Part shown: in pieces, positions 1 through 64,000 of the stretch
How the letters are laid out: each line of letters opens with the position of its first letter
Numbering within the stretch: the stretch's first letter is position 1
DNA from: Chlorokybus atmophyticus
Lineage: Eukaryota; Plantae; Mesostigma and Chlorokybus algae
NCBI GenBank assembly: GCA_009103225.1
Contig: RHPI01000160.1
Span: forward strand, 49,377-113,376
DNA length: 64,000 nucleotides
Direction: 5' to 3'
Position numbers and translations under genes: made by a program
Notes under the pieces: generated by a model
What the model was told of the DNA's origin: nothing
Seen by the model: the letters and a program-made list of their open reading frames with translations, nothing else
Databases searched by the model: none

Positions 1-1140
1 AGCAGGTCCGTTGTGCTACTGCATGCGAAATGCTGCATGTTGTATGCACTGTACACTATGTGGCATACATCGCTGGATGTTGCCCATCTGCGTCCATAAG
101 GAGTAGACCCTTGCTCCCTTGCATACTCCTTGCGTACTCCTTGCTTGCGGTTTGTGTTGGTGCGGCTACTTTATATATGTGATGCATAGGACATGTGAAA
201 TGCTGTTGTACGCATGCCAATGCGCATTCCCTTTGCATGCAGTGCAAAATAAGCAAGCACGGCTATAACAAACATTCCACCATGAAGCGTCGACCAGTAG
301 GCTAGCACTACTAATTTCTGGTTAGATACTTCACTACCAACCCCGCTAGACATGCATCATGCTTGTATCAAACATGTTACTGTGTGAGTGAGATTATGAT
401 GTCCGGTCAAGTCACGTGTTGATGCATTCATGTCCACACGAAGTAAGCAAGTTAACTGCACAACAGCCGTATGAGCTCAGCGCTTGCAAGCAGCCTTGAT
501 GACAAGAAAGAGCAATCGGAGTACAGCAAACACAAGACGTGGACGTGCCCGCGCTCTAGGGAGGGAGGCCTCCCGTCTCCCCTTATCCCTCCTCTCTCCT
601 CCCTTCTCTCTCCTGCCTCCTCAGTGGTTGTAGCGTAGGTTTGGCGTGCTGCGTCAGCGTCAGGGTCCTTGTCCCGCGCGTAAGGGCTGGCCCGCATGCA
701 GGCTGGGGGCTGTGCAGCCAGATGTTGGCCAAGAACTATCACCTCGGAAGAGAACCCTCCCAAGGGACGTGCGCTAGGGCGGTAACGGCAGCACGCACAG
801 CTGCACAGATGCACGTGTTGAGCACCCTCCCCTGCAGATGCTCACGCGGTGTCACTGTCTCAAGAATGCACCACTGCACATGGTACACAAGGTACAGTTG
901 CGGGTTCGCATGAAGGCTGCGCATGCGCGCGGCTAATGTCGACACGAACAAGCGGCGTGTTGTCTCCGTAGGGCTTCTTGCAAAAACGGCAGCGGCACTT
1001 TGTTGCGCCCTCGCAGAAAGACGCTAGCGGCATGTAGCCACCATAAGCTGTCCCTCTGGTGGCAACACCCTTGGCCTGGATGTCAGCGTCGCCCGGATGC
1101 CGGTCTTGATGATGAAAGTGACACAGCACGCACGTGTTCG

Positions 1141-1216
1141 CAGTACCCTGCAAGAAGCGAGAGGGCACGATTAGCAGGTCTGCTAATCGTGCCCTCTCGC
1201 TTCTTGCAGGGTACTG
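1141..1216. repeat. Perfect 37-bp inverted repeat with 2-nt loop
   Basis: CAGTACCCTGCAAGAAGCGAGAGGGCACGATTAGCAG (1141-1177), loop GT, exact reverse complement at 1180-1216. This is why QYPARSERARLA appears in ORFs on both strands. Confidence 0.95.
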
Positions 1217-2099
1217 AGTGTTGTTGGCGCCGGCGTCGCTGATGGCAATGAGTTGTGCAGCTTCCAGTAATGCTGCGTAATGCATGTTTGTGCCGCTGGT
1301 GGAGCCTGCCCCGTGCCAGCTCAGCAGCGGTGATGACATCCTGCGCTCTCCACCATGCAGAATGCTGGCTGGCTGTTGGTGGCGTTGTGGATGACAACGA
1401 GTTTTGCAGCGCTAAGCTGCACAGTGCATGTGTGTGCCAGGTCGTCAGTGGCAGTGATATCCTGCCCTCCCCGCGTGCAGGGTGTTGGCTGTCGTTGGCG
1501 CTGTGGACGGTGATGAGTGCGCAGCTATGAGCTGCACGCTTTATGCCGTGCTCCAGCGGTGGTCGTGCGCGGTGCGTACAGCTGCATTCAGTTAGGGTGG
1601 GTGTGGGGTGCGCGCTCCTGGGCAAGCGTGCATGGATAGCCGCTGCGCATGCAACGCGACACAGCCCATGCGACAACGTGGTTGGCATGCACGTGACCTC
1701 CACGCATGTGCACGCATTTTCAGACATGATACAACAAAAGAGACTGGACCAAAGAACACTTGGCTTGAATGCTATGCCATCACAGCATCGCTTGCTGAGC
1801 TGAGCCTGGGCTACAGCCAAGCGACAGGCGGTGTGGAAGAGGTGGCTGCCCTGCCTCTGAGCGTAGAGGGCCCTGCAGGCTCGCCTTTGTGTGCACGTAT
1901 GTGTTGTTGGTGCATTGGACAAGTGCGGACTGGGTGACCAGCCGCTGAGCAGTGCCGTCGAGGTAGAGGCTGGTAATTTTGGTGGCATCCGTGGAACAGC
2001 TGCAGCGGACGGGAAAACCAGCAGCACTAAGCCGGCGGAGCAGTGCCGCTGAGAGAGAGATTGTCGACCATGGCAAAAGCCACCCTGCAATAGTTCAGC

Positions 2100-2460
2100 A
2101 GCAAGCATGACTGACCGGCAACCATCACACAACAAAAAAAACAATCAATCAACAACCAACTAGCAATAACACCCATAACAAGCAACATCAACGTGACTGA
2201 TGGCAAACGCATGCAGCGAGATTAAGCAACCACAACCACGGTTAAGCACCACATCTACTTTAACAACATCCTCAACAATAACAAAACCACAACTTGCAAT
2301 GACCACAATCTGCCAACAACCACAACCCATCAACAACAACAACAAGCAGCGACAAACCCAATGTAACGACACAATGGCTACTACACCCAACGCAACTAGC
2401 ATGCAGGCACCTGCAGGCACAACAGCAAACACCACAAAGCGGTCTGTCATGATGTAAACA
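2100..2460. repeat. CAA/ACA-rich low-complexity tract
   Basis: Dense CAACAACAAC/ACCACAAC runs; the overlapping T/Q/N-rich ORFs look compositional. Confidence 0.7.
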
Positions 2461-3364
2461 CGATGTACATACCACAGTTGCACATCCCCGCGTCGTGCGC
2501 CGCGGATCATATGGTCTTAACAAGATTAAGTGCGGCGCCGGCCGGTTTAGGGCTTCGTAAACACCTTAATCATCAAGGCCGAAACTATAACCGTACAAAC
2601 ACGTATTGACGCGCATTGATTACCGCACACGACCGATACCGGTATTATTCCATGTGTGACTTGCGTCCCAGACGTATCGTGCTACTACTATGGCGTGCGT
2701 TCCACGCAATGCGATGTGTCTCATCCGGATCAAGCTAATGGAGAAACTCTTTATCGTAGGTCTTTAGAAGTATACGGATGTCAGTCACAAGTACCTTGCG
2801 TACCCAAACAGGCAGCTCATCTGCGAATGTTATGCAGAGTGAGACAACAAACTACGTTGAACAACAGCAATGTTGAAGGCTTACCATCGTTAAATACAGT
2901 GTCATGCACTCTGCGCACATGATCATCCCCCTCGAGCACCATCTTCACCTCCACAGTGCCTTCCGCTACAGGAACTTTTGGAGTTCCACAGCAAGACTGC
3001 ATCATCGCCTTTGAACTCTTGGAACTTGAAGTTTTAAAGGGCTTGGACTTCGCCCTAAAGTGAGGGTGTCACAGCCCACTCGACCACAAAAGACTTGTTT
3101 GCTTTTATGGTCGATTTGTGGTTATTTGCCTTCGCGTTACAGAGGGGCTCTCTTCGTTGAGAGCCACAAGTTGCTGAGAGTCTCAGCCTAAGACGCCTGT
3201 GCATAGTCATACATGTTGTAATGTGGTTATGCAGGAGTTGATAGATGTGCTCTTACCTTCTTGCGTGCTTAACGTGCCGAAGCATGTGTATGAGACATCG
3301 CCAAGGTTTGACGTTGTTCATCAGCAGCACATCGTGCAGCATATTAACAGCAATATTCTCTACT

Positions 3365-3560
3365 AGCTCCTTAGCTGCATTTGCTTTCGTGGCTTTGGCA
3401 GCCCGTTTCTTGGTCCCTTACTCCTTGGCCGCCTTGTCATTGGCGGCCTTGTCCTTGTCGTCCTCATCGCCATCAGCATTCTCCTCATCCTCCTTATTCT
3501 TCTCATCAGCGCTTCGTAACTTAAGTTTGTCATGCCTGTCGCCCGGGCATGCCAGTCGTC
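3365..3560 (-). pseudogene. Lys/Glu/Asp/Ala-rich coding remnant of unknown family
   Basis: The minus strand reads DEKNKEDEENADGDEDDKDKAANDKAAKE*GTKKRAAKATKANAAKE with an in-frame stop. It resembles the remnant at 19380-19640. Confidence 0.3.
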
Positions 3561-4354
3561 ATCGGGCATGCCTACAGCGAGACCCTCGCCCGGCTTACCA
3601 GCATGGCGACCCGCGCGTGTCTCTGACCAGTAGCTAGGTCATGTCTCTAGAGTAGCTCATGACTATAGCCTACATAGGCACCGCGCGTAGGTGTTCAATT
3701 GTGTGTTCAGTTATAAGTCGGGTTCTATATCGAGTGGGGATTTCCTATGGAAATAGCCTCGATATGACCATTAGCTTATGTTCTGGACAGTCATGAGTTG
3801 ACTTGTATAAGTAGGCACAGTGTTCACCGGATCAGCTGGAAACACTGGAAGTGAGAAAGCTAAGAGCTTGTGAAGCGACTTGAACTACGAAACACGCCGT
3901 CCCGGTTCCCAAGAATCCCCTCATCGTGTGAGAGCCTGTGCATGTTCTTGTGCAGCCTGTGCTTGTCTTTGCTGTGAGCTTTGTGTACTTGGTCGCGGTG
4001 TGCTTGTTGGCATCAGTCAGGGCATAGCATCCACGTGTTGCTTGCTCATTCACCTCACTTAACAGTGCAATTTCTCTTCCACTCATGCAAAGAACTGTGT
4101 AAACAGCACTACCTACAGTAGTGGCTCGTTGACTTACAGTGTCACCCTCTTTGCTCAAGTGAGTGTAGTTGCAGGCTGCACATCAGCAGCGCAATCTGTA
4201 GTTGTACACATCGCAGTGCATCATTGTCACCGTCATTGCATAGCGCGCACAAGTGCTAGTGTGTTGGGTGATAGCAGCATTGGAGATCCCTTGTAGAGCA
4301 TTGTAGAGCACAAAGACTCTACCTTTCATCCACTTTCACCATCGCATCAGCTGT

Positions 4355-6088
4355 ATGAGCAGGCCCACCCCTTTCTCGCCAATAGAAGAAGGGAACCTCA
4401 ACAGCTGGAGCCCGGCCTCCAACCTTACCTACGAGTGCGCAAGTGAAAGGAGCGGTTACCGTAGCAGCAGAGGCTCACGCCCGTCTCCGGCTTGACCTCC
4501 TCTCACTCCACTCCTCGACAACGAGCATCTCCACCACCGTCGGACAGCGACGACGAGGAGATGAAGCCTTCCAGCTCAACCAACTCCCTACGCTTCTCCG
4601 GACGCCCTGGCACCACCTCACTTGACGAGTTCAACATCAATTTCCACTCCAAGATGCGGCAGCAAGCCCTCAAGAGCCTGGACAAATGAGGTATCGTTTC
4701 ATGTGTCCGCTCAATACCTTGATCACGAAGCACATGATGTGTGGAAGTCCGTCGCTGAGTTGCACAAAATTGATGGCTATAGCGAGTTGGCCAGCACAAT
4801 AGCCTCCACGTCACTGCGTAGCCCATCGGTTACTGTCCCTATAGCAGCGGCCCCGCCAGCCTCAGTCACGGGTCTCACTCTAGCTGCAGCTATGGAGAAG
4901 GCAGAGAATGAAGAAGTTGAGGTGGTAGTGGCCTCATTGACTCCTGCAGAGATCGAAAGCAAGAAGGCCGAGCGCCGGATCAGGATACTCAACTGCATCG
5001 CTGCCATCATCAGGGAGCAACAAGAGGAGCAGCAAGCTGCAGCGTTGGAGGTGGGTACGCCCCTGCTACCAACACCGAACTCGCGTGCTCCAGCGGGAGG
5101 CAGTGTTTTCACCCTCGGCTCAGTGGCATTGCGTGCACCCGCGCTTACGGTGGGCGCGGCCATATTGGACTCCCCGTTGAAGGACCTCTACGCCGCACTC
5201 CGGCGCACCTTCCCACCTCAAACCAACAGCAAGGTGGAGGAGTTGAGGCGTTTTCGACGGAAGCCCAACGAGGACCCTCTCCGACTGTATTCACGGTTGG
5301 AAGGGGTGCTTAAAGACACTGACTACAAGATCGTTAGTGAGGAGGCGGCAGCAGTGGTGTATGTGGCCGAGATGAATCCCACCCTGAGTGAGTCAACGCG
5401 CCTGACGCTGAACTACAGCAGGCCCCTCGGCTACACCCTCAAGGAAGCTTTCGAGACTGCACAAGCCATCCACAAGCGCGCAGTGTATGAGAAGGCGATG
5501 CTGGACACCAACCGTAGTGCCTCGCGGCCTATGGCAGGCACAAGTGCAAAGCCTCTTCGGCGGGACCGCGGCCGAGAGCCGCAAGGTATCCACAACATGG
5601 ATAAACGGTCAGCTCATGCTGCCCTTGTGGCCCCAGTGCTGTGCCACCGGTGTGGTCGACATGGCCATTACCAAAAGGAGTGCACCGAAGATTACGGCAA
5701 CCTTGGGTGCGACTATTGCCACAAAACGGGACACTTGGAGACAGTTTGCTGGCTCAAGTTCCCTGAGCTGCGGCCTTCTATTGGCTACAACAATAGCAAC
5801 AACGCTGTTGGCTACCGCGGCAACAACAACAACAACAACAACAACGGGGGCTACAACAACAGCAACCACGCTAGCGGCTACCACAACAGCAACATCGCTG
5901 GTGGTCGCAACAATGGCAACAACGCTGGTGGCCACAACCCCAACAACAACAACAACGCTGGGGCCCGCAAGGAAGAAGCTGGCTATAGAGGGAAAAACCG
6001 CCCTCCACAGCACAAAAGACCTGAGGGACGTCCTCGCGCTGGAGCTGCTGCTGTAAAGACACCAGCCAATCCACCAACTATTGACTGA
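4355..6088 (+). pseudogene. gag: Gypsy Gag with two CCHC zinc knuckles and an Asn/Gly-rich tail (frameshifted near 4680)
   Basis: FSGRPGTTSLDEF in one frame continues as WTNEVSFHVSAQYL in ORF 4622-6088. Knuckles CHRCGRHGHYQKEC (5642-5683) and CDYCHKTGHLETVC (5708-5749), both CX2CX4HX4C. The start codon at 4355 is tentative. Confidence 0.8.
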
Positions 6089-8460
6089 GTGGCAGCCCTG
6101 ATGGCGCGCGTGGCACAGCTGGAGGAGAACAAGGAGCAGGATTATCAAGCCTACTACGCTGCTAGGTGGGCACTGATGGCACCAAAACGGGATAGGGACA
6201 CTCCCATGCCGTTACGCGTGCAACCATCAAGACGTGCGCGCAGAGAAGCTGGCGCGTCGTCAACAGCGGCATCGTCGGACGCCACAAGTGGTCCTCGGCA
6301 GCCACAACCACTGCTGGGACGACGCCGTCGACGACACCGTCGGCGTCCAATTCCGACCGCGACAGCAGGTGTCAGCACTCTGGGCACCACGCTGTCCCTG
6401 GTGATGGAAAGCACCCACGCCGCAACAACCATGGTCGTTGGGTTCGAGGGTGGTGAATCCACCACTCCTGCCTCCATCGAAGCGACCACATCGGCCGCAA
6501 CTGCTGCCACCCTCACAGCCGCCACCTCAGTAACGACGACTGCTGCAGGTGCCACCACCATCGCCTCCAGTAGTGCTGCCGCACCCACTGCACCACTCCC
6601 TGAGATTCGAACGGCACCGCCACCAGCACTTGACGTCACACAGCAAGTGCCACGCGGACCACAAGCAGAACGCGCCTGGGCGTCGGTGGTTCTACGCAAC
6701 GTGGAGCCCACCACCATTGCGTACGGACCAGGGGGGCGACGCACCACGTGCGTGGCACGCGATGATCGCATCTTGCCCCTTCCACCTCCAGAGTACCACA
6801 CGCTGCCGGAACCCACACAACAGCAGCTGGAGGATGAAATCCTCGCCGGCACTGCACCAGATGAGGGATCGTCTCTTCGGGGTCACCTACCGGCGACCTG
6901 CCGCGTTGGAGCTGGCCATTCAGTTGTTCTTGGCATTACACGCACGATTGCAGGGCGCACCCAGTCAAACGCGGCAACCCATGCCCGCTCAACAAATCGA
7001 CTTCGAGCCCTCGCCACTGGACCCACTCGGACTCCAGCGCCACAAAATACAAGACCTCGTGGTCACCATGTCAAACATCGCGCTGGGCGCTGATCTCGCT
7101 CTCCGGGGGCTCACTCCAGGCAGTCGTCAAGAGCGTTTCTCTGCCCTCGAACAGGCACAAGGTTATTAGGTGGACCAAGCTGTCCAAGTGGACGCACGCC
7201 AACAGGCATACGAAGCAGCACACGCCATTATTGTCCCAACCGTAGCTCCGGTAAATGTTGCCAGCGCCTCCACGGCGCTGACCACAGGGTACTCCACGGC
7301 AGTCGCCATCGAACAGGCAGGACAAGCAACTGTTGCAGACCAAGCGAGGGCGTTGGCACAACAATTGAGGGGGGTAATCGCCCCGCTGCTGCCTCCTTTG
7401 GTCGAAGACATGCCCGAGGATCAATGCGATGCAGGGCGAGGGTACCTCACCCCGCAAGGGGACACCACACAACGAGGAGGAGCTGGTGTGGTGGGGGAGC
7501 AACAACTCCGTACCGCACTCATCCGGCAAGCAGTCATGTTGCACAGGTCTGAGGGCAACACATTAAGACAGATTATGGGGATGCAAGAGGGCAGCGCCGC
7601 TCGAGCCCGTCTCGTGACATGGCTCGTTGCCAATCACCCTGCTGTCCCCCTGTTTGCCTTTGACAACCGAGCATCATGGTTGGGGGCATTCGTTCGCTCG
7701 CTGCGACAAGCATACGACGAGGCTGCCACCACAGCCCCGGACACGCTGGAGGGAGTGCAAGAGGCAATGCTGCGGCTGCCAGGGGTGGAAGCCGCACGAC
7801 AATGGCGGCGCATCGCCATTGCTCATGAGCTACACGCACAGCAGACTGACCTCCAGCGCACCCTACGCGCGCGCGCCATGACCGTGCTCGACGTGGGAGT
7901 GGTACAAGGAAGGTGGGATGCCCGCATGGCAGGGATCTTGCGCGTCCCCACCATCACCCACGACATGCGGCGACAGCTACCACGCGCCGTATACCTGCAG
8001 CCCATGCCTCAATATCATCATTGGACCGACACGGACACCGAGCCCACGGCCACGCGGGAAGGGACGTTGGTCAGAGAAGCGGCTCATGCTGTCCGATGGA
8101 CGTACGCCGCGGAACAAGCTGAACGTGAGGCAGGCCCACAAACACCGGGTCCGCCGGGGTTTCTACCACAGCCATTGGGTACACCCGCGGGCATGATTCC
8201 ATCTTCGCAGAGGCGGCATCCACCGGCGCCGCCACCACAACCGGCGCCGGAACCTCCAGCACCGAGCCCCCCCCGTGTTTACCAACCACCACGACAAGGT
8301 CGATTCGGCAGAGGGAGAGGGCAAGGAGGGGGTTCTTCGGACTCAGCAGGCAGAGGAGCTCTGGCTGCCATGCGCTCAGCACCCCCAGCTGAGAGAACTG
8401 AGGCGAAGGCGCAGACAGCTCGTATGAAGAGGCTGCGTATCGACGCCAATGCTGCCATAG
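6089..8460 (+). pseudogene. Unassigned polyprotein segment between Gag and protease
   Basis: In frame after the gag TGA. One extra base near 6848 and a TAG at 7167 interrupt an otherwise continuous frame that runs into the protease. It is Thr/Ala-rich, then predicted helical, then Pro/Gly-rich. Confidence 0.55.
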
Positions 8461-8810
8461 TGGCAAACCAAGGCAAGCACGTTACCATCAACGGCCTGGC
8501 ACCCAAGCGAGTAATGTTGGACACCGGAGCACAGCCTGTCATCATCGGGCGCTTCCTCGCGCGGTCCCTCGGCATAACCAGCTCCAACTTGGTGCCTTGC
8601 CCATACGTGTTGGACACTGCCACAGGTAGCCGAGATAAGGTGATGGGAGTCACCAGGGAGGCCTTTTGCATTCGGTTGACAGGGCTGGACCCAACCCACA
8701 CAACCGAGATCGTCTAGCAATGTGTGGTCACCAATGCCGGCTCCTTCGACTTTCTGCTTGGGCAGGACTTCAACTTCCCTGTGGGCATGGGCCTCGACTG
8801 CTGGACAGAT
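8461..8810 (+). pseudogene. Retropepsin-type aspartic protease
   Basis: RVMLDTGAQPVIIG with DTG at 8520-8528, followed by FDFLLGQDF after an in-frame TAG at 8715. Confidence 0.85.
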
Positions 8811-9184
8811 CGAGCGTGGTTTCGGCCACATTGGGATGAGGATAACGGAGAGGTGCAGGTTTTCTGCCTCTCGAGTAAGTCTCGCGCACGCGCGCCCAAC
8901 GCAAAGTGGCTGCCGTGGCTACACGCAGCCACGCCCGCACACGGGAGGCTGCAACGGCCACATACGATGGCGCTCGGACGCAAGTCGCTGCGGGTGCCAC
9001 GGCCCCGTGTCGAACCGTCGACTCCTCTCCCACCCCGTACAACGAGGAGCAGGAGGATGCCACCGTGGAAGTAGCATTACAAGACCCAGCTGAACGACGC
9101 TGGCGCGCACAGGTGGATGCACACGTCTTGCTCAGCCATCCACTGATCACCACGCGCTTCCCCAACTACTGAAGCCACGACAAG

Positions 9185-10486
9185 GTGCAGGACCACCATA
9201 TGGTGGCCACCGGCGTGGTGGAGTTCCACACATTTCGCAGACAACAGGGCATCACAGTGTTGGAGCTATTCGGAGGCATTGGCAGCGGTCTTGCCGCGGT
9301 CCTCAACACGGGTGTGAAGGTGGTCAAATACTATTACTGTGACCCAGACCCACACGCGCAAACGGTCCTCAAGCACCACCTACGCCAATTGCACGAAAGG
9401 TATTCACATCAACTACCCCTGTCGGCGTTACAAGGTAGCCTCAAAGCCTTGCCACAAGACATCCGGCTGATCATTAAAGATCACCTACTGTCCCTCGGCA
9501 ACGTCGACCTATTGATAGCTGGATGGGAATGCCAAGGGCTCTCCAGGGTAGGCAAGGGGCAAGACCTCGAAAACTCTCGCTCCGGGTTGTTCTGGGAGCT
9601 GATGAGAATCATCCACCTCCTTCAACACCACCAGATCTCCAGACCCCTGGGGTATGTTATCGAAAATGTGCATTCAGAGGACGACAAGCGTCCGCACGTG
9701 GCCTCCAGCTACCGACAAGTTTGCTCCATTCTGCGGCACCCACTCAAGGTGAACGCGGCACGACATGGCTCGCGCGCACATCGTGTACGTGCCAAGTGGA
9801 CAAACTTGGCCACCGTGAAAGAGCTCATGACCGCAGAATACACGCGCAGCGCTCGGCCACGCAACCTGTTGGTCGATGACATCCTTGACCCCGGCCGCAC
9901 AGCACAACCTGTCCTGCGTCATGACCACCACCACTTCTACCCGTGCAATCAGCCCGGGCAGCCCCGTCGCGCACTCCCCACATTGGTGTCCTACTCGGGC
10001 TCCTACGCATTTCGGAACGGTGGTGACGGGATGGTGTTCGATGCGACCACCAACAGGCTGGAAGAACCCAACGCACGCGAACGTGAACGCGGCATGGGAT
10101 TCTTCCCCAACATCATCACGGGTTCATCGCTGACAGATAGTCAGCAATGCCAGATGCTTGGTCGCGCCATGGACCAGAATAGCATGGTATGGCTGCTGGA
10201 GCTGAGCTTCGCATTGCAGGACCGCCACGTGTCCTTCGAGGATCTCGAACACTTGGCTGGGGGGTGGGCTGATCGCGTAGCCGACACCAAGGCAGCTCAC
10301 ACAGCCCTCGAGGTGGTCCACATGGAGGAGCAAGCAGCAGTGACAGTGGAGGACATTCCCGTGGTTGCCAATGCAACCTCCTGGGACCATGCCATTGGCC
10401 CGTTGGCCACAGAAGACACTCGAGAGAAGCTGGAGGCTTCCCTCAACAAATGGAGGAGCCAATTCAGCTTCAGTATGAAGGAATAG
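9185..10486 (+). CDS. Retrotransposon-encoded C5 cytosine DNA methyltransferase domain (open 433-codon stretch of the polyprotein)
   Basis: Motif I LELFGGIG (9260-9283), II YCDPD, III QDIRLI, IV AGWECQGLS (Cys 9530-9532), V SRSGLFWE, VI IENV (ENV 9662-9670), VIII AHRVR (HRVR 9779-9790), IX EPNARERERGMGF, X MLGRAM, all in canonical order. Confidence 0.93.
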   Translation: MQDHHMVATGVVEFHTFRRQQGITVLELFGGIGSGLAAVLNTGVKVVKYYYCDPDPHAQTVLKHHLRQLHERYSHQLPLSALQGSLKALPQDIRLIIKDHLLSLGNVDLLIAGWECQGLSRVGKGQDLENSRSGLFWELMRIIHLLQHHQISRPLGYVIENVHSEDDKRPHVASSYRQVCSILRHPLKVNAARHGSRAHRVRAKWTNLATVKELMTAEYTRSARPRNLLVDDILDPGRTAQPVLRHDHHHFYPCNQPGQPRRALPTLVSYSGSYAFRNGGDGMVFDATTNRLEEPNARERERGMGFFPNIITGSSLTDSQQCQMLGRAMDQNSMVWLLELSFALQDRHVSFEDLEHLAGGWADRVADTKAAHTALEVVHMEEQAAVTVEDIPVVANATSWDHAIGPLATEDTREKLEASLNKWRSQFSFSMKE

Positions 10487-10751
10487 GGTACATGCTCAGT
10501 GTACCAGATGGACATCGAACTGGTGGACACTGAGCCGGTGTTTCGACGGCAATACAGGCTCTCTAAGTTGGAAGAGGACTTGGTGGAACAAAGATGTAAG
10601 GCGCTGCTTGATGCAGGCCTTATCGAAGAGTCCACATCGGACTTCGCAGCAGCAACCGTCATGCCACAAGAAGGATTCAGCAGGCAATTGGAAAGAACGA
10701 CGCATGTGTGGCGACTATCGCCCCCTCAACAACAAGACCAAGCAAGACAGG
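10487..10751 (+). pseudogene. Gypsy reverse transcriptase, 5' part (split by the Copia insertion)
   Basis: PVFRRQYRLS..LLDAGLIEESTSDFAAATVMP, then after a 1-nt frameshift KDSAGNWKERRMCGDYRPLNNKTKQDR, ending at the ACAGG TSD. Confidence 0.9.
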
Positions 10752-11175
10752 TGTTGAGAGAATTCGTACATACGATCAGCATCGACCCTCCACACAGGAG
10801 TAGAAGGTCGTAAGGACGAGCACTAGGTCCGGACTTAGCAAGATGGCATCGTCGGACCAGACTCCGGACTCCAGACTGGCGCCTTACTAACTGCTTTGTA
10901 TCTCCGCGTATACTTACTCATATTGGGCGTGTAAGAGCTTGTTGGAAAGCTCTGGTTGTAAGGAAGACAACAAAGCTTAGAGCGCGTCAAAAGGCTGGGT
11001 ATAGCTTACGCAGTGCTTGCAAACGTAGACGTGTGTGTAACCGGCTGGTATAAGAACCAGCGGACAACTTGTAATAGATGAATGTGATGTGACTTGTGTA
11101 TGCTCTGGTGGCGGTAGCTCTGTCCGTGTGTATCCATGCTTGCCTCAGCTACATGTGCATGCTAGTCCTTCAACA
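10752..11175 (+). repeat. Copia 5' LTR
   Basis: TGTTGAGAG...CCTTCAACA; differs from the 3' LTR at 2 positions by visual comparison. Confidence 0.97.
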
Positions 11176-11188
11176 GGTTATGGGCCCA
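11176..11188 (+). promoter_or_regulatory. Copia primer-binding site for a cleaved (half) initiator tRNA-Met
   Basis: GGTTATGGGCCCA directly after the LTR is complementary to the TGGGCCCATAACC anticodon region of eukaryotic tRNAi-Met. Confidence 0.9.
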
Positions 11189-11302
11189 CACTACGCTTGA
11201 GGAGTGTGAGACTAGCTTGTGTGCATAGTAGTTCTACACTACGGTAGCTTGTTGGTAGCAGAGCCTTGGGTGTCAACTGCAAGAAAGGCAGGCTCGACAG
11301 AA

Positions 11303-14300
11303 ATGGAGGCGACCTACGACAAGGGGCAGATTGCAAAGCTGGACACCGACAACTACAACACATGGTGCGTGGAGATGAAGGCCTTGCTCATCCACAAGAA
11401 GGTGTGGAAGTACGTTGATCCGAAGGCACCACCACCAACACCAGGAGCGAACACTGTGTGGTCAGAGCATTCAGCAGAAGCACACTCTTTGCTTGTGTTG
11501 AACAGCAAACCGCATCACTTTCCCATGCTCACTGCATGTGAAGATGGTAGACAAGCTTGGGAAAAGCTATCAGCCGTTTTCAGAGCCAAGAACAATGCCA
11601 GAAAGTTGCATCTACGCAAGCAGCTCAGCGCACTCAGGAAGGAGGCAGCAGAACCCATCACAAAGTATGTTGCGCGCGCGAGAGAGCTGTGGGCGGACCT
11701 CATCAACGTCGGCCACAACATGGGGGAGACGGAGGTAGTGCTGGCCATTGTTGCAGGGCTACCAGCAGAGTACGAGGTCGTCGCAACCCTGCTGGAGACG
11801 TCATCATCGGAGTTGACGTTGGACGATGTGCTACCGAAGCTGCTCACCGTGGAGCAGAGGGTTGTGAAGAAGGACGAGCAAGCGGATGCCGTCGCCTTCT
11901 ACACCGGCAAGCACGCAAAGAAGAGCAACCATGAAGAGAAGTACAAGGGCAACAAGCCAGGCAATCCTCGTCACAAAGACCTCACATGCCACTGGTGTGG
12001 TTGGAAGGGGCACATTGTGAAGGACTGTAGGAAGAAACAACAGGGGCAACCTAGAGCAAGCACCAGCAACAGCGGCAACGAGCACCAACACAAGGAGAAA
12101 CATGTCGCCTTCACTGCATCCAGTTCGAGGGCGGGCACAGCTTTCTGGGTGGTGGACTCTGGCTGCGATCGTCATCTCACACCAAACAAGGAGGTGATGG
12201 AGGGCTACAGGAAGCTGACGTCCACAATCAAGGTGGCGGGCTTCGGTGGCGAAGTACTGGTGGCTGAGGGAGTTGGCAACGTACGACTCCAGTGCAAGGT
12301 TGGTAACACACTACGCGAGGTGTTGTTACGCAACGTCCTGCATGTTCCTAAGGCTATTGCGAGTCTATTCTCTGTGAGGGTTGCGGAGCGCTTAGGCGCG
12401 GAGATCCTATTTCGGAAGGGTGGCTGCTCAGTCATCCTTGATGGGGTCGTGCACATGGTTGGAATCGCTGATCCGGGAGGGCTCTACCACGTGGAGCAGC
12501 CTCAAGACAGAGACATTCAAGCCATGGTGGTGAAGGACAAGGAGTCGCCAACATTGTGGCATCGAAGGTTCGGGCATCTCAGCTACGTCAACCTCACTCG
12601 CCTTGTCGCTGAGAAGATGGTCAAGGGCATCCATCTCAGCACAGAAGAACTCAAGACAGCATCAGGTGCACTTTGTGAACCATGCCTGGTTGCAAAGCAG
12701 CATGCTATGCCATTCCCATCATCCTCTTCTAGCAGTCAGCATCCTTGCGAGCTTGTGCACATGGATGTCTGTGGCCCTATGCGCATTGTGGCGAAGGGAG
12801 GGGCCAGGTACTTTGCTACGTTCCTCGACGACTACAGCAAGCTGTCCATCATCTTTCCATTGACGCTCAAGTCAGAAGTTGCTGGAGCTGTGCGCACAGT
12901 CGTGGCCTTGTTGGAGACGCAGTCTGGCAACAAGATGAAGGCAATGAGGAGTGATCGAGGAGGGGAGTACATCAACAAGGAGTTGAAGGAGTTCTTCGCC
13001 AGCAAGGGCATACGCCACGAGACAACGGCACCCTACACCCCGCAGCAGAATGGAGCAGCTGAACGCCTCAACAGGACACTCTTGGAGCGTGTTCGAGCCA
13101 TGCTCAACGACACAAAGATGGAAGACAGTTTGTGGAAGGAGGCGGTACTCACTGCCAACTACATCCGCAACAGGTCTCCGGTGAGCTCAGAGCAGAAGAC
13201 TCCGTGGGAGCACTTCTATGGAGCCACACCAGATGTGAGTGGTATGCGTGTGTTTGGATGCACGGCATATGCACTAGTGCCTAAACAGCTCAGGCACAAG
13301 CTGGAGCCGGTCAGCAAGAAGGGCATCTTCGTTGGCTATGAACCGGGTTCCAAGGCTTACAGGATCTTGCTCGAGGACACTCAAAAGATCATTGTGAGCA
13401 GAGAGGTGGTTTTCCACGAGGGATTATCACAACCAGAAGCAGACTTCTTTCCTAAAGATGAAGCACAGCCGGAGCATCCTGAAACAGTGGAGGCTACAGG
13501 CAAGGCCATCATCGATGATAAGGGTGAGCAGGACTCTACTGTAGCAGACAAACAGTCGCACCTGCAGCAGGAGCACGCAGCTCGGAGATACCCAGTGAGG
13601 GAGAGAAAGGCACCTGACTTCTTACACAAGGCACACGTCGCCAGTGTGCAGAATGAGGAGCCAAGCACCTACGAGGAGGCATTGTTAGCACCAGATGCGG
13701 AGCAATGGCAGCGTGCTATGGACGAGGAGATTGCGTCACTCCATGCCAAGAACACTTGGTCACTGGAGCAGTTACCGCAAGGAGTGAAGACCATTCCAGT
13801 GAAATGGGTCTTCAAGGTGAAGCGTGATGGTCAGGGCAACATTGAGCGCTACAAGGCAAGACTGGTGGCAAAGGGCTTCTTGCAGCAGGAAGGTGTGGAC
13901 TTCAACGAAGTGTTTGCACCTGCAAGTAAGCATACCACCTTCCGTGCACTGCTAGCTGTGGTTGCTGCTGAGGACCTCAAGCTGCATCACCTGGATGTGA
14001 AGACTGCCTTCCTCTACGGAGAGCTGGAGGAGGAGATCTTCATCGAGCAACCACCTGGATATGAAGAAGGGGAGAGAGGCACAGCGTGCAAGCTGATCAA
14101 TGCACTGTACGGGCTGCGACAGGCACCGCGTATGTGGCATATCAAGCTCACCAAGGAGCTGGAGGCACTTGGCTTCATCGCATCCTCTGCAGACCCTGGG
14201 CTCTTCATCCATGCAGACAACAAGGTCTGGCTGCTCGTGTATGTGGATGATATAATCATCACCGCCAGGCAGGTGCACCACCTGCAGGAGACGAAACTTG

Positions 14301-15190
14301 CTCTACAGCAAGCATTCTCAGTTCGTGATCTTGGAGAGGCCAAGTGGTTCCTTGGCATGGTGATTGAGCGCGACAGGACTGCTCGCACAATCAAGATCAG
14401 TCAGAAGCATATGGTGAGAAGACTCGGCACCAAGTTTGGGCTCACTGAAGCGAAGACCAAGACCACACCGTTGGCACTTGGCACTGCCCTCATCAAGGCA
14501 AAGGATGAGGAGGTACTCAATAAGGCTTAGTATCCATATGGTGAGCTGGTAGGCAGCATGCTCTATCTGGCAGTGTGCACACGTCCCGATGTTGCACATG
14601 CTGTGGGAGTACTTGCTCGCTACATGTCTGCACCGAGCATGGAGCACTGGAGAGCAGCAAAGGGAGTACTACGCTATGTTGCTGGGAGCGCAACAGTTGG
14701 CATCAAGTTTGGGAGCGGGAGCACTGAGTTGGAGGGCTACTGCGACTCGGACTTTGCTGGTGACCTCAACAGCAGGAGGTCCACTACAGGCTACGTCTTC
14801 AAGCTGAACGGAGGCGTGGTGAGCTGGAACAGCAGGCTGCAGCCAACAACAGCAGCATCTACATCAGAGGCTGAGTACATGGCAGCGGCAGCAGCAGTAA
14901 AGGAGGCACTCTGGCTTCGCAAGCTCATGGCAGACTTGGAGCACCCCATGGCGTGCATCGTCATCAACTGTGACAACCAAGGAGCCATCAAGTTGTTGAA
15001 GCACCCTATCGCCTCGGCAAGGACGAAGCACATTGATGTCATGCATCACTTTGTGCGTGACAGAGTCACAAGGAAGGAGGTGGAGTTTCAATACTGCAAC
15101 ACCGAGGGCATGCTGGCGGACTTCATGACAAAGCCATTGTCACCACTCAAGTTCAAGACTTGTTGTGCAGGACTTGGCATCTGTGTTTGA
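11303..15190 (+). CDS. Copia Gag-Pol polyprotein with a single in-frame TAG at 14528-14530
   Basis: Knuckle CHWCGWKGHIVKDC; protease WVVDSGC; LWHRRFGHLS; integrase HMDVCGP / SDRGGEY / QNGAAER; RT LVYVDD; RNase H YCDSDFAG / EAEY / CDNQ. The frame continues past the TAG (KA*YPYGELVGSMLY). Confidence 0.95.
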
Positions 15191-15232
15191 CTACAGGAGC
15201 AAGCGTTGGAGGTCAAGCTGCTCCCGTGGGAG

Positions 15233-15656
15233 TGTTGAGAGTATTCGTACATACGATCAGCATCGACCCTCCACACAGGAGTAGAAGGTCGTAAGGACGA
15301 GCACTAGGTCCGGACTTAGCAAGATGGCATCGTCGGACCAGACTCCGGACTCCAGACTGGCGCCTTACTAACTGCTTCGTATCTCCGCGTATACTTACTC
15401 ATATTGGGCGTGTAAGAGCTTGTTGGAAAGCTCTGGTTGTAAGGAAGACAACAAAGCTTAGAGCGCGTCAAAAGGCTGGGTATAGCTTACGCAGTGCTTG
15501 CAAACGTAGACGTGTGTGTAACCGGCTGGTATAAGAACCAGCGGACAACTTGTAATAGATGAATGTGATGTGACTTGTGTATGCTCTGGTGGCGGTAGCT
15601 CTGTCCGTGTGTATCCATGCTTGCCTCAGCTACATGTGCATGCTAGTCCTTCAACA
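15233..15656 (+). repeat. Copia 3' LTR
   Basis: Near-identical to 10752-11175; preceded by purine-rich GTGGGAG. Confidence 0.97.
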
Positions 15657-15661
15657 ACAGG

Positions 15662-16900
15662 TACCCCATGCCTACAGCAGAGGGTATCTTCGATGATGTG
15701 GGAGACTGCACCGTCTTCAGCATCTGGACATGCGTCAAGGGTACAACCAAATCGCCATCAAGGACGAGGACAAGCACAAGACCTCCTTCTGGGGCAACCG
15801 ACAGTTGTACTAATGGAAGGTAATGCCGTTCGGGCTGAAGAATGCCCCCGCCAAGTTTCAACACGTAATGGACAAGGCCTTGAAGGGGCTGGACTGCGCG
15901 CGGTGCTACATCGATGACATCCTCATCTTCAGCCGCAGCAACGAGGAGCATCTTCAGCACATCGAAGCGGTGCTGGAATGACTCAAGGGAGTGGGGATGA
16001 CCGTACACCCCGACAAGTGTACCTTCTTCACCCACAAGGTGCCATACTTAGGGCACATGATTATGCCCCATGGTGTGTATGTGCAGCAGGCAAAAGTAGA
16101 GGCTCTGGCAGCTATCCCTGCCCCGACAGACCTCACACGTCTGCGCGCTTTCTTGGGACTTGCCAACTACTATCGTCGCTTCGCGAAGTCCTTCACGAAC
16201 CGGCGATAGTAGTTGGCAAGTCCCAAGAAAGCGCGCAGACGTGTGAGGTCTGTCGGGGCAGGGATAGCTGCCAGAGCCTCTACTTTTGCCTGCTGCACAT
16301 ACACACCATGGGGCATAATCATGTGCCCTAAGTATGGCACCTTGTGGTTCGTGAAGGACTTCGCGAAGATTGCAAGGCCCCTCAACGAGCTACTGAAGAA
16401 GGAGGTGGAGTTCGCGTGGAAGGAGCCGCAACAGCAGGCCTTCGAGGAGCTGAAGAGCAGGCTCACCACCACTCCCATCCTTCAACGTCCGGACTACGCC
16501 AAGCCTTTCATCCTTCACACCGACTGGAGCAAGCTGGGGATGGGAGCGGTGCTGGTGTAGCACGATGAGAACAGGGGGGGGGGGAGAAGGAGCGGGTGGT
16601 GTCNGCCAGCCGAAGCATCAACAGCGCCGAGGCCAACCACAGCAGCTACAAAGGGGAGTGCCTCGCTGCAGTGTGGGCCATCTCCTTCTTCCGACCTTTC
16701 CTCTTTGGTCGACAGTTCCAACTGATCACCGATCATTAGCCCCTCAAGTGGCTGATGACCAACCAACATCTGACAGGGAAACTTGCTCAATGGGCCCTGC
16801 TGTTGCAGGAATACGACCTCGAGATCGACCACCGTGCTGGCCTCACCAACCAAGACGCCGATGGCCTCAGTCGCAACCCTCACCTCAGCACCAACGACGC
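15662..16900 (+). pseudogene. Gypsy RT (3' part) and RNase H, with stops, frameshifts and an internal inversion
   Basis: YPMP..LDMRQGYNQI..MPFGLKNAP..YIDD (15907-15918)..LRAFLGLANYYRRF; RNase H FILHTDWSKLGMGAVL..YKGECLA..TDH*PLKWL..QWALLLQEYD..NQDADGLSR. Confidence 0.92.
16032..16347. repeat. Perfect 144-bp inverted repeat (fold-back duplication) within RT
   Basis: 16032-16175 is the exact reverse complement of 16204-16347, with a 28-bp spacer. Confidence 0.95.
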
Positions 16901-18596
16901 AACTGGAGCGCGGCATGAGCTCGTCCCTGCAGCAACAACCCCCACCATGGCAGCCATCTTTGCTGCTGCCGCGTTGCGCTCAGGGCGCAAGACCAACACC
17001 ACGGCCTCAGCAGTGGCAAAGGAGATCCCTGCCCTTGATTCTACCGGCCCTACGGCAACCACACCCTTGGGAGACGCCCACGCAGCCGACATTGACGTCG
17101 ATGACACAGAGCTGGCGCCCACAGACACCAGGCAGGACATATGGCAGGACAAGCCATCACTCTCCTTTCTTCAAAGTGGCCAGCTTCCCTCTGGCATGAG
17201 CGCCCGAGAGAAGGACCGAGTCAACCAACGCACCCGTCACTATCGATGGGCAGGTGACAAGCTGTATTGCCGCTTCCACGACGAAGACAAGGAAGTGCCG
17301 ACACCGGGCACACGCGAGGGCATCATCACTTCCCTCCACACTGAGCTTGGACACTTCGGTGTCAAGCGTATAGTCAGCCTAGTGAGGGCACAATATTGGT
17401 GGTATGGGTTAACAAAACAGGTGCAGGGGTTCGTCAGCCACCAGCAGTGTGACATGGTGCGCGCCAGCCTCAACACGCATAGCGCCACCTTGCACCCACT
17501 CCCCATCTCCGGTCTCTTTTACCGATGGGGACTCGACATCTTGGGGGACTTGGCACCCTCAGCGCGCGGCAACCGGTACATCCTGGCCATAATCGAGCAC
17601 TTCTCCAAATGGGTGGAGCTGGTACCATTACCCGACAAGAGCAGCAGGGGGGTGTCTCAAGCCTTCCTCTCTCACGTTCTCAGCCGATTTGGCAGCTGCG
17701 CCGAGGTCATCACTGACCAAGGTACTGAGTTCAGAGGGGAATTCGACACCCTCTTGGACAAATGTTACATCGACCACCGCCGTACCTCGCGTGATCACCC
17801 TCAAGCCGACGGCCTCGCCGAGCGTACAGTACAGACCATCAAGAAGGCACTTCGCAAATACGTGCTGGAGTTTGAGAAGAACACTTGGGATGACCACCTC
17901 CCGTGGGTGGCCCTTGGATATCGACTGTCAAAGCAGGCGGCTCTGCGGGAGTACAGCCCGTACTACCTGGTTTTCGGGCGACCACCATTGCTCCCCTTCC
18001 GTGCGCAGCAGGAGGTGGATCGCGTCGTGAACAACCTCGACGACCCTGACTGGGTGCACCACGACATCACCACACGCGCCGCGCTTTTCGAGCGCGCCGT
18101 CCCCATGGCCTTCAACAACCTGCGCATCGCGCAGCATCGCGACACGCTGCGCTACGAGCGCGTACGCAGCGGCTTCTACAAGGAGCGCCAACGACGGTTC
18201 CAAGTAGGGGATTTTGCCTATCGCATGGCAGCCACCAAAGACACGCTTGACACCTCCGTAGGCCGCACCGTCTACAAGGTACTCAAAGTGTACCCCACAG
18301 GGGTGCTGGACCTCCTTGGTAAAAACGGAGAGAGGTTGAAGGACAACATGGTGAACTGTGCGCCATGTCACCTTCCTTACGTAGCCGGCTTCGGGCGTAT
18401 CCAGCACCCTCTTCCCGCGCGCAGCACACGCTGTGAACGCTGCGGCAGCGCCAGCGACGACGCACTCATGATGCTCTGCAATGGCTGCAACACGGGCATG
18501 CATTGCTACTGCCTGGAGCCACCTTTGGATGCGATACCTATGGAGGAGTATTGGTGCGACGATTGCCGTACCAACGGCCCTCCTCACTTGCGCTAG
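16755..18596 (+). CDS. Gypsy RNase H tail plus integrase with a C-terminal PHD finger (open 613-codon stretch)
   Basis: LHTELGHFG zinc-binding region; DDE core WGLDIL / VITDQG / LAERTVQ; C4HC3 PHD CERC..LCNGCNTGMHCYC..YWCDDC at 18432-18566. Confidence 0.92.
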   Translation: MTNQHLTGKLAQWALLLQEYDLEIDHRAGLTNQDADGLSRNPHLSTNDATGARHELVPAATTPTMAAIFAAAALRSGRKTNTTASAVAKEIPALDSTGPTATTPLGDAHAADIDVDDTELAPTDTRQDIWQDKPSLSFLQSGQLPSGMSAREKDRVNQRTRHYRWAGDKLYCRFHDEDKEVPTPGTREGIITSLHTELGHFGVKRIVSLVRAQYWWYGLTKQVQGFVSHQQCDMVRASLNTHSATLHPLPISGLFYRWGLDILGDLAPSARGNRYILAIIEHFSKWVELVPLPDKSSRGVSQAFLSHVLSRFGSCAEVITDQGTEFRGEFDTLLDKCYIDHRRTSRDHPQADGLAERTVQTIKKALRKYVLEFEKNTWDDHLPWVALGYRLSKQAALREYSPYYLVFGRPPLLPFRAQQEVDRVVNNLDDPDWVHHDITTRAALFERAVPMAFNNLRIAQHRDTLRYERVRSGFYKERQRRFQVGDFAYRMAATKDTLDTSVGRTVYKVLKVYPTGVLDLLGKNGERLKDNMVNCAPCHLPYVAGFGRIQHPLPARSTRCERCGSASDDALMMLCNGCNTGMHCYCLEPPLDAIPMEEYWCDDCRTNGPPHLR

Positions 18597-19067
18597 CAGC
18601 TGAGCTCTGGAGCTAGAACCTCCCCCAAAACCCAGGGTGGGTGGCTTGTTGACTTTGTGTGCTACAGCACAGCATGTACACTAGGGAGAACACCGACTCC
18701 ACCTGCCCGTACTACCCAGCAGCAGCAGACCAGCTGCGCGAAGCACTTGTCACCATAAGAGTGGGGTCATCTTTTGTTTTTGCTGCGCGTTACACAGGTG
18801 GCGCAGCAGCATGTCCAGCACAACATGGCTGTCCATGCAGTTGTCCGAGACAGCGTGACCCTCGACTCCCCTCGACCCGACAAGTCGTTGATGTGTAATA
18901 AGCGATTGGCCGCTACGACTCATGCAGCCATACCTACGGACTGCTACATGTGTTATATGTTGGATGTAGCTGGGTTGAGTCACTGCAGATGTTGTTAATG
19001 AACCAACATTAACCTTGGCAAGGCAAAGTCACCGCATATGTTGTTAATGACCCTACACCTTGTCTGT

Positions 19068-19078
19068 AAGGGGGGGAG
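19068..19078 (+). promoter_or_regulatory. Gypsy polypurine tract
   Basis: AAGGGGGGGAG immediately before TGCTATCACCC. Confidence 0.8.
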
Positions 19079-19146
19079 TGCTATCACCCCCTTTAATCCC
19101 CTACCCCAACACCACCAACCACAGCCACGTCGCCGCCCCCGCTGGC

Positions 19147-19368
19147 AGCCAGGGGATCGAAAAGATCCCCTGGCTATGGCGGTCGCTGCGTTAGCAGCGC
19201 CATCCGGCCGATATCGACTTGAGACTCATGTCTAAAGTCGATATTAATGATAAATAACATAACACCTTATTAGGGTCTATAAAGGCCCTAATACGACTTT
19301 AATGGCTGTGTTTATCCCGTTGGGACCCTTATTTCTAATTAAATAAGGGCGGGGAACCGCATAGCGGT
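19147..19368. repeat. Cluster of at least 6 short hairpins
   Basis: AGCCAGGGGATC/GATCCCCTGGCT; CGCTGC/GCAGCG; ATATCGACTT/AAGTCGATAT; TATTAGGG/CCCTAATA; CCCTTATTT/AAATAAGGG; ACCGC/GCGGT. Confidence 0.85.
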
Positions 19369-19379
19369 AGCGCTCCGTT

Positions 19380-22150
19380 ACATTGTCCTTCGCAGCCTGC
19401 TTGCTTGCGGCCGCCTTCTCCTTGGCGGCCTTCTCCTTGACAGCCTTCTCTTTGAAAACCTACTCGGCATATACGCAAGTGCAAGTGTATTGTGATTGAC
19501 ATACATTATACAAAACCTTACATAAGCAATGCGTGCACCCGTTCAATGGAGGCCTCGTCCTCTTGTGTGTCCTCTGCGTCCTCCTCATTACTCTTGTCAT
19601 CGGTGGCTTCGTCGCCCTGTTGGGCCTCATCATCTAAAAAGTTTTTGGCTGCAACAGCGCTCTGCGACTAGAAGCGTTGAGGTTTGATAAGCAATAGACT
19701 ACTACGGGTTGGGCAGCCATATCTTGAAACGTTATGTAGGTTCTGTTGCCTAGATGCCTAGATAGAGCAAAGTATATATAAATTGCATCAATATTAAAAT
19801 TTGCACAGACAATATAGCTATTTGCGCAAGCATTGCTTTTTTGCCCCTTCCTTGAACGTATCTCCTACTTCTTTGCCCACCTTTTCCGCAGGCTGGACAA
19901 TTAGCAATGTGTAATAGCTGAGACTACTGACACAACATGGACAATATACATTGTTCACACAAATACGCTGCACGTAAAATATGGGCACGCGCATGCGCAC
20001 AAGTGTCAGATATATAAAGCATTTCAGCTAAGCACATAATTCAATGCATACCTTTCTCTTTTGCTTTCGTCGATCAATCTTCCCCTCCGCTGCGTTGAGC
20101 GCCTTCATCTTTGCGTGTACACACATATTTGGATTGTTAAAAGGCTAATAGTCGCACCACTTGTAGATGCAACTCCATGCTTACCCAAATGGCTGATTGC
20201 TTGAGCTGTGATAGCTTTCGGCTAGCCTCGTCTCGCAGCTCAAGTATCCATTGCGGGAAGGTTGAGACTCAAGCGCTATTACGTAAAAAAAGTTGGGCGT
20301 TACACGCAAGGACAAGCTGACATTATAAGGAATGTAACATTAATATCGACCGCAGGTAATACAAAACAAAACCAAGCGGCTTACCTTTCAGTATGTATTT
20401 GATCACCGAGGAAATGTTCAACCATCTCATGTTTATGTTTAAAGATTTGTATTAAAATTGACAAAACGCTTCACTTTGCTTTGCACAGTAGGTGTAGTCA
20501 GTTAGCTTAGGCTTTGTATGCGCAACCACTTCAACATGAAACTCAAGGCGTCATACCCGCACTCCTTTACTGTAGTCCTCATGATTGCAGTAAGTGTAAG
20601 GCTCGATTACCTTGATATCATTTCTCATCCTCTTCTGCAAATGTCATGAATACCCAGTATTTATAGCTATACAATCAGCCAAACAAGCGAAGTTGTGCTC
20701 ATTGACAAAGTGTACATGTTGTTACTGTGCAAGCTCGTCTTTCTTCTCCTTAAGGGCTTGTGCATCATCGTCGACAGGCCGTTTTTAACCTACAATCACA
20801 AAAAAAACAAGCAATGCCATAGCTGCTTGACTATTGGCATGCACATGAATGCACACGCAACTTGCTGGTTGAGGCTGCCTATTAACGGCGCTGCTTGTCA
20901 TAAACCTTAGCAAGTTAGTTGACATGCTTGTCCAAGGTCGTCTTTTCTTGCTCATTGCTTCGACAGTTTGCTCATAGAGATCCGCGGGCCAATTTGGCCC
21001 TATACGTATGATCATCTCCGCCTGCAAAAACAAAGCAATCAATTTGTTAAGAACCTTCGCATTTGTGAGCTTGAAGAAAGACACACACAGCTGTTAAACA
21101 ATGGCTGGAACCCTTGCGTCCAGCATACATGTGCATGCTGTGGTTGTTTGCAACTGCGAATGCTTGATCTAGACGCTACAGATGCAAACCCCCTTGCATT
21201 TACCATGTGCATGCTGTGTGAATTAGTATACACAAGAAACAACGCAGGTAACACATCCAACCTGAGCCCTAGCCATGGGCATCGCCTTTTTGCTTATGGC
21301 GATAAGCAAAGCACTTCAGCGCTCTGCCGCAGCTCTCTCTCGCGCCACTTTCAGCTCTGCCATTGCTACTCTAACTGCACCTCCGCAGCGTCAAGCACAA
21401 TACGTAAGTAGAGTTTGCGACATAAAGCTAACGAATTAAGGTTTCACCTTTCGCAACAAAGATGATTAGGGCAGAACCCTAATCATCTTTGTTTATGTGC
21501 TGTTCATTAAGGCAGCAGCAGGGTGGAGGCGACATGGCCAGCGCTTGGCGGAAGCAAGGTGGAGTTGCTGCCGAAGGTGGATTGTTTGGGTCCAACAGCT
21601 CAAGTAGCTTGAGCGATATAGAAAACGACCCTCTGATCCCCTCTGAACCCTCTGGCAGCCAATTTGCCAGGTTAGCTCCCGGGTCGGCAAGCCCAAGCAG
21701 CAGGTCAACAAGCTCCATTGATGTATTCAACTTGAGGCGTGTCCAGCATGGAGAGGAAGCCCAAGGATTGCTGCGTCATGACCAATAAGACCCCCTTCAA
21801 GTTAGAGTGCAACACACACACATGCAATGGCCACCCTTCTGCACTATGCATAAACAGCTTTGCCTCGCATTACCGTCATTTATTGTACTTTTTTGTTGTC
21901 CATGTAAAGATTGCCAGAATCGGTCGGCACTAAAGCACACAACCAAGCGCACACGCAACCGACATATCCGTGCACGTGGACTGCACGATCCGTTGGTAAG
22001 CAATTGTTTGGTTGGCTGAAGTCCGCTATGCTCTCGCACAATTATTAAGCATTTTTCCAAGTAATTGTTTCAAGCTGTGCAAGCAAGCACAGACAAGTTG
22101 TTACAATTTGCAAGAGGCACGGCAAAACTGAACACTTAAAACACTGCACT
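19380..22150 (-). pseudogene. Degraded intron-containing coding remnant, possibly a hAT-type transposase or TE accessory gene
   Basis: GT-AG-flanked pieces with stops: LKLLELLDPNNPP, AEMIIRIGPNWPADLYEQTVEAMSKKRRP (loosely like hAT C-termini), HEMVEHFLGDQIHTER, and a K/E-rich tail KEKAVKEKAAKEK. The family assignment is weak. Confidence 0.3.
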
Positions 22151-24845
22151 TTCAAGTGCTAGCTTGAGCAGCGGTTGAGACCTCCATGCAACTCAAAAAC
22201 GTATGTGCCAGATTCACTCTTGCCCTTTTACGATGGTGGTATTCCCATTAACAAACGGTTTCAGTACTACAGCCACTATTATATGGTTCGCAGTTCACGT
22301 ATGGACAAAGCTGGGCTGCATTTGTTTGCCTTGTCAAACATTCTCGGCAACACTTTGGAGATGCCATGTGACAATCCGCGTTACAGTCATACGGAGATAG
22401 TTGCGGTGTTTGGAAAGAAGTTGGGTTGGTAGGTTCGACTTTTGCTTGAGAGTAAAAGTCGAATTCCACTGCGTGAGCGGGAGTACATAAATGTTGACGT
22501 GCGATTTGGCAACATCGCTGGCTACAGCAATTTGGCTGCGTGTCGTCGGGAGCAATCCGCTGAGTACTATTTCAAAGATCAGCGCGTGTGAATCCGTAGC
22601 CCAAGGATCATTAAGATGCACGAGGAGGTGCTGACTTTGTACAGCTTCTACCCGTCCCCGCCAGGCCTTACATTTGATATGTAGTGTAGGTGGTATCATA
22701 AAACTCTGACTGTACGGCTGTATTGCTGTTGTAAATGTTGACATTGTTGTAATGACGCTAGTTTCAAGTGGTTATGCATTTTTAATTGGTAACGTAATGG
22801 GTTGATTGACGGTGGTAATATTAAGGTGTAGTTGTGAAGATTTACATGCACGTAAAAACGCCAAGTGTTAAGTTAGAAAGGCACACGAAAGTGGCTTTTG
22901 AAACGTCACGTGAGCGAACTCACGTATGACGGCGGAAGCCGTTTCATGCATAAAGAATTCATACGGCGAGGACAGCCCTGCTACCACTACCCCATGATAT
23001 GATATAAATGTTTAAGCAAACATTGTCGTAAGCGGCCAACAAATTAAGCTTAAATAGTTAGCCGAAAAGAGAAGACGGTTAAAGCTAAGTACTGAATATT
23101 GGATAAGCACTTAGATGGATGACACTTGGTGATCACTTGTAGCAGGTACTGCTGCCGGGATTAACAGTGAGGCTATACTCGGACGTGTATCGCTATAAGC
23201 ATTACGAAGTGTCATGTACCGCGAATAATATGCATTATATCTTGGGTTCATATGAACCTAAGATAGTACTGCGCAATGTTGAATATGGCCATGGTTTGAT
23301 TGTTGCAGTGGGTAGTAACTTGCCCATTATGTCGCGAGAAACAGCAGCTTGCTTTTGCAAACCCATGATCAAAGAATCAACTCTCGGTTGAGTTATCACT
23401 AAGCTTTGACCAGTTCGTGAACTCGCACGGATATAACGAATACTGCGTGAGAAGGTACCTGAGATTGGGTGAGCAAGGACAGGCTTGTGAAGGACAAAGG
23501 TAGAAGTGGAGACCTTCAACGGACGTAGCTAATCCTTACATTGAGAAGAACAAAAACAGTACTTGGCGTGAGTAAATGGTTCTCGGCATGTGTGGATGCT
23601 GTAGCATCGGCACTTTAAGTGCCGAATTGGGAGCACCTTCTGCGTGACAATCATGTCCTTGGAAAGTCAATGCGGTGGGGTAGGTGCTCCGTCCGTAAAG
23701 ATACGGCAGATTAAGCTAAGGCCTAAGTTGGGACTCGAACGGTAGTGATAAGAGCAAACGAAATCACTACTTAGGTTTTAGGGGATTCGAATCCTCTTGT
23801 GGTGATGAGAAGCTGCGGTAACAGGTTAAAGTACGACAAATCCATCAAATCAAAACCGAATTGACCCTAGCACATAATCCATTCGAAGGAGGACACCCGT
23901 GAAACTCTAAGCGGGGAGGATTAAGCGAAGTCGCTAATATCCTAAGTTTCCTCGTAAAGCGAATTGTCGTAAAAATCTTTAAGGCATTGGCTAGCTTTTT
24001 AGCGGCGCATACTAGCATTAGTCTAGCTAGCTTCCCATGCCTGCAATATAAATTAGCCATTTGAAAAAGATATGCGGATTTGTGGAGACGCGAATACATG
24101 CCCAGAAGTTAGATTCCACCTAATTGAGTTTGGGGAGACAATTGGAACTTGAGTAGAGTTCTTTATCTCCCTCACTGCCGACACTTTTGGAAGGCGAAGC
24201 ACCTTCCCGCACTTGGGAATTTGAGGGCGTAAGCCCTTCTTAAAGATTCGAGCGATAATTTTTTAAGTGAATTAAGTAAACCAACAAGTTGAATCGGTAT
24301 GTGAAGCATTGGCCGAAGTTGCGAAGTCGCGAATCTCAAGAACCGCTAAGTGTAAATACTTGGCTAGAATTTAGTTGCGCTCAGTCCGTGTGTAGATAAC
24401 TAAGGCCACATTCACAGAGTCAAGCACTTTGTGAATACAAAAAACGCCGTTATTACATTGTAGCTTTCTGTGCTATTGTTACCCGCAGCTCTAACTATAG
24501 CACAACATGTGTGAAAATGCGCTCGTGATTGTACTTTTATGGGTGATGCCAACAGAAGCTTGCATTTTCGTCTCATGTGGATCATAGCATGGTGATGGAG
24601 CATAAAAAGTAAGCGAGGACGATCACCACCCTGCTAACAATATAGCCGCCGAGTTGACGCAGTCACCGCAATCTCCCTCAGGCTCACCTACTATGGTGCC
24701 AACTGCGGCCCAACAGTCATTACAGGAGCTGCTGTCGTCACCTGAGCATGTTGGTCATGTGCGGCTTGATGCAGACATTCAGGAGGCTCCTTAGTAACAA
24801 CCGCGGCCCAGCAATCATCATTGAATCTGCTGTTGTCACCTGAGC

Positions 24846-27800
24846 ATGAAGATGTTGGTCATTTGCAGCTTGATGCAGACATTTAGGAGGCTTAGTGACA
24901 GTCGTAATCATAATGCTGATCATCTTTGGGCTTCAGTCACAAAGAGAGTGCTGGCCAGGGAAAAACGAACAAGAAAAAGAAGAAAAGGAGGCCTCGGAAA
25001 GTATTCCGCTACTTTTCGCCAATCCCATGTCTGTAGAGCATGCAAATTTAAGGCTTTTACCTCACACGTGACGTACCACGCGGAGCACCGCTCACAAGAC
25101 AAGTGGATGCGCGCAATATATGACTCATCATGCTGGTCGCGCATGGAACAATTCTACATCGACTTTTGCAACCCGCGCCCCTTGCGATTGGGGTTTGCAA
25201 CCGATTGCGTCAACCTTCAAAGTTCTCCTCCGCGCAAAGCAACTACAATGTGTGGCCGCTCACCGTCTGCTTCCTAAACCTCCCGCCCTCTTTGGTGTTA
25301 ATGTTGATATTGCGTATAATAACAGCGTTTTTGTACTCGTCTGCTTTGCAAGACCCAACAAGCCCAAGCACATTAACACCTATAACACCTATATCTAGCC
25401 TTTGGTAGACGAATTCAAGCAGTTTTGGAGGGGTGCATCAGCTGTGGACAGCATCCAATGCACACTGGATCTGCCTCCCAAGTTTCTTCGGAAAGCCATC
25501 TTACTTTTTTGCATATAGGACTACCCATTTTTGAAAAATGTGAAACGTCATATGCAAGGGAAGGTTTGCTGTGTTGTTTGCGGTGATGCTTTCAATGCCG
25601 AGCATAGCCCATGGTTGTTAAAGACGGCAATGGTTGGGCACCGTCAATTCTTGCCACTTGATCATTTTTAACGACATCATGAGAGCTTTGGCCCACTTAA
25701 AAAAAAAGGCCGCCACTTGCACCGTTGAGCAAAGACGATGTTTATTTTGGAGGTGAGTTATTGCATTTGCAAGTTCATTGCTCTTATACTATACATGTGC
25801 ATGTGTTAGCAAACCCGTAATCATCATCAATGCGTGTTGCGTGCAAGCACTGATGATGTCAATTGCTAGGAACATGTGGAGAGATGTGAGCAGGGACATG
25901 ACCCTGAAAGCGTGGAGGAGTGGAAGAACAAAGGCATAAAAGGCCTCTTTTTGTTTAGGCAGTTGCCATACAAGCATGAAGTCCTCACACACATCATCAA
26001 CCATATGCATTGCGTTATCAACACCATACACTGGCTTTTACACCTCCTCACCGGCAAAGCTGGTACGCAAACACAATTAGAGCATAATGTTTGTATTGAC
26101 GAGCACTCATTAACATGTGGGTTGTTGCAGGCGATGGTATTCGAGGAAGGTATAAGTTGATGGACAAGCGTGCTGACTTATGGCCCGTGCAGAAGGTGAA
26201 TACGAAAGGTAAAAAGGTGGTAGAGAAGCGGTAGCCCCTTTCTTCACGCGTCAAGAGCTACGCGACATTCAAGCGACTTGGAAGAATGTAAAGTTTCCTA
26301 CGAGGTTCAGAAGCTTCTAAGGTCTCTGAACTTAAAAAAACAAAAAAGCAAAAAAAAGTTATTGCTGATGAACAGCCCAGATTCTCATGACTTGCACAAT
26401 ATAGGTAAGTTGTTGCAATAATATAATTACTATTGCAGCATGTATGCACATACATGCGTATGCAATGCACATATGGCAATGTGTGATGTAACTGACACTG
26501 TTGCTTTATGCAGATAGCATATTGCTACCAGTAATTGTTTCGAATAGGCTTGGATCAGCCCAGAGGCTAACGCTGGCTTGGATTTTCAATGCGTTGAGCC
26601 AAGTGTGTGCCGCTTGGCTGCTTGAAGATAGGCAGCTCCTACGTGACAATAAAATCGATATGCTAGAGTGCTTGTGTCTGCTAAAGCGCGATTTTCGGCT
26701 ATCTTTGTATACCGTTTCGACTTAGATGATTGTATTTACAAACGATGCAACAATTGCGAGAGTGCGGTCCAAGTTGAAGCGTGTGGATGTTCAGGGCAGA
26801 GCGCGAGATGCAGCACATCCGCATCCAACTAGTCAGTCGAAAGGGCTAGAGGCGAGCGTCGCGTCTGATGCAACGAAACGCATTTTCAACTTCTCTAAGG
26901 CAATGAAGGCGATTATGCCAGAAGCTAGTGTGTCCGTGTCGTCTATTGAAAACACGACCGGTATATTCGCTATTGGGATCAGGCAATACATGCGTCTTTT
27001 ATCAAAACGAGCGGCGCGACATCATTTTGTAACTTCGCAACAACAATGCCGAGCTTGCAGACCTTTACAGATACGTTGTGAATGTCCAGTACTTTGTTGG
27101 TATTAATCTTGACTTTGCAAATATTTGCAACCAACATGTCATGTTTTGTCATGATTGGTTTACACTTTAAAATTGCGTGACTTCAGACTTTAACATTTGA
27201 CCGCCAACCATCTTTTACGCTACAGCTAATTATGGATACGCATGTTGTCGCTCAGGCGATATGATTTGTTTTGCAACTGTCTCAAGCGCAAACGGCGTAA
27301 ACGTGGACGTAGAAGCGAGGATTTGCACACCATGACGCGTGCGGAATTTATAGAGCGGTGTTTGGATGTGACCAATAACACCAGTTTTGGACTACGAGAG
27401 CTGTTCCTGGGCTGCCTAGCTCAAGCAGAGTGTTTTAAACACATGGAAGTAGAGGGGCGGCATTTTTTAGTTGCGGATTGGGATAAGGGCAAGGTCACGT
27501 GTGATGCTGACGTTGAGGCCGCGTTTACATCAGACTTTAGGCGCTGGCAAGTTGATGACAACGCTGCTATATTGAGGCATTTTTTCCAAGATGTTGAAGA
27601 TTCGTTTTGTGACGACAACGGTCAGTTTGGTGTGTGTTATGTTTTCAAATCATCGCCGAATGCATCACCGTATTCTGTCGAAGTGTGTACCGATATCTCA
27701 TCAAGTTCTTGCAGGTGCATATTTGCAACGTGAAATGGTATAAGAAGCAGTTTGACAAGGAGCAAATACCCGCCACAACAGCAACCGGCTGCTTTTGAGT

Positions 27801-28116
27801 GGAAAAGAACACATTCACAAAGAACGAGTCATTGATTGAGCCCGATCGTATAACCAGGCCAGGTGTTCTTTGTACCGGATTCAAGTTACCATTACCATCT
27901 CATTATGCTGAAGAAGAAGATTGCGAGCATTGCAGCAATGACTGCATCCGTCCGTGCACCCGTACCCGATGGGTTCACGTGAAAAGAACATGTGAGCTAC
28001 CCTATGGAGCTGCAGGCGTTGATGCTAGAAGAGGGGCGTGGGTTGTGTTTGATGGGACGTAGTTGAATACCATAGATGATGACGATAGTGATGTCGAAAG
28101 CGAGGAAGAGGAGTAG
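24846..28116 (+). mobile_element. Decayed CACTA/En-Spm Tnp2 (Transposase_21)-type transposase with DUF4218/DUF4216-like regions
   Basis: YDSSCWSRM..PRPLRLGFATD..VWPLTVCFLNLPP..PLVDEFKQFW..GHRQFLPLDH..LFRQLPY..HMHCVIN..MLECLCLLKRDF..HMEVEGRHF; many stops and frameshifts; TIRs not identified. Confidence 0.85.
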
Positions 28117-30051
28117 GCGTGAAGAGACTTGAGATATCAGTCCCATGCATATAGAGATATTGTCATTGCTAATACCGACAAATGCATTCTAAGCTATACT
28201 ATAGATATGAACATAGCCTACCTATCCCTTGGCAGCGATGGTAAACCCGTATTTGTCGTAATAATGTCATTGTGAACATAGCTGCCCTACTTTACATTTA
28301 CAATATAGATGTTGCTGTAAATTGCCTATCACGTAGCAGCGTTAAAAACCTATATTTGTAATGATAAAATGATAAGATTATGTTATATAACTACCCTAAT
28401 TCACATCTATAATATACACACATTTGCATGGGTTTTGAGGTCCAATCTCTGATTGAGTTTGGTCGTGATTCCATGTTTACGCCTATATTGTAGACAAACA
28501 TGTTTACATTATAGACACGACCCCTCGAGACATCAATGCAGATACCAAAAGCTATTTTATATTAGCTAACATTGAAACAATTGGGAGGGGGAATGCGTGC
28601 CAACATCTGCCCTTCCACGTTTGTACACAAGGATACACACACATGTGCGCCAGGTTGAGCACACCTACACACGCATGCACCTGTACTTAAACATAGTCAG
28701 GCAAGTGCACTCCTGCACCCGCGCATACCCACGCTGTCACGCCTATAAGGCTGACAAGAGTCATTCTCTGTCCCTTACTTATGTTTGTATGAAGGGACCA
28801 AGTGGGATCTGCCATTCATAAGCAAGTGTAAGTGCTTATGGCGTGTGCTCTCATGCGGTCCGCTCCTAAGCCTATGTGGGCCTTGAGTGATGATAAACTA
28901 CACAAAGCATTGATGCTTGGCTAACACGGAGCTGGTTAATGCCTGGCATGTGAGCCTTTGCTATTACATTGTAAGTTGCCACGGGAAGTGGCAGAAGATG
29001 GTGAGCCAAGTTGGCAAACCACAGGATCTGCACTGTGGTAGTGCGATTTGCCACAGCTTTTACAGTCGCATGGCAAGTGGTGCCTGTGGGCAATCCGCAA
29101 GTGCATATATACTAGGAGAGCCTACGGTTATACTTCTAAAGTAGAATTGTTATTCCTATGAGAATGCTAGGTGATTGATACTCCCGAGGTGGAGTTGGGA
29201 GGTTCCAATGTTGGAACAAGGTCAGCGCATAGAGACAAGGCTTGTGGCCTTGAACATCCTGTGTGCCAGATCGGGAGACTCTCGCGACCTGCTTTATACC
29301 ACATGCTGCTAAGCATGTGGTATAGATGCTAAGTTGCATCCTTAAATAGGGATCCGATCAGTAGTGATCAAGACATCAGTGCGTGTTTGCCTTACAAGAG
29401 GGCCACTTGTGCGTGGGGTGCCTGGTTGTTGGTTGCTAAGGGGCTCTCCCCTCATCCCTTGTGGGGTGTGGTGTCGTGATGTTATGCACGTGGGTGTGTT
29501 GGGCGTGTGGGTATGTGTCTGGAGCTGTGTGGAGAGGTTGGCGGTCATCCTCTCCTCCCTTGCTGCTGAGTTGCAACTTCCCCTGCAACGTGCACCGTGG
29601 TGCTGGTGGGACTTCCGCTGTAAGTCTTTGATGCTTGTGCATAAGTTTGCCAAGCCCCGATCAGCAAGTAAGTAGTGGTTACACACGCACATTCTCACAT
29701 GTAGGGCATAAGAGGTCACCTATGAGGTCACCTATGCACGGCATAAGAGGTCACAGAGATTGATCAATTACCAACTTGTTTTTTGGCGTTAAACATCCGT
29801 CGCACACACCAAAATGCAATTGACGGCAACAGCAACAACTATTATGATGGAGCATCACCAGCCACAAGCAATAATGTGTGCATAAGCGCAATGATTACCT
29901 GCAGGTTCACCTAGATACACTATACACCCAAGTTCTGTACTACAGGCGACATCAACACCTGCTCCTGCGCGCCAACGCAAATTACAAATGCGGCAGCTAC
30001 TGCCAACAAGCATCTAGCACACCTACCTCCTTGCCTTACTATTAGCCCTGT

Positions 30052-30053
<2 letters not shown>

Positions 30054-30088
<35 letters not shown>

Positions 30089-30190
30089 NNNNNNNNNNNN
30101 NNNNNNNNNNNNNNNNNNNNNNNNNNNNNNNNNNNNNNNNNNNNNNNNNNNNNNNNNNNNNNNNNNNNNNNNNATATATATATATATATA
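30054..30190. repeat. (AT)n microsatellite spanning an assembly gap (N 30089-30173)
   Basis: Read directly from the sequence. Confidence 0.95.
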
Positions 30191-32299
30191 ACATATTAGC
30201 CTCATCAGTAAGAAACAACGACACTGCTCGGGAGCCTCACCGTGTGAACGAACTACTCGAGCTGTCCGTCACCGTCCACCTACTTGAACTATCCCTGGCC
30301 ACCCGATCAGTCCATGCCGTAAACAACTAACAGACGGTGGACTTGTTATGGGAGCGATCAGTAACACCGTCCTGTTTGAACGTCGTCGGACATGATTCAA
30401 AAAAACGAATAGCCGTTAGGCTGGCGGCAGTGCCGGCGGCGGTGCGGGGAGGTGAACAACATGTGCGCAAATGTGTTTGCTTGTGTGTAACCTTTATGTT
30501 CTCTTCGGTATTGATTGAAACGAACAGTGAACATAGGTGCAACGTATGCACGAACAGCTTGGTGTTTGTCAAGAGATGCCTGCGCCTGCAGGCAGACTTG
30601 TGCAACGCTGCGGAAGTATTGCCTTGCCAATGCTATGCTTGCTTGCTGTTTGAGTTCAGTATATGGTGGTGCATACAACGGCATGAGTAGTGACGCCAAG
30701 CTTGCTTATGTTGCATGGCTGCAGATGTTGTCACCAAGATGTTGGAAGGCCTTGTGGAACGGTACTCCTTGGCCTGCTGCATCCGCACTCTCCCTCTCCC
30801 TGCATGTGCCTCTGCCAACATGCTTCCCTTCATCGCCCTGCATGTACGCAGGCACCTACCAGAACTGCATCCAACCCTGTGCACTAAGTTGCAGTATTGG
30901 GCCACAACTGTGGCGTACACACGTGCTTGCGTGTGTGTGCACGCCTACGCATATGTGTGCGTGTGCTTGCTGATGTGCACACATGTATGGGCGCGCGTGC
31001 ATAGTTGCTTGGGACATGCGGAGGAACAACGTCAATTTGTCAGGGCAGGTTGTCCCTCGCGCACACTTGGAGCATGGGCAGGCCGTGCTGGCAACGATGG
31101 CCCTCTTCGAGCATGAGGTGAATGACTGATTCTGTATAAGCAACCACTTCAGTGTAGTAACCATGTCTTCTTACACACATATGCATGCACCCATGTGTGG
31201 ACTCACAATTGCACATATGCGCACACACATGCATGCACACCGGCGCACGCTCTCTTTTACATTCAGTCACGGTCTTTGCATGCGTGGTCTCGCTCTCGCT
31301 CTCGCTCTCCCTGCGTGTGTCCGTGTCTGTGTCTGAGCCTGCATCTCAGAGGCTCTGTTCCAATCTCTAACTCTCCCGTCATCTGCCTTCTTCTCTCCTG
31401 CCTCTCCACATGGCCACTCCTCTCTCACAATCTGTCACCAAAGTGGCGACGCTGCCGGGGTTGTTGATGGTGCACGATGTCTTCAAGGGTGTTAGCAATG
31501 GCAGAGACAATGTTGTTGCAGGCCATTTGATCTGTTGAGGGACGTGGTGGTGTTCTACAACGCGGACAAGCAACTCCCCTCGTGGGTATATGATGCGAGG
31601 CAGGCGCCCAACCTATGACACCCATTGCTTGGCCCTCAATGGTAGCGCATACAACTTAGAGTTTGGGCTTGTTCAAGTGGCACACCTACGCGCACACGCA
31701 TGCACAAACAGGAGATTCACGCGCGCACACACACATACGCATGCACGCGCGCACCGGACCACCGACCTGTGTGCTGGTGGGCGTGTGCATGCGCACATAA
31801 AACACGCAGCCCCCACCCGCTGCATGTATACATACGTGCACGCAAACATGCACACTGGTGTACAAGCACGCGCGTGCGCTCTAACATACATACATGTACG
31901 CCCAGGCGGTGGCGGCGCGAGCACGGTCCAACGCAGCCCTCACACGGCCGTGCCAGGCGTGCCTCTGCCAGCGTGTCTAAAATGCTGCTCTGCTCCACCT
32001 ATGCTAGCCCCCTTCCGTACACGAATCTCCACAGTCTGGACTCGACGCAGTGACACAGTTGGTACAATGCATACTCGCGTGTGCGGGCCTATGTGCATGC
32101 ACGTGCGTGCGAGAGGCGGGGGTGGGTGGGGGGGTGGGGAGGGTCCGTGCGCGGACATACTTGTGCATGCGCATGCATAGCTGCGACTGTCATGACCACA
32201 CTTTACTGCGCGCAGGTGCAGCCACCGCCAGTGTCCGCCGAAATGTTAGGAATGAAGCACATGAAGATCCACGGGCATTGCAAGAGCGGCATGTGAAGC

Positions 32300-33830
32300 G
32301 CCCGGGAGGTGTGACAACACGCACACGCAATTGTGCACGCACACGCATGCACACATGCACGTGCACGCACGCCGCATACACACGGCCTCCCGCCCGCTCG
32401 CCCGCCCGCGTGTGCGTATTAGCGCATGCACGCCGCACATACACAGCCTCATACACTCACGCACGCGCAAGCCACACACACAGGCCACATATACGCAGCC
32501 TCACGCATACACGTACGCACCCGCATACGCACGCCACGCACACACGTGCATGTGCCAACTCTCACACACACATGCGCGCCACACATACATAGAGCCTCAT
32601 ACACACACACACACGCACACAGCGCGCACGCATGCATGCGCCACATACACATAGCTTAACATCCGCCCGCCCGCCCGCCCGCACACACACACACACACAC
32701 ACACACACGCAAACGCAAACGCAAACGCACAAGCACGCATCCACGGCAGCTTACACCTACACGTGGGCCATCTCAGGGGCTTCATGAGGGTGTAAAAGCG
32801 ACACATGCCACCATCGACATCTGCTTCAGTACCCGCGCTTCCTCGTACTGTGTAGTTGGGGCGGCTGCTGTTGCGTCTCACCAATGCTTCCCTGCCGTTG
32901 CTGCTGCAACTTCAGTCGCGCAGCTTGCGCCCCCCCTCAGGGAGGCTCCTAGCCGGCCCCTTAGATCTGCTTGCGTAAAGTGTGTTAGCTTGGTGGGTTG
33001 TCTTGCGTGTGTGTCCGTGTAAGATGCGTACTCTGTGTGCGTGCTAATGTGTGGGTCATATGTGTGTTGGTGTAACTGTGGGTATGCTCTAAGCGTGCGT
33101 GCAAGCGTGCAGCACGGCCATCATTATACCAAATTCATATAAAGGCACAATGTAGCTGAGAAAGACTCACAGCAAGATAACAAGCATAACTTCAACACGC
33201 ACTCACAGCAAACATCCTCACGCATATATGCACGCACGCACACACCGGTACACACGCACACCACACAAACCCACCACATACACAGCCTCATACATACATG
33301 CACACGCACCCTCACGCACACGCACACAGGCACCTGCATGTGCCAAGCCGAGCACACACATGCGCACCACACATATACATCCTCACATATATATGCACGC
33401 GTGCATGCACACTTATACACACGCACCACACAAACACTCCACCTACACACAGCCTCTTACATACACGCAGACATGCACATGCATGTGCCAACACGCACAC
33501 ATACACGCACGCACACGCATGACACACATACACGCCACATACACACATACATGCACACATGCACACACATGCGCCCTCACACACATATGCACACGCACGC
33601 CACACATCAACAGCCACACGCAAACACGCACGCACTGCGTGGCACACATATATACACAGCAAACACACATACACGCCCTCACACGCACACACACACGCAC
33701 ACACGCATATGCATGTGCCAACAAGCACACCCATGCGCGCGCGCACGCACACGCACAAGCACATGCACGCCACACCAACGTGCATACAATGAAGGAGTTT
33801 ACACCTATATGTGGGCCATGCCAGGGGGGT
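32300..33830. repeat. CA/CG-rich degenerate satellite with recurring sub-units
   Basis: CACATACACAGCCTC and TGCATGTGCCAA recur several times amid (CA)n runs; the His/Thr/Ala-rich ORFs are compositional. Confidence 0.75.
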
Positions 33831-33914
33831 GTTGAAGCAAGTGATGGTCACTCCACCGTTGATAGCAGCTTCAGTAGTTGTTTGCCTGTGGGTGTGCTAG
33901 TGTTTGTGGTGTAT

Positions 33915-34134
33915 GTGTGTGTGATGGTGTACTTATACAAAGTTTTGCAATCTATTTGTCTTTGCCGTGTTGGCGGTTGTGTGCACGCGCTTGCATTCGC
34001 ACAATTGCATTCGATAGCTTAATGAGTGTATTACGGTGTAAGTTATGAGAAATCTTGCAACCTATTTGCCTTTGCCATGTTGACGGTTGTGTGCAGACGC
34101 TTGCATTCGCACAGTTGCATTCCGTAGTTAATGT
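33915..34134. repeat. Two-copy tandem repeat, period ~110 bp
   Basis: TTGCAA(T/C)CTATTTG..GCTTGCATTCGCACA..TAATG blocks start at 33945 and 34055. Confidence 0.8.
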
Positions 34135-34621
34135 AAACTTGCATTGGATTGGCTTGATGGGTGTGCTTTAAGAGTGCGTGCGAGTGTGCCACACAACCCA
34201 TACTACCGATCATGTATATAAAGGATCATGCACAACGTAGGTAACAAACACTCACATGCAAGACAGCAAGCATAACGGCGACACCGGCATGAACCCTTCA
34301 TCTGACCACGGGCCCCTAGGTTGTGCCCTGGGGTAAAGCTTACAACCTCACAACTCTACCCGGAACTAGCTACGAGCATGCGTGTTCGTGCATGTACATC
34401 CACACGCACGTGCGTGCAGCAAAGTCCCTTGAATTGAATGGAATGACTTAGCTTCTAGATCCGTAAAAATGTTCTTAGGCTTCGTCTACGCAAGCACATA
34501 GTGCACTCCATTTCTTCCATTGGCGTTACTCAATATATCGCGTGCGTGCGTATCAAAAATAGAACCGATTGCACTGGCATGCACAGCATATGCCAGCACA
34601 TATGGCACGCCCACATGCGGT

Positions 34622-34625
<4 letters not shown>

Positions 34626-34703
<78 letters not shown>
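34626..34703. repeat. (AG)n microsatellite
   Basis: Read directly from the sequence. Confidence 0.97.
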
Positions 34704-34705
<2 letters not shown>

Positions 34706-35532
34706 ATCCAAGTGTNTATATAAGGGGTATGGTACGGTGGCAGCATGCATGGTGTGGACAATGCGAATGGCATGCATCAGCACAAGCATGCACACGCTTT
34801 ACACATCAAATTTAACCACCGGGCTAGTTCTATGGCTGCCTGCTACACTATACCAATGCTAGCCCGCCCCGTTAGACATACAAGCATGCATTTTGTTAGT
34901 CCCTGCTCACATGGGCGCTGTGTATGCAGAGTAGTTGAAAGTGGCGTGTGTACAAGCAGAGCACTATGTGTTATTATTTATGTATAAGATATATATAACA
35001 CATGGATTAATTTACAGCAGCGTTGTACAGATGTGTGTACATACATGCAAGAGTGATAATGTGCGAATTAATTTACACTGACACACTTATCGATCATAGT
35101 GGCGTACTACAGACACCCCTGTGCGGCATAGGAAGTGAGGCTGGACAGTTTTGGACAAAGCACACTGACAGCGAAAAAGAAAAACCCGCTCAATTGTTTA
35201 TCCATTCGGTTAGCATCGTTCAATATAGTCAGGTGATGGGCGGTGCGAGTTTGGCTGAGCGCTGTGAGCGGCGATGAAAATTGGGAACCCTAATCGCATT
35301 CCCTACCTTGCACAATGCACGTTCATATCGGGTCGTCCGTCGCGCCGGTGTCCCAACCGCAACAAGCTTTTCATGGCCAGTTATTTTGTCCCGTGTTATA
35401 TTTTCATTCAAACCTTATGAAGTGCTTTCCGAACTTGCACAGAGGCATCACGTGACGTGTGGCGGGGCACCGCATCCGGCACGGCCTGCCAATCCAAGTA
35501 ATTACCCCCCCCCTACCATGCCCTGTGCAAGC

Positions 35533-38182
35533 ATGGCGGCGGCGGGGAGGGGGTCGGCGCACGGGGGGAGGACGGGGAGTGTGCTCTCCCTGCTGGTCTT
35601 CGTCCTCCTCTTCCTTCTCCTGCTGGCCGGGGCTGTGAGTGCCGTGCGGGAGGAGGTGGAGGAGGTGGAGGAGCTTGAGGCTGTGGGGACGCAGCAGGCG
35701 GCCGAGGCGGAGAGGGTGGCGGACATCAACGTCGACGTCGACGCGATTGACGATGCCGTTGTCGACCAGAAGAGGGCCTTGAGCAGGCGCCGCCCGCCGC
35801 CGCCCAGAGTCACTGTGGCGCCCCTCATCGGCATCCTCACCCAGCCCATGCCTGGTGAGCAGTAGGGGGAGTAAAGGGAGGGGGTAACTTATGGTGTGTG
35901 ATGGGTGTCCTTGATTGTCTCTGACATGCATGCATGCAAGTGTTGTTAGTGCTGCTGCTGCTGCTGGTGTTCTGTGTAACAGCAGCACACTGACCTGCCT
36001 TGCTTGCATGCATCATGCATGCTCTTTTTTGTGATCCAATCCCTCTCCTGGCCCTCCCTCGTGCACTCATGCACACTCATGCCCCCCCACCCCCACCCCC
36101 ACACACACACTGTTTCCCCCTCAGGCGACGAGAAGGAGCTGACGTACATCGCGGCCTCGTACGTCAAGTTCGTGGAGGCCGCCGGCGGGAGGGCCGTGCC
36201 CATATTCTTCTCCGCGCCGGAATGGGACATCAAGAGGGTGAGTGTGAGCTGTGAACACGACTCAATAATTTCTTGCTAGCATACACACCCACACCCACAA
36301 CACGCCCATCCTCCCCTGCAGCGCTTTGACGCCGTCAACGCCATCATATTCCCGGGGGGCGACGCTGCTTTGGAGCACGACTCGCCCTTCTACAAGACGG
36401 GACGCAAGCTCTTCAAGGTGCGTGTTGACATACCATGTGTCCTTGTTGTACCCTGCTCTTACACTAATGTTCTCTTCAATGCACGTGCCTACGACGCAGT
36501 TGGCTCAAGCTGCCAATGACCGCGGCGACTACTTCCCGATCCATGGCACCTGCCTGGGCTTTGAGCTCCTCATGACCATCGTCAGCAACGTGCGTGCGTA
36601 TCACATTGCGCTTCGTCGCTCATAGTGGCATAGAGTTGAGGTTCTTGTTGCTCAACCCTTTTGCGTGTGTGTGTCACTATTGTGTGCAGAAAAGCGTGGA
36701 CGATCTGTTTAGCAGGTTCCGAGCGGAGGATGATCCAGTACGTGCGTGCATATCTTGTTGCATGCGTGGGCAAATGTGTGTCATCGTGATTGCAAGGGAT
36801 TACATGTACTCGGTTGTACAACAACATCCTGACTATGTTGATGGTGTTTTGCTGTGGCAGGCCCCACTCGTGTTTCTGCCTGAGTCAGTGGACTGCACCT
36901 TCTTGAGCCAGTACGTGTGTAGTTGCTGGAGAAGCTGCTGCATACTGTACACATACTGTGAAAGCATGGCATGAATAAACAATTATGCGTGCACACGTCG
37001 GTTGCAGCCTCCCACGGGACCTGCTGGAGAAAATCAGCGGCCAGGCGCTTGCCATGGAAAATCATGAGGTGATGGCATAACAACGTATGCAGTAAATACG
37101 TAATTTGATAAACGCATATCATTAGGTGATCAATGTGCACAAGAACGCGTTTTCTTTCTCTTTGTTGAGTTGAGAGAAAGCATTCATTGCTCGTAGAGCG
37201 ATGTATTGTATGCACACGCCAGCGCACTCAACATGTTGCAGGAACAACTCAACCTGTGCATGGAGGCAAGCCAACTCAGGTTGAAACAGCTCTCTTGTCC
37301 ACTTGCAGTCCGGCATCTCCATCACGAAGTTCGCCAATGACCCGAACCTGAGACAGTTTTTCCAGGCTCTCACTGTCTCCAGAGACTTAGACGACAAGGT
37401 CAGGACGTGCACATGTACATCGCATGCACAGCATATCCCTCTAACAACACTGCTGTCCATGTGCCTTTTTTTCCTTTCAGTGGTATGTGTCCTCGGTGGA
37501 AGCTTACGACTATCCTTTTACCGGAACTCAGTGGCACCCCGAGGTAATGTGTGCACGCGCATGCGCATGCATCTGACACGGCTGACACAACATGTACATC
37601 TCATTGTAAACTCAAGAACGTAGTAGCGCTGACGGAGACTGAGCCGTGGTGGCTGTGGCAGAAAAATGCTTTTGAATTTGGTTTGGAACACATTCCGCAC
37701 GGCGTGGAGGCGGTCAAACTCACGCAGGCCATCGCCAACTATATCATCTGGTACTTGTCAAGTAGTAACGTATGCGTCATCAGTGAAACAAGTAAAGTCG
37801 AGTACATGCTGACACCTGCACACAACACACCAGTGAGGCGAAGCGCAACAAGCACGCGCCTCGCAACCACACGGAGCTGCTCGACCTGGTGATCTACAAC
37901 TATCCAATCGAGTTCTCTGCACGCAAAGGGTGAGCCGATATGGCATGGCATGTATGCATCAAAAGCAGCCAGTGCGTCTGTAGTTGTATCCAACCTCGCA
38001 TGCACCCATGTCATGGACATGTGCACAGGAGTTCCCTGTGGCAGCGCTACTGGTTCAACCACACGGAGAAGCCGTGGGAATTCCGTGGTCATGACCAGCA
38101 GGAGATGGACGACGCACCGCGCAAAGACGCAAGCGAAATTTACCGCAAACATGTACAACAAGTCAACAGCGCCGTTGTCTAA
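35533..38182 (+). CDS. GGH: Gamma-glutamyl hydrolase (peptidase C26), 12 exons, N-terminal hydrophobic signal
   Basis: Exons by eye: 35533-35854, 36125-36237, 36322-36417, 36500-36589, 36690-36737, 36861-36910, 37008-37068, 37309-37398, 37481-37543, 37662-37750, 37834-37929, 38029-38182. Motifs PLIGILTQP, YIAASYVKFVEAAGGRAVPI, IFPGG, FPIHGTCLGFELL (catalytic Cys), GTQWHPEKNAFEF (His/Glu). Confidence 0.93.
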
Positions 38183-40319
38183 GAACAGCCACAGAGAGTG
38201 AGAAGAGAAGCGCAGTCTACTGCATGTGTGCAACACAGCACGTGGGGTGTACACAAAGCTGGAGACGTAGTGTGGGGGTGTGGGTTGGGGTCCCTCTTTG
38301 ACCCGGTGTGTCTCCTTGTATATACGTGAGTTGTGTAGGGTAAGAAGTTCGTTGCGGATCATGTAGGCTTGCGTGTGAAACGCTATGCATGTGAAACTTG
38401 CCTGAGTTTGTTTGACGAATCTCAAATGAAACCAAGCCTAGGTGTGGGTCTGCATTGGTGTCTTGGGTAAAAGAGCAAACTGCCGGAGAGTATCTCTGCA
38501 CATAAAGTGACTGCCGAACCCAACTGAACAGAAAATCACTTGTTTGTTTATGTCATGAAAGTAGAGCAACATGTCGCGGGCTTTGTGGTAACCAGTCAAC
38601 AACACAACCACGAGGATGTCACCAAAGATGTCCAAGCGATAAGTCATTCAGTGTGAGGAGGACAAGAGGGTGGAGGTGGCCAAGGAGGAGGAGGAGGAGG
38701 AGCTGCTGCTGGCAGAGGAGGAAAAGGAGGCTGATGCAATGCAGGTTCGTCTACAAAAAAGGCCTATTTGCGGAAGTGTCGGTCAGTGGTTCTTGCTAGA
38801 CAGTGCATTCCACTTGTGCTTTGGGTACTACAATCGTTGCCCAACGAAGTTGTGCAACAACAATAATAATGAGCTATGCATAAGTGCGCACATGCAAGCA
38901 CGCATTGGCATACAAGCATGCGCACACACGCTCACGCATATGCTCAGGCAGACAAGTGCACCTCGCACATGCACATGTGCACAAACACACGCGCATGCAC
39001 TTACACGATCAGCGCGCATGAATGCGCTCACACGCGCACGCACGCACGCACCGTCCGTGTTATCCTAGCTGGACGCTGCTGCTTAAGCAGTGTGATGGTC
39101 TTACACTCACACTCGCATGCAGCTTGTAGCACGCGAAGCTTGCACAACATCCCCACACTCTCGCACCCGAAGACTCCGACCAGACGTCCTCTTCCTGGCC
39201 CGAAGCCGCCGATCACTCACTCACGGGACGACGACGATGGGGACGATGATCATGAAGAAGGTAGTGTTTCAAGCCAAGTTGACCTGACGTCGAGCCGACG
39301 AGTTGAGAACGTCGCCAAGCATGCACAACAATGACAACAACAACAACAGGAAGAGGAGAGAGAAGGACGCAGTCTCTCCCCTAGCTGCCTTGTAAGTGGT
39401 AAGGCTCAAGCAGATGAACAGCATACACAGCAAGTACAACTCAATGATAACAATGACAACACTATCAGGCGGAGGATGCGGAGAGCGTGCAAGCTGAGTC
39501 ACGCGCGGGGGAGCGTTGGAAAGTGGCGACGGACGTGCCACGGTGCTCGCATACGCCATCGCGTCGGCCTCGACCGACAGGTGACATGCGGTAGAAGTGG
39601 CACGTGTTGGTTTGGTTTGGCTCGTTGAATTGGTTGTTGGTTGGTTCATGTGGATGTTTTGTTTGTTTCGTCACAGGTCACAAGAACGGCATGCACGCTT
39701 GCTGTAGTGGAGACGGCGGGTGCTGAATCAAACATGCTCGGCATCCACCCGCAACGAGCATGGCACACCTCTGATGCGTGCGTGCGCGTGTGCGCGCATG
39801 ATGTTGTGTATGTGTGTGTGCGCGCAGACGTGTGTGCGCGTGCGTACGTGTGTTCACGTGTGCGCATGTGTCCTCCGCACACAAGCGCGCATGTGCGTAT
39901 GTCCGTGTGTGTCTATGTTCACACGTGTCGTTGAGTGCTACCATCGTCATCAGGTGGTGTCGTTGCCCTCGTCCGGTCACGCGCTTGCCGTGGGCATGCA
40001 TGTCGCGTGGGGACGATCCTCGTGTCCCGCAGTGGTTGCCATGGACTTCAGCTACCAGGTGAGTGGCTCCTTCGTGGCTACGCCAATGTGCGTGTGTGCG
40101 TGTGCTTGCGTGCTACCCGTTGTTCAAACTCGCAGTGCGACTCGCTGAACTGCTGCTTTACTGCGTGTAGCCTCAGCAGAGCAACTCCAGCAGCACCAAA
40201 GTGTCTGTCAGGGAAAGGAACTCCAAGGAGTTTACGAGTCTGCAACTGATGCAGGTGTGCACTGTTTGCTATGCGCAAACCAGCAACACCATTCGCATGT
40301 GTGCCAGAGGCTCACACGT

Positions 40320-40872
40320 GACGCAGGAGTTGAAGGAAGACACCGGCCCTGTGTGGAGCATGAAGTCTAGTTTGCATGGGCAGTATCTAGCCAGTGCAGG
40401 GCAGGATTTTGTGGTGTGAGGATGTGGTCCGTTGCGTATCGATCTCCTCTGTTTGGACGAGGACGACACGCAGGCCACACAGAGGCGGCAACTGCTAACC
40501 AGCAAAACTAAACTCGGTACAAACAGGTTGGCTACCTGTGTTCTGGGTCGACTTGTTGGTATGCATCGCAGAGCTTCCCGAGTTCGCGCACAGCATGCAT
40601 CTCACGAGACCACTCATTGCATGCAGGGCAGTCCAGGGAGCAGTGAGCACTTGCAGTTTGCGGAAGAGCCTCATCATGTTTACATTGGCTGCAAAGCTGA
40701 TGTGCTGGACTTATGCTGGTCCAAGACTGACTTCTTGCTTTCTGCGTCAATGGACCAAACCGCGAGGTCATGGCACATTTTCTTCTAAGAGTGTCTGCAC
40801 ATCTTCACGCACAACGACCTTGTCATGGCGGTCAACTTCAACCCAGTTGACGACAAGTACTTCTTATCTGGC
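40320..40872 (+). pseudogene. WDR44-like WD40-repeat pseudogene fragment
   Basis: TGPVWSMKSSLHGQYLASAGQD, ADVLDLCWSKTDFLLSASMDQTARSWH, HNDLVMAVNFNPVDDKYFLSG; in-frame stops; truncated by a LINE fragment. Acidic pieces at 38670-39360 may be its N-terminus. Confidence 0.8.
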
Positions 40873-40974
40873 ATGCGACCCCTTCCTATCCGGCTCGAAG
40901 GATGGGGTCGCGCCCAAAGTTTGTCACAGTTCCAGATACATTGGGTGTGGGTTCGCCGAGCACAAGGGGCCGGT

Positions 40975-41260
40975 TTGGATGAATATATCACACTGGTGCC
41001 AATTGGCGGTTGTGATGTGTAATGTCCAATGCTACCCTGCTTAAACACAATCATACAGTGGGCTGTACACAAGCAACGTCCTCAAGCGCTACATGCTGTC
41101 TGTTGTGTACACGCAAGGAGGGGGCTGCATGCACAACAGCTGCAGCTGGAGCCATATCGGTCGTGGCCTGCGCGCTGGTTTGGTCTGGTGGGCAAGGCCG
41201 CGGATGAGCAGATTCGCGCAGCAGAGGCGGCGGGCCAAGCCGCGTTCTCCCAATGCATTA
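40975..41260 (-). mobile_element. CRE-like LINE 3' fragment (copy A)
   Basis: Roughly 80% similar by eye to 42975-43200. Confidence 0.7.
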
Positions 41261-41617
41261 GCGACAACCAGGTCATCACAGGCGGGTACATGAAAACATC
41301 ACTAAACTTGCAAATGTTGGGCTTCCACATATGCTGTGACAGTGGCATGCATGCCTTCCAGTGTTGACAACATATCACCATTGCATGTACTTTCGTATGG
41401 ACGTGTGCGGAGGTGTGTGCATACGTAGCAAGGGTTAAGCGTGTGGCTTTCTTACAAGAACAATCAATTTAAATCAATCAATACATTACATGGGCAACAC
41501 GGTCCATCGAGTCATACTCATGCTAACAGCCCTTTGGCAGCTTTCAACAGCCACAATTACGCAAGCACATCCAAAGTCAACACAGCCACGTCCGCCAGTG
41601 CCGTCAATGTCGTGGGG

Positions 41618-42900
41618 TCAGACTCCTCGAGCACGGATTGCAGCGGATGCAAATGCCAACAACGCAGAAGCCAGCGCTCGCTGCAGCACAACGGCCACGC
41701 GGTACCGGTACTGCGTCACAAACCGGGACAGGTAGCGAGCCTCTAGACATCGACCCTCGATCACACGACGCGCGCATTGTGATATCACACCCGCCAGAGG
41801 CTCGCCCATCAAGCCGTATATCTTCAATGCCAGCGGTATGGATGTGTCCGTTGGGTGACAATCGCTGTACTTCGCGCGCTTCGCCTGCTCTGCTGCCCGC
41901 GCACCAGCACACGGTAAAGCACGAGTGAGTGTGATGGAGACATCCAACAGTAGACACGTCACGACCCATTTCCGCAGCCACGATGTCTATATGACGTCGA
42001 CCGCCGCGGTGAGGATGGGCGCGAGTATATGTGCTTAGCGGGGGGGTTCCACATTGGCGCAATTAGTTTGGGCTGATTTGTAACATTTGTAAAGTTGCGG
42101 CATTCTGCCACGCTGCGAAAAAGCTGCCTTTATATGCGGATCTATCACGTTCAAAATATGAAATTGAAAGATGAATGCTGGTTGCCCTTCTGCTGATTGC
42201 ATCATTCATACATCACAGTGGACATGTCTCTGTTGAGCCAACAAATGGCTGCACTGCTGATCAATCGTGTGGTTGTTCTGCCCATGCCAGTTTCTTGACC
42301 TGGTGTGCATCGGATATGAGGCAACATGCTAGTTGATGTTGTACAGCTGGCCGGTGGTATCAGTGATAGCGTTCAACGCAAGTTGTGGTACAATAAAAAT
42401 GGACATTGTGCTGTGTCTGACTCTGTTTTGGCAATGAAAGGAGATAGAGAGTCGTGACTGGTCAGCTGTGCTATTCGATAGGAGGTGCACTGGGAGGCAT
42501 CCGAGCTTACTCTATTGCCAGTGTGTCGGTTATGCTCTGCAGCGCAGGCACCGTGCACCAGCTGTAGACGCCTTTCCTGGCTGGCAGCTTCTGCAAATGA
42601 CGCATAACCACTGTCGCCAACGCATTGCGGCAGCTGCATCTCAAGGGATCTCTCAAGCTAGCAGTGCAGGCAGCCTATGGCACGCCGTGCTGTTTGTACT
42701 AAGCCCGCTGTTCAGCTCAAACAACTGCCATATGTAAGCAACATGCCAAGCATGACGACGCACAGTGCTGACTATTGGCAGCACCATGGCACTGTAGGAC
42801 GGCGCTGACATGGTGTTGCAAATACTTCGACGCACCAGCCTGCTCCAACAGCTATCGGTCGTGCCACTCGTGAAGAGGAGCATTCCGCTATAATTACACT
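41618..42900 (-). mobile_element. CRE-like non-LTR retrotransposon 3' remnant with restriction-like endonuclease (copy B, more diverged)
   Basis: RHIDIVAAEMGRDVSTV; ARAAEQAKRAKY..IPLALKIYGLMG..YRYRVAVVLQRALA, typical of REL-domain C-termini. Confidence 0.7.
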
Positions 42901-42974
42901 GTATTCCGCTACCGGAGCTATGTGTGTGACATAGTGAAACGCAGCATTTTAAACGCTCCTTTAGAGAATGATAA

Positions 42975-44640
42975 AAAATGAATATATAACACAGGTGCCC
43001 ATTGGCGGTTGTATAGTGTCCAGCGCTACCCTACATAAACACAATTATATAGTGGGCTGTACACGAGCAACGTCCTCAAGCGCTACATGTTGTCTATTGT
43101 ATACACGCAAAGAGAGGGCTGCGTGCACTGCAGCTATGGCTAGAGCCATAATGGTTGTGGCCTGCGCGCGCTAAAACATGACAGATGTGCGCTGGCGGAA
43201 GGCAGTCACAAAGCGTAATAGAGACCGCGTCTTCAACTCAAGAGCATTCAATGCTCGGCTCGCACAAGCGGGCAACAAGTCCAACCACGGACGACCCATC
43301 CAACCGTGCGACTTGATCGCTAATGGGATTAGCATGCTTGTCGGAAAATGGTCCAAGTACTTTAAGCGCATCCCGCGCTCCGCACTCTGTGCAGCTGCTC
43401 ACGCTAGGTGATGGCTGCCGGTGATGGTGACGTCGCGAGTCTTGACCCCACTCTGAGGCAACGATGTCGATACGACGTCCCTGACGGTCACCCTCTCGGA
43501 TAGGCAATACCCCTATTTACTTGCAATGGACGGTGTAGCTCGCCTCCCGCATGACGTCACTAATAACAACAGAGTCGCGCACAGCATTGTGTATCACAAT
43601 GCGATGGCCGTGGCGCATACAAGATGTCATATCCACGTGTCGGGCACTGATGCTGATAACCACATGAACAAAGCTGCACGTGTGTCAGGTGTGGGTCTGG
43701 CCAACCAAGCAGGTGGCGCATGGCTGTGCAGAACTTAAAGTTTGAGAAGCGGTCATCCGGGCGCGCAGGAACAGCCATTAACCCAACCAACCAAGTACCT
43801 GCGCCTCCTCCCGTAGCTGTCTGCAAGCGAGCAGCGTCCGCGACATATATCAATGCCAACTCTTCCTGTAGCTGAGCGTGAGCTGTGGTGTCGATGGCTG
43901 TGGAGGTCCTGCTGCAAACGCAGACTCTGTAACATCGTGAAAGCACCCAAAGACTCTGGTGCGAAGTGTGGTGCTGCAGCTGAGCAGTCCCAACACGCAA
44001 TCGTCGCTGGAAGGGGAGAATGGTCAAAGGGCCAGAAGCGGTGACGACGGCAAAAGTAAGTAAGTAAGGTTGGAGTCGAGCATAGACCCCACTGATGCAA
44101 AGTGACGGATGAGGACAAACGCCGCTAGAGTCTTAACGCCTCTGTCTTGCTTGCTTGCATTGCTTTGGGTCGGGCGTTGTGCGGCGGTTGCTGGACGGCG
44201 TAAAAACCGCCTTCCCACGCCCTGGTAATGGCAGATCGCCTCCAATTGGCGTGTTCACCGGCAAGCGGCTGCAGGAAGTATGGATCTGGTCCACGGAATG
44301 AAGGACCGCCTAGCTGCTGGCCGCTTGAGGCCAAGCGGCAAGTCGAGTCCAGCCTGGCCTACTGCTCTGGCTACCTGCCGCTTGCGCCAAGCATTGACCA
44401 GCAGCAACCTGTCAGCCGGTTTGCGCTTGGGACGGGCGTTTCAGCTGGGGCGTTGAGCGGCTGTTGCTGGAGGAGTGTTGCACACTCCTGTAAACAAGTA
44501 CACACTGTGTGTACCTGTTTACACATGGAATGGCAAGCACGAGGCCTGCGGCGCTGCGGCAAGAGTGACTTGCTTGGCAGATTGTCAAGGTGGGTTCTTG
44601 TGCAAGCCACGACTCCTTGATTCACAAGGTAGCAGCATCA
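42975..44640 (-). mobile_element. CRE-like non-LTR retrotransposon 3' remnant (copy C)
   Basis: GTWLVGLMAVPARPDDRFSNFKFCTAMRHLLGWP..CSCG; RRIDIVA (43457-43477); RLKY..IPLAIKSHGWMG..FRQRTSVMF*RAQA. Confidence 0.75.
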
Positions 44641-44752
44641 TAAGCATTTACGCCAGCATTGCGGAAGACAAGTTCTGGTAGACCTTAATAAATACAAGCG
44701 AGCAGGTGTAGACTAAGGCGTAAACGTATTCAACATGCACTGCCTTGACACC

Positions 44753-45065
44753 ACCCGCGACCTGTTGGCCACTTGTGCGCGCCGAGCATTGGATGCTCGT
44801 GAGTTAGAGACGCGGTATCTATCACGCTTTGTGACTGCCTTACGCTAATGCATATCTGTCACGTTCCAGCGCGCGCAGGCCACGGCCATTATGGCTCTAG
44901 CTGCAGCTGCAGTGCACGCAGCCCCCTCCTTGCGTGTACACGATGGACATCATGTAGCGCTTGAGGACATTGCTCATGTACAGCCCACTGTATGATTGTG
45001 TTTGAGTAGGGTAGTGTTGGACACTACACACGACAACCGCCAGCTGGCACCCGTGTAATGTACTC
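44753..45065 (+). mobile_element. 5'-truncated LINE copy (copy D) with a 25-bp target-site duplication
   Basis: Inverted homolog of ~42975-43270, flanked by identical ATTCAACATGCACTGCCTTGACACC at 44728-44752 and 45066-45090. Confidence 0.85.
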
Positions 45066-46229
45066 ATTCAACATGCACTGCCTTGACACCGCCATGCACG
45101 CTTGAGTAGTAAGCAAACGCCTGAGTCCGGAGTTCACGATTTGACGAGCGGGCAAGTTGTCTCTCAATCCTCCTTGCGACCTCGGTCAGTCCAGCTGTTC
45201 GATCATGCAGGGTCTGCATCAAAATCTATCCGCCAGAGTCTTGCTGACTGACGCTTGCTAGTATGGTTGATGCATGAGTCACTACATGAGTTATTGTAAA
45301 GAAAACCCAGACAGTAGGCTGGCGCTGCGCTTGATGACAACCGCATAGCAGCTAGGTTGATGCTGATGGCATAGCAGCTGTAGCGCATCCACCATGGCTG
45401 CCTGACTTCATTGAGGATCCACTAGCAGCAGAGTGCGTAAGGGCAATCACAGACATAGGCTTGGAGCGGTCGGACTCTCCTGATTTTGGGCGCAGATGAA
45501 CGCTTTCCAGATTTTCTTGAGTGGTGTCTGATTCTACTGTTTGTGTTGAGTTGTGCTTTTGTCTCATGCTGCTGTGTGCTGTTGTTGCTTGTGGCGAAGT
45601 TTACCAAACAGTAGCAGGACATCTATGACAACAGCATCATGGTGCACTGCTGTGCCCAAGCATGAGCCACCAAAACTGTGTATTGCCCTGCACAGGGCTA
45701 GCGGCTGCACAGCGGTACTAAGCTGGCGGCATGGTGACCAGCCACCCAACCGTGCAGCCAGATGTTGAGCTGGAGGGCAGAGGATTGTGATTTTCTGGTT
45801 GTGTGCGCATGATATGCTGCTTGTTGAAGCGGCGTGGCCCGGCAGGTCTTGCAAGCACTGTCCGTCAGGTTTTCGCCACATTGCAGCAACCAAACACGCT
45901 GCCAAACCCGCAAGACACGCATGCCTTGCTGTTGGAGGAAAGCGTGCACCGCATCGAGATGCACTGGCTGAGTGCTTTCCTTCGTGAACTGCAAGTAAGC
46001 ACAGAGCTGAAGTTGTTGCTGCAAGGTCTTTGGTCACCCTCTGCAAGCTCTGCAGGACGGACAGTTGGCTTGCACCGAAGAACAGTGCCGAGAGAAAATC
46101 ACATGCAGCAAAAGCGCAACACCGTCCTCTCTGCATGTGCTGTGGACGAACATCTTCAGGGTGCTGTGCACAGCGTTTATGCTGTTCCTGCCTTGCAATG
46201 GTGGTGGTGCTTGTGTATATGTCCATGGC

Positions 46230-48000
46230 CTTGACACGCTGACCTGTTTGCAGTCTTTGTTTGAGCAAGAGTGTTCAAGAGTGCGCAAGGAGTTTGCAGT
46301 GGAGTCGGATAGGCGTTGTGCAAGTCTGAAGGCAGAGTTGCTCACAAGCATTAGGCAGTGTATCAAGGACGCACACGCTGACAAGAACTGTGCAGCTGCT
46401 CGGCACAGGTGTCAGGCTCTCTTGATGACATTTCGCTGCGAAGCAATGGGCCCAAAACAGCTTGCTTACCAAGCTATACTAGAAGCAGACGTGACAGCTC
46501 TGACAGCAACCATGGAGGCAACGCGAGAGCGTATGGAGCGCGCTGCCTCCAATGAGAGGTTCTGTGACTTACACCAAACCAACGCTCATAGCCTCAGTCA
46601 GCACAACACTGTGTTTGCACGCAACGTCAAGAGCAGTATGAGGCTCAATTGGAGGCGAGAAGAAGGCAGCTAGAAACGGAGCACGAGCAACGTGAACAGG
46701 CTAGGAAGTAAGCCTCTTGCAAAAGCCTGACAAACAGGCAACCAACAGATGTACTACTCAAGTTGCACGCTCCTTCTGTAGGCGGCGCAAAGAACAGCGC
46801 TACAACGTGAAGCGGAAAGGCAGCAGCAAGAGCGGCAGCGTCAGCAACAGAAAGCAGCCCGAAAGTAAGTCTTTGGTCGAATTACCAACAGTAGTAAGTG
46901 TTTGCCATTGCACCTTGGTGTCTACTCTTGTCTAACTTATAAGGGGCAGGCAACAGGAAGAGCAGCAGTGCGCAGCGCGTGAGGCAGCACAACGCCCAGA
47001 ACGCATAGCGGACCGCGTTCTGTATGCCATAATCTGTGGAGGCAGCAAGCACCCCTTTCGTGATATGCTGGGTGTGTTATGGAGTGTTGACGTCGGCCAC
47101 CGCAAGTACGCTGTTGCCAGATGGCCTGTTGTAGAACATTCTTGGCAGAAGCGTGTTGTTTGGTCATTCATTGGTTAGAGAAGACCAGCCAAGCAGTCAC
47201 CGGTATTTGCATTCAACAGGTTTCAGCACAGGTTTGATGACCTTAGCTTTGGGTCAACAACCCTAGAGGAATACTCTCCAACCGCTGGTGCTGAATCGGG
47301 ACGTGAACCACTCTACCACTCGTGACATGGGCTGAGGTGAGTCGAAAAATTGTGGGGTCTTAGTTGGTGACTTGTTGCCGAGTGGCTTGAATGGGTGTGA
47401 ATGTTTGTCCTTGTAAAATAGGAGCTCGAGTACTCATTTCCCGTGCCGCAAGGAAAGTACCATGTCCACCTTCATTTCACCGAGGGTCATTTTGACTCAG
47501 TTGGCCGACGTGTCTTCAACGTCCTCCAAGGCCGTGAAGCTCGGACATCTTCCTGCATGTATGGATCCGCAGGCGGTGCACGCACAACCGTGGTCCTAAC
47601 TTTTGACATTCATGTGGACACGCTTTATATTGTTTTGGGTTTTAAGCCCATTGTGGGTAATGCTTGCATTTGTGGCGTTATGGTTGAGGCCTTGGAGCTC
47701 GAAATCCAAGACGATTGCGGACAGGTGTGTCAAATCCGTTGTCATAATCATGTTGGAAGTGTCACGTTTGCAGCTGAACTGTTATTGCAGTTTAAAGCAA
47801 GTGGACTTGCACTTGAAAGCCTGCATTTGTGCATAATGAGCTGGTTCAAATTCCTGTAGCTTAATGTCATGCTGCCTTGCTGCAGATCGCCAGCAATATA
47901 CTCGCGCAATCAATTGTGGCAACTCTGCAAGGCCACACATCGACCGGCTTGGTATTTTGTGGGCCGTGGACCCTGGACCCTCAAAGTAAGCTCATGTGCA
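46230..48000 (+). pseudogene. Coiled-coil plus malectin-domain pseudogene (one full domain and the start of a second)
   Basis: Coiled coil FEQECSRVRKEF.., then LYAIICGGSKHPFRDMLGVLWSVD, PQGKYHVHLHFTEGHFDSVGRRVFNV..YGSAGGARTTVVLTF..NACICGV, then RAINCGNSARPHIDRLGILWAVD; stops and frameshifts present. Confidence 0.7.
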
Positions 48001-48430
48001 TTGATGAGCTAATGCAATTGTAGCACTGCTCTGTTGACGATTGCGTGCTGGGCATGCGGTTATTACACAGAGGTGAGAGTTGGCCGGGAGGGGGCTTTAA
48101 TAAAAAGCAGCGGGCAGTTTACATTGCAAAGAGACTCTCTACCTCAGGTAGCGACATGGAAAGGTTCACATAGCTTGGGCTGTTCACTGCAAATGATTCT
48201 AACTCAAGCTCATGCTGCTACTTTTGCTGCATACATGACCAATGTTTCACCTGCTGCTGCTACAGACAGTTGTTGTGCTATATGTCTATCATAGATATAT
48301 GTCTATCATAGATATATGATAGATCAGCACAACTATGTGGTTGATGCCGTCAAGTGCTCCCAACATATGACAATATAAGCTCTGCCACTTAATCTTTTGC
48401 TTTGTTCATCACCCGGGGGGGGGGGGGGGG

Positions 48431-48624
48431 NNNNNNNNNNNNNNNNNNNNNNNNNNNNNNNNNNNNNNNNNNNNNNNNNNNNNNNNNNNNNNNNNNNNNN
48501 NNNNNNNNNNNNNNNNNNNNNNNNNNNNNNNNNNNNNNNNNNNNNNNNNNNNNNNNNNNNNNNNNNNNNNNNNNNNNNNNNNNNNNNNNNNNNNNNNNNN
48601 NNNNNNNNNNNNNNNNNNNNNNNN
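48431..48624. other. Assembly gap flanked by poly-G
   Basis: N run. Confidence 0.98.
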
Positions 48625-49829
48625 ATGCTCAACTCATACTACTCCACGGGGGGGGCAGATGCGTATATACCTGCGACTCTGCCATAAATTAGATAGCATT
48701 TGGGATATAGCGGATGGCGAGTACAACGTTAATGTGTTCCTTGTTGAAGACTGGTTTGACAAAAGTGGGCAACGGCTGTTTGACATTGAAATTCAAGGAA
48801 AATACACCTCTGCCTAGCTTGGATATTTTTGCAAAGGCGGGAGGCAACAATGCCATCGTAATTGGCCTCCTAACCAAGGTTTCTCGTGGTAAAAGGTATG
48901 TTGGATTTCTTGCCATACAAGCCCAGAGTTTCGGCCATCGCGGTAAGCCAAGTGCGATAGGGTGGGATTGGCATGCAATAGTTGCTGTATCATTTATCAT
49001 GCTAGCAGTATTGTTAGTAACTTACAGCACCAACGCTCTGTAATGCCACGCTCTTAAATGCTACGTAATTAAACACCAGACTTGATTAAACATTTGCACT
49101 TGTAAATGGTGTTGTACCGAGCAACGCTAGCTCACTATACATGCATATGTGCGTGTGTACAAACTCCTTAACTACAAAAATTAAGCATGTTGGGTGCATG
49201 ATCACATGGCATGATGTGCGCATACACTGCGTGCGCAAAGTATGAAGACATCATACGCTTCATTTCACCTTTGCAAAGCATCTCCAATTGCATGTTGCGT
49301 ATGCATTGCAAGTTTCACCAGGCATCTCGTTTAGTTTACTTGCAAACAAAAGGAGACTGTCTTGGCGAGGCAACCGGTCTGCACGAGATTGTTAGAATGA
49401 TGCGAGAATGCTTGCTGTCGTACAGCAAGGAGTCAACAGTAAGTATATCGACAAAAGCAAACAAAATACAATAGCATATGTGATCCCTACGTTGTCATCA
49501 GAAGAAGGGATTGCCCTTTCCACGACCCAGCACGTAATGCGCATGTCGCTGTATCAAAACAATTGGCTAGCAACCAATAAGTGTTGCATTATAAACTTCC
49601 CCAGAAGTTGCACCATACTTGCAGCGTGCACTTGCACGCAAACTTCACTCCATTTGCAGCTTATTTGAGGCATGGTTTCACTACTTAGGGGCGTTCCCGC
49701 CATTCCTTACATAGGTGGTTTGCTACAGCATGCCGACACTGCTGCACATACACACAAGTGCCATGCGATTGATGCCGAATCTGTTCGGTGTGCGCCATCA
49801 TTGTCATCTATCAGACAACAAGAAGCCAA

Positions 49830-52800
49830 CTAGCCAACAGCGGCGCGAGGCCGCATACCGGCTGCGCCTTGCGCAAGGATATCTCTTGCGGCTGTTGTAA
49901 AGAATGAGTTGTAATTGAGGCGCAGCAAAAACTGCCGCAGCATCGGCGCGCTCTGGCTGCCGGCCAGCTTGTTGCTGCGCAGCACTGTGTACAAGTAGTT
50001 GGACTTGCGGTTGAACTCCTGCATGACGCGACGCTGGGGGTCAATGCGTAGCACGCACGCATGCATCACGCATGCATGTTGTGTTTGCTGCGTACCTGCG
50101 TCAACTGCTCGACAGTGTTGGGATCAGCCTGGAAGTTGTCACTCTCAATCATCTGGCAGAGGCTGAGACAGAGCCGGATGATGTCGTTGAGCATGCTCGA
50201 TATCGTTCCGATGTTGAGGAAAGTCTGAGACACCAGCGCATTTAGGCACCTGCATAACACACACACGCCCGCGCTCACGCTCACGCACACATGACAACCA
50301 TGCGTATGCTGGGGCATTGACACCTCCTTCGACAAGTACTTACTCAGCGTGCGCTCTGACCAACTCGTTGAAGTCGTTGGACTCCGACACACGCTGCTGA
50401 AGAAGGGCATACTGCGACTCAATCACATCCACCTGCACGTACACAACAGCATACAGGATGCTGTTGACAACTTCAACAACAACATAAAGATGTGTGCGCG
50501 CGAATCACTCACCTGGATGTAGTACTGCAGGTTGGTGACGAGGTACGCCATGTGTTGCCTCAGCCGCCACACCGGCATGAACAGCCTCGCACGGTTCAAC
50601 GTGTTGTTGTTGTTGGTGGTGGTGTTGCCGCCGCCGGCCTGGTCCTTCTGCCGCGCGACCACCCACGCGTGGTCCAACATAAGCTGCAAACGTTTTAGAC
50701 GGAAAAGGTACTGGAACACCGTGTTGTACCTGCGGACACACACGCAGCATAAACAACAACTGATTAACCAGGACCAACACACTCTATACGCGCTCATATG
50801 GCATGCTCTTACCTTGCCATGGCTTCTTTCGTGAGCAGCAGTTGGAGTGGCCATTCAACCTTGTACGTAAGGGACACGCAGTCCCACGCATCGTATGCAG
50901 GGACCTGCACGTACATACAATGTCACATTGCACGCAACTTAAACAGAACACATTGAATCTCCAAGATGTGTTGCATGTGTCCAGTGCATGCCTGCAGTCT
51001 GGACGTCTCTACATCCTCTCCCGTGTCAGACGTCGAGGGCTTGTCTGCCAATGTTGGTATGCTGCACAAGCATGATCTCAATCCTGAGCATGAACCCATT
51101 GAGTAAGACTTTCACCCTGCACAGAGACTCACCTAAGTTTGACTCTGGCGAAGTACTTGTCATCCTCAGCACTACTCTTCAAAGCAGACTGCCCAAGGAG
51201 ATGGAGTCAAAAGTTAGCGTATGCATATTGCGTACTGTGGCTGCGCGGGTGCGAGGTGATACCTGCTGGAAGGGCACGTTCAAGTCGTGTTGGGCGGTGG
51301 CCGGGCGTGGCGGCATGCGCATGAGCGCGCGGCTCTCCTCCATGAAACACTGGAAGAAGTCCCCGCGCGCGAGGAGGAAGTAGTCCTTGAGGGCTTGCAG
51401 ATGGCCAGGAAGATCCGCTTGCACAACCACAAGCTGCGTACAACCACAGCACACACGCGGGCACAGGGCCAAACACATCTCAGATACAATAGCTATGCTG
51501 GCACGCTGCTCGCAATAGACTTAGCACTCACCTGCCATAGGTGTCGGGCCACAGCGGATCGGATGTCGTTGATAACCTTCTCAAACTGCAGACGCTGCGT
51601 GTCCGTTGATACCTGTCAAGCATGGGATACGTGTCATCTGCCATAAGCTTTGAATACCATCATACCATGTGTAACCTGCAGCTCCTGCAGTTGTGCAGCG
51701 AAGAGTTGAACTTCGTTTGTTGGCAGCAACTCCGTGCGGTTCTTGCTTGGCTGCGTGAAACACATGATTATCAATATGTGCGTGTGCACTCATTGCTGCA
51801 AGGGAATTACCACAATACAACGAGTTGCCACGCGCTCACCTGCATGAGGACCCGCACTGCCTTGCCGACAAACTCTATCTTCTGCGCCGTCGGGATGGAG
51901 ACCAGGTACGACGGCAGCATCTCAACCCTCACATCATACCTGACAGCAAGTAGCTGTCTTCAATATGCTATATTTGTTGTCATGGCAACCAGGCACGCTG
52001 CACTTGATAGAGCACACACGCATGCACGCCGCACACCTTCACAAGGCTATCTACTCACACACATTTATGCGATCCATACCCTGAGTGCCAGTCCTCCATT
52101 GCATCCTCTGATCGCCCTGTTAAGTGTGCATTCATGTTGTCGACACCCAATGAGCGGCGCCTGTGAGTGCGGTACGATGACATCAGTTTTTGTGAGAGAA
52201 GGTGTTCAAGGTTGGCCTTGCTCATCCCTGCTGCTTACTTGCGTATGAAGAACTCTGCGTGCTTGTCGATCAGCTGTCCGTGCACCATCCACGCCGCGAG
52301 CTGCCGGTACATCACCTGATGGCACTGCCAGAGCAACCTGCAACCAACGACTCAGAGACGGAAGCTCATGATAACAGCCTCATCACCACGAGAACACACA
52401 GCTGCGTGCACAAGAACACCCACCCACCCATTCCCACCTCCTGAACGCCGTCTGCAGCGCCGGCACCCCGCAATGCGTCCTGGCATGCATCAGATTCATC
52501 ATGGCCCCTCCCTTCAGCCCGTCCCCCTGCACCCTCCACACCAGCGCGTGGAGGGGAGGGAGGAGCACCTCCCAGGCTTGCAACGCCCCTTGCGCGCACG
52601 CGAGCACAGGAACATCACTGGATGAGAGGAGTAATGCGGACTCTAAACCAACTACAGCGTTGCGGTAGGAGTCGAGTTGTTCGTCGATGCCGAGGGCGAG
52701 GGCATGGCGGTGGAGGGACACGCGCACGCCAACATGGCCAGAGGTGGGGGAGGGAGTGTGGGGTGAGGTGAGGAGGTGGCGCTCGTGCTTGGCGAAGCGG

Positions 52801-53507
52801 TGGAGCTCGCGGTAGTGGTAGCCGAGGCGGACGAGGCGATCCAAAACCTGCACACGCAAGGTGTGAAGGGCACTACACGCTGTCTGCCTCACACTCAGTT
52901 GTCGTGCACTTGGTCAATCATGCGATTGGTCACTTACTCGCGCTTTCACTTACGAATACATGCATGCATGCATACGAGTGCATCCACCCGACCGTACAAA
53001 CTCCCAATATAGCATCCGCATTGCATGACCAAGCCAGCGCATTGGCCATGCGCGCAGCATGATAACAAACACCTCATTGGCGAACAAGGCTAGGCCAAGC
53101 AATGCCTGGCTAAGCCAATGTGGCCACAACATGGCGACCTGGTGACTACTTTTCAATCGCCAAGGATGCATTGTATATGCACTTCAAAGATCAGCAATTG
53201 TCAAATACCCACCCACCCAACCAACCAACTAACAAGCTTGCTCTTGCTTGTTCACCTCTCTCTCTGATGCTGTGACAAATGGCAGGTCAGCTGCGAGGCG
53301 AAACCTGACATCAAGCGGGTCTCTCACTCGCCAGCTGCCAGACTCATTGCCTCCTCCTCCTCCTCCTCCTCCTGGTCGTGCTCCTCCGCCTCCTGCTGGC
53401 CCCGCTGCAGGCCCAGCCCCGCCGCCTCCTGCCCGGACGTCGTCGTCGTCGTCCACGAACACCGCACCCGTGTGGCCCAGCAGCGCCACCAGCAGCTCGT
53501 GGATCAT
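49830..53507 (-). CDS. GCP4: Gamma-tubulin complex component 4, multi-exon
   Basis: MIHELLVALLGHTGAVF; VLDRLVRLGYHYRELHRF; LLWQCHQVMYRQLAAWMVHGQLIDKHAEFF; LQALKDYFLLARGDFFQCF; YNTVFQYLFRLKR; LRQHMAYLVTNLQYYIQ; LRQFLLRLNYNSFF; GT-AG introns. Confidence 0.92.
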
Positions 53508-53797
53508 CGCCGCCGCCCGCCGCCCACCCCGGCCCGGCCTGGCCCGGCTTGGCCTGGTCGAGTCAGCAGTTGTGGCCTGGTCTGGCCTAAGCGGCGGCGG
53601 CGGCGTGCTTGTGGTAGAGTGAGGAGGCAAAGTTGATATTGTTACTGTCGTTGTCGTCGTCGGGTTGGTCTGGCCAGGCGGTGGCGTTGCGCAGGTAGTC
53701 TTGCTGAGACAGGGGAGGCAGCTGCCTGTGTGCATGCTTGACTGGACAGCGCCATTGTCATCAAGCAAGCATGTAGTAGCATGCTTGTCCTCCTCCC
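53508..53797. promoter_or_regulatory. Putative compact bidirectional promoter (GCP4 / chlorophyllase)
   Basis: Only 290 bp separate the two divergent inferred ATGs; GC-rich. Confidence 0.5.
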
Positions 53798-55606
53798 ATG
53801 GCTCAGTCAACAACAGCGGCGGCGGCGGCGGTGGTCAGGAGAGCCGCCGCCGCTGCTGCCAGCGACGTGTGGAAGCCTGGCAAGTATGCTGTGGTGTGGA
53901 CTAATCTGGCAGAAGCCTCCACAGCACAGACACGCGCGCAATCACCACCATCGACATTGTCTCAGCCTCAGAGGTGCAGCGGGCGCAAGTCAACAAGTGA
54001 TGTGCTTGCTTGTCCCCACCCCTCTCATCCCCGCCTTGCATGCATGTGGCAGTTGTCTTCACGAGTACATGCGTATATGACACACTGTGATTGCAGTTGT
54101 TCTGGTCGCTTTGATGACAGAGAAGACACAGACATGCGTGCGTGTGTGCGACCACAGACACATGTACACACTTCTACACATGCGCACGCGCGCATCCGAC
54201 GCATGCACATGCACGCCCCTGTGACATAGTGAAACNGCTGATAAGTTATTCAGCGTTTGTTGCATGCGACTCTGCTTCAGCCGTGTGTGCGTGTAATCAA
54301 GACAGCACTGTCACTACACTGCTTGTGTGTGGCGGTACACACGCACCAGGTTTGCATGCACAAGGCTTGATATTCTTTTACGCAGCAGCGGCACAGCAAA
54401 CAGTGCCGTGCTTCCCCCAAAGCCACTTCTGATCGCCAGCCCAAAGAGCTCGAGCTCGGAAGCGCACGGCGTGGTGCTGTTCGTGCACGGCTTCATCATG
54501 CTCAACTCATACTACTCCACGCTCATCGAACACATCGCCTCGCACGGATACATCGTCGTCGCACCGCAGGTGAGTGGGTGGGTGGGTGGGTGGGGTGGGG
54601 TGGGGCAGTGAGCACGCGTGCTGTGCTTGTGTATGTGCATGTATCTTCGTTTGTGTGTGTGTGCGCGTGCCTGCTTGTGTGCGTACGAGTAGTACTAGTG
54701 CGTTGGTTGGTTCTTCTAATTGATCGTTGTTGGGTGACAACAACCACAACTCTACTCGCAGTGTTACACGCTCTCGGTGAGTGCGAGCTGTGTTGACGAG
54801 CTTCGGGCGTTGTCACACGTGCTCGACTGGCTGCCCGACAACTTGGCCGCATTCCTCGCATCGTCCACGCCCGATCTGAGAAAGCTGGTGCTTGCGGGCC
54901 ACAGCCGCGGGGGAAAAGTGGCTCATGCGCTGGCGCTCGGCCTCGAATCCACCTTCCAACTCAAAGTCAGCGGCCTGATAGGTTGGTGCAGAGACTATTG
55001 TAGTGGGTGTGTGTGGGTGGGTGGGTGGGTGGGGGCGTGGGCATGCACGTGTAGAGACAACAACAGGCTTGAACTCTTGCTTTGCAGGTTTTGATCCTGT
55101 GGACGGGGATAAAAGCTGCGTCCCGCGTGTGACAGAGAGCAGCTTTGGGTTTCCGTTCTCGACACTGCTCATTGGGAGGTGTGACAACATCTGTGAGACC
55201 CGTGAGCCTCATGCCACACTTGATTGAGTCGACTCATGCATGCATGTGCGTGCGTAGTGGGTTGGGAGACAAGGGCAGAGTGCCGTGCGCGCCGGCGCAG
55301 ACGAGTCACAACGCCTTCTTCAACGCGTGCACGAGCCGCGTGTACCGTTTCATCGGCGAGGGCGCTGGCCACATGGACTTCCTCGACACCCACATCCCGA
55401 AGCTCCCGCTCATCAACTGGCTCGCCACGCACGTGTGCGCGCCTCATCGACATCACGACCGCACACCCATGCGCACATTCGCAGCGGGCGTGGCGGTGGC
55501 ATACTTGCGCTCCATCTTTGATATTGGCAGCACCGTCCTTGAGGATATCGTCGCTAAGCTCGATAGCGTTCCGGATATCAAAGTCACTGCCCAAGTGAAG
55601 AGTTGA
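53798..55606 (+). CDS. CLH: Chlorophyllase (alpha/beta hydrolase), about 5 exons
   Basis: DVWKPGKY; PPKPLLIASP..VLFVHGF..YYSTLIEHIASHGYIVVAPQ; LAGHSRGGKVA (nucleophile Ser); DPVDG; GHMDFLD. Exon 1 (53798-53973) ends in phase 2, matching the acceptor near 54385-54388. Confidence 0.92.
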
Positions 55607-56199
55607 CTACCCGCCCGCATCCATCATTGTGGTTTTACCTGTACAGTGTGTACTGGGGGTAGGCAGCTACGTGTACATGACCTTGTGTAATAGTGAGTTG
55701 CCTAGCGCTATAGCTGCAGTTTTAGGAACACGTGAAAAGACTCATTGTTTTTGATAAGAAGTTTGGCTGCAGCAAATGAATTGGTATGTGCTTGGGGACA
55801 AGTTGGTTTGCTGGTACGCGGCGCACCAGGTTTATGTACTTTTATGAACTTGCTGCAACAGCTCGCAACTTGAACAGCATTACTCAAATCTCACGGATAA
55901 GGGAACAGCTTGGACTCGTTATTTTACACTGCCAAGGTAGGAAGAGGTCTAGCTGATCTGGATAAGAGGTTGTTCAATATGTTAACTACAACTGTGCCCT
56001 GGCTACTGATAAATTGCCGTGCGCATTTCAAAGCCAAAGGTGTGTGCTACGAGCTTGTGAGTTTCACCGCAGCGAGCTTCCCAGTTAGGGCATCAACGCT
56101 TTTGGTTTGTGGCTTTCGCGGCCGCCCTTTATTGCGCAAGCTTTCCATCATCATCCGGCGCACCTAATAAAGCAACTTGAACATCCAGTTTTGCATCAA

Positions 56200-58157
56200 G
56201 GTGTACCCAACCTTGTCTGAATGATATGTCTCACCTCCGCTTCTGCCACAATGCCTTCATCTGATTTGGTTTGTGAGGGTTGCTTTTTGACTGGTTTAGA
56301 CTGGCGCTCCTAAGTTGCACAAGCAGCCAACATTTGCTCACGAACACAATCCGATGTTTAAAGAAAGATGTTGAGGTGTTCAGATAAGGGTTGACACCGT
56401 GTACCTTCTTGTCTTGCAGTGCGTCCCACTCTTGTTGCAGCTTCAACATCTCAGTCTCCAGGTGCGCAGCCTTCGGTGGCTCCACCTGATTGACAATAAC
56501 CACGCCACAATCAACCACCGAAAGCAGCGAGCACAAGCGCCCGCGGGTACAGACAGACGCACACACACGCCCATGTGCACGCACATGCACGCGTTGACAT
56601 GCATAACACACATGTTGTACAATCACTCAATGCTTGTGTGACGCACCTCAGTGGACACAACGGAGAGCGTGGCACTGCCATGTTCCCCCATGACAACGTC
56701 GACGGCGGCAGGCAGGCTTGCGGTGCGCTCCTTCCTCGCTGTCGCAACCTTCTTCGCGGCAACCTTCTCTGGCGTGTGGTTGGTTGCAACGTCAGCACCG
56801 TACACCACGCGCATGTGCTGTGCGTTCCTCTCTACAAGCATCTGCACACACAGCCGCAAGTGTAGAGTGTTGCGTGGACTTCTGATCGCATGAAATGGAT
56901 GTATTGTGCATGCGCACACATGCATGCGAACATGCACACACGCGCTCAAAAACACACGCGCGCATATGCGCACGTGCACATGCGCGCGCACACAATCCAG
57001 TGCTTGCCTGTGCTTCCAGCTTCTTTCTCTCCTGCAACGCGGCTTCTGCTTTCCTGCGCATCTCCTCCACTTCCGGATCAAGCGCCTGCGCAGACACACA
57101 ACACTGTCAACTTGCTCTCTTGTTGTGCACATATAACAATCAGAGAGAGAAAGGCGTCACCTTTGTGTCGCGGCCGCGCTGTGCCCTGAGCCTGCGCCGC
57201 AACTCGACGTTCTGCCTGTCGAGCTCCTCCTGCATCGCCAACTTGGCCGCAAGCCGACGCTGCTCCAACACCTGCACAAACACATGCACACGAGAATGTG
57301 CACACGCGCACATGCACAAATGTACACAACATACTGAGTAGGCTTCCTTGCAATGCGTCCCCTGGAAGTGTGACCAACCATCACCCAACCGACCTGGCGC
57401 TTGGCTTCAACATCGGGAGTGAGAGCCTTTTCGTCGCGGCCACTCGCAACTTGCTTCAGCCGCTCTTGCAACTAACACACAGACACAACACGCACCAAGT
57501 GACTCCAATGCTTGAGGCAGTGTGTGTGCGTGTGTGCATGTCACACAACTCACCTGCATGTGCTGTTGGGCTGTCTGCTCCGCCTCCGCCCGCTTCTTCT
57601 CCAGCATCGCCGCCTCGCTGCGCCGCCTGAGCTCCTCAACCTCCTCATCCAACACCTGTGTGCTTATCTTGTTGTTGCAAGAATGCGTGAGATGACCGTA
57701 ACTACAACACAACAATGCATGGTGCTTGCCTTGGCGTCACGCCCACGCTGTGACCGCAGCTTCTTCTTATATTCCGCATTCTCCGCCGCCAACTATAAGA
57801 GAAGCATTGCATGTGTGTATGTGAATATGTATGCAGCAAGCATGTCCCACGATCCATCCCAACCAGCCGCCCCACCTGCATGATATGCGCTCTCTGCTGT
57901 TCCAGTCTCTGAAGCTCCAGCGCCTTCCGTCTCGCCTCCACGTCAGCGTCCAGCGCCTTGGCGTCCCTCCCTCCCCCCGCCGACACCGACGCCATCCTCT
58001 CCTGCAGCCGCCTGTTCGCCTCCTTCAGCCTGGCCTCCTGGGCCGCCTTGTCCTGGAGACGACGGAGACGGCTGGACTCGCGAGCGGCCTCCACCTGAGG
58101 AGACAACTCCTTGACGTCCTTGCCACGCTTGGCAGCCTTGGCCGCCGGGGAAGCCAT
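56200..58157 (-). CDS. Unknown coiled-coil protein with internal GRDxKxLxx[DE]VE repeats, at least 7 exons
   Basis: In-phase spliced exons from the ATG at 58157: ..GGGRDAKALDADVEARRK.., VLDEEVEELRRR, SGRDEKALTPDVEAKRQ, QRGRDTK|ALDPEVEEMRRK. The 3' end is uncertain. Confidence 0.7.
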
Positions 58158-59009
58158 CGCCAGGCACGCCTCTTCCCCCGCCGCCGCCGGCGCCACGTAG
58201 GCCAATGGATTCCAACAAAGAGCCGTTATGGTCGGGTGGATGGATTGCAAGTGCGGCCCCGTCGATGTCCATGCTGTTGCAATTCAAGTCATGTCATGTC
58301 ATGTGTATCACATCTGAGGACAAAGTTATGATAGACGCTGTTAACACCACTTTTGGCCCTCTGCGTGCTTGTGGTCTAGGGGTATGATAATTGCCTCCCA
58401 CGCTACTGATCCGGATTCGAGTCTTAAGATTGGTAAGGCACTCTCGTGTTGAGAACTTAATAGAGTTGATGCGTTGGGGGAGGGGGTGGGAGGCTGGATC
58501 TTAAATTGATAAGGAGACACATCAGCACATCACCTATAGCAGCAAGTACATACCATCAACGTGACCACTTTGATTACCAAAGCACAACTATTGCAGAAGG
58601 GCATACTACTATGCGCATCTATACATACATACAAGGCAAAATTAGGGGTGCGGCTGATCGGGCGGGAGGCGAGCGGCCGTCACCAGTGACTCACCACACA
58701 AGAATTGTCAGCACAATCCGTCAGTGCAAGCTGAGGCCTGTCACACGCCATCTCACCGCCACAACAGGCATTAAAGCAGCGACGGACGGGACGTAGCGCG
58801 ACATTGCAGCACAGCATATGGTGTCACTTGATAGAGTATCGTTTGATGTGCTAGCGTACGGGATTATATGGCGCGATATGCTCAACAGCATATGGATGGA
58901 TATCACACATATGATATCATGCGTGCAATGTGACCGGAACTCTACCAACTCAGCGACGTAAACGATTTCCGGTTCCGTCATATTAACTCAGTTTATGTCG
59001 CATTATGAG

Positions 59010-59198
59010 CTGAACTCTTTCAACAAGGAACTCACGACATGTTATGCGACATCGCATCATACCAAGCCATATCATACCATATGGTGTCACGGCGATCGGC
59101 ATGGCGGCATATGATATCATATGGCGTAATATGGCAGAATGTCGCGCGACGTCGCTGGACATCGTGAGTTCCTTGTGCGTCATGTTAACAGAGTTCAG
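59010..59198. repeat. MITE-like nested inverted repeat in CATATG/GATATC-rich DNA
   Basis: ACAAGGAACTCACGA (59023-59037) / TCGTGAGTTCCTTGT (59162-59176); outer CTGAACTCT / AGAGTTCAG. Confidence 0.65.
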
Positions 59199-60558
59199 GG
59201 TTCAGGGTTCACACTGTGGGTCTGTGCGTGATGTGTGCAGCGTATGATGTGATATGATATGCGCCCGGGCGATATGGTTGACGACTACCACGGCCCGAAA
59301 ATCAAGTCGCATGTAGCTCTTCAACGGCAGCAACGCCAAGATTGTTTAGCGTAGCCGCCGCGTCGTTCCAATGGTGCATTGCGTTGCTTACTTATGTAGG
59401 TTGCATGGCGGGTTCTCGGCGTGTTGCCATCTTTAAAGAATACTTCGTCCGCTGCATCTACGGCTGCAACCTCACAGGCATACACAAAGGCCGGATCCCC
59501 ATAGTGGGAGTGCAAAACTTCAGGTCTCACCTTACTAGCGGTATCCACAAGGACGCCTTAAATGCATTAACACGCCAACAGCAAGACGACTTGCTGAAGT
59601 ACTAGTTGGATATGGTGAGTCCTGCATGCATGGCATGTACTGTTGTGCACGGGTCAAATATCAAACTGCTCCACAGCCTGGGAGCCTAACAATGTGCAAT
59701 GTTATTGTCAACTTACTTTGAGTGCATGTTGCTGCCTGCATGATCGCACAATTGACGAAATTATGCGGGATCCAAATCATGTTTATGTACTTGTTGCCAC
59801 TTAGGGTCGGGCTGCAGTGGCACGACACAACTTCAATCCTACTGTCGGTGCCTTTATGCCAGTTGCTGGAACGTGGCCTTTGCAGCAACAACCCCCCTGC
59901 CACCGTCGCTGCATGATGTTTTGCAACCTGTTAAAATCTTATACGATCCTAACCTCATCTAAGACACCAACGCCAGTGCCATGACGGTGCCAACATGTAC
60001 GTGACTACGTCGCAAATTTTACACGGTGACTGACTACGGACTGAGGGACTGACTGGTGCCTGAGCCTGCCTGTCGCTGCCTGACATACTACTTGGACTGT
60101 TGGGTTTGCCGTTGGCTTAAATGGACTGACGCAGACGGTCGCGGGCCGAAAGTGGTTATCAGTGGCACTAACCGGCCGAGAGTTGTCAACAAGTTACCCT
60201 TTGGTTGACGTGCACAAACGGCCGTTAGCCGGTAGTTACGGACAACTGACAGCAATAGCCGGCAGTTTCTTTGCCGTTACACTGCTGTTAATATGGTACC
60301 CTTGCCGTTTGACAAAAGGTGGCAATTCTTGCCGTAAGCCAACATCAACATGCCATGCAGCTTGTACAAACCTTGTACTGATTGTTTGGTCTTGCACCTA
60401 TAAGCCCACAATATATACAATGTACCGGCAGTGGTGAGAGTATGTCCACTTGCAACTGAGCAACCGACTTGCGCATGAAGCTACCCTATAACATTGAGTC
60501 TAGCTGTCGGACTCATGCGCAACTTGTCAACCCGTGGTGCCTGCCTCAGAACTCCTCC

Positions 60559-61129
60559 TCAAACCCCCTCCTGTTGTTCCTCCTCCAACAAGTCTTCTGC
60601 TTCAACGCCGGAGTCATCTTCATCCGCTGCCTCGCTCGCTGACAGTACAGCGGCTACTTCGTCCTTCAGCTTGAATGTCAGCGCCTCGCCGTGCACGCGC
60701 ATGCGCTTCATGGTCGCTTTGAGAGTGACCATCTGCATTTGGTAATGCTGTAAGAGTGGATTTACGGCAACAAAGGACTAGCCCATCAGCACACACATGC
60801 TTACCTCGTCTTCCGCTTTGTTGCACTCCGCCAGGCAGACAGTCAGCCTGCCGCGCTGCTCTCGGTTCACTCCAACCAACATGGCAATCTGCAAGCATAC
60901 TGCTTAAATACCGCTGAAAACATTAAACTAGGTCATGGATTACCCGTTCGTGGTACTCCGCAACTTCTCTTTTGCGACTTGTGAGCTCCCGCAAGTAGAA
61001 ATAGGCTGTGCATTTGCGAGATTGGTCATGCTGTTCATGTGCATGACACTGGAGGTTGTGCATGAGGGTGTGCATGTGGTATTGACAGTGTATGTCAAGT
61101 GCAAGATACTTGAGGCTGTGCATGTGCAA
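60559..61129 (-). CDS. Small spliced ORF of unknown function with an acidic tail (possibly TE-encoded)
   Basis: Three phase-0 GT-AG exons join in frame: ..KCTAYFYLRELTSRKREVAEYHER|IAMLVGVNREQRGRLTVCLAECNKAEDE|HYQMQMVTLKATMKR..DEDDSGVEAEDLLEEEQQEGV*. Confidence 0.45.
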
Positions 61130-61905
61130 GATAAAAGAACCCTAGCATGTGGCATTGACAGTGCATTGTAACCCACCTTGGTTATGCCAGTCTTGTTTGG
61201 TCCCTTTAATCATGTCGCCGTGGTCGCAGCTGCTGGTGGGTCGAATTTTCTTAGAGGCAGTTTTGTGGTGTGCCTTTGCCCACTCGGAGGGGGAGCCCTG
61301 TAAAATATCGCCCGAGTCACTGTTGTCATTGGCTGTGCCCTTGGTAGGCATGGTGGGGTTTGACACCGAGGACACCCCTCCGACACCCTGCCCGCCCTGT
61401 GCGAACATGGAATTCATCCCGGACCTCGACCACAATGCCCACTACGCCCCTGGCAGCGCCACCAACGATCCTCCAAACGCCACATACCCTCGGCATCACG
61501 CCCCTGTAATGGCATAGCTTGGCGGAGCTATTAATGGTGTTTTCATGCGCAGGGGGACTGACATTGCCAGAGTTGTCAATGGTACGAACTGCCATTGCCA
61601 CTATACAAAGGTACCATTTCAATGGTACCTTTCAACAAAGGCATCTTCGTACCATTGAAACGGTTCAATCAGTATATATATATATATATATATATATATC
61701 CAGAGACTCACCCTGGACGTGCAATGGCTCGATCGTACCATAATAATGGTACGACGGAGCCAGTGAATGGCGGCCAAGTTTCCCGCCTCTGGCATGCAAG
61801 GGTAGCGGTGGCGGTGGCGGTGGCGGCGGCGGCGGCGGGTGTGCATGTTGCTGGATATGATGCATGTTACATTGGTGACACCTGTGTCGACGTTAGTAGT
61901 GAGAT

Positions 61906-64000
61906 ATGGGAGTCCTTTGTCCGTATTGCCACATGCGCTTCGCCACACGCAGCTCGGTCTATATGCACATTATTAGCAGCAGGGTGTGCAAGCAGATCAA
62001 GCTGTATGTCGGCCAGCGTCCATTACAGTACGATGCGGGTCATGTTGAACCGGGGAGTTCGATCCAGGATGCTCACATGCTTGATGCTGAAGGATTCCTC
62101 CAGGAGACACACGCACAGCAGCAACAGGAGGAGGAGGAAGTGAACGAGGGCTTTCGATGTGTGCGTGTGCCTGAGAAACCTGTGGCACGCCAACATGGAA
62201 ATGGAGGCGTCCCTTTGCACGCGTCGAAATCCAGGTGGTATGGCTCGGAGCATGCTCTTGCAGTGGCATTCGTGCAGTGCAACAACGGCCAAGGCCTGTC
62301 GGCCTCCGACATGGGGCGGATCATCAAGTGCATCCGAAATGCACACTTCCTGACGGAAGAGCTCCAGTGGGAGACCGGTGTGCATGTGGCCAGCTATCTT
62401 CGGACCACAATTGCTTTCTCTCAGTCTGAGGTGTGTTCACGGTGTGCGGTACATGTGCTTCAACCATCAGAGCCATGTCACATATGCACATGCGAGTGTG
62501 CTGCCGTATCAGAACTACGTGACGGCTGACCTGCGCAAGCCTGGAGACCCTGAGGATCAGGACATCAGCGTCACATATATGCCGGCCAAGGTCTGTGAAA
62601 TGCAGTACATAATGCAGTATCGATGCAGTATCGATGCTGAGGCCAGCATAGTAAGTAATGCTTTTGGTCGGAGCAGGTATGGCTCGCGCGTTTGTATGGC
62701 AATCCACATGCCGCCAATGGCTTCAATCTCCAGTACAGTGGTGACGAGCACAGCTTTGGCCATCCTTCCACGGGCGATTAGTGAAAGGATGTGGAGATGG
62801 ATTTGAGGAGAGAGGTGGGGGAAGCGTCCTACTTGGCGCCGGCCATTCTGTACAGTAACAAGACCACGCTGGACAGCGCGGGCAAGCGCTCTGGCTACCC
62901 TTTAATGGCATCGCTTGCCAACTACAGCTGGGACATGTATGCTAGCAACATGGGGGTTGTTATGATAGCGCTTCTGCCGGTGGTTCACGCAGTGGCCGAG
63001 CATCCCACCTGGGCGCAGGGCAAGGAATCGTTCTCCATTCGGAAACGTGAGATTTTTCATGACGCTTTGAATGTAGTGTTAGGGGATGTGAAGCGGGCGG
63101 GTTGGGAANGATTTGGAAGGTCTGCAGCTCATCGACCCGAATGGCATCGAGCGTCGTGTGTTTCCCGCGCTTGCCAACTACATCAGCGATTTGCAGGTAG
63201 TGGGCATGCATGGTTGTAACCGGATGCAGCCTGCCAGCAAACAGTTCATGGAGGATGTTGTCAGCAAACATCTGAGTTTGTCGTGTTGTAGGAGACTGCC
63301 ACACTCGCACGCACTGTGTCGGGCAATCAAACACGACATCCTTGCGATGTTTGTCTTGTCACCAAATCAGATCTGTTGGAGATGGATGAGGACCGGGAAT
63401 TGAGAACCGAGGCCTTCTACACACCAGCAATATGTCAGCTGCGGGCGGACCTGCATAGCGGTGTTAGGAATGCACGCCAGACAGCCAAGGCTTTCAAAGA
63501 GCAGCACTCCATGCATGTCGAGGAGGTAATGGTCAAATTACCGGCATTCGTGAGGATGAATGGCTTTCCGTGAAACCAGGCAATGTGTTTTGGCGACAGG
63601 ATGCACTGTGGGGTTGGCGATAGTCGCGGGTGCCGGGAGCTGACTGCTACTCTCGTCTTGCCCCTGACGCTATGCATGTGCTGGGAGGCATCATTGACCA
63701 CCTGCTTGATGCTGTATATGACGCCGCGAAGGAACGAATCGTCCATCCACGAGACAGATTCTGCAGGCCAGGCACGTCTTTGGTGTTGCTTTTGTGTTGA
63801 ACACAAAAGCCAACGACACGTGCTCACAAGCAGATGTGCACAGGCTAAATGCNAAATGCATGCAAGGCGACTCTGCGGGTTTTGCACTTCAAGGGACCCA
63901 CAAGCACAGTAGATGTCTTCCTGTCCGACCACTCCTTTCAGGTGGTGGAGAAAGTGGCGGTGCTGCAGCTGCTGCCGGTCCTCGCAGACGGTTTGCTGCT
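61906..64000 (+). mobile_element. Plavaka-type transposase (decayed), continuing beyond the window
   Basis: N-terminal CPYC..H zinc finger; PAILYSNKTTLD..GYPLMASLAN..IALLP..IFHDALNVVL..DPNGIERRVFPALANYISD..HPCDVCLVTKSDL match the Plavaka consensus from memory. Frameshifted, and the first catalytic Asp reads Asn. Confidence 0.8.

Follow-up and report, generated by a model that had tools for sequence, protein, structure and literature searches.

The interval 4266–19089 of the window (the whole 64,000-nt stretch of DNA analysed) very probably represents, in both the identity and the history of the locus, the internal region (about 4277–19078) of a degenerate Ty3/Gypsy retrotransposon on the + strand. 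The domains follow one another as gag (CCHC), protease (PR), a DNMT3-type C5-methyltransferase (DNMT), RT, RNase H (RH) and an integrase (IN) with a terminal C4HC3 PHD finger. By sequence comparison, DNMT and PHD are conserved as a pair across a large green-lineage Gypsy clade, in which the window copy is placed in a less common sub-lineage, ordered gag-PR-DNMT-RT-RH-IN-PHD; the commoner order is RT-RH-DNMT-IN-PHD.

Layout of the Gypsy copy and the nested copia element

The features of the locus are as follows.

4266–4276, + strand: 11-nt GGGTGATAGCA, exact inverted partner of 19079–19089
4277–4296, + strand: putative PBS-like stretch, a TGG-containing run directly after the left 11-mer, inferred from sequence
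4561–5779, + strand: gag, ATG start at 4561 (tblastn to relatives)
5780–8417, + strand: GC-rich 2.6-kb spacer, nucleocapsid to protease
8418–8870, + strand: aspartic protease (Pfam Asp_protease_2, E 2e-6; tblastn to relatives, E down to 6e-24)
9173–10483, + strand: open 437-codon frame with the DNMT3-type C5-methyltransferase domain at about 9233–10274 (Pfam DNA_methylase, E 2e-9)
10487–10751, + strand: N-terminal part of the Gypsy RT, truncated by the copia insertion (tblastn to relatives)
10752–15656, + strand: Ty1/copia LTR retrotransposon nested in the Gypsy RT
15662–16200, + strand: Gypsy RT core (RVT_1, E 7e-14), with the Y-I-D-D piece within 15814–15978
16022–16357, no strand: near-perfect palindrome (arms 16022–16188 and 16191–16357; 167 nt, 7 mismatches)
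16345–16736, + strand: RT connection and RNase H (RT_RNaseH_2, E 4.5e-15; RT_RNaseH, E 2e-12; separate pieces)
16740–18593, + strand: open 618-codon integrase frame (H2C2 zinc domain 17310–17441, rve core 17523–17798, then the C-terminal region)
18432–18566, + strand: C4HC3 PHD finger at the integrase C-terminus (Pfam PHD, E 1.2e-7; 32 bits against a cut-off of 24)
19068–19078, + strand: G-rich polypurine tract AAGGGGGGGAG, directly before the right 11-mer
19079–19089, + strand: 11-nt TGCTATCACCC, exact inverted partner of 4266–4276

All domains named in the original prediction were found in the claimed order, with Pfam and tblastn scores far above chance. Nevertheless, the interval is not one 14.8-kb element, as had been claimed, since 4.9 kb of it (one third) is copia. 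Nor is there the continuous polyprotein that had been implied: the Gypsy copy is broken by seven in-frame stops, several frameshifts and the 167-nt inverted duplication in RT. It is inactive and can itself do nothing.

The damage is spread over most of the coding region. Residues 1–39 of relative P0314 align to 4561–4674 and several relatives align to 5153–5779 in a different frame, with the gag frameshift somewhere in about 4675–5150; upstream of the CCHC zinc knuckle at 5642–5689 (zf-CCHC, E 1e-3, slightly short of the Pfam cut-off) lies a capsid-like part (5153–5640). For the spacer at 5780–8417 neither homology to relatives nor a Pfam match was found. It includes a CAA/27-nt tandem repeat, is interrupted by an in-frame stop at 6086 and changes frame near 7090–7170; its counterpart in relatives spans 236–460 aa. 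Further in-frame stops lie in the protease (8715–8717) and directly after the DNMT frame (10484–10486). The N-terminal RT piece is frameshifted near 10668, where relative P0157 aligns through 10672 and P0016 aligns over 10668–10751. The RT core, 53% identical to P0157 over 157 aa (tblastn, E 8.5e-47), changes frame just 3′ of copia and is interrupted by in-frame stops at 15811 and 15979. The palindrome, with a natural TTCGCGAA at its centre, repeats the RT thumb in inverted orientation and is matched on the minus strand by tblastn at 16182–16358; it could have arisen by a template-switch/foldback event or be an assembly artefact. The RNase H region carries stops at 16558 and 16737 and is frameshifted at a run of G that includes one N (16573–16604). 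The integrase frame runs open to its stop codon at 18594–18596, with Pfam matches to Integrase_H2C2, rve and a C-terminal PHD and a best identity of 51% to relative P0309.

The nested copia element is young: its 424-bp LTRs (10752–11175 and 15233–15656) differ at 2 positions, and its gag-PR-IN-RT ORF (11219–14530) has one in-frame stop at 14528–14530 and then continues to 15190. It is flanked by a clean 5-bp target-site duplication, ACAGG, at 10747–10751 and 15657–15661, and therefore the two Gypsy halves were formerly contiguous. Copia very probably entered the Gypsy RT after, or during, the death of the Gypsy copy.

This bears on whether the locus is a chimeric nest, in which a DNMT or PHD from a host gene fragment or another element lies inside an ordinary Gypsy and the pairing is accidental. 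It is true that the copia insertion sits exactly between the DNMT and IN-PHD halves, and that no second copy of the Gypsy element was found in the 64-kb window for comparison. Such an origin is nevertheless already contradicted, and we give it almost no credence: the duplication is clean, the RT alignment resumes across copia, DNMT and integrase fall independently in the same PR-DNMT-RT lineage, and the same architecture recurs in many unrelated contigs and named genomes.

The end points first proposed, 4266 and 19089, do coincide with an exact 11-nt inverted pair, whose 11-mer has 2 exact sites in the 64 kb, but they are better placed as inner LTR edges than as outer ends. Because a PBS-like motif and a G-rich PPT motif adjoin them, the 11-mers are best read as the last bases of the 5′ LTR (4266–4276) and the first bases of the 3′ LTR (19079–19089). 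The absence from the window of any recognisable LTR body or LTR pair for the outer Gypsy element, together with a drop in GC content soon after 19230, would suit a different view, that the element has no LTRs and really ends at the 11-nt repeats; no matching LTR start was found upstream of 4266, and the stretch from 19079 matches nothing upstream of 4266 either. We consider this quite improbable, given that a TGG-containing run after the left 11-mer and a polypurine tract before the right one form the canonical layout of inner LTR edges, that relatives carry terminal direct repeats of about 550 bp with a similar G7 tract ahead, and that integrase-type elements require terminal repeats. In relative L003 the G7 tract lies directly before the terminal repeat, which is split (B-A-B at the 3′ end). 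With the 11-mers taken as inner edges, the Gypsy copy would have lost its recognisable LTRs; a target duplication of this element was not found in the window.

The DNMT and PHD domains

In the DNMT frame, the catalytic Cys codon lies at 9530–9532 within a W-E-C-Q motif IV, the ENV Glu at 9662–9664 and the RxR at 9782–9790. Motif IV reads E-C instead of P-C throughout the family, and motif X is weakly conserved. Glu in motif IV in place of the near-universal Pro of C5-methyltransferases could alter or abolish catalysis.

The best solved relatives of this domain are DNMT3C/3A/3B (E 7e-9). Its AlphaFold model (pLDDT 93.7) has DNMT3A/B/C as all of its top 50 Foldseek matches in the PDB, colinear over the whole catalytic domain with a TM of 0.83 normalised to target, and the predicted fold is that of a complete DNMT3 catalytic domain. 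Since the colinearity spans the catalytic domain, the motifs are in unrearranged order. The ORF, the Pfam match and the Foldseek result together agree with the earlier description of a C5-methyltransferase between protease and RT with its motifs in order.

Across 59 family members the catalytic Cys, ENV Glu and RxR Arg are invariant, at a mean column identity of 38%; with the AdoMet-binding glycines included, these residues are invariant or nearly so over deep divergence. This pattern in the alignment indicates functional constraint on the DNMT. The window DNMT deviates from the family at 8 sites with at least 85% conservation.

The integrase ends in the C4HC3 PHD finger as predicted, and the Pfam search detected no chromodomain in it. 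The nearest solved relatives of the finger (UHRF1/2, ATXR5, CHD4, KDM5 PHD1, BAZ2, BHC80 and AIRE) bear out its earlier description as a histone-tail-reader type, and the family profile best matches the H3-tail-binding class (E 1e-25 to 1e-13). The zinc ligands are conserved, as are the class-typical L-L-C-D, P-P-L and G-x-W positions. The PHD lacks the Trp two residues before the His ligand. These features support a PHD of the unmodified-H3-tail class, with histone binding as a prediction. On the other side, the window PHD has Met at a position that is aromatic in 109 of 116 PHDs.

Relatives and published elements

At E≤1e-30 the DNMT matches 234 protein clusters, of which most are long polyproteins. 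Typing the domain order of 150 DNMT matches gave 84 RH-DNMT-IN, 18 PR-DNMT-RT and 48 fragments. The survey of DNMT and PHD co-occurrence that had been proposed found a PHD in 113 of the 118 RH-DNMT-IN relatives complete enough to extend past the integrase, and also in some PR-DNMT-RT relatives (P0319, P0124/L003). One PR-DNMT-RT sub-lineage (P0157, P0311, P0312) has lost the PHD, which is therefore dispensable there.

In the DNMT tree, the window copy clusters with PR-DNMT-RT sequences, and the DNMTs of the RH-DNMT-IN order all fall in a single clade (SH-aLRT 94); in the integrase tree, the window copy clusters with PR-DNMT-RT integrases (SH-aLRT 94). These concordant trees, the copia target duplication and the PHD count uphold the claim that DNMT and PHD belong to one Gypsy element. 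The PR-DNMT-RT order occurs in Closterium, and the RH-DNMT-IN order with PHD in Haematococcus, Monoraphidium and Chromochloris; the liverwort Calypogeia gave a partial match.

As for novelty, Gypsy-DNMT3 of Klebsormidium (PMC5890265) and a PHD-bearing algal Gypsy, Gypsy-7a_cRei (PMC9940879), are each already published. The literature searched gives no report of the conserved DNMT+PHD pairing, of the two orders in which its domains occur, or of its extension to chlorophycean algae.

KnitGypsy-Dnmt3 of Klebsormidium nitens (de Mendoza et al. 2018, PMC5890265), later 'streptophyte Gypsy-DNMT3', likewise has an unrearranged DNMT3-type domain in a green-lineage Gypsy Pol, with catalytic residues kept and motif X weak, and its reported DIRS-like repeat layout resembles the split terminal repeat of L003. 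Compared by description only, it differs in that no PHD is mentioned in the text or supplements of PMC5890265; the family described here extends to chlorophycean algae and has two domain orders. SymbioDIRS-Dnmt3 of Symbiodinium (PMC5890265) shares a DNMT3 domain in a retrotransposon Pol and two coexisting domain orders, but it is a DIRS element of a dinoflagellate host with a tyrosine recombinase and no DDE integrase, and again no PHD is mentioned in that text or its supplements. Gypsy-7a_cRei of Chlamydomonas reinhardtii (Craig et al. 2022, PMC9940879) is an algal Gypsy with a PHD finger annotated in pol; as described, it has no annotated methyltransferase, and the figure legend puts the PHD before the integrase, not C-terminally. 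Chromoviruses (Ty3/Gypsy) also fuse a chromatin reader to the integrase C-terminus, presumably tethering integration to histone marks, but theirs is a chromodomain rather than a PHD finger of the unmodified-H3-tail class. Finally, the EpiLTRs or DAM-LTR elements of Euglena and other protists, for which their authors use the term 'epigenetic toolkit' (bioRxiv 10.64898/2026.05.21.726589), are likewise LTR retrotransposons with a DNA-methyltransferase and a chromatin-targeting domain; theirs combine a chromodomain with an adenine methyltransferase of prokaryote type, to which a DNMT4-related DNMT may be added, unlike the DNMT3-type domain and PHD found here.

Proposed working of intact family members

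For intact members, we tentatively propose a mechanism that, taken as a whole, is possible but falls short of being probable. The PHD would anchor the integrase complex on nucleosomes carrying an H3 tail without K4/R2 methylation and so keep insertion away from active promoters, a role comparable to that of the chromodomain in directing chromoviruses to heterochromatin. Itself lacking a PWWP or ADD reader, the DNMT3 catalytic module would methylate either the freshly made cDNA or the copy once integrated, giving the element the host's own methylation pattern. In the RH-DNMT-IN-PHD order the DNMT adjoins IN-PHD, and the two could act as one writer-reader protein, echoing the DNMT3 logic of a methyltransferase plus an H3K4me0 reader. 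Neither half is without precedent: de novo CG methylation by a retrotransposon DNMT3 (SymbioDIRS) in yeast has been reported and cDNA methylation proposed (PMC5890265), and PHD targeting has a published analogue in chromodomain-guided integration (PMC6673714) and in general notes on PHD fusions (Grau-Bove preprint).

The methylation step depends on the module still being a DNA cytosine methyltransferase. During reverse transcription it might instead bind nucleic acids, play a structural part or act on RNA, as the family-wide W-E-C-Q in place of the usual P-C and the weak motif X (matching a remark on K. nitens in the supplement of PMC5890265) could suggest; moreover, SymbioLINE, a retrotransposon DNMT that has been tested in yeast, did not methylate DNA there (PMC5890265). 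We regard this as unlikely, given the near-invariance of the catalytic Cys, ENV Glu, RxR arginines and AdoMet-binding glycines and the modelled complete catalytic fold, and given that K. nitens copies keep the key residues with Ka/Ks < 0.2 (PMC5890265).

Similarly, the PHD might have no part in target choice and serve instead as a zinc module, either stabilising the C-terminal domain of the integrase or binding DNA or a host protein. PHD fingers are versatile, and the loss in one PR-DNMT-RT sub-lineage would fit, but a non-reader role is likewise unlikely: the family profile is closest to the H3-tail-binding class, the zinc ligands and class-typical positions are conserved, and the finger occupies the very site of the chromovirus targeting chromodomain.

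The nested locus and its class

The domain content of the original prediction holds: gag, protease (PR), a methyltransferase domain (DNMT), reverse transcriptase (RT), RNase H (RH) and an integrase (IN) with a PHD finger are all found on the plus strand. The prediction read 4266–19089 as one element, however, and did not see that a Ty1/copia element is nested within the Gypsy RT.

Features of the Gypsy element and of the element nested in it
4561 (start ATG), with capsid/nucleocapsid at 5153–5779, plus strand: gag with a CCHC knuckle
Between nucleocapsid and protease, plus strand: GC-rich spacer of 2.6 kb without a homologue
8418–8870, plus strand: aspartic protease
9173–10483, plus strand: open 437-codon frame with the C5-methyltransferase domain
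10487–10751, plus strand: N-terminal part of RT, followed by a 4.9-kb interruption
10752–15656: Ty1/copia element inside the Gypsy RT, recognized by LTR pair, domain order and target duplication
15662–16736, plus strand: remaining RT and RNase H, 3′ of the interruption
16740–18593, plus strand: open 618-codon integrase frame with H2C2, rve and PHD
18432–18566, plus strand: C-terminal PHD finger of the integrase

The nested element is a young Ty1/copia element that inserted cleanly into the Gypsy RT. Its 424-bp LTRs (10752–11175 and 15233–15656) differ at 2 positions and form the sole long direct repeat within the first 26 kb of the window. The ORF between them encodes Retrotran_gag_2, gag_pre-integrs, rve and RVT_2 in the copia order (gag-PR-IN-RT), with one in-frame stop in the polyprotein at 14528–14530, and ACAGG borders the element on both sides as a 5-bp target duplication. 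Its closest proteins share only 49% identity with it, and among the matches listed the best from a named host belongs to Chromochloris zofingiensis (46%). When the locus is aligned with an intact relative of the Gypsy protein (P0157), the left match runs to 10672 and the right match starts at 15724, leaving a gap of 48 residues. The sequence at both copia junctions supplies these missing residues; therefore, the two Gypsy halves were formerly contiguous.

The rejoined element keeps the Ty3/Gypsy pol order PR-RT-RNase H-IN, except that the DNMT domain sits between PR and RT, and carries an RVT_1-type RT, RT_RNaseH_2 and an integrase with H2C2 and DDE domains. A Pfam search of 16755–18596 found a PHD finger and no Chromo domain, as had been predicted for the integrase end. 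Since its integrase C-terminus lacks a chromodomain, the element is not a chromovirus. We classify the locus, on pol homology alone, as a remnant of a Ty3/Gypsy LTR element, because no LTR pair flanks 4266–19089.

Element ends and decay of the Gypsy copy

The coordinates 4266 and 19089 mark an exact 11-nt inverted pair. A TGG-containing run lies directly 3′ of the left 11-mer (at 4277), and a G-rich polypurine tract, AAGGGGGGGAG, lies directly 5′ of the right one (19068–19078). A similar G7 tract directly precedes a terminal repeat of ~550 bp in L003, a contig carrying a relative of the element. From this arrangement, we read the left 11-mer as the final bases of the 5′ LTR and the right 11-mer as the first bases of the 3′ LTR. 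The outer parts of these LTRs were sought by self-BLAST of the whole window, word-7 BLAST of the flanks, Smith-Waterman alignment against shuffles, and LTR start/end motifs with up to 3 mismatches. No direct repeat flanking 4266–19089 was found at any sensitivity tried; relatives possess terminal repeats of ~550 bp. The sole flank-to-flank match, ~87 nt of low-complexity sequence at 70% identity, is not arranged as an LTR pair or a target duplication would be. It belongs to similar coding-like pieces on the minus strand of both flanks (3256–3558 and 19280–19667), acidic and D/E-rich and then K/A-rich, which, given this geometry, may be paralogous fragments of a host gene or another repeat. A search of the window for inverted terminal repeats and for a layout of DIRS type gave only the 11-mers, and no conservation of the primer-binding site (PBS) was found across relatives. 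Ten flanking ORFs gave no informative Pfam match, and there were no Rfam or tRNA matches.

Of the complete relatives with the PR-DNMT-RT order, the closest lies on L003 (1–12780), a metagenome contig from ENA. The sequence of this contig recurs every 8770 bp, the element being either arranged in tandem or assembled as a circle. The 3′ end of the contig carries a second copy of the first ~70 nt of the terminal repeat, placed behind that repeat (B-A-B), which resembles the 'A-coding-B-A-B' arrangement of the DNMT-bearing elements of de Mendoza et al. (2018, PMC5890265).

The Gypsy copy is dead. Seven in-frame stops interrupt it (6086, 8715, 10484, 15811, 15979, 16558 and 16737), and its reading frame shifts at six or more points: in gag, within the spacer, between PR and DNMT, at ~10668, directly 3′ of the copia element, and in a G-run with one N at 16573–16604. 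In the RT thumb, an inverted duplication of 167 nt has produced a near-perfect palindrome (16022–16357, 7 mismatches) whose centre is the natural TTCGCGAA; it may represent a foldback or template-switch event, or an artefact of long-read assembly. The DNMT frame is open, yet 8 of its positions differ from residues with a family conservation of at least 85%, and 6 of the 8 differences are each due to one C>T or G>A substitution. Furthermore, the PHD finger has Met at a position that is aromatic in 109 of 116 relatives. CpG depletion, considered as a mark of methylation-driven decay, gave no signal (observed/expected 0.75–0.81 in the element versus 0.77–0.81 in the flanks). The stop codons are uninformative on this question, because every one is a single transition away from a sense codon.

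Long G-runs occur within ~20 nt of N positions at two places in the window, 16573–16604 (one N, within the RNase H part) and 48415–48624 (a 194-N gap directly abutted by a G-run), which suggests that homopolymers troubled the assembly.

The locus is a remnant without LTRs, dead and interrupted by a nested element, and its kind has already been published in part; taken by itself, it is a commonplace inactive transposon into which another element has inserted. It is of value in pointing to a very large family, in which a host-derived DNA methyltransferase of the de novo type is carried together with a putative histone-tail reader on the integrase. The interest, which we consider moderate, lies in the family and not in the locus.

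A Gypsy family carrying DNMT3 and PHD domains

The nearest solved sequence relatives of the DNMT domain are DNMT3C, DNMT3A and DNMT3B. An AlphaFold model built from 59 family sequences (pLDDT 93.7, pTM 0.91) was compared with the PDB using Foldseek, and all 50 of the top 50 matches are DNMT3 catalytic domains, colinear end to end (TM 0.83, target). Given this colinearity over the full length, the domain is complete and its order is not rearranged, unlike that of plant DRM; the element therefore holds an unrearranged C5-methyltransferase domain of DNMT3 type within a Gypsy Pol. Pfam gave no PWWP or ADD match anywhere in the element, and the capture is limited to the DNMT3 catalytic domain, without the companion readers of the animal enzymes.

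Across the family, motif X is weak. Little or no variation is seen, at a mean identity of 38%, in the catalytic Cys, the Glu of ENV in motif VI, the arginines of RxR in motif VIII and several glycines; the window has these residues too, including the motif I glycines. This conservation argues that the domain is probably functional in live elements. The main rival reading is that the enzyme is catalytically altered, and it draws on motif IV, which is W-E-C-Q both in the window and family-wide, with Glu replacing the Pro of the usual C5-methyltransferase Pro-Cys.

The DNMT frame, searched exhaustively with HMMER, returned 2254 matches, with 234 cluster representatives at E≤1e-30, many of which are polyproteins of 1600–3400 aa. 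The family thus comprises at least 234 clusters (50% identity), mostly unannotated and chiefly from metagenomes and green-algal genomes. Among the matches listed, no protein is more than 51% identical to the window's copia, DNMT or IN sequences. When the window's own domain pieces were mapped onto the best 150 DNMT matches, 84 proteins showed the order RT-RH-DNMT-IN-PHD and 18 the order PR-DNMT-RT-RH-IN, the remaining 48 being untyped fragments. Pfam confirmed both orders. Named hosts of the PR-DNMT-RT order are Closterium spp.; those of the RH-DNMT-IN order with PHD are Haematococcus lacustris, Monoraphidium neglectum and C. zofingiensis. The liverwort Calypogeia fissa gave only a partial match. 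K. nitens proteins are absent from the matches listed and from two NCBI-sourced contigs.

A PHD finger is present in 113 of the 118 RH-DNMT-IN proteins of the enlarged set that reach at least 60 aa beyond the integrase. With the PR-DNMT-RT order, P0319 and P0124 (the latter from L003) carry one, and P0157, P0311 and P0312 do not. The DNMT tree places the window's sequence with those of the PR-DNMT-RT order, its neighbours being P0003, P0124 and P0129, and the integrase tree again groups it with such sequences (SH-aLRT 94; 51% identity to P0309). Given these counts and the agreement of the two trees, the possibility left open in the original prediction, that a chimeric nest had brought DNMT and PHD together, falls away. 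The DNMT and PHD pairing is real at the level of the family.

Within this one family (P0001–P0323), DNMT has two positions in pol: it either follows RNase H and precedes IN, or follows PR and precedes RT. The DNMT tree unites all RH-DNMT-IN sequences in a single clade (SH-aLRT 94), which implies that the domain was relocated once.

In L003 (3862–6936 and 7003–11817), and likewise in L005 (461–3367 and 3440–8755), another contig with a relative, the gag-PR and DNMT-RT-RH-IN ORFs share a frame and only a stop codon separates them. This hints that in these PR-DNMT-RT elements pol may be expressed by stop-codon readthrough rather than by frameshifting.

The kind of element is already known. KnitGypsy-Dnmt3 of Klebsormidium carries an unrearranged DNMT3 in a Gypsy Pol; its key residues are conserved, Ka/Ks is below 0.2 and its repeats are arranged in a DIRS-like manner, and the K. 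nitens copies share the weak motif X of the present family (de Mendoza et al. 2018, PMC5890265). The same work describes two domain orders among Symbiodinium DIRS elements, and mentions PHD neither in its text nor in its supplements. Later papers still place retrotransposon DNMT3 only in streptophytes and dinoflagellates. PHD fingers in retrotransposons are known generally (PMC6673714; Grau-Bové preprint), Gypsy-7a_cRei of Chlamydomonas being a PHD-bearing Gypsy (PMC9940879), and LTR elements with adenine and cytosine methyltransferases together with a chromodomain have been described (bioRxiv 10.64898/2026.05.21.726589). The conserved DNMT3 and PHD pairing, the two DNMT positions and the chlorophycean spread were not described in the literature searched.

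The PHD finger and a possible writer-reader module

The PHD finger follows the C4HC3 pattern. Of the 8 zinc-ligand positions, 7 (6 Cys, 1 His) do not vary among 46 relatives, and the eighth, the last Cys, is at least 90% conserved. The window's own copy matches UHRF2 and UHRF1 best (E 8e-12). The family profile matches CHD4, KMT2D/C, PHF12, KDM5 PHD1, ATXR5, WSTF, KAT6, BAZ2, DPF3, BHC80, UHRF1 and AIRE at E 1e-25 to 1e-13. A specific origin from UHRF1 was rejected, as CHD4, KMT2D, KDM5 and ATXR5 score better than UHRF with this profile. Because the best matches of window and profile differ, we limit our assignment to a broad class. Most of the PHD fingers matched by the profile recognize an H3 tail that lacks methylation at K4 or R2. 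Readers of H3K4me3 have a Trp two residues N-terminal of the His ligand, and this cage Trp is absent from the element PHD. Such indirect evidence points to a putative reader of the unmodified H3 tail; the main rival is a PHD finger that does not read histones at all.

We favour a reading in which, in intact members, the PHD finger would tether the integrase to H3-unmethylated nucleosomes, and the DNMT3 module would methylate the cDNA or the new copy. Elements of the RH-DNMT-IN-PHD order may act through a single DNMT-IN-PHD protein. A DIRS-borne DNMT3 methylates CG de novo in yeast, and cDNA methylation has been proposed (PMC5890265).

Our joint reading is tentative, and we hold it somewhat less probable than its failure: a DNMT3 writer and a PHD reader of the unmodified H3 tail would constitute a module of ancient origin, inherited jointly throughout a whole Gypsy clade of chlorophycean algae, zygnematophytes and possibly bryophytes, with DNMT having moved once in pol and the RH-DNMT-IN-PHD order yielding a single DNMT-integrase-PHD protein with the methyltransferase-plus-H3K4me0-reader logic of host DNMT3. 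Should intact members prove active, they would serve as a natural system in which to ask whether transposons set their own epigenetic state and whether they select their own chromatin; they would also add chlorophycean algae to the streptophytes and dinoflagellates as hosts of DNMT-bearing retrotransposons.

Elsewhere in the window, short tandem and dispersed direct repeats cluster in a GC-skewed stretch at 33198–34703, with perfect tandem copies of 36–48 nt at 34626–34703. A further family of ~200–270 bp repeats occupies 40975–45071, in four copies of 84–86% identity (40975–41175, 42978–43281, 44759–45030 and 44871–45071), both direct and inverted.
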